Shown here: one piece after another, positions 1 to 64,000 of the stretch
How the letters are laid out: the number at the start of each line of letters is the position of its first letter
Numbering within the stretch: position 1 is the first letter of the stretch
DNA from: Lytechinus pictus
Lineage: Eukaryota
Assembly: GCF_037042905.1 (NCBI RefSeq)
Contig: NC_087245.1
Span: forward strand, 11,658,001 to 11,722,000
Direction: 5' to 3'
DNA: 64,000 bases
Translations under genes and position numbers: made by a program
Notes under the pieces: generated by a model
What the model was told of the DNA's origin: nothing
Database searches by the model: none
What the model saw: the letters and a program-made list of their open reading frames with translations, nothing else

Positions 1-186
1 AATGCTTTACACATTATTGGTCACTAGGTGTGCACTTGTTTCTTTTTTCTTTTTTTTTTCAAAGAAAAAAAAATGGACTGAGCTTTAATAATCCCTTACT
101 ATAGATGGGGCTTACTTGCCATTTAGGTCGCTTTTCGCGTGTGAGAAAGGATATGAGTCTTGGTGATAATTCGCTAATATTCTTTA

Positions 187-829
187 AGTTAGGGTTACAC
201 CGGAACAGAATCAGTGGAGAATCCATCTAAATATTCGTATTCGGGTGGTTTCGGGAGTATTCTGTTCTCCCGCCACGAATGCAATTAAATTTGGGAGGGA
301 TTCGGGAACATACCCAGAGGAATTCAGCTAGTTTTTAAGTGTTCAAAACGAGCCGAATAACCTCTAAAATACATGTACTCTGAAAGTGACCACAACGAAT
401 TTCATTTGGGTCACATACAGCATGTATATTCGGATGACAGTCGGTTGGATTAGGGGAGGAATTTGGAGTATTCTGGGCAGACTCTGACCTATCCGTATCA
501 TTCCGGGCCATATTCGTTCCGATTCCGGTCAATATTCGGCTGTAATCAGAGCAATTGGGTCATATTGGGATGATTCTTGGCACCTTCAAGTTGGCTTGAT
601 TCTTGCCAATAGTTGGGTGGTATTTGGCTTTAATCGGGATGGCTAATATCGTTTCGGCGATTCTGTGCTGAATTGGGACCTTTTCTGGATCCATTTGCTC
701 TATTCGGGGAGCTCCCCGAGTCAGAGAAGGAAAGGTTCCGAAATCAGCAAATCCATCCGAGTCTGGCCATATTCGGGCAGAATCGGTCCGAATTTATTCA
801 GGAGAATTCAGTTTTGGTGTAACCCAACT
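187..829. mobile_element. PIF/Harbinger-type MITE (non-autonomous)
   Basis: Imperfect TIRs agttagggttacacc...aacagaat / attcagttttggtgtaacccaact; TTA on both flanks (184-186, 830-832); CpG-rich interior, no credible ORF. Confidence 0.7.
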
Positions 830-900
830 TTAAGTGTGAAAATGACAGTGGGACTTAATGCATAGTTTTTATTAGATCGGTTTATGATATTGGTAACATA

Positions 901-1402
901 CAGTGCGTCCCAGAAAAAAGGAAACCGGGATTCCCATGTACAAATGTATTTTTCCTTCAAAAGCAAATGAATTAATTCAGTTATTCCTCTTTATTTTGAT
1001 GCCCATTAATATGAGACAAACACTTCAAGCATTAATTAGCGAGACGAGTTTGAAATTTTAATGTCAAAACCAGGTTGCGCAGAAAAATTTGACATGATTG
1101 ACCCTGCTTATTCGACGATTAGCTCATTAGCATTTCTTTTGTATTCTTAAGATTCTCTCACTGATCCCTGAAATGAAAGTGGAATCAGATTCTCGCGTGA
1201 GTTTCTGTGCAATTCGTTTCTAATATACCTCAATATTTATTGTTTGTAATCTGCCATACATGAACGACTTGCTTAGCTGTTGGTTTCATATCCGAGATTA
1301 GATTCCACCCTTGCCATGAGTATTAAATTCATAGGAATAACATATTTAATAATTGTGAAACCTATCTCTGAAAACAGGTTTCCTATTTTGTGGGATGCAC
1401 TG
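901..1402. mobile_element. Tc1/mariner-type MITE
   Basis: TIRs cagtgcgtcccagaaaaaaggaaacc / ggtttcctattttgtgggatgcactg with TA on both sides (899-900, 1403-1404). Confidence 0.75.
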
Positions 1403-1434
1403 TACATGTAGTAGCAAGCTGACAATCTTGACTC

Positions 1435-1917
1435 AGGGTGTGTGCAATGTTGATTTTCAAATTTAAATAGCAACATGAATCATGATTGAAAAGGCAATTA
1501 CAAAACGTGGATATGAGAAACAAAGGATGTGTTCCATGTCCCCCATTCCTGGTAGTAAAAGTAAAATCATTCAGATCGTGATTCAGAGGAAAATTTAAAA
1601 CGGTGAAAAGGATGCATTTGGGAATGAGATCAGCTCTGATTTCAGCATCGTGAATGCAACACTGAGCACGAATAAGTTTTGAAACGTCTCTCTTGCAATG
1701 GAAGCCTACACAAGCACGTGTCAGAATTGATGGGTCAAACTGCGCCGTAAGCTGCGTAACGAGAGTCGGAAATTTATAGACAATCGACGTATAATCAGCT
1801 TTATATTTTCGACACTGAACGGTGCATCCCTGATGGTGTTTGTGTTCCTTGTGTTTTCAAATTCAATCATGATTCACGATTCTGTTTAAATTTGAAAATC
1901 AACATTGAACAGACCCT
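1435..1917. mobile_element. MITE with ~60-bp imperfect TIRs
   Basis: agggtgtgtgcaatgttgattttcaaatttaaa...aatcatgattgaa mirrored by ttcaatcatgatt...tttaaatttgaaaatcaacattgaacagaccct. Confidence 0.65.
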
Positions 1918-2220
1918 AAAATGGCTATAGATGCTATACATGCAAATGTGTTAAACACTGTTTGTCTGCAGTGATGTTTGCACAATAGCATAAACACACA
2001 TTCTGGTGGGATATGCATTTAATTGATCATTGAATTTAATCTGTTTTAACTGTCAATAGGAAATGAATTAAGATGGGTTTGTTTTTGTGAGAATGTTTTA
2101 AAAGCCAATGGCTATATGGTCAGCATTGTGTGATCACTGCAAGCTTCAAGAAGCCCCACCTTCCCCCCCCCAAAAAAAAAAATATATAGATGTGAATAGT
2201 GTTTAGTACTTATTTTAGTC

Positions 2221-2408
2221 CATGGAATAATTTTCCTGTTATCGCATTGCAATTTGCTCCACATTTTTGAAAGACTACTAATACTATGCATAAAGTTTTT
2301 TTTTTGTACAGCATACTTTTACATAGGACTGTGCATGACTTAGTTGAGAGCTTTTCTCTTATGACCAAAAATGCTTTTTTCAAATTTGTAAAGCAAAATT
2401 ATTCCCTG
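2221..2408. mobile_element. Short hAT-like MITE (CAGGGAATAATTTT termini); other copies 7746-7885 (inverted) and 31249-31425
   Basis: Three dispersed copies sharing termini ca(g/t)ggaataattt...aattattccctg and interior atcgca..gcaatttgctccacatt. Confidence 0.65.
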
Positions 2409-3250
2409 TAGTCACATGCTCACTTGCTAAATATTGGCTCTGGGTTTTTTATTTGAAAAATAAAAAAAACAGGAATGAAAGAAAATATGAAACTACTCAT
2501 GTACATGTACATGTACATACATGTCTGAAATACAAATTTGAAGATTGATGAGATAAGACATGCAAAGAGTGTGCATTATCTGTTAGTACGTAAAACCATG
2601 GAGGTACGTGTAGAAATAAACTGTACTCCTACATGTTATGAAAGTTGGAGATAAATACATGTAGGAATAGGAAAGCTCGAGACAATTAGCCTTCTTTTCA
2701 TGCAGTGTGGTTAGTATTGCAAATGCACAAAGTATACATGTACGTACAATGATGGGTACCGTAGTGTGTGCAATAATCACCCATCATGCTATCAGCTGTA
2801 CATGGAGCTGTTGACATCATGATCTTGTTACAGATCTCTTGCAAAGCAATCTTTTCTGAGTGATCGAATAGTGAAATATGGTCTTTATAAAGTAGGCTTA
2901 CTATCTTGTCAACATGATGTGCTCTCTAGAAGACCTAATTCTCATTATGAGAGCTATCACATGGTCTTTATTATTGAAAGTGCAGTGTAAATTGTGACAA
3001 CTTTAAATGAAGATATTTGTTTATTCATCATTGAATAGTACAAAGACAACATTTAATTGTAAAAGATGCAATGACAGACACTAGTATATGCAAGGCTCAG
3101 ACATGTACATTAATGTTGACACTTTACATGCAAATTTATGTGGATAATGAGATGGTTGTAAATGCCTACAGTTTTGAAAAGAATTCTCCCTATTCAAACT
3201 TGGCATTTGTTATAATATCTAAAAAAAGGAAAACAAAATCACCAGTTTTC

Positions 3251-4178
3251 TTTTTTATATGCCCGTCCTAGACAGGACGTACAGTATTATGGTATTACGC
3301 TTGGTGTCCCTCCGTCTGTCCGTCCGTTAACTTTTCCTTGTAAACGAGATAACTTCAGTCTGACCAGGGACGTGTCCCTGGATTGACTTAACCTAGTCTC
3401 ATATAATTTTGTGTGTATGATACTAGCATGGATCCCAGGAAGCATATTGATTTTGAAGTCCTAAGGTCAAGGTCACACTGTGACATGTTTTCATCTTACC
3501 CTTCTGAAGTCCTTGTAAACGCGATATCTTTAGTTTAACTTAACCTAGGCTCATATAATTTGGTGTGTATGATACTAGCATGGATTCCAGGAAGCCTATT
3601 GATATTGAGGTCCAAAGGTCAAGGTCACAGTGACAGGTATCCATCTTACCTTCTGCAGTCCTTGTAAGCCTGATAACTTCAGTTTAACTTAACCTAGGCT
3701 CATATAATTTGGTGTGTATGATACCAGCATGGATCCCAGGAAGCCTATTGATTTTGAGGTCAATGTCACAGTGACATGTTTTCATCTTACACTTCTGCAG
3801 TCCTTGTAAGCGTGATAACTTCAGGTTAAAACTTAAACCTAGGCTCATATAATTTGGTGTGAATGATATTAGCATGGATCTCAGGAAGCCTCTTGATTTT
3901 GAGGTCAAAAGGTCAAAGGTTAGGTCACACTGACATGTTTTCATCTTACCCTTCTGAAGTCCTTGTAAACGTGATAACTTTAGTTTAACTTAAACTAGGC
4001 TCATATATTTTGGTGTGTATGATACTAGCATGGATCCCAGGAAGCCTATTGATTTTGAGGTCAGAAGGTCAAAGGTGAAGTCAAGTCGCCCCCTTCCACT
4101 TTTCTTGCTTGACAAATAACTCAATTTTCCGTGTTACAGGCGGGCGTATTACGTGCTCGCCTTATCGACACTCTTGTT
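3251..4178 (+). mobile_element. Helentron-associated (HINE/DINE-like) element, family 1, with ~5 internal ~150-bp tandem repeats
   Basis: T-rich start, subTIR atatgcccgtc, (ccgt/ctgt)n microsatellite at ~3308-3326, tandem units starting ~3391, 3543, 3692, 3837, 3993, 3' subTIR ggcgggcgtat, short hairpin and cttgtt end. Confidence 0.7.
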
Positions 4179-4328
4179 ACTTTTAGGATAATGTAGTCAT
4201 GTACATGTAGAACTCATTTTGTGGCTACTGTTTGGAACAGGTGTCAGGAGGGGTTGGGGTGGCAGGTTTACTAAAAAAACTCATGTGTTCAGAACTTCAG
4301 ATATTCGACCTTTGGTCCAGTATTAAAG

Positions 4329-4770
4329 CAGCGTGCGACACTGGCACTGGTCCGACGGTCCCAGACCAGTAAAAATTGCTGTCGGGCCAGTAACTTTTCA
4401 GAAATGGCCAGATTTACTGGTCCGACATGACCAGTAAAAAATACAAGGGATCTTTTCTCCTATTTTGTAAATTATGAAAATGACTCTGGTATCTTAGAAA
4501 ATGGCTATCCAAACTTGAGAAATGGCTCTCATGAATTATGTTGTGTGTATCTGTGTACTGTTTTTTTTTTTTTTTTTTTTTTTGGGGGGGGAATATAAGC
4601 TATAAAAGACGGCAAAATAAACTCAAGACTTTTTAATGTTTTTCTTTATTTGGGGGGGGGGGGGCAGTAAATTTTAGGTTCGGACCAGTAAAAAATGGAA
4701 AAATGGGTATCTACTGGTCCGACCTAAACAGGTTGGACCAGAAGAAAAAAAGTGTTATTGTGGAGCCCTG
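4329..4770. mobile_element. hAT-like MITE (CAG...CTG termini)
   Basis: cagcgtgcgaca...tgtggagccctg with subterminal ctggtccgac/accagtaaaa repeats; attaaag on both flanks. Confidence 0.55.
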
Positions 4771-4775
4771 ATTAA

Positions 4776-5359
4776 AGGGATGCTCCGGGCTGAAAAGTGA
4801 AAACATATCTAAATAAATAGAGTAAAATTCACAGAGCAAAATGCTGACAATTTCATCAAAATCTGATGACAAATAGCAAAGTTATGGCATTTTTTAAAAG
4901 ATTTGCATTATTCTGGTGAAACGGTTCTAAGCATGTCTTCATGAATATTCAATGAGCAAACTGATGATGTCATATCCCCACTTATTCTTTTGTGTTTTAT
5001 GAAATTCGGTTTATTCAATTTTTTTTCTTCAAGAACCAAAAATATTGGAATAACAACTGATAATTAAAGTACACTACATGTAGATATTAATTGCTGCAAC
5101 TTGTTTCATTACAAGGGAGACATATCATTCACACATGTATGAAAAAATGAAACAAGTATTATTTCATGTAATAACATAAGAAAAGGGAAAGTGAGGATGT
5201 GGATCATCAGCCCATCTAATGAATATTCATGACAACGTGCATATGCACTGTTTTCACAATATATTGCTAAACTTTAAAATTAAATAACTTTGCTATTTCT
5301 CATCAGATTTTGATGAAATTTTACTCTATTTTATTATAATTTCAGCCCGGAGCATCCCT
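4776..5359. mobile_element. TTAA-target non-autonomous DNA transposon (Kolobok/piggyBac-type)
   Basis: TIR agggatgctccgggctgaa / ttcagcccggagcatccct; TTAA on left, TTCA on right; interior related to 16385 and 41125 elements. Confidence 0.7.
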
Positions 5360-5546
5360 TTCAGTTTGTCTTAAAGATTTTTTACACATGCTCCCATTGT
5401 AGACCCCCTATTCTCTGAAATAAAACATTAGCATAACACATATTGTACATGCTCTAAAGTGTGGTAATTAATCCCAACAATTATAGTCTAGTACACAATA
5501 GCATGAGATTGGGACAGCCTTTGAGAAGGATTTCAACTCGTTACAT

Positions 5547-5958
5547 CCCACAAAAGGACCGTCTGCACCAGCCTGAGTTTTCAAATAATCGCCCTATTTC
5601 TGATCTGGCAAATTATCCCGATCTGAACAATCTCAAGATTATTTGTAATGGAGACGCAATCATTGCGATTGGTCGCTGGATTAATCTAAGTCAACTTTGG
5701 GTTATTTGCAAAATAGCATGCTATTTACGAATTATCTCGCTAATTCGCAGGTGCAGACGCACTCGAGATTCGACTCGGGATTATTTATTAACGGCGTTAG
5801 CCATCAGACCATAATGCATCGATGCCTCGCTCGAGCACGAATTTGCTCTTCTTGCGCTGGTGGAGATGGGGTTTCTTGAATTTCGAGATAAATTGCGAAG
5901 AGGGCTGATCGGGCTAAATCCTCGAGATTGAGCCAACTCATGATGGTGCAGCACCGCC
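5547..5958. mobile_element. Dispersed non-autonomous repeat; second copy inverted at ~62863-63230
   Basis: Shared sequence tctgatctggcaaattatcccgatctgaacaatctc...gagccaactcatgatggtgcagcacc is reverse-complemented at 62863-63230. Confidence 0.65.
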
Positions 5959-6429
5959 TATAGCCTCATACCAGGATCAATTGATCAAACAATGAAAGGG
6001 TGCTCACTTGTAAAAGCTACATGTACAATCAATGAGCTGTATGTACAGTTTTGTCTACAGGGCCATTGACCTGGTGGTGTCTTACAAGGATGCACTATAG
6101 CCATAGGTCTTTTTTATTATTATGAGTTGAAAGTGATTTATAGATATTTCTTTCCTGGTAACTGACAAATGCAGTCTTCTGACGTGTTTGCTATAAATTT
6201 GTAAACTGGGAATCAAGTTTGCATTCACATTATGTATGGCAAGCCTTCAGGTTGTCAAGAGCAACCTTTTTTTAAAACTAAGCATAAATTTGAAAAAGCT
6301 AGTAGACAGGTCTGTTTTCTAGATTCATCTTTCATGTTGGTGGTTTTATTTTTCATTTTTATACTGGAAGAATACAATTGTAAATTGCCAAACTAAGACC
6401 CTCTTCTCATCTACTTGCGTATAATAGTT

Positions 6430-7264
6430 TAGTGTAACCTGTAATGGGGATGCTCGAAGCAGTCTTTATTTTATTTGTCTTTCAAACCAGTTTGGAAAAC
6501 CACTTTGTGATGTGGTTTTTCAAGACCACTTTGCCTTGTTAAACTGGTTTAAGCTTACATGTAGGTGAGGACACAGCTGTTTTGGGAAGCGATCTTTGCA
6601 TGGAAGTGTGAGAGTTTAGTGGAAACTAGTTTAACGCTTAGTGAGAACGGCCGAAGTGGTCTTGGAAGCGATCTTCCAAACCAGTTTGGAAAACCACCTC
6701 GCGATGTAGTTTTCAAGATCGCTTTGCCTCGCTAAACTGGTTTTAGCGTAAGTGAGGACACAGTCGTTCTTCGGGAAGCGATCTTCGCACAATTTGAGCG
6801 TGCTACTCCACACGACAGGTGTAGAATGCCTATGTTGTGGTTTTGAATTTTGCGCGAAACGTGTCACCCCACTGAGAGCGTTTCCATAGTAACAAGAGCG
6901 CTTTACTTGAAGAGATTTTGAAAACCACTTTCGTGTGATCAAGTGGGAATGCTAGCAAAGCGATCTTCCAAACTGGTTTCCTGAATCGGCTTCCAGTAAA
7001 CTAGATTTAGAAAGCGTAATGAGAGTGGCCTCCATATGTGCATGTTGAGAGCGATACACATTACACACTGTGTATAAAATGCCTATGCTGTGGTTTCAAA
7101 TTTTGGGCAAAACATGTGACACCACTCTTGAGCATTTTCTTAGCCTCAAGACCCCTGTTATAGAACTACATGAAGTGGTTCTGGACAACCAGTTCAGGAG
7201 ATGGTGATGAGATCTGGTTTCCTAAACTGGTTTAAGGGAAACCGGTTCAAGAATGTAGATGATA
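6430..7264. mobile_element. Two older nested copies of the 7265-7727 MITE family
   Basis: Degenerate copy 6430-6600 resumes at ~7035-7264 after an intermediate copy ~6605-7032 (ccaaaccagtttggaaaaccac, gtgaggacaca, gcctatg.tgtggttt motifs). Confidence 0.6.
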
Positions 7265-7727
7265 GAGGCTGTTCTCACTCAGTTCCTTAAACTAGTTTAG
7301 TGGAAACTAGTTTAGTGGAAACTAGTTTAACGCTAAGTGAGAACGGTCGAAGCGCTCTTGGAAGCGCTCTTCCAAACCAGTTTGGAAGACCACCTCGCGA
7401 TGTAGTTTTCAAGATCGCTTCGCAACGGAAAAGTGGTTTTAGCGTAAGTGAGGACACAACCGTTCTTCGGGAAGCGATCTTCGCACATTTTGAGCGCGCT
7501 ACTCCACACGACAGGTGTAGAATGCCTATGCTGCGGTTTCGAATTTCGCGCGAAACGTGTCTCCCCACTGAGAGCGTTTCCATAGCAACAAGAGCGCTAT
7601 ACGTGAAGTGATTTTGAAAACCACTTTCGTGTGATCAAGTGAGAACGCTAGCAAAGCGATCTTCCAAACTGGCTTTCTGAACCGGTTCCCAGTAAACTAG
7701 TTTTAGGAACGTAGTGAGAACAGCCTC
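7265..7727. mobile_element. Young PIF/Harbinger-type MITE; another copy at ~29628-30047
   Basis: TIR gaggctgttctcact / agtgagaacagcctc, 3-bp TSD ATA on both sides, subterminal aaactagttt palindromes. Confidence 0.75.
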
Positions 7728-8214
7728 ATATTGGGTCAAAGATAGCAGGGAAATAATTTTGCTTACTAAATTTGCTCTAACGTTCTGTACAATCCCATGT
7801 AAAAACTCTTCTACACTAAAGACTTATTGTGTAGCAGTCTTTTTGAAGAACTGATTGCGATGCGATACCAGGAAAATATTCCCTGGATAGATCTTGAAGA
7901 GAAGCCAAACAAGACAAATTCTTCTTGTGTTAGGGTACTGCATTGCCATGGTAACCTCATATAAATGAGGGGGAGATATTTTCATTTACACATACATTGT
8001 ATGTACACCCACACTATCAAAAAGTTCCTTATTGATAACGTGGGTGTGAGAGCAGAAAGTGCTCCATTATTCAATTCAATCTTTATTTTGCAAATAGATA
8101 AAAATACCAAATATCATATATTTGTTGATACAAAATAAATTGTGTGGCTTTCCATGAAGGTTATTAAAAAAACTTGTAAGGCTGGATGGCCAAAACATAG
8201 TAAAACACAATATT

Positions 8215-8741
8215 ATGCTTTTCACACTACAGAAAATTTCCCTAACCCTGGCAAACAGGTGGGGCTAAGGGGGGGGGGTATACCCCCCTCCCCATTTACC
8301 AGGGTTAAGCTTTATAGCCCTCACACTACGTTTTACCAAATTGGGCTATCTGGCCCTGCTAAAAAGCAGGGTAAGCCAGCTCACTGCAATTGCGGTGCTA
8401 AGAATTGCAGTCTGAAACCAAATCCGGCTAAGGATTTCACGATTGCAGATCTAGATCTATGATAATATGCTGGTAATTAACCTTGATTTTAAAGGCTTTC
8501 TCATGAAATAATTGTGTGCTGCAATTACTTTATTTTACATGTAATAACGCACTGTGTTACAAAATCATCAATATTTATGAGCTGTGCGATAGTCTAGTGT
8601 TGAGGCGTTAACTCCTGCTAAGCAAATAGTATGGGGTTAAGACAGACAGTCTGCCCCCCCCTAAATAGTATGGGGTTACCAATAGTCCGGGGTCAAGGGT
8701 CATAGTATGGGTTTAATAAGGAAATGCAGTGTGAAAAGCAT
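8215..8741. mobile_element. MITE (Harbinger-like termini)
   Basis: TIR atgcttttcacact / agtgtgaaaagcat; subterminal atagtatgggg repeats. Confidence 0.6.
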
Positions 8742-8932
8742 ACATGTGTGCAATTTGTACATGTACAACATGTATCCTGAAAATGTTTGTAGTAAGTATC
8801 ATAATTGATCCCTGGTGGGTTGAAGGTACGTAGGGCCCTATTTTTTTTAGATCAGATGAATTTTGCTATGGAGATAATGTACATTTTAGCAAACATGCCT
8901 CTTTTTATTGGCATGTATTGAGCTCTTTATAC

Positions 8933-11158
8933 GGCTTATTATATTCACTCGCGTTCGTAATCACTCGCGTCGCGTTGGTAATCACACGCGTTTTTGATTT
9001 TTTGGCGATTTTTTTTTCTAACGGTGTCTTCAATGGGACAAACGTACTGGAAAAATAAAATGAAATTGAAATTCGAGTTTCGTTTTAAACCGGCAAGTGC
9101 CTTAAATAAGATGTAGGCCTACTCCTCTACTGTTTTAACATAACAAACAAGCAAATCAGCCATGTGGCTCAACTAACTTAGAATAGATCCGGACTTCTAC
9201 TGTGTCTTATAGAGGACTCCGAGTCGGAACTTGCCATATCTGCCACATCGATATTACATCGTATCATTCCCATATGCGGACATGCCTGCATGCAATGGCC
9301 CCAAGGCGGCCGGACCCGTCCGCGGTCGGATACGACGTGCATCGGTAGCATGGAGCAAGCTAACGTGAGTCGAGCTGAGTTAGATCCCACGTTACATATG
9401 AGGCGCCAATTGTACCAATATTATATAGAACAATTATTTGTTATATAATCATTATTTATTGAATAATAACTATTATTTATATATAATTTACATTTTGTTT
9501 GAAAATAATTACTATTATATAAAATAACATTTCTAATTATTTATATATAATTCCAAGTAATACTTCATTATTTGTAAATAATAATAGTTCGACATTCCAT
9601 TACTTATAAATAATGATTAATTGTTTTTCATTATTTATAAATAATGATTGTTTGTTTTTCATTATTTATAAATAATGATTATTTGTTTTTCATTATTTAT
9701 AAATAATGATTATTTGTTTTTCATTATTTATAAATAATGGTTATTTGTATATAAATAACGATTATTTGTATATAATGGCAAACTGTAAAAATCGTTTATA
9801 AATAATGATTATTTATAAATAATGGGATATTGAAACAAAATTGTTATTAATAAATAATGAAACACGGTGAATTTTCATTATTTATAAATAGTGAGGTAGA
9901 TATTTCATTATTCAACAAATAATCGTTATTTAAAAATAATGGAAAACTCGAACATTAAATAATGATTATTTATAAATAATGAGAATAATGGCGCACTCGA
10001 GAAAAATATTTATAAATAATGAAGTAGACGTCTTCATTATTTAACAAATAATCATTATTTATAAATAATAGGAAACTCAACAACTTATTTATAAATAAAG
10101 AAATGTGCACTGGCATTGTTAATAAATAATTATTATTTACACATAATAGAAAACTCGAAAAACTTATTTATAAATAATGGAAAAACGAATTGCAATTATT
10201 CATGAATAATGAAGTATGCAGTGTCAATATTTATAAATAATGAAACACGAAAATTATTATTTATGAATAATGAAAAACAAATAATCATTATTTATGAATA
10301 ATGAAAAAAAAAATCATTATTTACAAATAATGAAAAACAAATTATCATTATTTATAAATAATGAAAAACAAACAATCAGTATTTATTAATAATGAAAAAC
10401 AAATAATCATTATTTATAAATAATGAAAAACAGTCATTATTTATAAATAATGAAAAACAAATTAATAATCATTATTTATAAATAATGAAAACAAATAATC
10501 ATTATTTACAAATAATGAAGTATTACTTGGAATTATATATAAATAATTAGAAATTTTATTTTATATGATAGTAATCATTTTCAAATAAAATGTAAATTAT
10601 ATATAAATAATAGTTATTATATAATAAATTATGATTATATAACAAATAATTGTTTTATATAATATTGGTACAATCGGCGCCTCATATGTAACGTGAGATC
10701 TAACTCAGCTCGACTCAACTAGCTTGCTCCATGCTACCGATGCACGTCGTGTCCGTACGCGGTCGGGTCCGGCCGCCTTGGGGCCATTGCATGCAGGCAT
10801 GTCCGCATATGGGAATGATACGATGTAATATCGATGTGGCAGATATGGCAAGTTCCGACTCGGAGTCCTCTATAAGACACAGTAGAAGTCCGGATCTATT
10901 CTAAGTTAGTTGAGCCACATGGCTGATTTGCTTGTTTGTTATGTTAAAACAGTAGTGGAGTAGGCCTACATCTTATTTAAGGCACTTGCCGGCTTAAAAC
11001 GAAACTCGAATTTCAATCTCATTTTATTTCCCTGCATGTCTGTCCCATTGAAGACACCGTTAAAAAAAAAACGCACCGAAATAAAAAAAAAAATCGCCAA
11101 AAATTCAAAACGCGAGTGATTACGAACTTGCACGCGACGCGAGTGATTATAAACTGCC
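8933..11158. mobile_element. Foldback-type DNA transposon, ~2.2 kb, with ~800-bp inverted arms and AT-rich tandem-repeat core
   Basis: 8-bp TSD ctttatac (8925-8932, 11159-11166); GGC...GCC termini; ~9050-9600 is near-perfect reverse complement of ~10490-11030; core of ~30-bp repeats built on ttatttataaataatga. Confidence 0.85.
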
Positions 11159-12967
11159 CTTTATACACCTCCATGTATGAACATGTAGGCCAATGTATTT
11201 TGTCAAGTAATGTAGTGTCTTTCTTTGATATCACTCCAGAGGTTTGCTCAATAGTGTGCATGATAGAAAAAATTTGCCTTCAAATGGATCCTGGAAAATG
11301 AGTAGAGTAAACACATGTACAGTTGTCCATGTAGGCTACATGGATTGACATAAATGACTCTGCTGGATAGACAGCGGAATTCATACATGTACATGCATCG
11401 CAATAGGATAGTGACTTGTGTCTTTTAAAATTGATTTTATATTCCATGTTCTTTGTTGATTTGTTCGTTTTGAGATTCTGTTGTTTAATACACGTATACA
11501 TTTGATTTACTACATTTATTGACAACTTTTATCTGTACATGTATGTGACTTTGTTGTTTTCAGAAGAGGTTTTCTCTTTACCGTGCTTTCCCATTTCCGA
11601 CCACTGCGTGACATCTGTCTGTCCATTTTCTGCAACGGAAAATCACTGTCTCAGAAATGTACACCATGCTTGATTCCCCAATTGATACAGATATTTATTG
11701 TCTGTTAAAACATGTCACTAATCATACAGGCCTGATTAATTCAAAAGGAAAGTGCATCAAAACAGTTGGTTAAGATTATTCATAGTAAAGATACATGTAT
11801 TTCAACCATGTTAGGGCCACATAGAAGAATACTGACATTGATTATTCTCTCCTCATCATGTACAGTACCTAGTATGTTAGCACAGCATTTCAAATTCATT
11901 CCAGGCTATTAAATCTATACACTCTAGGCCTAATCCTTTACTTTAAAGGTCATTTGATGATATGCCTGCTTTATAGCGTATTTGGAATTTATATCAATAT
12001 CAAGCCCATGTTGCATATTGTACACACATGCAACATCAGAAAAATATAACATATCTTTGCACCCCTTCTCATAAAAGAAAATATCAAGTTCTGATCAACA
12101 TGCAAGTTATTTTATTGATGGACTTTTCAATGAATATTATTCGATTTTGTTGGTGCTGGAGGCCTTCATGTGAAATACAGACGACTACATTATTGTGCAC
12201 ATTTGAATAAGAACAAGAAAAAGACAAACATGTGCATGTACATGTATTTCATTAATACCCCCATCCGCTATTTTCACTGAGGTGTAAGAATGTTTGTAAT
12301 AACTAATATCCCCTTTATATCCGTAATCATTTCCTCACAGTTGAACTATCAGAGCGAAACGCTGTGGAGATCCTTCAACAATGCCTACGCTTTCATGCTC
12401 AAACAATCTTGCACAAATATAGCATGGAGGGTGTTGAAGAAGGCAGGCTTTCTGTTGTGCCCAAGCTTTATTTATTGCCTTTATTTAGTGTCACCAGAGA
12501 TCAATAATTCTCAGCCAAGGCAAGGGGAGTCGTGTAACAATCAATCGTTTAGGAGGCCAGATGAGCTCATCTTGTAGAGAAGAGAAGGGATAGAGATAGG
12601 GAGATGCTAAACTGTATCTTAAATGCTACGATGAATACATCTCAAAATAATTACACATGCCCATATGTTAAAATAAACTGTAAGGGATTTTTTATTACTG
12701 AGTGGTTTCAAAGGTCAAGTTCTCCTGAACTGAATGTTGAGTATGTAAAAATGATAGGAGAAAAAATGTATTACACTAAATTTCAAGAGGGTTTTGATAT
12801 TTCACTTTACAGGTATTTTTACAACAGGGCACTGTGCAATTCAAATGGCGTAGCACTTGGTTTGATTAATTGATTTATCAAAAAATTTAAATCATGGCTG
12901 TAATTTATTGTGACTTTGTTTTTGGTGAGGAGTTATTCTTCCTTACGATTGTACTGATCTTAAAACA

Positions 12968-13976
12968 TTTTTGTCTCGCCTGCATAGCAGAGCGAGACTA
13001 GAGGCACGGCTTTTCCAACGACGCCGTCAACATCAAATCTTAACCAAATGTTAAGTTTTTTAAATGACATCATAACTTAAAAAGTATATGGACCTAATTC
13101 ATGAAACTCGGACATTCCTGACTTTCAGGTCACATAACCAAGGTCAAAGGTCATTTAGGGTCAATGAACTTAGACCATGTTGGGGGAATCAACAACAAAA
13201 TCTTAACCTAAGGTTAAGTTTTCGAAATTTCATCATAAATTAGAAAGTATATGAACCTAGCTCATGATATTTGGACATAAGGGTAATGAAGTATTACCTA
13301 ATATCCTGCCTGAGATTCAGGTCACACGACCAAGGTCAAAGGTCATTTAGGGTCAATGAACTTTGGCCAAGTTGGGGGTATTTGTTGAATTACCAATATG
13401 ACTTTATAAGTTTATGGTTCTAGTTCATAAAACTTTGACGTAAGAGTAATCAAGTATCACTGAACATCCTGTGCTAGTTTCAGGTCACATGACCAAGGTC
13501 AAAGGTCATTTAAGGTCAATTAACTTTAACCATGTTGGGGGTATTTGTTGAATTACCATCATAACTCTGAAAGTTTATGGACCTAGTTCATGAAACTTGG
13601 ACATAAGAGTAATTAATCAAGTATCACTGAACATCGGGGGGGGGGGGGGTTCAGGTCACATGACCAAAGTCAAAGGTCATTTAAGGTCAATGAACTTTGG
13701 CCATGTTGGTGGTAATTGTTGAATTGCGATCATAACATAGAAAGTTTATGAAATGTGGACATAGGGTATAACAAGTATCACTTACAAATCGTAGGTCACA
13801 GGATCAAGGTCAAATGTCATTTAGGGTAATTTGGGTAAAGGAACATACATGTATTATATCAATATATGAATGTTTTTTTTTGTGAATACTTGTTTTATAG
13901 TAGTTTTTAAAGCCAGCACTGCTGCTATATTGAATTGCGTAATACAGGCGAGACTGCCAGAGGCGCTCCTCTTGTT
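12968..13976 (+). mobile_element. HINE-like element, family 2, with ~170-190-bp internal tandem repeats
   Basis: 5' subTIR gtctcgcctgcat followed by gcgagac; 3' caggcgagac, gccagaggc hairpin, cttgtt end; repeats contain ggtcacatgaccaaggtcaaaggtca. Confidence 0.7.
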
Positions 13977-15022
13977 CCTTATTGTTGAAACAAATGTTTC
14001 GAAACGCAGTCTCAAGCACTATATGAATGTGATTATCGTTATTATTATGTTTAAAAAATTTGCTATTGATTGTAAATTTCAGTTGTAGATTTAGAGTTCA
14101 TAGATCAGTGGTGAATATATAGCGAATTACCTGCTAAAATTAAAATGAATTGTAAGACATTAATTCCTAGACCTAGAAATTTGTATTTTGCAATCGATTG
14201 GAATTTTCTTTCAACGAATTGCCCGTTTCTTGCTTTGCGCCCTATTTATGATGGATAATTGAGGGTAATTGATATTTCAAAGAGAGTTACTTACTTGTAG
14301 GCTTACTTGTACTGCCCGATACATGTATTGGCTAGTAACAGATTGATTACTTCTTCAATTTCCATGGCTTAATTTAATAAGTCTGCACAGCAGTGAATTG
14401 TTAAATTCCATCCTCACGTCATCTTTAGCCCACTTCTAGCTTTGTCTGTGGTGATAATAGGTATGAGTAATGACACTGGATTATCTATTCATGAAGAGGC
14501 CTGAGTGGTTGGTGGCAGATAGGGATGTACATAGTACATTCTCTTTCTGTCTTTGCAAGGATATTATTTCCCTGTTTTATGGTACATTGTACACAAAATA
14601 TGATAGGTATATTTTTAGTGGCTGTGTTCAAGCCATGGTTACATTCAAGCAATACATGTATTTTCAATTTGTGAAGAGGCCTGAGTGGTAGATGGCAGAT
14701 AGGGATCTACATGTACACGCACGGATATACATTATTTCTGTTTTATACATATATACATTGTACTATAATGAATATGAAGTCTATTTTTTTTATGTAGACC
14801 TGCGTTCTTACCAAATCTTTTACAATGCAAATTCCAGTTCAGATATGTACATGTAGGCCTACTTTATACACTTGAAGTTGACCTTGACTTCCTGTGCACA
14901 GTAATTACCTAATAACTGGTCACGAAAAAAAGGATATTGATTGAAAATTATTATTAATGCATCCTGCAGTAACTATAGGCACCGCTTTTCTAATGGTGGC
15001 CTCGGTGGCGTCAAAAATTTAA

Positions 15023-15409
15023 GAGAAATGCCAGTCGTGGTAACGATCTCCAAATGACTTTTTACAGAATCAAATATAATGCCCGCCCAAGTGTCTGTTT
15101 GTATGAATAAAAAATATGTGCCAAAGGATTCTGGAAGAAATTGTGAGAAATAATCAAAATAAGCGCGGATTCGGGCACGTCCGTCGGGTCTTTATTCCAG
15201 TAATAATAATGTAAACTGTCCCACGTGTGCCTATCTGTGTTGGCGATCTTCAGTGTGATTGTTTTTCAGCTTAGATTTTATGATTTCACAAAGTTCAGTT
15301 TATGTAACTGTACCAGATCTAGATCCACAATGATGTAGTAATACTTAACCTTGGTTTTACAGACTTTCTCACGAAATCAGTGTTTTACTGCAACTCCTTT
15401 CATTTAGCT
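15023..15409. mobile_element. TTAA-flanked non-autonomous element nested in HINE
   Basis: TTAA at 15019-15022 and 15410-15413; weak TIRs gagaaatgccagt / cctttcatttagct. Confidence 0.5.
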
Positions 15410-15431
15410 TTAACATTAAAATCTTAATTAA

Positions 15432-15809
15432 AGTGATTGGTTAACATTGGTTTGACTTTTCAAAAATCTGAGCTAGAAGGTCACACTTGTCACCTGTGTC
15501 TGTGATATGTTACAAAAATGAAGCCCAGAAAAAAATGCGTTCGAAAATAATTATTTAGTGCTTCAAAAATTTTAATATAAAGTGACCGAAAACACCATCT
15601 TAATTTCATCCCATACACTTATGTGTACTATTTAGGCGTCTATAAGACGCCTATTTACAAAATCGGGGTTTGCCTTGTAGTTTTAGCTTTTCATTCTCAA
15701 TAATGGTTGTTTTCAGGGTTTATTAGTTCTAATACATGCACTTGTACACATGTTTCATCTTGGTTTGAGAATTTTTTAAATTGGCTGCTCACAAAGTTAA
15801 ACAATACCT
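15432..15809. mobile_element. TTAA-flanked non-autonomous element nested in HINE
   Basis: TTAA at 15428-15431 and 15810-15813; TIR-like agtgattggttaacatt / aaagttaaacaatacct; HINE sequence atcttaa|ccaaggttaag resumes after it. Confidence 0.6.
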
Positions 15810-16384
15810 TTAACCAAGGTTAAGTTTTTAAATGTCATAATAATTTAAGAAGTATATGGACCCAGTTGATGAAACTTGGACATAAATCTAATAAAGTATT
15901 ACTGAACATCCTGCTGGAGTTTCAGGTCACATGGCTTTGGTCAAAGGTCATTTAGGGTCAATGAACTTGGACTTTGTTGGGGGAATCAACATCAAAATCT
16001 TAACCAAGGTTAAGTTTTTAAATGTCGTCATAACTTTAAAATTTTATGAATCTCATTCATGAAACCTGGACATAGGAGAAAGAAAGTATCACCAAACATC
16101 CTGTGCGAGTTTCAGGCCACATGACCAAGGTCAAAGGTCATATAAGGTCAATGAACTTTGCCCATGTTGGGGGAATTTTTTTAATTGCCATCATAACTTT
16201 GAAAGTTTATGGATCTAGATAATGAAACTTGGACATAAGCGTGATGGTTTAGCACTGAACATTCTCTCTGAGTGTCAAGTCACATGACCAAGGTCAAAGT
16301 CATCTAAGGTCAACAAAATTTGGCCAAATGTTGGGGTATTTGTTGAATTGCCATCATTCTGTAAAAGTTTATGGATCTAGTTAA

Positions 16385-16983
16385 AGGTCAAGTCCACTCC
16401 AGAAAAATGTTGATTTGAATAAAAAGAGAAAAATCAAACTAGCATAATGCTGAAAATTTCGTCAAAATAGGATGTAAAGTAAGAAAGTTATGGCATTTTA
16501 CAATTTCGCTTATTTTTCACAAAACAGTGATATTCACAACTCAGTGACTCAGTGCAAATGAGTCAATCTATGATGTCCATCACTCACTATTTCTTTTGTT
16601 TTTTATTGTTTGAATTATACAATTTTTCATATTTTACAAATTTGACAATAAGAACCAACTTGACTGAACCATATAGTATTAAACATTGCTAATTCCACGT
16701 GTTCAGGGAGGAATTAATCGTTATTTCACTTGATAATGAGGAGAAAATTAGAATAGTTCATATAATAGAATACAAAAGAAATAGTGAGTGGATGACGTCA
16801 TCAGTCTTCTAATTTGCATACCGACCAGGATGTGCATATAACTGTTTTGTGAAATTAAGCGAAACTTTAAAATGCCATAACTTTCTTATTTTACATCCGA
16901 TTTTGATTAAATTTTCAGTGTTATGCTTGTTGGATTTTTCTCTTTTTATTCAAAGCAACTTTTTGTTGAGGTGGACTTGTCCT
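16385..16983. mobile_element. TTAA-target non-autonomous DNA transposon (Kolobok/piggyBac-type)
   Basis: TIR aggtcaagtccac / gtggacttgtcct with long subterminal inverted regions; TTAA TSD 16381-16384 and 16984-16987; inverted copy at 41125-41704. Confidence 0.8.
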
Positions 16984-19900
16984 TTAATGACACTGATATA
17001 AGAGCAATCAAGTATCAGCAAACATCCTGTGCAAGTTTCAGCTCACTTGACCAAGGTCAAAGGTCATTTAGGGTCAACAAACTTTGGCCATGTTGGAGGA
17101 AATAAAATTGCCATCATATTCATAACTTGAAAGTTTATGCACTGTACTGTAGATCTACATGTAGTTCATGAAACTTAATAGACATATAAAGAGTAATTAT
17201 GTATCATTGAAAATCTTGCATGAGATTCAGGTCACATGATCATGGTCAAGGTCATTTAGGGTCAATGAATGTATTTTATTATATGAATTGTGTTTTTATT
17301 TTTAAGATAAAATAGTTGTTTTTCAAAGTCAGCACTGCTGCTATATTGAATGGTGTAATGCAGGCAAGACTGCCAGAGGCGGTCCACTTGTTTATAAATT
17401 GCATTTTGATTTCTATGCCTACAATCACCATACATGTATGTTTTCACCAATGTCTGTCCCTCTGTCTGTTGTCCCTCTGATTGTATTTTTGTCTGGCAAA
17501 CTATGAACTACAGTTATATTAGAATCAAGTGTATACAATGTATTTACACTTTTATTGACCAACAATCATATGAATTAATGAATGAGTACTCAACCAAAGA
17601 AAAATGAATGCTTTTTTACATCCTCACCAATGATGTGCGAAAAATTGTGGTTCAAACTACATGTACTTGCTAAGTTTTTAACTAATTTTCATGAAATTTG
17701 GCACAGACAATGGTCTTGAGATACATGTACGTGTCTGTGCAAGATATTTGCATGTGTTGTTGGAAATTGTATTTTCATGGTAAGAGCATATTATGGCAAT
17801 GTTTACCTCACAAAGGGCACATTTCATGTTGAAAAGGGGCTTTTTTCCTATGGAAAATCTTTAGGGGGCAAGAACCCCTTGCCCCATTTCGTCCCGCTGC
17901 CTCCACAGAAAGGAAACCATGCTTTAATACTACAATAACCTTTTTTAACAGACTGAAAACTTAAAAATAAACTGGAAAAGAAACCGGGCGTTTATCAGTT
18001 GTACATGTAAGTAAATGAGGGCATTTTCAAATGGGCATGGGGCACAGCCACACTTGATCAGAGGTGAAAATGGGCTCACTGCAGAACAACAGTAGTGTTG
18101 TATCCCCTTTGGCATTTTTGTACAGGGAAATTCTAAACCGCTCAAACTGAAATTACAAGCAAGTACATCTAGCTCTTGCAATATTTTATCTGATTCTTAG
18201 TTTTGTGTAAAATATTTTAAGATACCAATGTCAAGCGATTGTCTTGATCTTTCCAACCATGTATTTTTTCTAGCAATGAAAATGTTGTGATGCTGGGAAC
18301 AAAGTGTGGAAATTATAGTAAACGTTGAAATCGATTTTCTCTTAAATGGGTGTGCACTGTCGTATGTGGGATACGACGCTGACGATATTGATACCTGCTA
18401 ACTGGCTAATGAGTAAGACAATGATAAAAAAAGCATATACATTGTTACTAGAAAAGAAAAGATAGACAAACACACACACCATATCTGAAAGAAGTACATG
18501 TATGTTTGTAGATTATGAACATCTTTTAAATGATAAAAATTTATTCTCACCAGGAGAGAAATTTAAATGGCAAGAACCAATATTTATTTGAGAATGAGAT
18601 ATCATTAAATGCGGGAGCCTCGCTTTTAAAGTTTCACCTCACATTTTCATCATTTGAATATGGTCTTATCCCCTGTAATTGCCATATTCTCTCAAATTGG
18701 TATATTTGAAGTATAATATAACTTGTTTATTCATGATATTTTTATAATAACTGAAAACTATTCACATGCATTTCCACCTCACTTCATTGCAAGATTGAGA
18801 TATCTCTGCACATGTAATATTATGTCCCATTGTATCTTCAGTTTCATTCCAACATAATTGCAACTCTCTATTTAAAGCCATGAGTCACAATTATTTACAA
18901 GCGTTTGAGCCTTGTGTCCTTACTTGCTGTATAGGCCCATAATATTTCATACATATTACATGTAGAGGTCTGATGACCTGTACTTGACCTGCAAAGAAGG
19001 AAAGGTCATAATTTGGTTGAGGAGAAAGGGAGTGTGGCAGATCCATCAAATTGAAATATAGAAGCTCAGAAATTTAAAGAGATCGTACAAAGGGTTACAA
19101 TTTTTCTGATTATCAGCTCACCTTGAATTCTTCATTTTAGATCAGTTTAGCTGAAACATTCAGGATCTGAAGTGGTGTTTGTTTCTGTTTTTTGAGGGGG
19201 GTGTTCTGTTTGTTTGTTGTTTTTTTTCTCAAAAAGATGCTTTGCCCCCCATTCTTGTCTTTAGTATCATACTCATACATGTAGTACATTTGTGCATGTA
19301 TGTATTGGCACTGACAGCCAGATAAGGACTTACGGTATCATTTGTCTTGATTATGTATGACACATTCCTGCTCTTGATTTCATTATGATCATACACAGGA
19401 CTAGCTGCATTTCTCTTGATAACACTTGGCTATTTCCGATGTAAATCAAGATTTTGTGAAGCAATTTGTCAACACTTTTACCTGATGAAGAATGCAATTG
19501 ATGAAGAATACTACTGATGAAGAATGCTTAAAATCCTTAAATCCTTGCATCTGATAATCTGATTGATTGGGAGCAAATCTTTGGGGTAAAAATCAGTAAA
19601 TCACTGACAAGACATTTCCATGAAAAAATCGCGTCCTGGCTTGATCTGCCAAGTAATGTATATATTTTGTATACACTTTGCATTTTACCCACTCAATTTT
19701 TGCCAATTCAGTAGAATATAAATACTAAAATCTGAAATATGCATTCCAGACAATCCAGACATGCATGGCTGGCTTTGTTGATAATATACAAAAGTGCAAT
19801 ATACATGTATGTTCATTGTAGTTTGGTTCTTGATGAATTTGAAAGCAGGTGAGCTCTTATTTACCTATTTTTAGAGTGGATTAGTGCTGAACTGTCACAA

Positions 19901-20139
19901 CAATAGGAATTTTCCTAATTGACTATATTTATCAGTTCTTTTTTTTTTTTGGGGGGGGGGGGAGTGGGAGATGACCTTTAAAAATATTGTTAGTGTGCCA
20001 TTCGTGTTTAGAACTGAAGACACCATTTACAATGAAAGGGGCAGGGTGAACTTCTGGGTCAGTGCTGATTGTGGGTCAGATTTTAGATTTGCTTTAGGCT
20101 TTCTCTAATCTTAAATCAAGATGAAAGAGGTACACAGTA

Positions 20140-20625
20140 GTTGAGTGACTCGGGGGGGGGGGGGGGGGGGCACGCACATATATTGGTGGTACAGGGACGT
20201 GCCGCTTTGATGAACCCCTTTTTCAGACCTAATTTTCAGTTCTCTAGATAGTCAGAATGACAAAAGTTCAGTTCAGAAGCCGCCCAGCCCCGCTCACAAA
20301 ATTGTCAAGCGCGAGCACTGCATGCGAGAGATGAACGGACGGCTTCGCAACTCCCTACATATAACTAGTAGCCGCTCCTCCATGCATGGCTAGCGCATGC
20401 ACAGAGCTATGGTGCAACGTATCTACAGTGCCGCGATGCCGTTCCGTAGACATTGTTTTTACTTTTAGTCAGTTCCTTAAGACCCCCATCTCAGAGTTTC
20501 GTGAGGCACATATATATTTAGTTCCCTAGACCCCGTACTTAACCCTTTTTATAGTCAGTTCCTTAGACCCCCATTTCAGAGTTTCATGAGGCACACCCCC
20601 ATAAAAAAATAATTTGAGTGACCCT
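20140..20625. repeat. Poly-G-headed interspersed repeat with internal direct repeat
   Basis: tgagtgactcg(g)n...tgagtgaccc; internal duplicate agtcagttcctta.gacccccat.tcagagtttc.tgaggcaca at ~20466 and ~20552; CpG-rich relative to flanks. Confidence 0.45.
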
Positions 20626-21308
20626 CAAATTATGAATTTTTCATTAATTATGAATTTCTCATGAATTTCTAGTCTTAGAGACAAATCATGAAATAGTACT
20701 TTGTAAAAAAAAGGCTGTATACAGAATAAATCATGATAAGATTTGTAGTTTTTTTTAGATTGAGTGTACACTAGATATAGCACCCACTTGAGATTACAAT
20801 GAACAATACTCATCTTTGCTTTTCGAAACTGGAGACTTTGTCTTATTGTTTCTGTTCATGTAGCCTACATGTATACTGTACGATATTTTGTGAATAGAAA
20901 ACGTTCCGAGGTGAAAATGAATTGTATGTCCAATATCGTCCAGAAGGAAGTACCTGTTATTAGGAGGTATTATTCATAATTTTAAGAACTTTTGCAGGGG
21001 GTTTTCTTAATAGGTCAAGAGTATTCTTGCAATCTGTAATAATAGTAGTGTACATTGGGTGTAGGTGACATAGGATACTTGTGTTGCTTTCTTACATGTA
21101 GCTATGTTGTAAGCGTGTGCCTCATCTGCTACCCAGACTGCCCAGTTTCATAACCTCAAGATCTTAGCACCCTGAAAGGGTCTTGCTCCGGTGTGTATGA
21201 TGCAGGAAATACATTTTTGTATTTTGAGATCTGAAAAAGTTCTTTTGAATTTACAGGTATTTGGTGATAGAGTGGGTGAGTAAGAATTAAACTCCATATA
21301 CCTAATAG

Positions 21309-22580
<1,272 letters not shown>

Positions 22581-23451
22581 TAGTCAGTCAAGGGGACATC
22601 TGTGGCCATGACCTTTGATGGCCTGGGATTAATCAAAGGCATGTTACCCATCTCTGTTATTGAACATGTAAAACGGAAATGTTGGAATGTGAAATTTCAA
22701 AGGGCACTCCTATCTGAAAGGGATATGATTTGAGCAGAAAGAGTAATATCAGACAAACAACACACTGAAAATTTCATCAAAATTGGACAAGGAGTATTGA
22801 CATCTTAAAGTTTGTATTATTTTGCTGGAATAGATTTGTGCATATCTTCATGAATATGCAATGGACAAGCTGATGATGTAATTTCCCCACTTATTATTTT
22901 TTTTATCATATGTAATAAAAATTTATTCAATTGGTGTCCTCCAAGAATGAAATATCAGGATTGACTGCTGATATTAATAAAGTTTAGGATAATCATTGCT
23001 GCAATTTATCTATTTTGTTTTTGTTAGAATGGAGATATAACATACACATGAAAATACTAGTATGAAATAATAATGATTTCATGTCATAGCATCAAAAGGA
23101 AAGTGGGGACATGACATCTGTTGCATATTCGTGACTGCATGCATACATGTATCATGTTTTTCACAAATATTCCGAAACTTTAGAATTTAAAAACTTTGGA
23201 TTTTGATGAATTTTCAGAAATTTGGTATCTCTAAATAGCACAAGAACAATAGTCATTAATATAGTTACACGTAAATTAACAGCTTCATAAAATGGTTCCA
23301 TGACATTTGCTCCGGTGACAAAGCTCCGCTGTAAATTGCACACACCAAAGGAAATGACCAAATTCAACCCTGGATTTAACACTATGCCCTGTCCTAAACC
23401 TAGCATAAAACCCTATTGCAACCCCTAACCCTATATAAAATAGACAAGATT

Positions 23452-24275
23452 GGGGCTGCGTTTATGCGACCTCAAGCCAGAATCATGATTTGAATCATGA
23501 TTTGAATCATGATTCAAAACACGAACATGAATCACAATATCACAGAATCAGCGTTTAGACGACCTTCATTCCAATGCTGTTTCTCCTCAGATTCGGGCCA
23601 ATCCAGTGCGCATCACTAGTGCGCAGTTTGACAGAGGAAGTTTTTCGCACGTGTTTCGGCTCTCGAAAATTCTTTTGCTTCCAGAATTCAGTCTATACCT
23701 CATTTTGTTTACTTCTATCATATAGGGTCCATATGATTCTATTCATCTTGTTAGTTTATCCAAAATGGTGTTCGGAAGTGAATTTCAGCGTAGATCCAAT
23801 TTAATATTGATACTGTATACTCAACAACAACTGAGATCATTGTCTGTCCAGTTAATTCATTTACTAGAACTTGAAGTTGAAGACATGACCAAAAATTGAA
23901 AAGAAGTGGACGATGCAATGACCCACACAGAACTTGAACATGGCAAGAAATGCATGCATAGTACATAATCATGTACATACAATGAGCATATAGAGCGCCT
24001 TGAGCTTGGCAAGAGTCAAACCGAAAGTAGCCCGACACAACAGTGAGGTCATAGAATCATGATTGTAATCACTATATCGTTTATTCGAAGATTTTCGTAC
24101 GTGATTCTGCAGAAACGTCTTTCCAAACGCCCCTTTTTTCGTGTTTCATGTTTGTGATTCTAATCATGATTATATTCAATTTCGACTAAACGCAATCGTG
24201 ATTCTGCAGAATCATGATTTGAATCGTGATTCAGATCATGATTCTAGGGTAAAAAAGTGGCGGATAAACGCACCC
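23452..24275. mobile_element. MITE nested in a shorter MITE (host ~23295-24318); related copy starts 63472 and runs off the window
   Basis: TIR ggg.tgcgtttat / ataaacgcaccc with gaatcatgatt subterminal repeats; host termini ggttccatgacatttgctccgg / ccggagcagatgt. Confidence 0.65.
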
Positions 24276-24674
24276 AAAGTCCGGAGCAATTGTCGCCGGA
24301 GCAGATGTTATATCACCCATGAAACAGCCCCTGGAATAGTTAGAGTATAGTATCATCATGGCATTACATTTGTGCTTGATGATACATTGTATGTTGTACT
24401 TGCTAGACCTGCCAAACTGCATTGTTGGGTATCAACAAAGTAATTTTGTGGTTTTCAGATTTGTGGTTGGTAAAGGTATCTCAAAATAGACTTGGTGATT
24501 GTATCAGCCAGCCAAGGCAAAGAAAAAACATATGTGGGTGTAAAATACATATAATGAGATAGGTTTACCTAATATTGATATTTACGATTGATTGTGTCTG
24601 TTGTACATTGTTTTCCAGGTTTTGTCTTAGATTAATACAGTTATGCTTGATTAAAACATTGATTTAATCTTTAA

Positions 24675-25025
<351 letters not shown>

Positions 25026-26259
25026 TAACACTTATTCCATTATACTTACTCTTACTTGCACTTTAGGTTTATTCAATATTGACACAAAAGGGAATTTATT
25101 GAAATAATTATGTGTTATGCCAAATGCTGTATTTGACAATAATTCAATGAAGTGTTTGAAAAAATACCTATAAAATATATGTTTTATGGTTTTATCTAAT
25201 TAATATTTTTACCCAACAAACATAAACACTTCCGCCATACCCAATATTGGATACATTTTTACTCCAAGAAAACTTGCAAATTTAAAACCAGTGGCAAGAC
25301 TTATAATTGATCTGTTAACCTTAAATTGACTTAAAATTCATCACTAGTTTCTTGTATCAGCTGTCTAGATCCATTACTTGCTGATTTTCTAGACAGGGAA
25401 TGAACCTTCGACTGATCCAGAAAACCACCTCTTGTAGTCTTGTATGTTTAAATTTTCCATCTGGATCACTGTACACTGTTCATTCCCAGAGTGTGGACAG
25501 CAAAATAATTTTGGAAAAATACATAGATATAATGAAAAGATGATAGATGGTATAAATAAATCACTTTACAAGGTTAAGCAGAGTAATACGGCAGTGATTA
25601 CTAAGTGCAAGCAAAACAGTTCTGCTTCTAGTAATTTACTGTAACAAGGCAGAGAGAGAGTTGTTTTGTTCTTCAATATATAGTCAGAAAGGGTTCTCAG
25701 TTTTTAGCTTGAAGTGTTCTTTTAGGGGTTGTTCTCTGGATTAGCAGCATGCAGGCTCTGACTGGGACTTGTGTATTAAAAGAGCCTCAAAACATCAAGT
25801 TGCATTTTGCTAGACATGCCACAGACACACTTTTGTTCAAGTGTCAATCGGGATTTGCTTCTTGCAGATAAGTCTCAGTCTTTGTTGTCCTTTGTCTGGC
25901 ACTTTTGATCACAAGGTGGCGCTGTTTAATATTGTCCACTGGCTGGAATGAGTGTACATGCAATTTAACCTAAATAACAACCTGCTCTTACTGCTCTTAT
26001 TTTTGTACATTGTGCCTTTTTTTTATACATGTACCGTACCCATGTTCATATTGAGTAATGGATTATATATTTGTCATTGTATGTTTACAAATTATTTCTA
26101 GATGTATTGTCTGAGTTGAATTTTAGTTTGATTATTCCAGTATACTGCTGAAAACTCATGAATGTGAATTGAGAACTTGTTATCATCAGCAACAAATTTG
26201 AATCTTTTTGAAATTGTATTTTCTTTGTCACTATAAACTCATCTGCAGATTTAGGATAT

Positions 26260-26580
26260 AATAATAATAATAACAATGATAATAGTAATGAAACTAATAT
26301 ATGATATAGTAATAATAATGATGATGATGATGATGATGATAATGATAATAATATTTCCTTAGGGTAGCCACTTCAGTTCCTAAAACTGGTCTCCCAGCGG
26401 GCCCTGCTTTTATTATTATTACCCGTTTTAGCTTGACTACCTATGTGCTGAAGCATTCAAGGAATTTCTTTCTACCGAGTTCCCATTTCATCTGGGTTGA
26501 GAGCAGCACAATATGGGTACATTACTTGCTGAAGGAAAACATGCCATGGATAGCAATCTATCCCATGTCCCTCAGATTTT
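26260..26580 (-). mobile_element. Decayed SINE with (aat)/(gat) microsatellite tail
   Basis: Microsatellite 26260-26353 abuts agggtagcc...ggtctcccagcgggccctg, a tail motif also at ~54055-54102 next to (ttta)n, consistent with a shared LINE/SINE 3' end. Confidence 0.5.
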
Positions 26581-26854
26581 TTTATAATTAAGGGTAATAT
26601 CAGAGGAATGGTGAAAAAGAAAATAACTCCTGAAAACAAAGGTGAAAAGTAAACTATTGTATTAGGGGTGCTGCATCTGCTTCATTGCTACCAGTTAATA
26701 GAACTCGAACCTTTCTTTTTCCAGACTACCCCACCTTCCACTTTTTGTCAAGTGTTTTGAAGAAATCTTGATCCCATTAAATTTTTGGGAAAGCTTTTCA
26801 AAGTAGACAGGATTGATTTGATTATTGATTTTTCACTTTTGTTTGACTCCACAG

Positions 26855-26952
26855 AGGATCCCCTTGTCGGAAGTATAGCTACACAGTATCTGTCGAACCG
26901 TACTGAACATGACAGGTTAGCCAAGCAATGGGTACAGAGGTTTGCAACATGA
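26855..26952 (+). CDS. UBE2E: UBE2E terminal coding exon (absent from the ORF track)
   Basis: ccacag| acceptor; encodes (E)[35 protein letters not shown] (TGA 26950-26952), matching the UBE2E C-terminus. Confidence 0.93.
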
Positions 26953-29900
26953 CGTAGGAGAGGTCTGCTACATTGCGGGCTACTCTCTCACACATTGTAC
27001 AGTTAAAGGAAAAAAGTTTCAATTTTTTTAATTGCGGGCTGTGGTCTGCCAGTGATGGAATCCCCATTGTTTTTTATGTATTTTCCATGCTTTTCACCCT
27101 TCCCTTCCCCCACTCTTGTGTCCAAATTTTACCAAAATTGTCGGCCCTGTCTCACACAGTTTTACAATTGAACCATTTATCTCATCTATGGAAAATGATT
27201 GATCCTTTTTAACATGGCAATTTTTTTTCATACAATTGGCTATTAGCATTAGCCCTCTTTCTATTTACATGTGATTACTTTCAATCCCAAGTAAAGAAAG
27301 CCAGCATTACCAGTATTTGTCACCTCTAAGGTATATACTGTGACCCTTTGTGAACAAAAAAGGGGCACAGTGAGATGTACATGCTATATGTCCATATAAA
27401 GTTTACACCATCTCCAAGGGTGCGGTGCTGAGCCATGTAGCCTTATCGCTGGCGTTCCATGGTTGAAATTGATTTTCATGAATCATTTTTTAAAGATTGG
27501 GTTAAAGATCCTGTAACCAAAAAAAAGAAAGATACAAATACATCTTCTTTATTACAGTACCAAGGTGTATATTGTGCAATGCCATCGCAAAGGATCAAGA
27601 TCTTGATATCGATATTTGATTGGTCTGAATGTAAAGAAATGCTTCTTGTGAACTGTATGCACATGCCAATAAGTAAAGCTTAAATCCATGCCCTAAAAAA
27701 AAAGAGAAAGATACAAAGGTGAAACAAGATATTCAGATAAGAAATGTTGTAGGAAATTGTTTGATCAATCCATCTAAGCTTCCATATAAACACAGATCTC
27801 TCTCTCTCTCTCCTTTTTTTCATTGATAAGTCAGATAGTGTCTTATTATTCTCTCTTCTGTTCAACATAACTTGTATTGCATATGGATTAGTCATGCTAT
27901 AAAAATATTCCGCTTTGTTATGAGTGTTTCATCAGTGAGCTGATATCATGAACATCATAGTACAATGCCTATTTTAATAATTATAAAAATACCATGGGAT
28001 CAGCATTATGGATTGGTTCGAAGGGTTGCTAAACTGCGCAAGGCATATCAAGTCCATTTATCTACCTCCTTTTTGATGTGAAGTTATTCCACTCAACATA
28101 TCCCATTTATATTTTACTGTTCATAGATAATTTGAATCCCTCCTTGTTTGATGTTTAAAAAAAATAATCTTCTACAATTGCTTAAAGTGAACTTTCGATT
28201 TTTTTTTCTAAAAAGGAAGAGAGATTGTTGATAATTGGCATGATTTTTACCCCGCACATTGCTGAAGGCCATACGGTGTACCACGGTTAGTTGTGATTTG
28301 ACATTTAGTTGTACAGGAGGATTCTAATTCTATAAAACAATCAACTGGACATAACAACCGTGTCTTGTTGCAATATAGAATCTGTTTTGGACCATTCAGT
28401 ATTGAATAACGATAAAGCAAAGTGTCATTAAGGTTTCGAAAGCCATGATACTTTCTTTGAAAGATTTTTCTCCTTTTTCCTGTTATTATTTTTTGTTTGC
28501 CTTAAATGTACTTCCCAGTCTCCTTAGCTTTGACCACTTCCTGGCTAATGTGATAATTCAAGCCAACAATACCACTGGTAGACCACATAATGATGTACAG
28601 CGTATACTCTGTCAGTAATTATCATATCTCAAGATTTTTTTCACATTTTTTAAATATTTCAAAGTGTTCTTGCATGTTTATTATCATATTGAACGAAAGA
28701 TTAATTGTTGATATACCGGGCCTTTTAAAAGACATTGTTGAAAATCAGTCGAGAATCTCCTTGTCTGTCTATTAAAGTTTTCATATTAACTCATCAGAAT
28801 GTTCTACAATGTATGATTAAGCACTAATATCTACACAGGAACTATTTCATAAAACTGTTCATAGAGTTTTACATGACTTTATGAAAGACTGGAATGTGAT
28901 GAACCAAAATGCGAGCTTGAAAAAAAAATGTTTTGATTTTTTTTCAAGATGCATTTAACTACAACTGTATATGCTGGTGTTCAGGCAGTAAAACACATTT
29001 TGATTGCAGTTAATGCAGTTGATACACACATTTAGCTTGTCATAAGTCAGTCATTTGTAAAGTAATTCATCCTTGGCAGCTTTATGAAATACCATGAGGT
29101 TCTAATTGATTTGGTATGATACAATATCTTACTTTTATATTATATCCTCTTGTGCTGATGTCCTACATGTATTTTTAAGTGATTATGTAATTACAGAATG
29201 TGCAGCTCAAAAGAAGGTGAAACAGTCAAAAGTGAAAATCTTGCCAAATGAATGTTTTATTCCTTCAAGCCAATCAATGCATATATTTTGAAAACACTTA
29301 GAGATCATACACTTCTCCACAGTATGAGGAATTAATAATATTTGCTTGGAGATAAATGGAGGAATATCTTTTGAGGTCTTTTAAAATCTCTGTTACATTT
29401 AGTGCTTGTATGACTCAGCCATACTCCCAAAATGACTTCAAAGTTCACACCAACTCAAAATCCACTGCTCCATGGCCAAAGAAGGCTAATACTAAAATGT
29501 CTTTTAATGTTATGAATCTAGGTCTCTGATTGGTCAAAGTTATGAAATCCACCATCGACTGCTTGGCAGTATAGTTACCCTGTACATATAGAATGAGGAA
29601 TTACCATGCTTGTCAACTTTCAGTCATGGACCTGTTCTCATTACTTCCCTAAAACTAGTTTACTGGAAACTAGTTTAACGTTGAATGAGAACGGTCGAAG
29701 CGGTCTTGGAAGCTATCTTCCAAACTAATTCGGAAAACCACCTCGCGATGTATTTTTCAAGATCGCTTTGCCTCGTTAAACCGCTTTTAGCATAAGTGAG
29801 GACACAACCATTCTTCGGAAGTGATCTTCGCACATTTTGAGTGTGCTACTCCACACACTGTGTGTAGAATGTCTACGCTGTGGTTTTTTATTTCGTGCGA

Positions 29901-32900
29901 AACATATCACCCCCCACAGAGAGCGTTCCCATACCAACAAGGCCACTTTCGGCTGATCAAATGGGAACGCTAGCAAAATGATCTTCCAAACTGGTTTCCT
30001 GAACCGATTTCCAGTAAACTAGTTTTAGAAAGTATAATGAGAACGATGTCATATTTTGCGTGCATTTCCCAAAACTTCCCCACATATGCATTTAGGACAG
30101 GACTTTAAATTGTCTTGTACTGAAGGCTTAATCAATTAAATCATGTATATCCGTCAATCCATGTACATATACCCTTTCATCAATTGCTAAAGGTGATATT
30201 AAAGAACAATATGTACTTTGGAGGAGGTCGGGGTTTTTCTTGTCCTCAATGTTTTGTTTGAGCGTAAACTGTTATTCTTTATTGTTTAGCAGTTGGGTCA
30301 GTATGTTAGTATGACCTTGCTCTTTGTAGATTCATTTAGGTGCTATAGATGGGAATTTTGATTGTCTAGACCTTGTAATTTTAGTGGAAATTTTGATGCA
30401 TTGAAAATTCATGAAAATCTTTCAGATGTGGGAATTCTTGTAATTGCAACTCAGCAGCGAGTGCAAACTTTGTGTAACTTTGCCATCAAAGGAAGTTTTG
30501 TCTTATGGTTGTTTCCATTATTTACTTTACTACTTATTTACTTACTTATGTATGATGATATTGTATGGATGATAAGTTATCCTGAGTGACAAACCCAAGT
30601 CTTTTATACCTGTGAATTAGCTGAATCGTTTAACAAGGGTTACAATATCTCACCAAAAAAAGGGTTATTATTAACTACATCAAATCACAATGGACAAATT
30701 AGAGGTCATTATCAAAAGTTTGTGGACCGGCACGGACTGGATGAAAAAGTGCAATGTGTCTTTTGCCCAGAGTCCAGGATGAAACTGTTTTGATTCACCG
30801 ATTTTTGACAAAGACTGCTTTGATATAAAGGGCTTTTGACAATAGATTATCAGCATTATAGAAAGCGTCTAGGAAGTGATTGCTAAAATGCCTTAGTCTC
30901 AAGTTCTGATCAAGATTATTTAGGGTCCTGATGCATAAAAGTTACTATAATGGTAACTTTATGTCATCAAATGAATGGTACATGTAACTACCATGGTAAC
31001 AAAGCTCAACAGCCAATCAAAATAAAGGATTCCATATCAGTTTATCTACCATTAGAATGGCAAAGTGACCACTATAGTTAAACTCTTATGTGCAGTGGGG
31101 TCCAGATCAGAAATTATTATGAGATACATGTATTACTTTGAAAACTTGGCTGATGTAAATGGGCCTTATGTGCCTCTTAAAATGCAGGCCAATGAGTGTT
31201 AAAATCACAACTGGACTGCAATAGCCAATGCTAGTTGTTGACCCATTGCAGGGAATGAATAATTTTCCTGGTATCGCATCGCAATTTGCTCCACATTTTG
31301 TAAAGACTGCTATGCAAAAATTCTTTTGTATAGCATATATTTACATAGGACTGTACATTAGTTAAAGAGCTTTTCTCTTATGACCAAAAATGCTATTCAA
31401 ATTTGTCAAGCAAAATTATTCCCTGGCCTCCTTGAGTTGGGAGATGAATCTACAAATCCTTTGGAAATTACAGAATTCAGTAGTCAAAGGGTTTAACAGA
31501 TTCAATGTAGGAAACGACTGTATTGTGTCCCTCCTTTTAGTGAAATCAGACAATTAGCATCAGCATTTTCTGCTTTTGATCATTATTCTTTGTTTTTCAC
31601 AAAACAGCACATAGTTGTATGGATTGACTGTAACGCTAAACATGTGAAAATTTTAAGTTAGTTGACTGTTATTCCTCACCCGAAACAGCATTTTATATAG
31701 GCCTACTAATTCAAAAGCAGGCTTTGTTAGTGGTTATAAATTATTTCAGCCTACAAAACTCAGTATGCGTAATTGTTCTTGTGGATCTAGCTGTGTAGGC
31801 ACTCAGCACTTCAATGCTAGCTCATGATGAATATTTTTGGTCAGATTCTATAATGCTTGTGTGCTGGGGAATCCATTCAAATGATAAAGACACCTTTGTA
31901 ATGATGGAAAATATGCAAATATTTATGTGTATATACTGAATGTAGTTTATTAATCAAGTTTGATAATTACTGACAGATTAAAAGGCATTTTAAAAGAAAT
32001 CATATGGTAAAGAAAGCTAGTGTTTTGAAATGTAGATGATAGCAATTTATGCCTTTGGATGTAGAGCGGAGTGTAGACATTTTTATGTGTTTTCAGTAGT
32101 GTAAACAGGTGACAGCTCAAAAGTATATGTACATGTAATGCACAGCCATGTGAAAACAATATGTACTTCCCACTGTACTGAAACTATGTTGTGTATTACT
32201 ATGTATGCTCACATATTTTGGATAATTGAGTAAAATACAATTGCTAGTGATGTAAGTAAAAAAATAATTGCTAGTGATGTAATCCATCTTTCAGTTGTAT
32301 CTGTCAAATGATTTGATATTTATTGCTCAATATCATTTCCAATGAATTTGAATATTGTTTACTGTCACAACTTATTCCACGATCAAACTGTATGTTAAGT
32401 TGTTTTAATGGTAAATGTAAGTCGAAAGGTAAAGCAGTATGTGGAAAGACTGGATGTGATTTTAAGTGTGATGATATGAAATGAAGAGGTTGTTTGGTGA
32501 GCAGTACGCAACACAACATAGATTGTTGTATGTTTGTATAGTTTTACTGGGGGGGGGGGGTGAAAGAGATAGGGGGAGAGAGAGTGTGTGTGTCTGTGTG
32601 TAGGGAAGAGTGGATGGGGTGTGTGCGAGTGTGTGTGTTTGTGTATGGTTTTGAGGGTACAGATGTGTTATTGCATGTTTGTGGATGGGTGTGTGGGTAT
32701 GTGTGTCTTCTTTGAAAATCTATCACAAAGAATTTTATACAGCAGGGAAGACATGAATCAGACAAATTTTAATTTGAGTAGTCTTGAAAAGAAACTGTTG
32801 TCACCTTAAACAAGATGAGGAGAAATTGTAAGTGCTACAGGTATTTTGAATATTGGAGAAGAAAATGTTAGCACTTGAATATTTTTTTTGTTTGGTTCAA

Positions 32901-32978
32901 TGTTTCTACAGAATCATGTTCTCATTTCACTTTGTGAAATTGTAATATGTCATTTTATGTCACTCGTTAACCATGTAG

Positions 32979-32984
32979 AATAAA
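32979..32984 (+). promoter_or_regulatory. Candidate polyadenylation signal of a long UBE2E 3' UTR
   Basis: AATAAA followed by T/GT-rich sequence ~33020-33040, at the end of a relatively TE-poor 6-kb stretch after the stop codon. Confidence 0.3.
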
Positions 32985-33609
32985 TGCACATGGAACATAA
33001 AGATATTCGAAGTCTGAAACTTTTGTCATTTGATTTTGAAGGTCTACATGTTTAATGAAAGTGGATGGATGGTGCTTGGGCAAGGAAAATCTGGCAACAC
33101 CCCCCCCCCCCTGTAAAATAGTACAGTTTAAACAGTAAATTTAGTTATGACATGGATAAATAATCTGCCTGTACACCTTTAACAAGTTGACTTTTAATAC
33201 CAATGGCAACTCCAAGAAACCATGTAAGAAAAAAGTATTGACCCCCCTTTCTTTTCTTTTATTAAACTATACTGTTATTTTAAGAAAAAAATCATAAATC
33301 AATCATATATCAATTTGGGCCATCTTACCTGTCACTTCCCCTATCGAAATGTCCAAGCATCATCCCAATTTGATGAAGTATTTCATTAAGTTAACATGTG
33401 AGAAATGAAATGAACAGTGGTGGATCCAGGAATTTTAAGGCAATAAGGGGCACAAATGGAAAATTTTACCAGCAGACGTGGGGCCATCACCACCTATGGG
33501 TGCAATTCCAGTCACAATAAATTCTAGTAAGGCTAAACGAAAATGGGCCAGATATAATAAAAGGGCGATCAACCAATGCTTTAGGGTTTTGTTTTCAAAT
33601 TATTTCCAT

Positions 33610-34913
33610 TTTGTCGTCCCGCCTGCATAGAGTGAGACTATATAGGTGCCGCTTTATGGATATACAATGTAGTTCATAAAATGTGGACATCGGGGTAATC
33701 AGGTATCACTGATTTTCTCGCACAAGTCTTGGGTCACATGATCAAGGTAAAGTGTCATTTAACATCGTACATATTTCTATTATGAATGGTGTTTTTTGTG
33801 AAGAATTATTCTATAATTAGCACTGCTTCTATATAAAATTGTGTAATGCAATCGAGCCTGCCAGAGGCACTCATTTTTGTCTCAGGGGTCTCACCTGCAT
33901 AGCAGAGTGAGACTATAGGCGCCGCTTTTCCGACGGCGTCAACACCTAATCTTAACCTGAGGTTAAGTTTTTGAAATGACAGCATAACTTAGAAAGTATA
34001 TGGACCTAGTTTATGAAACTTGGCTATAAGGTTAATCAAGTATTACTGAACATTCTGCCTGAGTTTCATGTCACATGACCAAGGTCAAAGGTCATTTAGG
34101 GTCAATGAACTTAGACCATGTTGGGGGAATCAACATCAAAATCTTAACCTAAGGTTAAGTTTTTTAAATGTCATCATAACTTAGAAAATATATGGACCTA
34201 GTTCATGAAACTTATACATAAGGTTAATCAAGTATCACTGAACATCCTGCATGAGTTTCACGTCACATGACCAAGGTCAAAGGTCATTTAGGGTCAATGA
34301 ACTTTGGCCGAATTGGGGGTATCTGTTGAATTACCATCATAACTTTGAAAGTTTATGGATCTGATTCATGAAACTTGGACATAATAGTAATCAAGTATTA
34401 CTGAACATCCTGTGCAAGTTTCAGGTCACATGATCAAGGTCAAAGGTCATTTAGGGTCAATGAACTTTGGCCAAATTGGGGTATTTGTTGAATTACAGCC
34501 ATAAATTTGAAAGTGTGTCTAGGTCACATGACCAAGGTCAAAGGTCAATGAACTTTGGCCATAATGGGGTATCTGTTGAATTACCATCATAACTTTGAAA
34601 GTTGATGGATCTGACTCTTGAAACTTGGACATAAGACTAATCAAGTATCACTGAACATCCTGTGCGAGTTTCAGGTCACATGATCAAGGTCAAAGGTCAT
34701 GTAAGGTCAAAGAACTTTGGCCACGTTGGGGGTATTTGTTGAATTGCTATCATATCTCTATAAGTGTATTGGTCTAGTTCATAACACGTGGAAATAAGAG
34801 TAACCAAGTATTACTAAACATCTTGTGCGAGTTATAGTAGTTTTCAAAATCAGCACTGCTGCTATATTGAATCGCGTGATGCAGGTGAGACGGCCAGAGG
34901 CATTCCACTTGTT
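33610..34913 (+). mobile_element. Two adjacent HINE family 2 copies (short deleted copy 33610-33873; longer copy 33888-34913)
   Basis: gtctcacctgcat / atgcaggtgagac subTIRs, gccagaggcattccacttgtt end, ~5 tandem units. Confidence 0.75.
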
Positions 34914-35910
34914 ACTATTGTGTCCCCCCCCCCCCCAAAAAAAAAGAAACCTTACTCCCCCTCCCCACCTGTTTATGCTTCTAGTACCATACTGCTTCAT
35001 GAGTTGTTGCTTTGTTATGCAAATCCGTATCAATAAAATGAAAATACAAAGCCTGTAGGCCTATGGTTTTAGAGACAGCCCAAATGCTAGGCCTACCTTT
35101 TCAGCTCTCTCTTTTGACATTCACAAAAATATACCAAGAGGTGGCGCTACAACCCTACAAGTGAGCTAATTTCATAGAGATGTAGTATACATCTCTCTGG
35201 CTAATTTCCCCTCTCTGTGTGGGAGGTAGTTATTTATTATACCTCAAATTTGACTTGTAGCCGATTCTGAATTTAACTATCCTATGGTTTAATCATCTAT
35301 GACGTAGCTTTAAATAATTTTAGTTGGATCTTGTAATAGAATAATATTTTTCTTGCCCCCCCCTCCGAATCGTTGGTGGTGGGAGGTATTGATTTTTTTT
35401 ATTATCATTATTCATGGGGAGGGGGTCGATAGGATATCATATCACCGTTTTACGGTAAGATCCGATTCTTGTTCATTCTTTTAAGAAAGGCTTAATGATG
35501 TACACTTTAATGTATGTGCATCATACAATCTTAAAACAAAATTTTATCAGTAAAATTGACTAGACCAGTAGTCAACTGGGTGCAACTGATATGTCTGACA
35601 TATATTCTAGTCAGAAATAACTCTGTTGTAGTAAAATACGACTAGAAAATACGACTAGAATAACAGTTGCACCCAGCTGACCCTATCAACTAGTCATTTT
35701 TTACTGATTTGTTTTTAGGGTGTAGAACCAAGAAATGATTGCAACCAGTTCGCGCAAAGATGCCTTCTCGAGACCATCCACCCTTGCATATATTTTTCCT
35801 GCTTGTCTAGGTGAAAATCCGTTATTTTCATAAAATTTAATGAGGAGGCGTTGAGAGTTAGAAAGGCGTATACTCTAAATGGGGAGATTTCACTTTAAAA
35901 AGGGTATCAC

Positions 35911-37189
35911 CAGTGGCGTATTTTCATGGGGGTGTAGAAAGGTGAAGCAATCCTTCAGGTGAAGCAATCCTCCCGCGCGGAGCGCGAAGTTTTAGATATC
36001 TCATCAAATTTCAATCAAAATAAGACGTCTCTTGCGTCCCTAATACTCTTATCAAAACGAATTCAATTGACTTGCTGTGATTAAAAAAAAAAGATGAGCG
36101 CCTACAAAATGGGAAAAGATTTAGAAATTCAAAATAATTCCTCTTACCGCGCAAAGCGCGAAAGCTAAGACGTTTTATTGAAAAAATTAGAACAAAAGTG
36201 ATATAAAATACCTACCTTAGTCACAGCATATAAAACTTTAGCCACATTAAATTTATTTAACTCGCAAAACAGACTGTAGAAAGCTGATATATGCAGGGAT
36301 CTCTTCCCGCGAATGGCAAGTTCTGAATTGTATACATTTCTCTGAAAATTTAACATGCTCTAATTTTGATATTTCTTACATAATATGAAGAAAATATAGC
36401 TCAAAATGTGAAAGGGATGATGAAAGCTAAAAGACGGACTTTTCCTTTCCCATGCACGCGAAGCGCGGATACTTCTGTGACTTATTTTGGAAGAAAAAAA
36501 TTGTATAACTTTGCTCATAATATTAAGCGCTTCCTTTTTTATGATTAAGAATCTTCAGTGATATTCAAAATTTTAAATCAATGGCGCAAAACCAAAACAA
36601 GATCGGAGAAGGATGTGCAGCGATATAGAATAAGGTTTAATCGTACATACTTTTGCATATCTCATAGCATGGCACGAATGAATGCTTTCCCCATTGAGCA
36701 GAAGCTTTGCCAACAAATTGCTTGCTGAAAAACGGAAAAAATAGCATTTGGGGACTCGGGGAGTGACGGTATAAAAGTTTAACCGCTCTGAACAGAAGAG
36801 CCGAAATTTTGTGTCAGTGCAATAAAAAAAAAATGCTTTTCATACTATCCATGTATACGGTATAATTTCTGGCAAGAATGCGATTCCCATGGCCGGGAAA
36901 GGGGAAAAACGGAGTAGAAAAAAGGTGTGGGAAACAAAGGGGGAGGCAATTCCAATATTTTTCCCGCGCAGAGCGCGGAAGCAAAATTTTGTATGAAGAG
37001 ACAAAAGAACATCTAATATAGGTTTTTATTATTTTGACATGTTTGACAAAAAGAAAAAAACACAAAAGCTATGCCCTTCTTCCCTTTTCTCCCTTCGCTT
37101 TTTCCTTTTTTCCCTTTTCCCCCTTTTTTTTTGGGGGGGGGGGGTTTGGGGGGACCGCCCCCACCGCCCCCCCCCTGGCTACGCGCCTG
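35911..37189. mobile_element. hAT-like non-autonomous element
   Basis: Termini cagtggcgta / tacgcgcctg, repeated cgcg..aagcgcg subterminal motifs; no clear TSD. Confidence 0.45.
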
Positions 37190-37556
37190 CACCGCCGTCT
37201 TTTGATATCCAATTATTTGTCAATTCTGACAGAAGAGGTAAAAAAAAACATTCTGACTGAAAAGCGTGTGGTGTTGAATCTATGGAAACATAATCACCCC
37301 ATTGTCATGACTGTGAGAATGAGCTGCAAGGGGAAGTTATAATACCGATTGATTGTTTAGTTGACCGACCGTCATGGTGCGGAATGAAATTAATGAATCA
37401 GATCAGGTGCACTGGAGCAGTTCATCTGGAGTCAAATTTACTGGAAGTTCTACGAAAGTATCATCCTGATATATAATAAGAATGTCAGTTTCTATTGCCC
37501 TCATTATTGTTGCCATATATAACCCCCAGGCCTTCCCCCTTCTAGTTAGCTACCAC

Positions 37557-37751
37557 TAGTCTGCTATGCAGACTCTGAATGGCTCGTGAGGTGGGATCTT
37601 AGCGCACCAAGCACGCTGCTGCTGGTTTGCGAAGCAAATCAGCCTGAAAGGGCGAGCGAAGCTAGCAGTAGACCTAGTCTGCTATGCAGACTCTTAATTG
37701 AATCAGCTGTGGTACACAACACTGCAGATGTGGGTCTACATTTGTAGACTA
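37557..37751. repeat. Tandem short palindromic repeat units (tagtctgctatgcagact)
   Basis: Identical 20-mer at ~37557 and ~37676, each opening a short hairpin-forming unit. Confidence 0.45.
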
Positions 37752-39095
37752 AGCTATCACAGTCAATGATCTGTGGCAGTTCGGAGTTCCATTCTGCGCA
37801 ATTGCGCATGATCAGAAGAAGGTAATTTGAACTCTAATGGCATGGTGGTTTATATTCAATGGGGGTAAACAACTCTGATGTCTGACTTACTTGCGAATTC
37901 ATTCAAAGTAGAATGCAACAAATACCTTCATTAAAATGATCCTGGGAAGCAGGGGTGCTGGGGATGCTGAAGCACCCCCGAGATTTTCCTAGGGGGTTCT
38001 GCATGCGTGTGTGGTTCTCCATATTAGGCAGCACCCCTGGAATTCTGGAAGGTGATGCAAAATGAAGAAACAACACCTTTTGTTATTGAAACTCTTTTTT
38101 TGCGCTTCGCTTCTTTCTGCTTTTTTTTTTTTTTTTGCTTTTCAAATTTCTCGGGGTACCCAAGTGATCTTCACCTAGTAGTGAAACCTTTTTTTCTTTG
38201 GCTAGTCAAATCATGGACCTAGTAGGTCCATGGTCAAATTTACATCAGCATCCCCTGTAAGTAAAAAAAAAGTTTCCAGGGCCCTGTCAATAGAGTGTTC
38301 ATTGAATTGAAGTGCTATTCTAGTCATCTAGCTGGTCTATGCAATTTGTGCATCTTTCTATGTCAGGCTAGCTTATAATATCTTGCTTTGAAATATGCCT
38401 ATTGGAATGGAAGAATTAAAGGAAAGGTAAATTGTAAAAACTTGCCCATGAGGTAACTCCAAACTGGTCTATTAAAAAAGATCGTGACTATTATGCCTGT
38501 GTGTTCTCGGGGATGCTGGATCGATCTGCTGTCACTTTTCACAAAAGCGTATTTTTTTTATTCCTTGAGTTTTTTTTTCAACGCATTTTTCAGAATCTGG
38601 CAGGTGTGAGTACACAAAATTCCAAACTATTATCAATAGAATTATGTTACTTTTTGTCCCTGCTCACTTAACTTTTTCATAAAGTTTAACAATAAATAAA
38701 TAATGAACTGGATCCAAACCCTGAAACGTTCGCTTCAATATTCAGATCCCGGCATTCAGATGCCACATCATCAGCCTTTGTTTTTATTTTAATAACACGA
38801 GGCGAACTGTTGGCCTTGTAGGGTCGGCCCTCTTAAATAAAGAATAAGCAAGGCAATTATATTGTTTGGGTGTTTTTCTGGGGGAGGGGTCCTCCTTTCA
38901 ATGATAGGAGTGCCCTGTAACTTAACTTCCCCAGAAAAAAAAAACAGCCAAAAGCAATAGAACAATATTGGGGTCAAGAACGAATCCAGCCCATAGAATA
39001 AAATCTGAAATTACTGTTCGAACCGCATTCGGTCTACTTAACCCGTGGAGATTGATAATTCCATGCCCCCCCCCCCCCCTTCACTCCCTATATAT

Positions 39096-39136
39096 ATCAG
39101 CTGATCCAATGGAAAGAAATCAGCTGATCACGTCAC
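39096..39136 (+). promoter_or_regulatory. Candidate FLVCR proximal promoter motifs
   Basis: Two atcagctgat E-box palindromes, CCAAT (39106-39110) and atcacgtcac (39127-39136) in a CpG-rich patch ~300 bp upstream of the ATG. Confidence 0.35.
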
Positions 39137-39424
39137 GGATTGTTTTGTTGGAATTGCGGGTCGCGCCACATATTCACCGTACCGTCACCATGTGTGCGGT
39201 ACAAGTTCCATCTTCAGCAGCGTTCTTCTCTTTTCTTGAAGAATTTTAGTAAATAGTAGCCACACGATCAGAGCTCGATAAAACAACGTTTGTTTTCCTT
39301 TGTGACTTATTTTTTTTAAAGGTTAAAACCGTACATGTAAACTGTACCGAAGCCTGCTGTTGATACTATTGTTATTTAAATTTAGTCGGGAGATTGAATA
39401 GAGCCAGCAGAGCGAAACGACGAC

Positions 39425-40213
39425 ATGGGTGAAGGAACTGAGATTGACCCAGCCCATACCGGCGATTGTCATGAAGTTGACAGTGGGCAAGTTACGGCTG
39501 CTGGAAACATGGCGTACCATGCGATGAACGTAGAGGATGGGGCCGCGGAGGAGGAGGAAAACTCGAAAGGCAAGATGATGTTTGTGGAATCAACGGCGAC
39601 TATGGAGACTGTAATATTTGACGATGATTCTGTGTCGTATAAAAAACTTGAAGATGGTGCAGCAGTGTTTGATGATCCAGAAATTAAACCGATGATGACA
39701 TCGAAGTTGAATGGTGATGTCGAGAAAGCAGCTCAAGTTAAAACCCGTAACGTGAGCGTATCATCTGCAAATTACACTCGACTCTACAAACGACGATGGT
39801 TGATGTTGGGTCTCTTCTGTATGCTGTCTATGAGCAATGCCTTCCAGTGGATCCAATACTCTGTGATAGGAAACGTTATTGTTGATTATTATAATGTAGA
39901 ATACATTGCTGTTGACTGGCTATCAATGATTTACATGCTTGTCTACATCCCCCTTATTTTTCCAGTTACATGGTTGCTGGAGAGGGCAGGACTAAAAGTA
40001 GTGGGAATCTTAGGGGCAAGTCTCAACTGCGCTGGGTCTTGGTTCAGATATGCGGGAGCAGTTCCTCATCTTTTTCCAGTGGCTTTTGCAGGACAAACAT
40101 TATGCGCCATCGGGCAAGTTTTTATTCTGGGCATGCCAGCCCATGTAGCAGCAACATGGTTTGGTGCGAAAGAAGTATCCACAGCATGTGCGATTGGTGT
40201 ATTTGGCAATCAG
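39425..40213 (+). CDS. FLVCR: FLVCR-family (SLC49A) MFS transporter, first coding exon
   Basis: 263 codons incl. YKRRWLML, NAFQWIQY, DWLSMIYM, GQVFILG, WFGAKEVSTACAIGVFGNQ; donor CAG|gttaat at 40213/40214. FLVCR1 vs FLVCR2 orthology not resolvable. Confidence 0.93.
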
Positions 40214-41124
40214 GTTAATAACATTTTCAATATACTTACCTGTGTGTACACCAAAAAGAGAATAATTTTTAAAATGTAAATTGACCTAGGTACAAACAAG
40301 CCTGAAATTGAGGTGTTGATCACTGTTCAAATGAGCATAGACTAGTAATTTGAAAATGATAATTAAAATGTGATTTGGTCTGGAGCCTGGAGGAGAGTTT
40401 AAGGTTTAGTGACATGTACATACATATGATTTCTTAACTGAACATTCACTTTCCATGTACATAAAAAAGATGGGATAGGGCTGAATTTCTCCATACTAGA
40501 TAAAATACAACACCCTCTTTTACCTACATGTACATGTATTTTCACTAGATCAGTGCAGGTTACAGAATAACGTCACAGATGATTGTGGGAATTCATTTTT
40601 CCCACATTACTTCAAAGCAGTTTTCCTTGCAAAAATCTTTGCCATTGAGTCCGGATTTGTATTCTCTAATTTTACAATGAATATAGTTTTAGACTTTTAG
40701 TATTTCTATCCACTCGATCTACTCGCATATCTTGGTCTAAATCTCCATATCATCTGACAATTAGTGTATGGCTAAACCCACTAAGTGTACTTAGTTTGGT
40801 CTACCATCATTTGGTCTATAAAATTTGTCTAACTGACATTAAATGTAAGTCAAATACTCTGATCTAATTTGCACTGTGTTTGAGTTTAGATATTTGGTTC
40901 ATATTCATTTTACATAATCTGCATGTTCAAAAGGGAACAAGACATTTACATGTACTCTTGCGATTATTGCTCCTCTAATTTCTTTGAAGGTTAGTGCTAT
41001 TAGGGTGACAGGATTTTCGTTCTACTTCAGCATGATTATAGGATTAACATTAATGTAGCTGAGGTTTGTTAGGATGAGATTAGGTTAGGATTTTCTTTAG
41101 GAGCAAATGTCATGGAACCTTTAA

Positions 41125-41704
41125 AGGACAAGTCCACCCCAACAAAAAATTGATTTGATTAAAAAGAGAAAAATCCAACGAGCATAACACTGAAAATTTC
41201 ATCAAAATTGGATGTAAAATAAGAAAGTTATGACATTTTAAAGTTTCGCTTAATTTCACAAAACAGTTATATGCACATCCTGGTTGGTTTGCAAATGAGG
41301 AGACTGATGATGTCATCCACTCACTGAAATATATAAATATTCTAATTTTCTCCTCATTGTCAAGTGAAACAGTTATCAATACCTCCCTGAACATGTGATA
41401 TTAGCATTGCTTCATACTATATTATTCAGTCAAGTCGGTCCCTATGGTCATATCTGTAAAAAATGAAATATTGTATAATTCAAACAATAAAAAACAAAAG
41501 AAATAGTGAGTGATGGACATCATCGACTGAATCATTTGCATGTCACTGAGTTGTGCATATCACTGTTTTGTGAAAAATAAGCGAAACTTTAAAATACCAT
41601 AACTTTCTATTTTACATCCGATTTTGATGAAATTTTCAGTGTTATGCTAGTTGGGTTTTTCTCTTTTTATTCAAATCAACATTTTGCTGGGGTGGACTTG
41701 ACCT
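41125..41704. mobile_element. TTAA-target non-autonomous DNA transposon, inverted copy of 16385-16983
   Basis: TIR aggacaagtccac / gtggacttgacct, TTAA TSD 41121-41124 and 41705-41708. Confidence 0.8.
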
Positions 41705-42557
41705 TTAATACATTATACATGATGTACCATATGGGTTCAAACCATTCAGCCATTCGGTACTTGTATGACATTAGACAAAATTGTAAATGGGCTAAATGGA
41801 CCAAGTTGATAACTCAACAAACTGGATGTAGGGACAAGAAAAAAAAAACCACAAAGTACTTGTAGACAATGAAGAGGATGTAGTACTTATTGTAGACCAA
41901 GTCACAGAGTTTACCATCACTAGTATAGTGATTGCAATACTATTTATTGATTCCTTTTAATACACTGCAGAGAAAACTTCAATTTGACAGTGAATTGATT
42001 CTTTTGGAAAACTGGAATTTGAAAGTTATCAAAATTAGCACCTCTCTGTAATTCCTTTAAATAATTTGACCTTGCTTGAACAAGTTTGTATTCTCAAATG
42101 TTCATTGTTTCATAAGTAATTCAGAAACAGTTATATAAAAAAAGATAAAATTGTCAGGGACCTGACTTCTTTACTGTTACATTTTGCTTGTAACTTTTGA
42201 AACTTATCCAGAACCTTATATGCAATTAATTTTTGAATAATATCTTTCACACATTGTTTGTGGTATGATACTCTTTTTTTCTGGCATTGAATGCAAACTT
42301 TGACATGAAAACTAGATATATGTACAGGCTTATTGATGATCAGACTTCATGAGGGTCTTTCCAAATCACTTACAAGCATCTGCACTTTTTCTGTTGAGTT
42401 AATTTTTAAGTTACCAATTATTATGTATTCAAAACTCCTAAGACTTATTCTAAACATTATTGCTAAAGAATCAGTAAAAGTATTTTCATCTGCTTTTTAA
42501 ATATTCATGATTATTACTGAATATTGATACAATTTTTCTTTCTATTTTTCTCATCAG

Positions 42558-42690
42558 CTTGGTGTTGCCCTTGGTTTTGTTCTTCCACCTCTCCTAGTCC
42601 CACCTGATGGCGATGTTAAGAAGAATATGCATAATATGTTTGTGGGAACAGCAGCCATCACTAGTGCATTGCTCATCCTTATTATTGCAA
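42558..42690 (+). CDS. FLVCR: FLVCR-family transporter, second coding exon (absent from the ORF track)
   Basis: Polypyrimidine tract + catcag| acceptor, A|gtatgt donor; 133 bp encoding LGVALGFVLPPLLVPPDGDVKKNMHNMFVGTAAITSALLILIIA, continuing GNQ|LG as in FLVCR proteins. Confidence 0.9.
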
Positions 42691-43264
42691 GTATGTCACA
42701 TTATACAAATCAGTATAAAGGTTCACATTCTTCTGAAAGGTGCAAGGTGAATTTATGGTTGGTTTATTAAACTTCCACCTTGGTGTCAATGGCCCGTGTT
42801 CTGAAGTCGGGCTTAAATTAAACCCTGGTTTAAAGTTGTGGTTTAAGTATGGAGAGCCAATTGGAGCATAAATCCCTAACAGTAAACATTCAATTTATTA
42901 ACTCATATCACACCCAAATTATTCATAATTGTCCCACCTGATGGCGATGTTAAGAAGAATATGCATAATATGTTTGTGGGAACAGCAGCCATCACTAGTG
43001 CATTGCTCATCCTTATTATTGCAAGTATGTCACATTATACAAATCAGTATAACGGTTCACATTCTTCTGAAAGGTGCAAGGTGAATTTATGGTTGGTTTA
43101 TTAAACTTCCACCTTGGTGTCAATGGCCCGTATTCTGAAGTCGGGCTTAAATTAAACCCTGGTTTAAAGTTGTAATTTAAGTATGGAGAGCCAATTGGAG
43201 CATAAATCCCTAACAGTAAACATTCAATTTATTAACTCATATCACACCCAAATTATTCATAATT
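42597..43264 (+). repeat. 334-bp tandem duplication (units 42597-42930, 42931-43264)
   Basis: Near-identical units with about four substitutions; GTC microhomology at the junction. Confidence 0.9.
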
Positions 43265-43435
43265 GTCTGGGAATGATAACTGAAGTATTTTCTTCATTAT
43301 GAAAGCAAAAGGAAACAAAATACTACACATAATAAATATAGAATATAAACTTAATTTTTGATTTCTTGGCTTCCCATAATTTTAGTACAGAGTTAGACCG
43401 TGATCTAAGTTAAACCTGACTTCAGAATACGGGCC
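43125..43435. mobile_element. Harbinger-like MITE (5' part also duplicated from 42791)
   Basis: TIR ggcccgtattctgaagtc / gacttcagaatacgggcc. Confidence 0.7.
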
Positions 43436-43885
43436 ATTGACTTTTTATAAAAAGCAGAAAAACTAGAAACATAGTATTAAAGGGATTTGGCTAAACAGAT
43501 GAAACAATGACATAGGTTGATGAGTTGTTGAATATTATAATTTTGTGACATCACATGCAAGCATCTATCCCATATGTATACATTCTATACATTTTTTTTC
43601 ATGTTTCATGATAATTGGATAAATTTCTGAAATCAAATTGTTACTCAGTTTGCAAGAGAAGTTTACCAGTCCTGGTGATGTATGAAAAATATACATGCAT
43701 TTTGATTTATAAATATGGCTCTGCCTGCCTGTCATTTCTAGGATGGACTGCTGTTTGAAAGATCTGCAATTTATTTTGTTGATTGTTGCTTGACATAGCA
43801 ACAATTCTTAACTTTATTACTTGTTCAAAAAATGCCATGTGCATGATTTTCTGAAAGAAACTTTAATAAGTCATTATTCAAAATG

Positions 43886-46800
43886 GATTATTTCAATAAT
43901 CGTGATGTATCCATCTAGTTTTGCTAGTTAATGTTTCATGGACTGCCCTCGAATATATATGTACTACACAGATCTTTTTGCGCAATAGTGCCATCTCCCA
44001 GCGAACCCATGTCAGTCCCGATCACACCTATATCATGCTTGCCGCATGTTAAACCTCCTCTTTGTTTCTTCGCATTCGCACCACGAAGTTCGCAGAGTGA
44101 AGACATCTCCAAGAAAGCCTCTTCTTGAAAGAGCTAATCAGATTCTTTTCCATCCCTTTTTACTTTGGTACTGTATGGTTTGGCTCATTTTAAATTCCCT
44201 TAGCTCAAGTTTTAAGCAATTTTGTGGATTGCTTCTCCCTTTTATCCCAGTGTACTATTTTTGTACACAGTGCCTATATGCGCTTTCCCGCGCTCTCTCT
44301 TGGGTGATAGTTCTTTGTTCAACGCCTAGTCTTAAATTATTCCTGTCCTTTGTTACGCGAATATTTCTCTTTTGCTTCACAGCCAGAGTTTCAGGTGTCG
44401 CCCATTCTCTTAGGTTCGAATCCTGAATTCCTTCTGCTGGACTTCTCTTCAGTCTCCCTTTGATAGATTTTTAGACTTGGTTTAGCTCCTATTAGAGGCT
44501 CTTATATTTACTAATTCTGCCTCTTCTGGCATGATGGATTATTTAATTAAATCAATTTATAATCCTTGCCTCTCTTGTACTTGGTTATTCAATTACTATT
44601 AATCATTAACCTTTGGGCCGTATGCATAAACACAAGCAATTGCTTATAAGCAAATGCTTTAAGCAAAAGCAAGAGCTGGTCAAGCAAAAGGGCAAGTTTA
44701 AGCAATTGCTTAAATTTGTATGCACAAGCTTTTGCTTGTGCTGAAACCTTTTGCTTGCACTGCCTAAGCAATTGCTTGTGTGTTGGACAAAGGATCGTTA
44801 CGGTTGTGCGAACATGGCACAGTAGGACAACGACGCTTCGTTCCCGACCTGGCAGAAGTATTTTTTATTACGCAAATAGGGGGAAAACAGCGCAGAGCAT
44901 CAGGGGGGGTTTCTGTGTAGATCGATGGACAAAAATTGCCGTAAAAAGTCTAAAATAACAAGAATTTGATTAGATATGAAATCACAACATAACCTCTGGA
45001 ATATGGAGCTTGAAACGGTATGAAAGTTTAATCCTTAAACGAGAATGCCATGAGTAAGCAAGAGCTCAAGCTGGTCTGGAGGTGCTTGAAAAAACGCAAG
45101 CAATTGCTTATCAAGACAAGTAAAAGGTTTGTTTTATGCATACGGTTTTAAGCAATTGCTTGTTTGGTAAGCATTTGCTTACGAGTAGTAAGCAATTGTC
45201 TGTGATTGTAAGCAAAAGCTTTTGCTTATGAGCAATTGCTTGTTTGTGTGCATACCGATTCAAGCAAAAGGCTAGCACAAGCAATTGCTTGTTTTTATGC
45301 ATACGGCCCTTTGTCGGCCTTATTAAGTAGTTAATTATTTCAGTGTTTTTTTTTGTATGAAATAAGAAAACAAATGACTCTATCTCTCTTTTGTTTCTGT
45401 TATGGCACCTTTGGGGGTCCACAGGTCCCCCCCCCCTGTTTTTCTCCCTACATATTTTTGTTCTTTTTCAGACAAACAACAAGGAGAGGATGAGCTCCGA
45501 CTTGTCTACTGGCAAGCCCATCTTCACCGCCATGGACGAGTCCTCAGATGTGGTTTTTCTGAAGCGGCAGTGCGTATGGAGGCAAAAGTAATAGTGCGTT
45601 TCTCGTCCATAGGCACGGCTCCCCGGCCTTCACCCAAAGTGAGAAGCACTTGTTTGGGGGAGCGATCGCCTCCTCAAGAGGAGATTGAGGGTCAAAAACA
45701 GGCAAATGAGATTATAAACAATCCTCTCAAAGCCTCCCAGCTGTGGTTCTTCCATTCGGGAACCTTTGAAGGCTTCCCCGAGCCACCCGTCGGCTGCCGC
45801 CCAGCAGCTTCGCAGCAGCCTTACGCTACTGCAACAGTAAGCCACTCGCGCTAAAGACCACAAGCTTTTGTGGCTCAATAGGAAGGAGCGAAAAGTGTCA
45901 CGATGTGAACCTGGTGTTTACCGACACTTGTACATTTGATGTACCTGCGGTGCAATATCACAACTTTATTTTAAGTTGCTGCATGCTCTCGAGCTCTGTG
46001 ACGTGTTACCCACCAGCTCCATGCCTTCCTTATCCTTTGATTCATGGTGTATAGAGGGCGAATTGTCAGCATCTTACACGGCTAAAACAGAATGAATTTT
46101 CTACTACCACCGCAACCTGCTGGGGCACAAATTACCCTTCTGTCGCAGGTTTTCTGGGCGCCCGCTCGAGCCATCACCTCCTAATTGCGGGGCTCAGCCT
46201 TGGCTCCCTAACCACAATCAGCTGGTTGGAGCTTTAGGGCTCATTACTGTACTTTGCTACCCTTACGTCGTACATCGAAGTTTGAGAATTTTTAGGTCAA
46301 GCTCTCCGTAATTTTTGGCGACTCCACCCCCTTCCGTGTGTACTTGAGATCTGAGGGTTCGTCCCCAACGACTCTACCCCTGTTTTCTCCGCGGCCTGGC
46401 ATGCTGGATGGATTGACGTGTTACTTAACATTACTAATCAAATCCCCTTTTGGGGGAAAAGAGCCTGGAATCTCTCCAACCCTTTTTTGCAAAACTTTCA
46501 ACCATGCGATGGAAAAGAAGAACAAGGTATACCTCCCCAAATCTTATGGGTAGCAGCTTAACACCGGGCCGGACGAAAATACCTTTCAGTACTGATTTTT
46601 CACCGACGGCCCAGCCGTCCGGGGAACCAGGGAGCTCCAGTCGGTAATCTGGGTTTTCCCCGATGCAGTCCGATAGCCCGTTAGATTTTCCGAGAGATAC
46701 CATGGGGTTTATCATTAGCAATTTGCCATGACTTCCCTTGAGCGGTGTGTTTTGTAACTGGTCACGCCAGGCTTATTCTGCCCTAGCTCCAGTTCACTTT

Positions 46801-47310
46801 TTACTGCCTCAGATCATGGTGGCGATCAGGCATGTTTTGATCTGGTCATACATGACACAAGCCTGGCTGGCGCGAGTCCCTTTACCTCAGATGAGCACCG
46901 GCTTTCGACCACTGCTCTGCTCCCCGTGTCGTCAGGGATGGGCTGAGGTTAGTTTACCACTCCTTTTGGTCCAGTGGTATTGGGTTTAACCCTTCTGAAG
47001 TATATGAATTCACATTGTGATAGTATCAAGTATTGAATGAGCGTGCACACCTCACCTTTTTGAAAAAATGTCCACTTTTTCTGAGTTGGTCCTTTCTAAC
47101 TAAAGCACAGTGGCAGTTTGGGGCTTATATGAGACTAGTCACTCAATTTTCCTTTAGTGAACTACGTCCCCGTGGGGGCTTTCACACCGCCCAGTTGGCT
47201 TAACTCATTGTAGATTTTGCCTCTTTCAGCGAGGAGTCTGTTGGTTACTTTTACCCCAGACCCATCGGGATGGAGCACACCCGAGTGTTGCCTTGCTATG
47301 GCTTGTCATC
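43886..47310 (+). mobile_element. DIRS1-like tyrosine-recombinase retroelement, copy A (3'-truncated, decayed)
   Basis: Left ITR ~43886-44070 is the reverse complement of the right ITR at ~60605-60762; body colinear with copy B up to ~47310; RT-like remnant GLTCYLTLLIKSP at ~46410-46450. Confidence 0.75.
44615..45309. mobile_element. MITE inserted in DIRS copy A
   Basis: TIR gggccgtatgcataaa / tttatgcatacggccc; TSD ttt (or ctttg); many aagcaattgctt palindromes; absent at the homologous site of copy B (~57635). Confidence 0.8.
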
Positions 47311-49588
47311 AGCGCACGCACGCCCTCGGTACTGCCAAAGTACGCACAACGCACCGACTCCGTGAGACTTTTTAGATATTCGCCGCGGCCACTTCCTGTA
47401 CCGAAGGTGCACTTAGCAAGTGCGCGTTGCCGCACGGATAATTGCGTGGCCCGTGCTTACTCGGCACTTTCCCAATCTAATTATTCAAATGAACGTGAAG
47501 AACTCACGTGCACGTGCGGAGTAAGCATGTGATCAGCACTTACAACGCACGTTGTGCTAAAATATAAACAAGAAAACACAAAGTCATATTCTATTACCAT
47601 GTTCCACATAATGACCTTATTCTTATTTATTCACACACTATATAATACATGAATTTCATGAACTATGTCCAAAATTTATTATCATGAGTGCTTGAAGAGG
47701 TTGTAGAATGTAAAAAATGAAATCGAATCGTGTATCATGAGTTCAAACAAAGACAGTGGGAAACTGTATTAGTCCGCCAAATAAAATAAAAACAAGAATG
47801 AAAAAAAATGATTTTTCATAGATTTCTATGAAATGAAATAATGCTTATTACGAGTTCCTGCGTTCACACAACGAGATCCTGCCATGGTATTCGTCCGCAC
47901 GGGGAACTGTAATAGTTCGCGAAGTAGTTCCTTAGGGGTTTTCCTTCCCTCGCGGCCCGTTGGCCGACCATCTGGTCGGGTTCGGTCATCTGTACATCAT
48001 TCCTCCAGGCCCCGGGGATTACCTTGCCATCCGCATCCTCACGGTCCACATTCACGTCAGTTTGTCCGGGCCGGTGCTTTCGAAGCAAATTGTGAAGGAT
48101 GATACAACCCAACAGGACGCAAATTCCGTTGTTAGGCTCCATCTGCAAGGTATCGCCATCGATGAGCCAATATCCCGAAACCGTTCTCTACGACACGACG
48201 AGCCCGAGAGGTCCGATAGTTCATTACCCTCTCTTTGTGTATCAGGGCATGGCGACAATATGGCTTCATCAGCCACTTTCGAAGGGGAAACGCGTCGTCA
48301 CCCGCTAGGAAATTAGGAAAATTCTGGTCGTCACCTGGCAGTGGATCCGGTGGTGGAAATCCAATGGTGGTTCCCTCAAGTGCTCCCGGAATGCTCCCCA
48401 AAACGTGGACTGGTTGAACACGCCTGCATCTGAAGAGGAGCCGTTGGCCCCAATATTGCACCACAAGCATGACAAGAAGGAATAGTTAGAATCCACGATT
48501 GCCATGAGCACCACAGAGCAGAACCACTTATAAGAGCGATCCACTCGTCCTGGGTAGAGGGCATGGTGCGCATCTATCTCCTTATATTCCTCGTATAGGG
48601 CGGTGCAAACTTCCGATACGAACATGGATATACTATTGTGTGCCACCCGGAAGTCATATGCAAGGGACCTGCTTCCCGTTGCCAAAAAAGCGAAGAGTGA
48701 TGGCGAGTTTCAGGCCAGGTTCCAAGGCGCGGCGACTCCTGAAACATTGAAAGTATCTACACCATTGATATATAGTCAATATGTGTAATCACACGTAAAG
48801 ACAATTCCTCCTTTTTTCTAAAAGGAAAGGCAATCCCCCTCCCCATAATGGAGAATATAAGTTTTAATTGGCATTATAATTGCAGTTAGTTTTGCCCAAA
48901 CCTTTCTAATAGTACATGGACCTTTTCTATTCAAGAAGGATTGCTTCAAAACTGTCAATATTCTTTATTACAAAATTAAGGAGTTAGAAGTAGCGAATGA
49001 AATAATTGTTTATAACACGTCAAGTAATATTTGCCGTCCAAGTTATCGATTTTTATAAAGGTGCCACGTCTTGCTCATGCCCTGCCACTTGAAGCTGCTC
49101 TTGCAGTATCAGAAGTATTTGGAGTCTCTGTGGTAGAAGAGGCGGCATTTTAAAGGACGTCAGAAGATCAATCTCTATAAATATACCCCACCACATAGGG
49201 GGGGGGGGGGGGCTTACGTTCATCGCAAGTGCATGCAGTTGCAACCTGCGCGTAAGTAAGGACGGCGTACGTGAGCAGCACGTGTAAGTACGGCCTCCGT
49301 TCCAAAATGTGTCGAACGCACGGAGATCGTACGTTGTAAGCAGGTACAACTCACTCCACACGTGCGCGACGTACATTGCATGCAATTGCTCACTGCAAGG
49401 CGTGACACGCGGGCAGCGCACGCACTACGTACTTACACCTTGCGTAGTCGTACGAGTGACGTGCGTCGATGCACTTGCTCCCTGCGTTCGCCACTTTTCC
49501 CTACGTTTTCAGAAAAACGCAGCGACCGTAGCCTCCCCCAAAAAACGTACGGCCAAAGAAACCGTACGGCGGCTTGTGACCAGGGCTT
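47310..49588 (-). mobile_element. PIF/Harbinger transposon, decayed, one end missing
   Basis: Contains transposase remnants; CpG-rich cacg/cgtac subterminal repeats at both ends; terminus-like ggcttgtgaccagggctt at ~49570-49588 with no inverted partner near 47310. Confidence 0.7.
47864..48750 (-). pseudogene. Harbinger (DDE_Tnp_4 / HARBI1-ALP1-like) transposase pseudogene
   Basis: Frameshifted segments: LEPGLKLAITLRF, ATG..SLAYDFRVAHNSIS, SVVLMAIVDSNYSF, IGANGSSSDAGVF, GDDAFPLRKWLMKPY, NYRTSRARRVVENGFGILAHRWR, CIILHNLLR, RIPWQ. Confidence 0.9.
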
Positions 49589-50567
49589 ACAAGTATGTCA
49601 AACATTAAAACTTTGCTTTGTTGATATTTTTCTTCCAAGTTTGATGATTTTTCGTGTTTGATTTTACTCGTTATCATCATATCATATAAGATCATTTTTA
49701 TTCTAATCCTCCCCATTTTTAATAGCTTATTGCAATTGGTGATTGAGAAAGCTAACATGAATTTTGATGAATATCATTGTTGAGCTTATTATCTATCACA
49801 GAGGTTTTAAGATTGACTATTGTCTTTCTCAATGTCTTGCCATGCCTTTACCATTTCATCTTCTGCCTTTCTTTCATTCAACATGTAAGAGAGAATGTGA
49901 TTGTAAATAATTGGTTATCATCCATTTTTAATCAGATCCAGGACTATAAGAATGAAATATTACAATTCTGCAATTTCCTAAATAAATTTCTAAGAGAAAA
50001 TAGAATGGAATAAAATAGAATCAAGGAATTCTCATCCCTGACAATCTTACATTTAGATCATTGAAAAATGCATCATGGGAACATATCTGTGTCTCAATTT
50101 TATATCTATTGAATAATAATTGTCACATGGATATACTCAAATAAAACTCACATCAAACTTGGGCCATTCAGTTTGATATTATTTACAATTTATTTCAGTA
50201 TAATTTTGTTGGTTTACAATTAGAAATAAAAATGGTTTCTTTCTGATAAAATTCAGGACCAAAAATATACAATGTAGATTCTCAAAAAGATATCACTTAT
50301 TTCCACTTCATATTTACCTTGTTTCGAGATACCCAGAACTGATATATATCTTTACAACTGAATATACCTTTGATCGACCTGTTTCAAAGTTTCATTTGTC
50401 TATCTTCAACATATCATCAAAATAATTGTTTTGTTTTTCAATATCACCACTCTAACTATGAAGGATCCTGTACTGATCAACTCATAATAACCTGAATCAC
50501 ATTCAAATATAATATAACAAATATAACACTTAACTCATAAACTTCTCGACCCTTTGTTCTAATCACA

Positions 50568-51029
50568 TATGGGCAATTCCATAGGTTGGTGGCATGAGCT
50601 CAATGTGTCTTTGTACATATAGCCCATCTGAACCGTAACGTGAGTAACCACTTTATCTGCACCCCTAGTAAAAACCATGTGTTCTTTATTTTTTGAATTA
50701 TATACAAATTTGTCTCCCTAATATACTTCTTTGAAATGGATATAATCAACTTTCATAAAAGCCTTGCATGAGGGCACTTTTCACTTATGTCCACTTTTCA
50801 TTTTATGCATGTCCAAATCATGTAACATGAGTAACCGACACATTTCAAAGATTTGCCAGGAGCATAGTGAAATTTCCCAAGTTTTGTTTTTATACAAAGG
50901 ATAGTCAGACTGCGTACTATGTTGTGATAAAGAGATGTTTAGTTCCTATCAATAATAATGGAGTTACAGCTCCAAGTATGAGTCAAGGTGTCTCCAAATG
51001 TAACGTGAATAACCGTGGAATAGCCCATA
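50568..51029. mobile_element. MITE
   Basis: TIR tatgggcaattcca / tggaatagcccata; internal gtaac.tgagtaacc repeats. Confidence 0.55.
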
Positions 51030-52282
51030 TCAATATAAAACATTTCATTTTCAAACAACACTGCGGACTCCATGCAGTTTACCATTTCACCAAGAACATC
51101 ATACATTCAAATATAATCTCAACTTCACTGTTATCATCAGAGTTTTTCTAAAACTGTCGTCTTTTCCTCTTAACCATCGTTTGCCTAATCCCAACACTAA
51201 CATCAACTGTGAGGATCCTGTATTGATCCACCAACTAACACAAGCATTTATATCCAACATCAGTCAAGGACTGAGATAAATAAAAAGCAACATATATCGA
51301 AAGTTCTCACTATAAAATCAGTTTACTAAATAACTGAACTATTAATGTCCATCGGATTATCATTCTCATCAGTGTTCATAGTTCTATCAAACATTCCTGC
51401 TTCAGTGTGACAAACAATCATGTGTATACGTCAACAAAATCAATCTTATCGGTTACTCTCGGTGAATCTCAGGGAATCTCGGCGTCCTTTGCGACTTTCG
51501 GAAATGCTCGGCTTCAATGAATAAAAGTCATCAGGGAATTACGTCCCACCTTGGCACCATCTAAAATTTAAATAAACCAAAACCATTTCTACAATATATC
51601 TTAAAACAAATATTTCTTCTCTTGTAAATAGCATTTATAAATCCAATTCAAACTTGTCTGACTTTCATACATTTATTTATCTCACTTTTTCAAACATTTG
51701 ATTACTAACTATAATAAGCTTCAACTTCAAATGTAACTTTTCAACAACATTAAAGTCTCTATAACCCCAAGAAAATGTATATTGATTTCTACAAAACTAT
51801 CACGATAAATCACATCTTAATTCACATTATATTATACATGTTATTTTTCTTTTTCTTTTTGTATAACAAAATTTAAGGATGGAAAAGTCATTTACACTCA
51901 CCGATGACTCAGCAAAACAGGCTCAGAAATGATTGAAATACTGCTTTCTGACCTCATGCAGGTAATAAAGATTAGCAGCTCACAAACTGGAAAATAAGGC
52001 TTCTCTAAAAGAAAATACCGTAAGCCTAGAGATATGCCTTCAGAATGGTTAGTAAAAAATAGTAATTTCTCTACTGGCTTCAAAACTGCACATAAGCTGT
52101 GTGCTCACCAAAGTTTAGAAATGGTGTCTGCCAAAACCTAATGGAAAACTACTGCACATACACCCTTGCCCTAAACTATCCCAAGCAGCTGGTCAAAAGG
52201 AATGGATCCCTGCCTGGGACAAAAGGGACCTATTCAAGCACGGCATGGAAAATTCACTGCCCTGGACAAAAGTAACTATTTC

Positions 52283-52737
52283 AATAGACCAGTTCGTAGT
52301 TACTCATGGACAATTTTCGGTCAAATGACCTTTCATTTCTTTTATTATGATAGGCAGATTTCAAAGCAAAATATTACGTAAGCTTGCCTTACATAGCAGG
52401 ATGAAGAAATTGAATAGACCAGGTGACTAGAATAGCACACCAATGAATACTTTATGAAGGTATTTGATGCATTCCTACTTTGAATGCATATCATAGCATG
52501 TTGCACAATGTACTTGGCAAACTGTGAAAACCAGTCGTTCGTGGACGCGTTGTTGTTTTTTGTGGATGTAAATGAAAACCACCATTCAAAAGAATATATG
52601 AATAATCAAGACATCAAAGTTGGTGCTTATCTCATTAGATTTTAAACCACCATGTCACTTTAGTACAAATGACCTTCCTCTGATCATGCGTAGAATCTTT
52701 TGATCAGTCGCAGAAAGGAACTACAAACTGGCTTATT
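52283..52737. mobile_element. MITE
   Basis: Imperfect TIR aatagaccagttcgtagtt / aactacaaactggcttatt. Confidence 0.55.
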
Positions 52738-54409
52738 AGCTATGGTCATCGATGGCAACCTAAATTAAAGAAGCTCTGCTCATTGAAGAATAAAATCAAA
52801 TTCCTGTATCTTTGCAACCTGGCTAGAGTACAAGATAAGGTTAAATAGTTTGGCTAAAAAACGGACAAATAAATAAAATAAAATGTATTTTCAATGTGAC
52901 AATAATGTTGGAGGCAAATGCCATTAATTCAGCTTTATCACACAAAGGGATCGATGCTATAAAGTGTTAAACATTTCAGTAATTGAAAATTACTGAAATG
53001 CTGCAGATTGAATACTCAGGGGGAAAAAGCTCTGGTATTATTCTGTACATTGCTTGAACGAAAAAAAAAATGATGAATGACTCATACACTTCAGTAAAGT
53101 ACAACGCAACATTAGGCTGGGATATTAAGCTGGTGGCAGTAGGCTGCTTCATCCCCATCAGCCCAAGTTTGCAATGTACAACCGGTATGTGATATAAAGT
53201 AAAATGGCAAAAAATGTCATGATTGTTTGGGATGGCCTAATGGCTTGCTCTTGAATCCTAGGTTAGGGTCTTTTTTTCAGGATGATTCTCGTCAATGCTG
53301 TCCACTCATCAATGGATGTGGACCCAACTTCATAATTTTGGTTAAGTAGTGCGCTTTTTGGTGAGTGATTCAGCTAATTTGCAAGACTTGTATAAAGTTC
53401 TTATGACAATGCACTTGCACTTGGGTTTTTACTAGAAATAATTCATTACATAATTGATAATATTAATAATTTATTATTGTATCATAATTATAATTACTTA
53501 CCATTGCGCACTATAGGTATTGAAACGTGGATCCTAAAGTATGCTTTGTGACCTAATATTATTCCTGTAATCATACCAGAACCTTCTTGTCAGGGTGATT
53601 TGGACAGGGTACTTACAATTATGCAATTTATCTTTATCAAGTCTATTCAGGGTAGAATCGGCGCATACATGTGTATTCAAATTGACAGAGTTACTCTGTG
53701 CATTTTGATGATGGTTGATGTTCGCCAAGAGCAATACCTCACAATCAGGACTGGAATCCATGAGAGCATTATTCGTCATGTAGTGAAATCTCTTGTCAAG
53801 AAAATGGATCCATTAAATTGTTTGTACTGATGAAATGCAAGAAGGAAGAAGTGCACTCCAAACGAATTCATGTACATTCTAATGGGTGAAACATAGGATA
53901 ACAAAAAATGAGACCAATATTTGTTTTCTTCAGACAGTTGCTTATCAAGGAAAACAATGTAAGTGACAAACCGTAAATTTTGCCCCTTCAAACATTGTCA
54001 GGTCTAGTGCTAAAATCCTTATTTTTTATTGTTTATTTATTTATTTGATATTTTGACAGGGTAGCCCATTCACCAATAAGTAGTGGTCTTCCATAGGGCC
54101 CTGAATAACAAACATATTTACAAAATGCATAACGTATGTACAGAATGTTACGGCATTAAGATTCACATTAGGATTTGAATGTAAAACGAAACATTAACAA
54201 ACTTAGCAGCAAACAAAACGCAGACGGGCACTCGTTTGACCTATAATCAAATATCAATAAATCAAATTAACTGAGAACGAAATCTTGAAAATACTGATAA
54301 TATACATCAAATCATCAATGTCATGCTAACACAAGATACGCACAACAATTGTTCGAAATAGACATCAGAAATGAAATACTCAGAATTTTTTTTTTTTCCC
54401 AATTGATTA

Positions 54410-54583
54410 TGCGCCCGGCAGCAGCTGTGCAGCGCCAGATCGACGAGGCTCTATACCTTTAATTGTAGAACGCCAAACAGGTTAGAGGCAACTCCCATCT
54501 TTTAACGTCTTTTGATCTGACGCGGCTGGGGTTTAAACCCCCAGCCTCCTAGTTGTGAGACGGACGCTCTTCCAACTGAGCCT
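54410..54583 (-). mobile_element. tRNA-derived SINE (5' portion)
   Basis: Minus strand reads aggctcagttggaagagcg (A box) ... gggggtttaaacccc (degenerate B box), then a non-tRNA body; no tRNA acceptor stem. Confidence 0.65.
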
Positions 54584-55545
54584 AATTAATTTTTCTTATT
54601 CCACAGGTTTGGTATTTTGGGGGGGACTGCCAGAGGCATTCCACTTGTTTAATATTATGTCTTCGGAATGATTTGCAGATTTTACAGTTTACTTTGAATG
54701 ATTACAAAATTTATCATGTTATTAATATAAGCAGATAAAAGTGGATAGAAAGAAGAATGGCAGAGCTACATGTGTACATGTTTTCCTTAAAAAGGTGTAA
54801 ATTGAAATTGTGATCAAGTTTCCAGAAAGTAGAGAAACTTAAGATGCATTTAGAATGCCGAAATGAGTTTCCAGCATGAAATTGATTGGAGTAGACAACT
54901 TTCATAAAATAACTTGATACCAAATACCAAAAGAAAGTTTTGGGAGCTAGAGAGAGCAACCCTTGAGACCCCGTGGTAACAAAGGCCAAAAAAAAAATCC
55001 TTGTTTTCACAAACTCTGGCCTGAGCTTCCCAAGGCGTAATCCCACCAACTCGATGTTTGAAAATACCAGGTATTCTTTGATCTGGAAATTTACCCTGAT
55101 CTACCCCAATCAGAAAAAATGAGGATTTTTTTACCGTGTAAATTCAAAATATATGTATTATTCCCAAAAGAAAATATCTGCTTTAATAATTAGGTACATG
55201 TCTTTTGAAATTACAAGAACTTTGACAGGGATTTTTTCCAAGGTCACAGGTATTCTAGCAGTAAAGCAATTTACAAGAACTTCTACTTTCTTAACCCAGC
55301 AAGTAGATGAACATGGACGCCATGGGATGCTGAGCTAGCGTCCTAGTTATTTTGAATATCGTGCCTCGCGTGCTAATAAGACCAGACTGCAGTATTTTTG
55401 TAAATTCAAGAACCTTTACCAAAAGAGTCTCCATCTGGTCGATTTTGAGGCCTAAACAAGTTCTCTTAAATTTCTGGGTTTTCTTGTGAAAACTGGTCTA
55501 AATAAGTCTACAAGTTGTGTTTGTCTGGCCAATCAATCTCACAGG

Positions 55546-55910
55546 CACTAGCGTATCGAAGGGGGGGGGGCAGGGGGACAGACTGTCCCCCTGACGAGTC
55601 ACAACTCATGCAGGGGACGTATCCCTGCCCCCCTGACGAGTCACAACTGATACAGGGGACGTGCCCCCCCCCCCCCCCCTTTTAACCTGAAGCCTTTTTT
55701 TTTTTTGATTGTCAATTTTTTTTTTCTGGTAAGAAATCTTTTTTTTTTGGTTGAAGACCTTTTTATTTGCTTGTCAAATTTTTTTGTGGTAAGAAATCCT
55801 TTATTTGTGGTTGAAGACCTTTTTTTTTTTTGCTTGTCAATTTTTTTTGCGGACGAAATATCCTCCAAAAAATTTGCCCCCCCTTCTGGAAAATCCTAGG
55901 TACGCCAGTG
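55546..55910. mobile_element. hAT-type MITE
   Basis: TIR cactagcgta / tacgccagtg; perfect 8-bp TSD ctcacagg (55538-55545, 55911-55918); internal direct repeats. Confidence 0.8.
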
Positions 55911-57058
55911 CTCACAGGCACAGAGTATTCTTCTGTTCAGTGATATAGAGAAAATAACAATGTTTCTCCTGTCTGAAATTTCTGACAGCTTCATGTACTT
56001 CCCATGAACTTCAACCTTGAAAAAGGTTTGATAGGAAACAAGTGATCTTGAATACATACAGTACATGTACTACTTTACCTGTTGCAATGAGCCTTTGAAA
56101 CCCCAGATTTTTTTTTTTTGCTGAAATTTCTATTTTCACTTTCATGTATTTTGTACGTAAGAAACACTTGACATAACATTTTGTTTTACGTAAAACAACA
56201 ATTATTTTTCTTGTTTATAAAATGACAAACTTTCATTTTGCAGTAACAAAAACTGTTTTTGTTTTCTTATCCTGTACTTCTTTGTGATAATTCTTGGTAG
56301 ACCTATCAATCAAATTCAAATTGAATGAATTGAAAATGGTGGATGTGACCATCTCAGACAATGGGGCAATTATGGGGCATAATGTTATTTTCTTTACTTC
56401 AATAATCGTGATGTATTTATCTACTTTTGCTAGTTCATGTTTGATGTACACAGATTTTTGCGCGATAACGCCATTTGCAAGCGAACTCGTGTTAACTTCC
56501 GCTCACCTATATCATGCTAGCACCATGTTAAACCTTATCTTCGTTTCTTTGCCCTTGCGGAGTTGAGACGTCACTAAGAAAGTCTCTTCTTGAAAGCGCT
56601 AAGTACACTTCCAAAATACGTTTTTAGGTCATATTTTGTTGCTTCTTTGCAACCAGTTTCAAAGCCAATCCTTTTCACTTCGGTACTGGATGGTTTGGCT
56701 TGTTTTCTTTTCTCTGAGTGACTTTTAAGCAATTTTCTTAATTGCTTCTTCCTTTTCTATCCCAGTGTACTATTTTTGTACACGGTGCCTATGCGAGGTC
56801 TTCTTCCTCCCATAGCTCCCCACGCTCTCTCTTGCGTGATAGCTCTTTGTTCGACTCCTGGTCTTAATTTATTCTCGTCTTTTGTTACGCAAATATTTTC
56901 TCCTTTGCTTCACAGCCGGAGTTTTGGGCGCCTCCTATTCTCTTAGGTTCGAAACATGAATTCTTCCTCTGCTTTCCTTTTTAGATTGCAGCAGGGCTTA
57001 AATTCTTTTAAAACAGTCTCCCTTTTATAGGTTTTTAGACTTGGTTTCGCTCCTTTTA

Positions 57059-57520
57059 TACCCGACTTAGATCTCCCTCTCTCTCATGTCATAGTAGACA
57101 ATCGTCTGGAGAGAACATGGCATGAATATCCTTATCAAAAAGGGGCGGCTCAGATCATTTGTGGTAATCGTGATGTTCTTCGTCTCCCTTTGAACTCGCG
57201 AATTGCGATGTCATGGCAAAACGTCAATCAAGGGAGAAAGCGTGCGCTGCACAACGATCAAAGCCATGTGCTCAGTTAAAGGACTTTGTTTTCTATGCCG
57301 TGTTTACGCCGTGACCGTTTAGATCTACAGTCCAACAGTTGATCACGCCGTGTGATCTTGCGATTGTGCTAGACTGTCTAGGGTGTATTTTCCGTCACGA
57401 TTACCTCAGATTCGTACTTTGTCCTTTGTGCCGAGACCGTTAAGATCTAACGACTCGTCTAGAACGACCTGCGGTAACCTCCAGAGGCACTCTAGATTTT
57501 TGGCATATTTAAACAGGGTA
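57059..57520. mobile_element. Insertion in DIRS copy B (MITE-like)
   Basis: Absent from copy A at ~44490; weak termini tacccgacttagat / atttaaacagggta. Confidence 0.55.
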
Positions 57521-58997
57521 TTAGAGGCTCTTTATTATTAAGCCTCTTCTGGCTTGATGGATTATTTAATTAAATTAGTTTATAATCCTTGCCTCTCTTG
57601 TTCTTGTTTAACCAATTATATTAATTATAATCCATTGTCTGTCTTATTAAGTAGCTCATTTTTTCAGTGTTATTTAATTACCTAGAAGAACAGAACAAAA
57701 TGAATTCATTTCTCATTTGTTTTCTGTTACAGCACCTAGGGGTCCATGGGTGTCCCCCCCTTTTTCTCTCCCTACATATATTTGTTCTTTTCAGACAAAC
57801 AACAAGGAGAGGATGAGCTCTGACTCATCTTCAGGCAAGCACATCGGGAGGGGAAACCCGAATCCTTGGCGTCTTCCCCAGGTCTGCCCAACCCACCAGT
57901 CATCGGGTCACTGGGCCGGGGAGAGATCGCTGCTCTCTCCCCGGCATTAAAATTGACTAGGCTCGATGCCCTTGTTACTCCTGTACCTCGGGTGTAGGCA
58001 AAGGGCGGTCAGACCCTAGTCGTAAGAGGTGCGTTGACTCGACTGAGTCGGCTTTTCGCAGAACACCTCACAGGTCGCATCCGCCTGTGTCCCAGCACAC
58101 CATAGTGATTGGCCAGGCGTAGAAAACTTTTCCACGCAGAGGGAAGCTGCCAGTGTTACTCACGTTTCACTGGCGCCCAGGCCTGCACAGTGGGTGTATC
58201 CCCCTGGGTACCCGGTTTTCAGGCACTGCTTATGGCAGAGTTGAAAGATTGGGGGAGCGTTCCATCAATTACTTGCCCGATAAGTTATTAGTTCTGACTT
58301 TTCGCCTTGATTCTGTTTGGCTGAGAATCACTGTAACTTTCTGATAGAACGGGATTGGTTGAATAGCATCCGACATTCCTTTCATGAAACACCCCCAGAT
58401 GTCCATTACGAGCAGATACCCCTGTGTCTAACGGCCTTTTTTTTAGCTCGCCCTCCGTCACAGAGCCCCTGTCTCTGATAGTATACTCTTAATGAATCTA
58501 TGCTGACCATTGTCAGCACATTCTATATACAATCCGAGAAGCACTTGTTTGGGAGAGCGATTGCTTCTCTCCCCAAGGAGGAGATTGAGGGTAAAAAACA
58601 TCTTACCTGGCTGGAACGGAATTAATATTCCACTACCACCGCTACCTGCTGGGGTGCATATAACCCTATTGTCACAGGTTTTTCTGGGCGCCCGCTCGAG
58701 CCATCATCCCCCTATTTGTGGGACGCGGCCTAAGCTCCATAACCACAATTAGCTGGTTGGAGTTTCAGGACGTCATTACTCTTATTCGCTACCCTTACGT
58801 TGTACATCAAAGTGTGACTCCACCTCCTCCAGGTGTTCATGAGATCTGAGGGTTCGTCCCCATCGACTCTAGCCCCGTTTGCTCGGCGGCTTGGGCTGCT
58901 GGATGGATGGATGTGTTATGTAACACTTCTAATCAAATCCCCTTTTAGGGGCAAAGAGCCTGGAATCTGTCCTACCCTTTTCCCCACACCTTCTAGG

Positions 58998-59170
58998 CAT
59001 GGGCTGCGGAAGCGGGGGGTCTGGGAGGGCTTCAGCCCCCCCACTTTTTTCCAAAAGCATGTACAAAAACGTAAAAATGGCCATATGATTGTGATTTTTT
59101 GCATGGTCAGCCCCCCCCCCCTCCACTTTTTGCTCAGCACCCCACTTTTAAAACTGGTCCGCGGCCCCTG
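58998..59170. mobile_element. Small hAT-like insertion in DIRS copy B
   Basis: catgggctgcggaa...tccgcggcccctg; absent from copy A; ctagg on both flanks. Confidence 0.55.
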
Positions 59171-59789
59171 CTAGGGTGCGATGGAGGAGAAAAACAAGGC
59201 ATACCTTCCCCAATCTTAAGGGTAGTGCCTTTTCACAGGGCTGGATGGAAATACTTTACAGTACTGATTCTTCATTGACTGCGCATCAAATAGATGGTTC
59301 CGAGACCCTGGAGAAGCGATGCTTATAAAAGGGGTCACCACGATACATTAATACATTACAAATAAAAAGCACAGTGGCGGGTTGGGGCTTATTATAGGAG
59401 AGTAGTCACCTGACTTCCCTTAGTGTACTTCGTCCCTGTGGGGGCTTTCACTCCACCCTAGATGGCTTAACTCATTGTAGTTTTTGCCTCTTTCGGCGAG
59501 AATTTTTTTTTTACCACAGACCGATCGGGATGGAGCACACCCGAGTGTTGCTTCTTTTGGGTGTGTCATGAGGGAGGCTTTCACACTCTCCTGTCGTAAA
59601 TTCTTCACCTTTTACACAACGTGTTCTTGGGTGTAGGAATTTGTGCACAGATCTCGCTGCTTTCAAGCACAGCCAGACCTGAGCCTCCCCAGGCCGCGAG
59701 CATCCCGTTGTGCTACACTTTGGAGGCTTTCACACCACCCCAGTATTATACTCTTCCCCTCGGCACTAAGTGCTCTACAGGAGAACGAT

Positions 59790-60290
59790 ACCTTTGGCTC
59801 GTTGTTCCAATCTAGAATTTATTCTAAATTGTTGAAGCACTTGTCCCAAGCGCCCTCCAAGGAGGAAACTTGCGCATTTTTCGAGTCTCTCTAAAAAAAT
59901 TTCGCCTTAGCATATTCTCCGTTTGAGCCTAGTTTAGGCCTTCTTGATCACATTACGTTGCGTGCTTATGTTTTAGGTGGGAGAGGCGTAGTATCCGGCC
60001 AATTCCGAAACCTCCTTTCTTGGCCAAGAATTACACAACCCTAGATCTGTCTTTATCCGGGTGTTCGAGTGGTTTCTTGAAATGACATAGTATGTTCGCT
60101 TATTCGAACATCTCTTGTATTCTTGCGCGCTTTTTGCCTTTCCCGCTTCTTCGCTTTGGATCGTTTTGGCGATCAAAGCGATGGGCGCAGGTGCGTTGTT
60201 TTTCATGTGAGGCCGGAGGCTCTCAGTACTAGAAGTATCAACTCATCTTGAGCACTCTTCTTCAAGGTGTTCTCCTTGACGACTTACAAC
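59790..60290 (+). pseudogene. Decayed DIRS tyrosine recombinase C-terminal region
   Basis: Motifs in expected order across frameshifts: VP(W->stop)NL, FLAKN, S(R->L)WIV.AI, A(H->L)STR..SS(W->stop)ALF. Confidence 0.7.
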
Positions 60291-60814
60291 GCCTCTGGCG
60301 TTTTGCCTTTTCCTTACGTAAGGAAAATTCCTGGGCTGAGGAGAGTTTGAGCCCTCAGCCTTGAAAGCAACAGCCTCCTCATCTCCATCTCCCTTGAACT
60401 TAGTTTAATATTTCCTTTTGTGACATGCTTCCCACGGTTATCCGTGCCAGTCTAGCAAAAGTAAATGGATACATCACGATTATTGAAGTAAATCATGAAA
60501 ATACTTACCCGATTTTCTTATGTATGAGATAATCGGATGTATCCATCTACTATCCCACCCTTTGTCCCTCGCCTTGCATGGCAACATGTCTTTTTTGTGA
60601 GTGCACAAAGAAGATGTTAAACGTGCATGCTAACATGATATAGGTGTGAGCGGAAGTAGATATGGGTTCGCCAGGTGATGGCGCTATTGGGCACAAATCT
60701 GTGTACATATATATTCGAGGGCAGTCCATGAAACATGAACTAGCAAAAGTAGATGGATACATCCAATTATCTCGTAAATCAGAAAATCAGGTAAATATTT
60801 TCATATTTAATGAA

Positions 60815-61237
60815 GAAATTATTCTAATGAATATGCAGTGAGTAAAATGATGTCATGTCCCAACTTATTCTTTTGTATTTTTCATATTCATGTTAATACA
60901 AATTGTATCCTCCAAGAATGTAAAAATATAATTGACTTCTGGTTATTTGCAAGATGATCATTGCTGAAAACTAATTTGTTACACTAGAGACATTTTTTAG
61001 TTTGAAAATATGAAATAATTATTATTTTATGTCACAAAATAAGAATCTATGATAATAGGAAGTGATGACATAATCAGCTCACATAAGACGCATGCATAAC
61101 TGCTTTCACAAAATATTGCTAAACTTTCAAAATTCAATAACTTGATTATGATAGATTTATGAAATTTTCAGCATTTTGATTATCTAATTTTAATTTATTT
61201 GTATTGATAATATTTTCAGCCTGGGGGTTCCCCTTCA
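60815..61237. mobile_element. Partial TTAA-type element related to 4776-5359
   Basis: Shares aatattgctaaactt...aaataactt and ends ttttcagcctgggggttcccttcaa; left end not found. Confidence 0.5.
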
Positions 61238-64000
61238 AGTCACAGTTTTAATCTACATCTTGTATTATATGTTTGCATGATTTGTGTGCCTACTTGAAGT
61301 GTTAATAGAAAAAAAAATCTTCAGGGGCTTATTTATCAAAACTGACATTTTTAAATGAAAAATGTCAGCAAAGTATATGTTTTACCAGAACAGTCATTTA
61401 TGTCTACTTGAACTTTATCACTAGTAACTACATGTAGTAACAATCAAGAAATATTAATGCAGTAATTATGTCACAAAAAAAGAAAGGTCAATATTTGTCT
61501 TTTATTTTGATACTCCCACTTGGAGGGTCCTTGCAAATATTGCTACAAAACCCATACTCACTGGCCGTGCAGTCAATGGGCAAAAGCAGGAAGAAGTCTT
61601 GTCAATTGTGATTTCCCCCATAACAGTCCTGATTTTGAGATGCAGGAAAGACAATTTTCTTTTGATGCCGTCATGTCTCATGAAATTTAATTCAGGTTAA
61701 TGGTCTGAATTGTGAAAAAGCTGTCTCAAATTAATTGAGGATGATAAATACTTGTCAGGCTGCTTATGCTGCCTGTATAGATAATACATTTGAATCACCA
61801 GAATGATAACAGATTGACTTGGTTCTGCTGAGAAGAAAGAGCACATTAGGATTGCATTAATACATTGTTCACTGCAAGGTATAGCATTATAAGTTTAATA
61901 GCGCAAAATCAGAAATAGAATTAGAAGCTCCCATATAAAGGAACTATATCTAGGTACTTTACTTCATATTGATCATCAGGCTCCGGGGCATAACACAAAT
62001 GTTAGTGATTAATCGTACGCTTGATTATCACAATTGAATTTGAATGTACATTTTAGTCAATGCAATCAAAAAAAAAAAAAAAAGTTCTACGATCACTGCT
62101 AAGCTACTTGTGTTGCAGCCCCCTGCAGTCTGGAAAGAATTTGTTTGATTTAGTGTGACCTATGAAATTCTTTCATTCCCTGCCTAGATCGAGGGCAAGT
62201 TTTATAGGGATCACTGATAAACTGTTGGGGTGGGCCGTACAGTATATTTTAAGCTTTTATTATAAAAACCAACCTGACATCAGCTAGACGAAGCCGATCG
62301 ATTGCAGCCTAAAAGCAGGCTTGGGCGATTGGATGAGGAGTCTGCCCTCCACCTTCTCTATCACCATGGCTTGCAGGCCCTCGGTCCGATTCTGAGCAGC
62401 GATAGCTTGCACGCAGCTGCATACGCGGCGCAGTGAATCAAATAGCCGAGCTATCCCAATTTGTTCAGTTCAATATCGCTGGTCCTAAATATGAAGATTA
62501 TAATGCGTGCAGTCCAGAGAAAGCGAATTGCTCACAAATATGTGAATTACTCCTGGCTGGTCACTTTAGATATGGATTTTACATTTGCAGAAGTGTATTG
62601 AAATATATGTACCTTGGGTTAACATTTCATACCCACGTTGTACCAGTAATCCAAGTTATCTCATTTCCAAGTAAGTTAGTAGGCCTATATTGTCTCTATC
62701 GGGATATGGGTTTCCTGTTTGGTATGGATACAGTTGTAGAATTCATTAGAACATATAAGTGGTAGTCTCCGGGGTAGTCTGTAATGATGAAACATGCTGA
62801 GAAAACGTGATGGTATGGTATTGAGTACAAATGTTATGTATGCACGTGTTAGCTTCATAATGTGGTGCAGCACCATCCTGAGTTTGCTCAATCTCAAGAT
62901 TTTAGCCCGATCGGCCCTCTTCGCGATTAATCTCGTGATTTAAGAAACCCTGTCTCCACCAGCAGAAGATGAGCAATTCGTGCTCGAGCAATGATGTATG
63001 ATGTAACGCTATGAATAAATAATCTTGAGTGCATCTGCACCTGCGAATTAGCGGGATAATTCGTAAATAGCACGCTATTTTCCAGATAATCCTAAGTTGA
63101 CTTGGGATTGCAATCTCGAGATTAATCCAGCGAACCCTCCCAATGATTGCGTTTCCATTACAAATAATGTCGAGATTGTTCAGATCTGGATAATTTGCCG
63201 GATCAGAAATAGTGCTCTAATTTGAAAACTATAGTAGTCAGTACATTAATAATATGTATTTTGCTATCTACTATTTGTTAGTTTCAATTCAATTCATTGA
63301 AGCAAAGTACTAGTACTTAATACTAGAGCAGTGACTATTGAAACATATTTACCATAGCCCTTTATGTTTTACTTGGACATCAGCAATACACTGTCCTGCC
63401 AAGTTACCATAAACAAAAAACAGAATATTAGTAGGGCTGTCACATTTTTATGTCATATTTTTATGTCATATAGGGTGCGTTTATGCACCCCCCTTTGTTT
63501 AGATCCCAGAATCATGATGTGAATCATGAATAGAAACACATTTCTGCAGAATCACGGTTGTGTTTAGTCAAAAGTAAGCATATTTCAAATTGCAAATGAA
63601 TAACAGAAAAGGAGTGTTTAGAAAAACGTTTCTACTTTCTGCAGAATCATTTTCGAAAATGGTTGCATAAACATAAACAATGATTTGATTTATGATTCTA
63701 TGACGTCATTATGTCGGTCAACTTCTGTGTTCATGTCATACTTCGCGGTGCCAATGGTATTCTTCGCTTGCGCTTCACACAGTAGCCGTACACATTTATT
63801 GAAAATCAATGTTGTGTATCTTTTGCAATTACATGTACATGTAAACCCACATTGAAGTTGACCTATAATTTTTGCGTCAAACTGTGCACTACGATGAGCA
63901 CTGGGTAGGATTGAAATGAGGGAGAAACAACGTTGGAGAGGGCCTGGTTTGATTCTGCAGTAACCATGATTTAGGTTTGTGTTTTGAATCATGGTTCATG

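Follow-up and report, generated by a model that had tools for sequence, protein, structure and literature searches.

Introduction

Almost all classes of mobile element have known non-autonomous parasites, and so does the DIRS order (TOC1, SIRE). TOC1 carries split direct repeats, and the hallmark of TRIM and LARD elements is direct long terminal repeats plus a target-site duplication. LARDs and TRIMs are non-autonomous LTR derivatives (PMC8498967). TOC1 of Chlamydomonas reinhardtii is termed a non-autonomous DIRS retrotransposon in PMC9940879. SIRE of Trypanosoma cruzi is VIPER in truncated, non-autonomous form; PMC6681497 leaves open whether it is trans-mobilised or a remnant. For Dictyostelium DIRS-1, an essential ICR and an RT that works in trans have been shown (PMC7192593).

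Two copies, A and B, were compared with these systems. The A/B family resembles the DIRS1-like elements BmDIRS1, XtDIRS3 and SkoDIRS2, as presented in Table 3 of Piednoel et al. 2011 (PMC3266345), which was the yardstick for copy B: it likewise carries ITRs and a right extension, the two parts of its ICR overlap at a 3-nt junction, its termini are NTT, and a short core is common to both ITRs and both ICRs. It differs from DIRS1-like elements in that gag, RT-RH-MT and YR frames are undetectable, as are YL/IDD and HSxR. As a large, probably non-autonomous element within the order of tyrosine-recombinase retrotransposons it resembles TOC1, with ITRs and an ICR in place of split direct repeats; TOC1 is green-algal and recently active, whereas copies A and B are old. 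SIRE is also a non-coding YR-retrotransposon derivative, but at ~435 nt and with split direct repeats, whereas the A/B element is ~10x longer with DIRS1 ends. A full-size non-coding interior flanked by intact replication signals recalls LARDs; unlike LARD and TRIM ends, those of A/B are inverted and would be rebuilt through the ICR, without direct LTRs or a 4-6-nt target duplication, and the element far exceeds TRIM length.

Results

Structure of the two copies

Both copies lie in a 64-kb window, the whole stretch of DNA that was analysed, and their parts are listed in Table 1. Copy B is 4416 nt long, or 3765 nt minus its two secondary insertions, which bears out the ~3.8 kb given in the sequence-only reading. 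Contigs in 4/4 runs joined 57058 to 57542 across the site of the first insertion. The second had very high contig depth, and contigs of other copies joined across its site; depth was kept out of any copy-number estimate. Parts of the B 3' half and the right junction were spanned by public contigs (X7, X9) with 0-6 differences. The left ITR of B consists of a ~17-nt divergent part followed by a conserved part, and lacks ~24 nt that both A and the right ITR of B retain. In copy A, the final block shared with B stops at 47312, and no right ITR, ICR or 3' half was seen within the window. The MITE-like insertion of A is not present in B.

Table 1. Features of copies A and B and of the adjoining remnant, in window positions.
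Feature	Positions	Strand	Basis or detail
Copy A: left terminus, 5' region and interior of element; 3'-truncated	43887..47312	+	begins ATT
Left terminal repeat of A	43887..44065	+	repeat comparisons with B
MITE-like secondary insertion in A	44615..45309	.	31-nt terminal inverted repeats, TTT each side
Pyrimidine tract + AG + ATG (45490) in A	45465..45522	+	52/58 vs B 57788-57845
Segment in A, absent from B at 58600	45701..46069	+	A-B alignment
CYLTLLIKSPF motif of A	46419..46451	+	translation
Segment in A; ~80 nt in its place in B (59286-59365)	46614..47101	+	A-B alignment
Harbinger-type transposase remnant, shortly past A truncation	47864..48709	-	PF13359 DDE_Tnp_4, E 2e-7
Copy B: complete ends, TTT both termini	56393..60808	+	terminal repeats and junction
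Left ITR of B	56393..56545	+	117/140 vs right ITR; 38/41 vs left ICR
Secondary insertion in B	57061..57518	.	TA at each flank
Segment in B and other copies, absent from A	57846..58535	+	alignments; public contigs X2, X6
CYVTLLIKSPF motif of B, homologous to that of A	58914..58946	+	translation
High-copy secondary insertion in B	58998..59170	.	CTAGG duplication at flanks
Left ICR of B	60452..60492	+	38/41 vs B left, 37/40 vs A left
Second ICR part of B	60490..60551	+	56/62, complementary to end of right terminus
Right terminus of B: right ITR (to ~60780) and ~28-nt right extension	60605..60808	+	

Terminal anatomy

The inverted terminal repeats of B (56393-56545 versus 60605-60770) matched at 117/140 positions. 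The two-part ICR near the 3' end, 41+62 nt, was observed in copy B only (38/41 and 56/62), its left part being complementary to the stretch with which the left terminus begins. The circular junction is 3 nt (AAA, 60490-60492); B starts and ends with TTT and A starts with ATT, and because the junction core reads ATTT the register is uncertain by one base. No target duplication longer than the junction trinucleotide was present at the ends of B. Each ITR and each ICR carried a 16-nt core, with 5 matches at <=3 mismatches versus 0.64 expected, a count reached by 0/100 shuffles. Judged from its sequence, the end anatomy of B fits the DIRS1-like entries of Table 3 in PMC3266345 (ICR 41-62, extension ~28, NTT termini); the sizes read 17 / ~28 / 41-62 in the A/B family and 16 / 30 / 40-62 in BmDIRS1. 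The direct long terminal repeats that mark TRIMs and LARDs were not found, as the ends of B are inverted and only the junction trinucleotide is repeated.

Relation of A and B, and further copies

Copies A and B were colinear, on the same strand and 84-85% identical over the aligned blocks (left ITR 116/137, 5' region 416/490, interior blocks 590/700). The divergence was uniform at 15-16%, about as deep as between the two ITRs of B. The left terminal repeat of A matched the reverse complement of the B right ITR at 144/164 positions, the B left ITR at 131/155 (116/137 in the aligned-block comparison) and the left ICR at 37/40. The 1-kb left flanks gave a local score of 24 (50 shuffles: mean 24, maximum 30). 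The initial description of colinear, diverged copies that start at the element terminus beside unrelated left flanks was thus confirmed. Such flanks fit several independent insertions with intact cis ends; on the sequence comparisons, both copies are old and inserted independently, A being 3'-truncated.

The same reading held that both copies share the same lesions. This did not hold for the large gaps, which are private to each copy: A contains 1049 nt without counterpart in B, and B contains ~690 nt (57846-58535) without counterpart in A. Shared deletions were accordingly rejected as the cause of a 3.8-kb family size. The 3.8 kb of B reflects in part its own deletions, and the source element was probably ~4.8 kb, the length of the union of A and B. 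The proposed check for greater conservation of ITRs than of the interior, run on A versus B, gave no excess (84.7% versus 84.3%).

Other copies were surveyed in public contigs from 4/10 runs (X2, X6, X7, X9), whose flanks were not seen. Contigs 13-16% diverged (4 records, X7 and X9) spanned B 59463-60555, a region that A lacks. Alignments of other copies likewise ended at B 58600 and stopped near B 59283, where segments of A are absent from B. Because further diverged copies are present in these contigs, A and B belong to a family and are not the only two copies, products of a local duplication, which the sequence-only reading had named as the alternative.

Protein searches and the RT-like motif

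Pfam searches for RT, RNase H, methyltransferase and recombinase domains found none in 12/12 full frames and none in 39/39 short + strand windows; the output consisted of the Harbinger match and sub-threshold chance matches. One frame of A containing the motif gave 0 matches at E<=0.001 by phmmer against 1.84 billion representatives, and word-index protein searches on two frames of B were blank; together these covered 3/6 forward frames. YL/IDD and HSxR were absent from the forward frames of both interiors. Thus, no pol ORF (RT YL/IDD, RNase H, methyltransferase) was found by Pfam, phmmer or motif scans, and no tyrosine recombinase ORF (HSTR-like motif) by Pfam, word-index searches or motif scans.

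The motif pair in Table 1 had been taken as a shared broken RT motif. The translations were correct, while the assignment to an RT remnant had no profile support: the loose pattern occurred 2 times in A and 4 times in B (shuffles 2.6 and 4.5), and the strict pattern is expected at least once by chance with P 0.12-0.16. The motif was therefore rejected as proof of lost coding, since it cannot be tied to RT. Scans for DIRS proteins with an RT motif gave 0, 1, 0 and 0 loci, the sole locus being a phage contig with the motif outside RT. A terminal-motif scan of metagenome contigs for a helper with matching termini gave 40 loci, none matching past ~32 nt; these were rejected as chance (tblastx none at E<=0.01), and no autonomous helper came to light.

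Coding signal and age

The paired ends of B differ by 9-16% (ICR versus termini 94/103, ITR versus ITR 117/140), and therefore decay since insertion was estimated at ~4-8% per strand. A coding-signal HMM gave z 0.3 for the interior of B, a non-coding score, and z 1.56 for that of A. Among the controls, which were microbial or phage ORFs plus one host exon and not DIRS ORFs, 15/15 sets of real ORFs (2445 nt) scored at least 5.96 after 8.5% decay, 2.98 after 13% and 2.04 after 20%. With 846-nt controls at 8.5% decay, 40/40 were above 0.6, and the shared A/B core scored 0.18 and 0.25. The Harbinger-type remnant served as a natural positive control (z 3.9); the host exon scored 8.6.

In the stop-only test, 1/60 and 3/60 one-frame controls fell to the value of B and 0/120 two-frame controls did so; for A, 6/60 and 20/60 one-frame controls were at or below its value. 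The initial reading had noted that a consensus might reconstruct intact ORFs. By these indirect tests the results for B go against this, and the stop-only counts for A leave room for one decayed frame. A minimal-break path test had little power (control z -0.2 to -4.4), and the HMMs took its place.

Stops shared by A and B numbered 11 on the + strand versus 19.0 ± 3.6 in shuffles (718 nt), and 23 versus 21.8 on the minus strand; one frame was free of a shared stop in 13/13 blocks (P 0.35). An ATG is conserved ~1 kb in (45490 in A, 57813 in B). In the gag region, gag being poorly conserved, B 57815-58535 gave z -0.6 and A 45492-46070 gave z 2.1. The fewer shared + strand stops and the latter value may be a faint trace of past coding. 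No third-position excess was seen in A-B codon-position bias, the blocks being short. The pyrimidine tract of A, an island also matched by a more distant public contig, may, by its sequence, represent a former gag start or a splice acceptor.

Discussion

We consider it likely that A and B represent a large, non-coding DIRS1 family mobilised in trans; the non-coding part of this reading rests on statistics and blank protein searches. The best explanation of the copies is a low-copy, non-autonomous, DIRS1-type family with a source of ~4.8 kb and complete DIRS1 ends. With DIRS1 ends and no detectable genes, the family probably used the enzymes of a complete relative. Loss of coding capacity before insertion is supported by the sequence of B and more weakly by that of A. 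Spread without coding capacity with DIRS1 ends kept, as first proposed, thus stands as the preferred reading, and the broken RT motif given as its reason does not. The comparison to TRIM/LARD elements survives in its second half: because B is short partly through a deletion private to it, the element is LARD-sized (~4.8 kb), not TRIM-like.

By analogy with DIRS-1 biology, transcription from the left end would be followed by reverse transcription by a helper RT. The ICR would pair with both termini, so that the ends are rebuilt and the circle closed at the TTT junction, and a helper tyrosine recombinase would join this junction to a matching genomic trinucleotide with no target duplication. Each copy, once inserted, would have decayed neutrally through substitutions, private deletions and secondary insertions. 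The interior may derive from long-decayed DIRS ORFs or from unrelated filler.

It is improbable that A and B were ordinary autonomous DIRS1 elements, coding at insertion and decayed independently, with only ancestral sequence in common. In favour of this reading, PMC3266345 puts DIRS1 elements at 3974-6283 nt, which takes in the ~4.8-kb union, the large gaps are private, the 15-16% divergence is uniform as in neutral decay, shared + strand stops are mildly depleted, the ATG at ~1 kb is kept in both copies, and controls reached or fell below the stop-only value of A (6/60, 20/60). Against this, at the ~4-8% decay per strand of B all control ORF sets remained plainly visible, the forward frames of both interiors are without YL/IDD or HSxR, and five protein searches recovered no DIRS-type domain, though Pfam did pick up the Harbinger remnant nearby.

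On another reading the element is no retrotransposon but a Crypton-like DNA element, non-autonomous and of the tyrosine-recombinase type, that carries its joined ends a second time in its interior; this would agree with the lack of any RT trace by Pfam and phmmer. The long ITRs, the right extension, the 16-nt core and a two-part ICR that sits just inward of the right ITR reproduce the DIRS1 order and size, and we regard the Crypton-like reading as very improbable. Least probable is that a single dead element was locally duplicated or rearranged, in which case the features common to A and B would be uninformative on mobilisation: only 12.5 kb separates A from B and both have one orientation, a placement that would be unlikely for a randomly placed low-copy family, and the left ITR of A is slightly nearer the right ITR of B (144/164) than is the left ITR of B (117/140), but homology begins at the terminal trinucleotide beside unrelated left flanks, more diverged copies exist in public contigs, and A-B divergence is about that between B's own ITRs.

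For the trans-mobilised family, a more far-reaching and rather unlikely proposal is that full-size non-coding DIRS1 parasites have persisted in this genome as a long-lived guild, their interior being no junk but a maintained RNA scaffold. Islands common to more distant relatives lie near B 56900, at 57788-57829 and near 58740, and a 14-nt motif occurs three times in the element. The B segment absent from A contains a 12-bp hairpin (57915-57945). Eight candidate hairpins, chosen after viewing and hence not free of bias, gave one at z -4.5, two borderline (z -2.8, -2.6) and five with no signal, and a two-sequence (A, B) consensus fold had compensatory changes in 3/48 pairs, an uninformative count. 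If the scaffold were real, the islands, the 12-bp hairpin and the 14-nt motif would mark DIRS1 packaging and priming signals.

A literature search that had most subscription journals and Repbase outside its scope turned up no account of a natural family that is non-coding and has DIRS1-type ITR and ICR ends. If the family is real, the sequence retained by such families could indicate DIRS1 primer and packaging signals; copies A and B are old and damaged, and therefore weak material for finding them. Such families would form the counterpart in nature to the RT shown to act in trans in Dictyostelium (PMC7192593), and domain-based DIRS surveys such as ReDoSt would overlook them.

Structure of the two copies

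Self-comparison of 43001-62000 against the window, which is AT-rich and animal-like, recognised two relatives, copies A and B, on the same strand. They lie downstream of an exon-like frame of the transporter-like gene, in its orientation, and possibly sit in an intron. The left and right ends of B are inverted repeats (117 of 140 positions identical), and a 16-nt core is present in both inverted terminal repeats (ITRs), both halves of the internal complementary region (ICR) and the left end of A (5 matches versus 0.64 expected, a value reached by 0 of 100 shuffles). The end sizes of B agree with those of the DIRS1-like elements in Table 3 of Piednoel et al. (PMC3266345). A is colinear with B, block by block, up to 47312, and its 3' half was not found within the 64-kb window. 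Directly past the end of A lies a Harbinger-type transposase remnant (PF13359, E 2e-7); the transposon concerned may have taken away the 3' half of A.

Coordinates of features in the window
Feature	Position (strand)	Description
Foldback-like element	9053-11029	Large; inverted arms of ~530 nt, 95-98% complementary, enclosing an array of AT-rich 31-nt repeats
Tandem units	13028-17249, 33671-34916	Units of 163-192 nt; one dispersed family, three clusters
Exon-like frame	21309-21971	Upstream of both copies; resembles a ubiquitin-conjugating enzyme
Transporter-like gene	from 39398	Also upstream; exon-like frames resemble a membrane transporter
Tandem duplication	42597-43267	Period 334 nt, identity 98-99%; unit is the 3' part of the exon-like frame at ~42555 of the transporter-like gene
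Copy A	43887-47312 (+)	Begins ATT; 3'-truncated
Harbinger-type DNA transposon	47313-49590 (-)	Decayed; adjoins the truncation point of A
Copy B	56393-60808 (+)	Complete ends
Secondary insertions, B	57061-57518, 58998-59170	Each flanked by its own target duplication
Hairpin, B	57915-57945	Perfect, 12 bp, z -4.5
Hairpin-related sequence, B	58551-58574	~630 nt 3' of hairpin; counterpart in A at ~45656
14-nt motif, B 3' interior	59436-59461, 59573-59586, 59718-59743	Folding no better than shuffles
14-nt motif, A	47172-47195	One occurrence
ICR, B	60452-60492, 60490-60551	Left and right halves

The sequence-only reading had taken CYLTLLIKSPF (A, 46419) and CYVTLLIKSPF (B, 58914) as a broken reverse transcriptase (RT) motif. 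Both translations were reproduced, as were the unrelated left flanks (1 kb each), but no profile or protein match links the motif to RT and the pattern is near chance. Across all 12 frames and all 39 short windows, Pfam searches detected neither RT nor RNase H, methyltransferase or recombinase domains; phmmer with the motif-containing frame of A found no protein at E ≤ 0.001 among 1.84 billion, and two word-index protein searches with frames of B gave no match at E ≤ 1. Shuffles contain the loose pattern as often as A and B do, and the strict pattern, which occurs twice in A, has a 12-16% probability of occurring by chance. The motif is common to A and B because the copies are homologous there.

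Further copies

The evidence for a family comes from public contigs, those from 4 of 10 listed sequencing runs (X2, X6, X7 and X9) being aligned to B at a likeness of 80%. X7 and X9 contain B proper (0-6 differences) and may derive from the same sample as the window; they also hold contigs 13-16% diverged across 59463-60555, a stretch missing in A, two of which overlap one another, and one 5' contig without the gaps of A. X2 and X6 carry the label of another organism; in them, mostly at least 2-10 contigs differ from B at the listed interior sites, and at least 13 and at least 20 at the ICR core, a sequence with three matches per copy. Contig depth is not copy number, and the detectable relatives number, as a rough lower bound, at least a handful to about ten. 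A and B belong to a family and are not a lone pair.

One X6 contig spans the right junction of B with 18 differences in 300, and B therefore predates the split between the samples. Another X6 contig is ~95% like the left flank of B (55950-56361), breaks off 32 nt before the element and continues for 363 unlike letters, while a further X6 contig crosses the right junction (records 8 and 14). The left-flank contig may represent either an allele without the element or a rearrangement of the locus.

The lesions described as shared proved otherwise, the large gaps being private to each copy: 1049 nt of A are absent from B and ~690 nt of B from A. The latter segment is kept in other copies (X2 records 2 and 3, X6 record 10). 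The two secondary insertions of B are missing from other copies. Alignments of other copies to B break at 58600 and near 59283, exactly at the sites of the extra sequence of A. The extra contig sequence may correspond to these segments of A, and the source element was probably ~4.8 kb long.

Age and coding capacity

DIRS1-like termini and ICR are expected to be identical at insertion (PMC3266345). In B, termini and ICR differ at 9 of 103 positions and the ITRs from each other at 23 of 140, which implies ~4-8% decay per strand. Divergence between A and B is even (15-16% in ITR, 5' region and interior), as near-identical sources followed by neutral decay would leave it.

Coding signal was scored, tolerating frameshifts, against dinucleotide shuffles. 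Two runs yielded z 0.42 and 0.3 for the interior of B (2446 nt) and 1.66 and 1.56 for that of A, against 3.9 for the Harbinger remnant and 8.6 for a host exon. From a panel of 46 real ORFs out of fetched loci, none of them DIRS genes, 15 three-ORF sets and 40 single ORFs were decayed in silico as controls. At 8.5%, 13% and 20% substitutions, minimum z in the 2445-nt sets was 5.96, 2.98 and 2.04, with 0 of 15 sets as low as B; among 846-nt controls, 0/40, 2/40 and 1/40 fell at z ≤ 0.6. In a stricter second test, on stops alone, controls at or under the value of B were 1/60 and 3/60 (one frame) and 0/120 (two frames); for A, 6/60 and 20/60 one-frame controls were.

That A and B are coding copies decayed independently is unlikely. 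On its side, plus-strand stops common to both number 11 versus 19.0 ± 3.6 in column shuffles without dinucleotide preservation (minus-strand stops are at expectation); A 45492-46070 reaches z 2.1, in 1 of 22 segment-strand tests; and conservation extends to a pyrimidine tract, AG and ATG ~1 kb into the element. The stop deficit, the segment and the ATG may faintly record ORFs that had disappeared long before the copies spread, or the tests may underrate real DIRS frames. All other explanations together are less probable still. A and B are probably a non-autonomous family, as the sequence-only reading proposed, a view supported in part and on evidence other than the RT motif; the observations behind that reading were likewise confirmed in part.

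Classification and proposed mechanism

Every terminal feature of DIRS1-like elements was found and the RT, RNase H, methyltransferase and recombinase features were not detected; the element is therefore not classed as an autonomous DIRS1, a TRIM or a LARD. Functionally it resembles a LARD whose chassis is that of a DIRS1. TOC1 (PMC9940879) and SIRE (PMC6681497) are non-autonomous members of the same retrotransposon order, and DIRS-like consensus families in Xenopus are often degenerate (36 of 75; PMC9210276). The accessible text of the literature searched, including PMC8498967, PMC12477816, PMC3783388, PMC8969392 and PMC5753468, describes no natural non-coding family with ITR and ICR; beyond that scope, the supplements of PMC3266345 and PMC9210276, Repbase and the reviews of Poulter and co-authors may list such families.

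The ICR is indispensable to DIRS-1 of Dictyostelium, whose RT is able to act in trans, as probably are the remaining proteins (PMC7192593). The cis parts required by that model are exactly those retained in B. The element would be transcribed and the transcript copied by the RT of a putative helper; the ICR would guide completion, the circle closing at the junction, and the helper recombinase would insert it at a matching trinucleotide. Transcription, helper RT, circle and insertion is the likeliest history of these copies.

Follow-up and report, generated by a model that had tools for sequence, protein, structure and literature searches.

We have identified an element in the window, a 64,000-nt stretch of Lytechinus pictus DNA, that is probably an old copy, fixed or dying by now, from a non-autonomous, multi-copy DIRS1-type family mobilized in trans. 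Inverted terminal repeats (ITRs), a right extension, a two-part internal complementary region (ICR), a 3-nt core at both ends, and related copies were all present, and neither pol nor tyrosine recombinase (YR) sequence was detectable.

DIRS1-type ends and circle-junction core

A preliminary description had placed the element at 56393-60804. An element is there, and the best fit to its exact ends is 56394-60809 (Table 1); no target-site duplication beyond the terminal TTA was found. The ITRs were 69.5% alike between 56402-56545 and 60605-60770 with a 21-nt gap (blastn E 1.4e-16), the left ITR and right ITR core were identical at 109/131 positions without gaps, and the conserved part of the left ITR carries a 21-nt deletion relative to both the right ITR and the sister copy. 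The right extension was delimited by the end of the ITR alignment near 60778-60780, past which the ICR match continues.

Table 1. Coordinates of the element, its parts, and its sister copy in the window.
Feature	Position	Strand	Remarks
Sister copy	43888-47312	+	left ITR and collinear interior, same orientation
Whole element	56394-60809	+	4416 bp; TTA at both termini
Left ITR	56394-56545	+	divergent part of ~18 nt, then conserved part
Interior	56546-60451	+	without detectable coding similarity; collinear with sister copy
Probable secondary insertion	57058-57521	.	begins ATACCC, ends GGGTAT
Pyrimidine tract, AG, and nearby ATG	57772-57823	+	49/51 identical to sister copy, not significant because the block was picked after the fact
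Secondary MITE	58998-59170	.	13-bp terminal inverted repeats (11/13), 5-bp duplication CTAGG
Recombinase-like words	59862-60350	+	PFEP and STRS..S-stop-ALF, by eye; unproven vestige
Left ICR	60452-60491	+	complementary to 56394-56433, 37/40
Right ICR	60489-60551	+	complementary to 60748-60809, 88.9% over 63 columns
Right ITR	60605-60778	+	136/155 versus left ITR of sister copy
Right extension	60779-60809	+	~31 nt, complementary solely to right ICR

The claims that 60452-60494 complements the left terminus and that 60495-60551 complements the right-end extension withstood formal alignment. The reverse complement of the former segment matched 56391-56433 at 38/43 positions, or 37/40 when trimmed, that of the latter matched 60748-60804 at 51/57, and blastn aligned 60489-60551 with 60748-60809 at E 3.9e-17. 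Trimmed to 60452-60491, the reverse complement of the left ICR also matched the left end of the sister copy (43888-43927) at 37/40 positions. Local scores of the element interior against the left and right termini were 67 and 85, far above the maxima of 26 and 29, respectively, in 300 dinucleotide shuffles.

The left and right ICRs overlap in the TAA of 60489-60491, the circle-junction core. Core parsimony at three genomic ends gave 0 mismatches for TTA, 1 for TTT, 3 for ATT, and 5 for GAT, with TTA at 56394, 60807, and 43888 and TAA at 60489 within the ICR; the TTA fit draws on these three ends, and for the right one it needs a single 1-nt gap. The core is most likely this overlapping TTA, not cat/gat, and the junction predicted earlier (ttttcat/gatttacttc), which has no 3-bp overlap, lies 2-5 nt off. 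TTT and cat/gat junctions ranked under TTA, as did ATT, a less likely but possible core that would take a single substitution in this element plus a 1-nt deletion in its sister. In Table 3 of PMC3266345, a TTA core is listed for Dictyostelium DIRS1-2 and ATT is commonest. No circle junction appeared among the 15 contig joints listed of 189. The left flanks of both copies weakly resemble the right extension, a likeness spotted after the fact: scores this high occur in 20/534 background windows for either left flank and in 489/534 for the right flank.

Interior and search for coding sequence

The interior has a T-rich 5' part and a middle of 47-51% GC versus 35-36% in the flanks. No ORF of 100 aa was found in the element except one running into the MITE. 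Neither the sister copy nor the contigs of three runs contain segment 57058-57521, a joint from 57058 to 57542 occurs in X1, X3, and X5, and the segment is probably a secondary insertion. Depth over the MITE was very high in each of the four runs (bin 58998-59191), with joints from 58981 to 59171/59175. The block at 57772-57823 may be a splice acceptor or the relic of a gag start and is offered as a lead only. GGCTTTCAC words at 59443, 59576, and 59725 were rejected as tandem repeats, as the units between them fail to align. An Rfam search of 43800-61000 gave four sub-threshold matches, none within either copy.

RT, RNase H, and methyltransferase profiles scored at decoy level in both copies. 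The best pol profile scores were 0.5 bits in the element and 3.0 in the sister copy, with decoys up to 2.4, and held-out DIRS sequences scored 27.7-85.1 bits when decayed 9% and 12.8-62.8 bits when decayed 17% (18/18 trials each), using probes that were insect-skewed or taken from DIRS on host contigs binned with bacteria, none of them known to come from an echinoderm. A frameshift-tolerant pol search scored 21.2 in the element, versus 15.9-26.8 in the null (n = 20) and 49-152 in 4/4 controls at 17% decay. In six frames of both copies, Pfam returned only sub-threshold noise and no YR or DUF3504 match. A Harbinger DDE match lies beyond the sister copy. Searching 59706-60419 with phmmer against 1.84 billion proteins gave 0 matches, and among longer proteins, word-seeded searching with 59862-60350 left 0/340 candidates at E up to 10. 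For gag, which is poorly conserved and for which few natural upstream ORFs served as queries, tblastn found no match below E 0.2 in the element.

No YR ORF was found in the element or sister copy, and recombinase profiles scored at decoy level in both; the sensitivity of these profiles is low, at 0.8-25.2 bits for 17% decay, and frameshift-tolerant YR controls decayed to the same extent scored 17.7-41.0 versus a null of up to 28.1. The words picked out by eye at 59862-60350 were supported neither by seven natural YRs (best 15/200 shuffles) nor by three profiles or the frameshift-tolerant search, and 1/16 natural YR pieces beat 100/100 shuffles there. We estimate a chance of roughly one in three that this stretch is a genuine vestige. 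The preliminary description had spoken of dead ORFs and had called for translated searches with DIRS RT, RNase H, and YR. These searches found no RT, RNase H, methyltransferase, or YR similarity, which on that description's own terms refutes a decayed autonomous copy and leaves the DIRS1-type ends standing.

Related copies, age, and origin

The interior and sister copy are collinear, with 84% identity over 1643 aligned sites (left ITR included), and no 3' part of the sister copy (ICR and right ITR) could be located within 47200-56300. Mismatches between the copies showed no codon periodicity (137 over 824 sites; 2448/5000 permutations as high) and 9/11 middle indels were not multiples of three, a pattern that is not decisive, as neutral decay after insertion gives the same. 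The union of both interiors exceeds 3 kb, long enough for a worn gag-pol-YR. Diverged collinear contig pieces occur in X1, X3, and X5 (organisms A and B), none spanning the whole element, and one contig joins 56821 to 60380. Of six small-share runs listed, one was used. Sequence look-ups found no look-alikes of the element, the terminal 21-mer had 0 matches in viral contigs, and a second terminal-motif scan had none; the 12/12 metagenome matches to the 21-mer all arose by chance, each covering 20-23 bp of DNA with 53-60% GC. Metagenome and viral contigs thus yielded no helper element, and no RNA data set was listed as containing the sequence.

In intact natural DIRS loci, the ICR and termini are near-identical (97.7% in L025, 100% in L027) and can therefore be used as a clock. 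Here, the ICR and termini differ at 9/97 positions and the ITR core at 22/131. Because the element's own repeats are only 9-17% diverged pairwise, and controls so decayed keep a pol signal in 36/36 trials, the element was probably without pol when inserted.

Under the model for DIRS-1 (PMC7192593), a family member would be transcribed from inside the left ITR, and the RT of an autonomous DIRS1 element would copy this RNA to single-stranded cDNA. Section 21 of that paper infers that the DIRS-1 RT acts in trans; for a truncated DIRS-1 construct, it reports that retrotransposition in trans was not completed, for which the authors blame an unspliced marker. The right ITR would template most of the left ITR, and the ICR would template both extreme ends and set the circle junction ...CATGAT-TTA-CTTC.... 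A helper tyrosine recombinase would then integrate the circle into a TTA of the genome, so that each end carries TTA and no duplication arises; the copy at 56394-60809 would later have drifted 5-9% and gained its two insertions.

An origin as an autonomous DIRS1 element, whose gag, pol, and YR were functional at insertion and then decayed or were lost in place, is unlikely. A length of 4.4 kb falls within the DIRS1 range of 3974-6283 bp (PMC3266345), the middle is GC-rich, the ATG block at 57813 is common to both copies, and the YR-like words stand just before the ICR, where three natural YRs align best to the same frame and one of the three scores above 100/100 shuffles. However, this sole YR match is 1 of 16 tests, pol is undetectable although it was always found in controls at equal or double decay, and pol would have to have been lost in both copies; the aperiodic mismatches and indel lengths described above point the same way, though neutral decay would yield them too.

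Three other explanations are less probable still. Cryptons have a YR ORF and short direct terminal repeats and are not known to carry long ITRs. Descent from a Crypton-like tyrosine-recombinase DNA element, which would use its internal junction copy on a folded DNA strand and need no RNA step, is improbable: no RT was found, as it would predict, but neither were YR or DUF3504 matches in Pfam, long ITRs, a right extension, and a two-part ICR occur in DIRS1 order and size, and the single-stranded DNA fold of the ICR-to-end stretch (z = -10.9) is a direct consequence of the ICR match and not independent evidence. Slightly more remote is a chimera, in which left and right halves of two family members recombined or, after insertion, unrelated DNA took the place of the interior between genuine DIRS1 ends. 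The right ITR is closer to the left ITR of the sister copy than to its own partner, the sister copy sits only 9 kb upstream and is oriented alike, and near-identical contigs occur only from 58133 onward among the matches listed; yet the ITR difference is small for such lengths, the left ICR is equally close to both left ends, and collinearity of the interior extends to the sister copy and to contigs under two species labels. An assembly artifact, or complementarity arising by chance in AT-rich DNA, is already refuted, despite an ICR of only 31% GC, as 0/300 shuffles approach the ICR scores and X1 contigs show 1 difference across 59336-60732 and 0 across 60735-61500.

Comparison with known systems and significance

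Dictyostelium DIRS-1 likewise has an ICR complementary to both extremities, which is needed for retrotransposition there (PMC7192593), and TTA ends (PMC3266345, Table 3). Unlike our element, it is autonomous, with three ORFs and longer ITRs of 316 bp (PMC7192593). The DIRS1-like elements BmDIRS1, GaDIRS1, TnDIRS1a, and SkoDIRS2 share the order lITR - lICR - rICR - rITR - rE, the 3-bp ICR overlap, a ~16-nt core common to ITRs and ICRs, and total length, and differ from the element, as far as PMC3266345 describes them, in its lack of detectable pol and YR, its TTA core in place of the commonest one, ATT, its 9-17% diverged repeats, and its two secondary insertions. The ITR / ICR / right-extension architecture recognized in the preliminary description agrees in order and size with Table 3 of that paper, where divergent ITR, conserved ITR, extension, and ICR sizes are 16/155/30/40-62 for BmDIRS1 and 19/148/27/46-56 for GaDIRS1. 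The corresponding sizes here are ~18, ~135-155, ~31, and 40 and 63.

LARDs and TRIMs are ORF-less derivatives of LTR retrotransposons. They likewise have a large non-coding interior between intact cis ends, with a possible 0.9-kb mini form as the counterpart here, but use LTRs and integrase where the element has DIRS1-type ends and recombinase integration. TOC1 of Chlamydomonas has split direct repeats, not ITRs and an ICR, and N in Repbase names denotes non-autonomous. TOC1 is likewise an ORF-less passenger in DIRS order and is termed a non-autonomous DIRS retrotransposon in PMC9940879. Zebrafish DIRS-N1 (PMC5400779), considered here by name alone, is probably a non-autonomous animal DIRS family, and its name suggests a precedent. 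Our literature search, with Repbase and most subscription papers outside it, found no description of an ORF-less family of the ITR/ICR type.

Evenly balanced, in our judgment, is the proposal of a LARD-like, ~4-kb, ORF-less DIRS1-type family with a TRIM-like 0.9-kb mini form (the 56821-60380 joint) in at least two species. The ITR/ICR architecture has been known since DIRS-1, so the finding is mostly ordinary and its addition small but usable. Screens that require coding domains (ReDoSt, PMC3266345) miss ORF-less elements, and the animal DIRS1 load is thus probably undercounted. If the proposal is true, such a family would provide evidence from nature that the DIRS1 cycle can run in trans from start to finish, including integration by the recombinase, a point not demonstrable in the experiments described in PMC7192593; the mini form would confine the cis signals to ~430 bp per end, and the weak likeness of both left flanks to the right extension would suggest that target-site recognition reaches past the 3-bp core. 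As natural deletion constructs, ORF-less copies and the possible mini form mark out the cis signals and are informative on whether the recombinase acts in trans.

Termini and circle junction

Self-comparison of positions 56300–60900 yielded three strong inverted matches. The right half of the internal complementary region (ICR, 60489–60551) paired with 60748–60809 (88.9% over 63 columns; E 3.9e-17), the left half (60452–60503) paired with 56386–56433 (86.5% over 52 columns; E 3e-12), and the inverted terminal repeats (ITRs) at 56402–56545 and 60605–60770 paired at 69.5%, including a 21-nt gap. In gap-free counts, 37 of 40 positions agreed between the left ICR and the left end and 51 of 57 between the right ICR and the right end. 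Terminus scores of the element interior were 67 and 85, compared with maxima of 26 and 29 in 300 dinucleotide shuffles. Contigs from X1, a sequencing run compared with the window, spanned 59336–60732 with one difference and 60735–61500 with none; because they carry the ICR and right end near-identically, an assembly artefact as the source of these features was ruled out. These results confirm the ITR, ICR, and right-extension structure that the preliminary description had assigned to 56393–60804. As single-stranded DNA, the ICR-to-right-end segment folds with a z of –10.9, because the ICR matches the right end. Sizes of the divergent ITR (~18), conserved ITR (~135–155), extension (~31), and ICR (40 and 63) fall beside those of BmDIRS1 (16/155/30/40–62) and GaDIRS1 (19/148/27/46–56) in PMC3266345. 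In run X5, the bin containing the ICR (60356–60549) had a summed depth of 13,361 versus 184 and 782 in adjoining bins, with 1,352 at position 60464.

Read in reverse, the ICR spells ...TTTTCATGATTTACTTCAAT.... The left end of the element matches this reading from TTTA at 56393; the left end of a related sister copy, at 43888, matches it from TTA. After one missing G, the right end of the element continues through ATTTA up to 60809. Summed over these three ends, mismatches to candidate junction cores numbered 0 for TTA, 1 for TTT, 2 for TAC, 3 for ATT, and 5 for GAT. Because TTA has the fewest, the element is best drawn as 56394–60809 (4416 bp); ATT is a conceivable alternative core in a comparison of three ends only. 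With TTA as the core, TAA at 60489–60491 is common to both ICR halves and corresponds to the 3-bp overlap described in PMC3266345. The cat|gat junction proposed earlier has no such overlap and ranked below TTA. The left flanks of the element (56369–56393) and sister copy (43863–43887) both bear a faint likeness to the last part of the right extension, equalled for each by 20 of 534 background windows.

Coding capacity and age

Apart from one 118-aa frame that runs into a MITE, the element contained no ORF of at least 100 aa, and Pfam detected nothing relevant in it. Probes were built from natural DIRS sequences. An RNase H motif gave 10 matches, one of them a DIRS locus, which led to 120 pol proteins and 35 tyrosine recombinase (YR) pieces, mostly from insects; other clades were represented by 12 loci on host contigs within bacterial bins and by another 18 loci. 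Searched with tblastn against both copies, the 120 proteins gave zero matches at E 0.05, and natural ORFs gave a single match (E 0.23, minus strand). For pol, chunked profile scans reached 0.5 bits in the element, 3.0 bits in the sister copy, and up to 2.4 bits in decoys; for YR they reached 5.9 bits in the element and 7.6 bits in the sister copy, both on the minus strand of the T-rich 5′ part, with a window background of up to 9.4. Frameshift-tolerant searches with all three profiles left the element within the null range. What had been described as dead ORFs is instead an ORF-less element.

Sensitivity was controlled using three held-out DIRS loci decayed by substitutions. Pol scored 27.7–85.1 bits at 9% decay and 12.8–62.8 bits at 17% (18/18 trials each), and 1.3–31.7 bits at 25%; the YR control was weaker (0.8–25.2 bits at 17%). 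Intact natural loci have ICRs 97.7% and 100% identical to their termini and ITRs 97.4% identical. In the element, by comparison, 9 of 97 ICR-terminus sites and 22 of 131 ITR-core sites differ, or about 5–9% per lineage, and the element is old. Because pol is detectable at this level of decay and none was detected, we infer from the sequence that pol was probably already absent when the element inserted.

By eye, frame +2 of 59862–60350 contains YR-like words, PFEP and STRS..S-stop-ALF. PFEP also occurs in the natural YR of one DIRS locus (L026), and the second word is near to the HSTR motif named in PMC3266345. None of six tests firmly supported this stretch, and 1 of 16 natural pieces beat 100/100 shuffles. 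If real, it would be an ancestral relic that predates insertion.

Near-complete eukaryotic DIRS elements, some with ITRs and ICR, lie on contaminating contigs in bacterial genome bins (L024–L030, L036–L053), one such bin having eight YR matches. L018 (3314–6087 of a 30.7-kb contig in a viral collection) has DIRS gag and pol frames without a YR frame, and the closest named relatives of its proteins are from parasitoid wasps.

Sister copy, family, and surroundings

The sister copy has the same orientation as the element, and the two align as seven collinear blocks with identity at 1382 of 1643 sites. It stops at ~47312, where a truncated Harbinger-type element without a matching left end starts; a search of 47200–56300 did not recover the 3′ part of the sister copy. 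A 12-mer at 49576 that resembles a terminal repeat occurs once in the window.

Features of the window
Feature	Positions	Details
Sister copy	43888–47312	Left ITR and interior kept, ICR half gone
MITE within sister copy	44615–45309	695 bp, 16-bp terminal inverted repeats, TTT duplication
Truncated Harbinger-type DNA transposon	47313–49587	DDE_Tnp_4 match ~48141–48311, minus strand, E 2e-7
MITE in element	58998–59170	11/13 TIR, CTAGG duplication
Ubiquitin-conjugating enzyme host exons	21309–21971, 24675–25028	Pfam-supported
MFS transporter host exon(s)	39398–40279	Pfam-supported

Comparison with four runs at 80% likeness gave 867, 1816, and 11,713 contigs and 1986 reads (~6/100 of one RNA run). 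Among the matches listed (24 of ~14,900 pieces), diverged pieces from two species labels (organisms A and B) lie along the whole element. Among the 15 of 189 joints listed, one from 57058 to 57542 recurs in three runs, and joints from 58981 to 59171/59175 occur in X5. Because both repeat gaps in the sister copy, 57058–57521 and the MITE of the element are most likely later additions to this copy. One X5 contig among the same joints links 56821 to 60380 with 31 letters between and, if its ends are whole, represents a mini element of ~0.9 kb. At 57252–57445, X1 and X5 depth is ~10 times that of the element backbone, and RNA reads are one-stranded there (23 vs 0) and two-stranded in the MITE; this segment could represent either a repeat that is transcribed or a cis signal common to family members. 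In both X1 and X3, near-identical contigs begin at 58133, 7 nt ahead of an acceptor-like AG (58138–58139), and the matches listed include no near-identical piece for 56394–58132.

The window is repeat-rich, animal-type DNA (37% GC). It also contains a 2-kb foldback element (9053–11029; inverted arms 98%) enclosing AT-rich 31-bp tandem repeats, and scattered clusters of a 160–190-bp repeat family (13028–13980, 15825–17400, 33670–34916).

Transcription, proposed cycle, and classification

In the RNA run, reads at 56476–57833 had first mates on the minus strand only (depth 0.6–23 vs 0) and, among the matches listed, differed from the element by 2–25 letters. The outer left ITR bin had zero reads, and the unique middle of this copy was almost without them. 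Given usual library strandedness, this pattern is consistent with other family members being transcribed in the sense direction. X1 and X3 are uninformative on expression.

PMC7192593 shows that DIRS-1 requires its ICR after first-strand synthesis and that its cDNA is single-stranded and mostly linear; there, reverse transcriptase activity in trans is inferred, the other DIRS-1 proteins could not be assayed in trans, and the circle junction could not be amplified. For the element, we propose that a transcript would start inside the left ITR and be reverse-transcribed by a helper, an autonomous element lending its enzymes. The right ITR would then template repair of the left ITR, and the ICR would template repair of both tips before joining and insertion at TTA by the helper YR.

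In the literature searched, ORF-less families with ITRs and an ICR were not described; a precedent may lie in Additional File 3 of PMC3266345, in Repbase, or in the work of Goodwin and Poulter. Look-ups by sequence returned nothing resembling the element. Non-autonomous DIRS-order elements are already known, namely TOC1 (PMC9940879) and, by name, DIRS-N1 (PMC5400779); PMC9210276 and PMC8969392 describe the same end type and many degenerate families. The element is a real feature with DIRS1-type ends, ORF-less rather than carrying dead ORFs; it works like DIRS1 but fails two defining coding features and is therefore not classed as an autonomous member.
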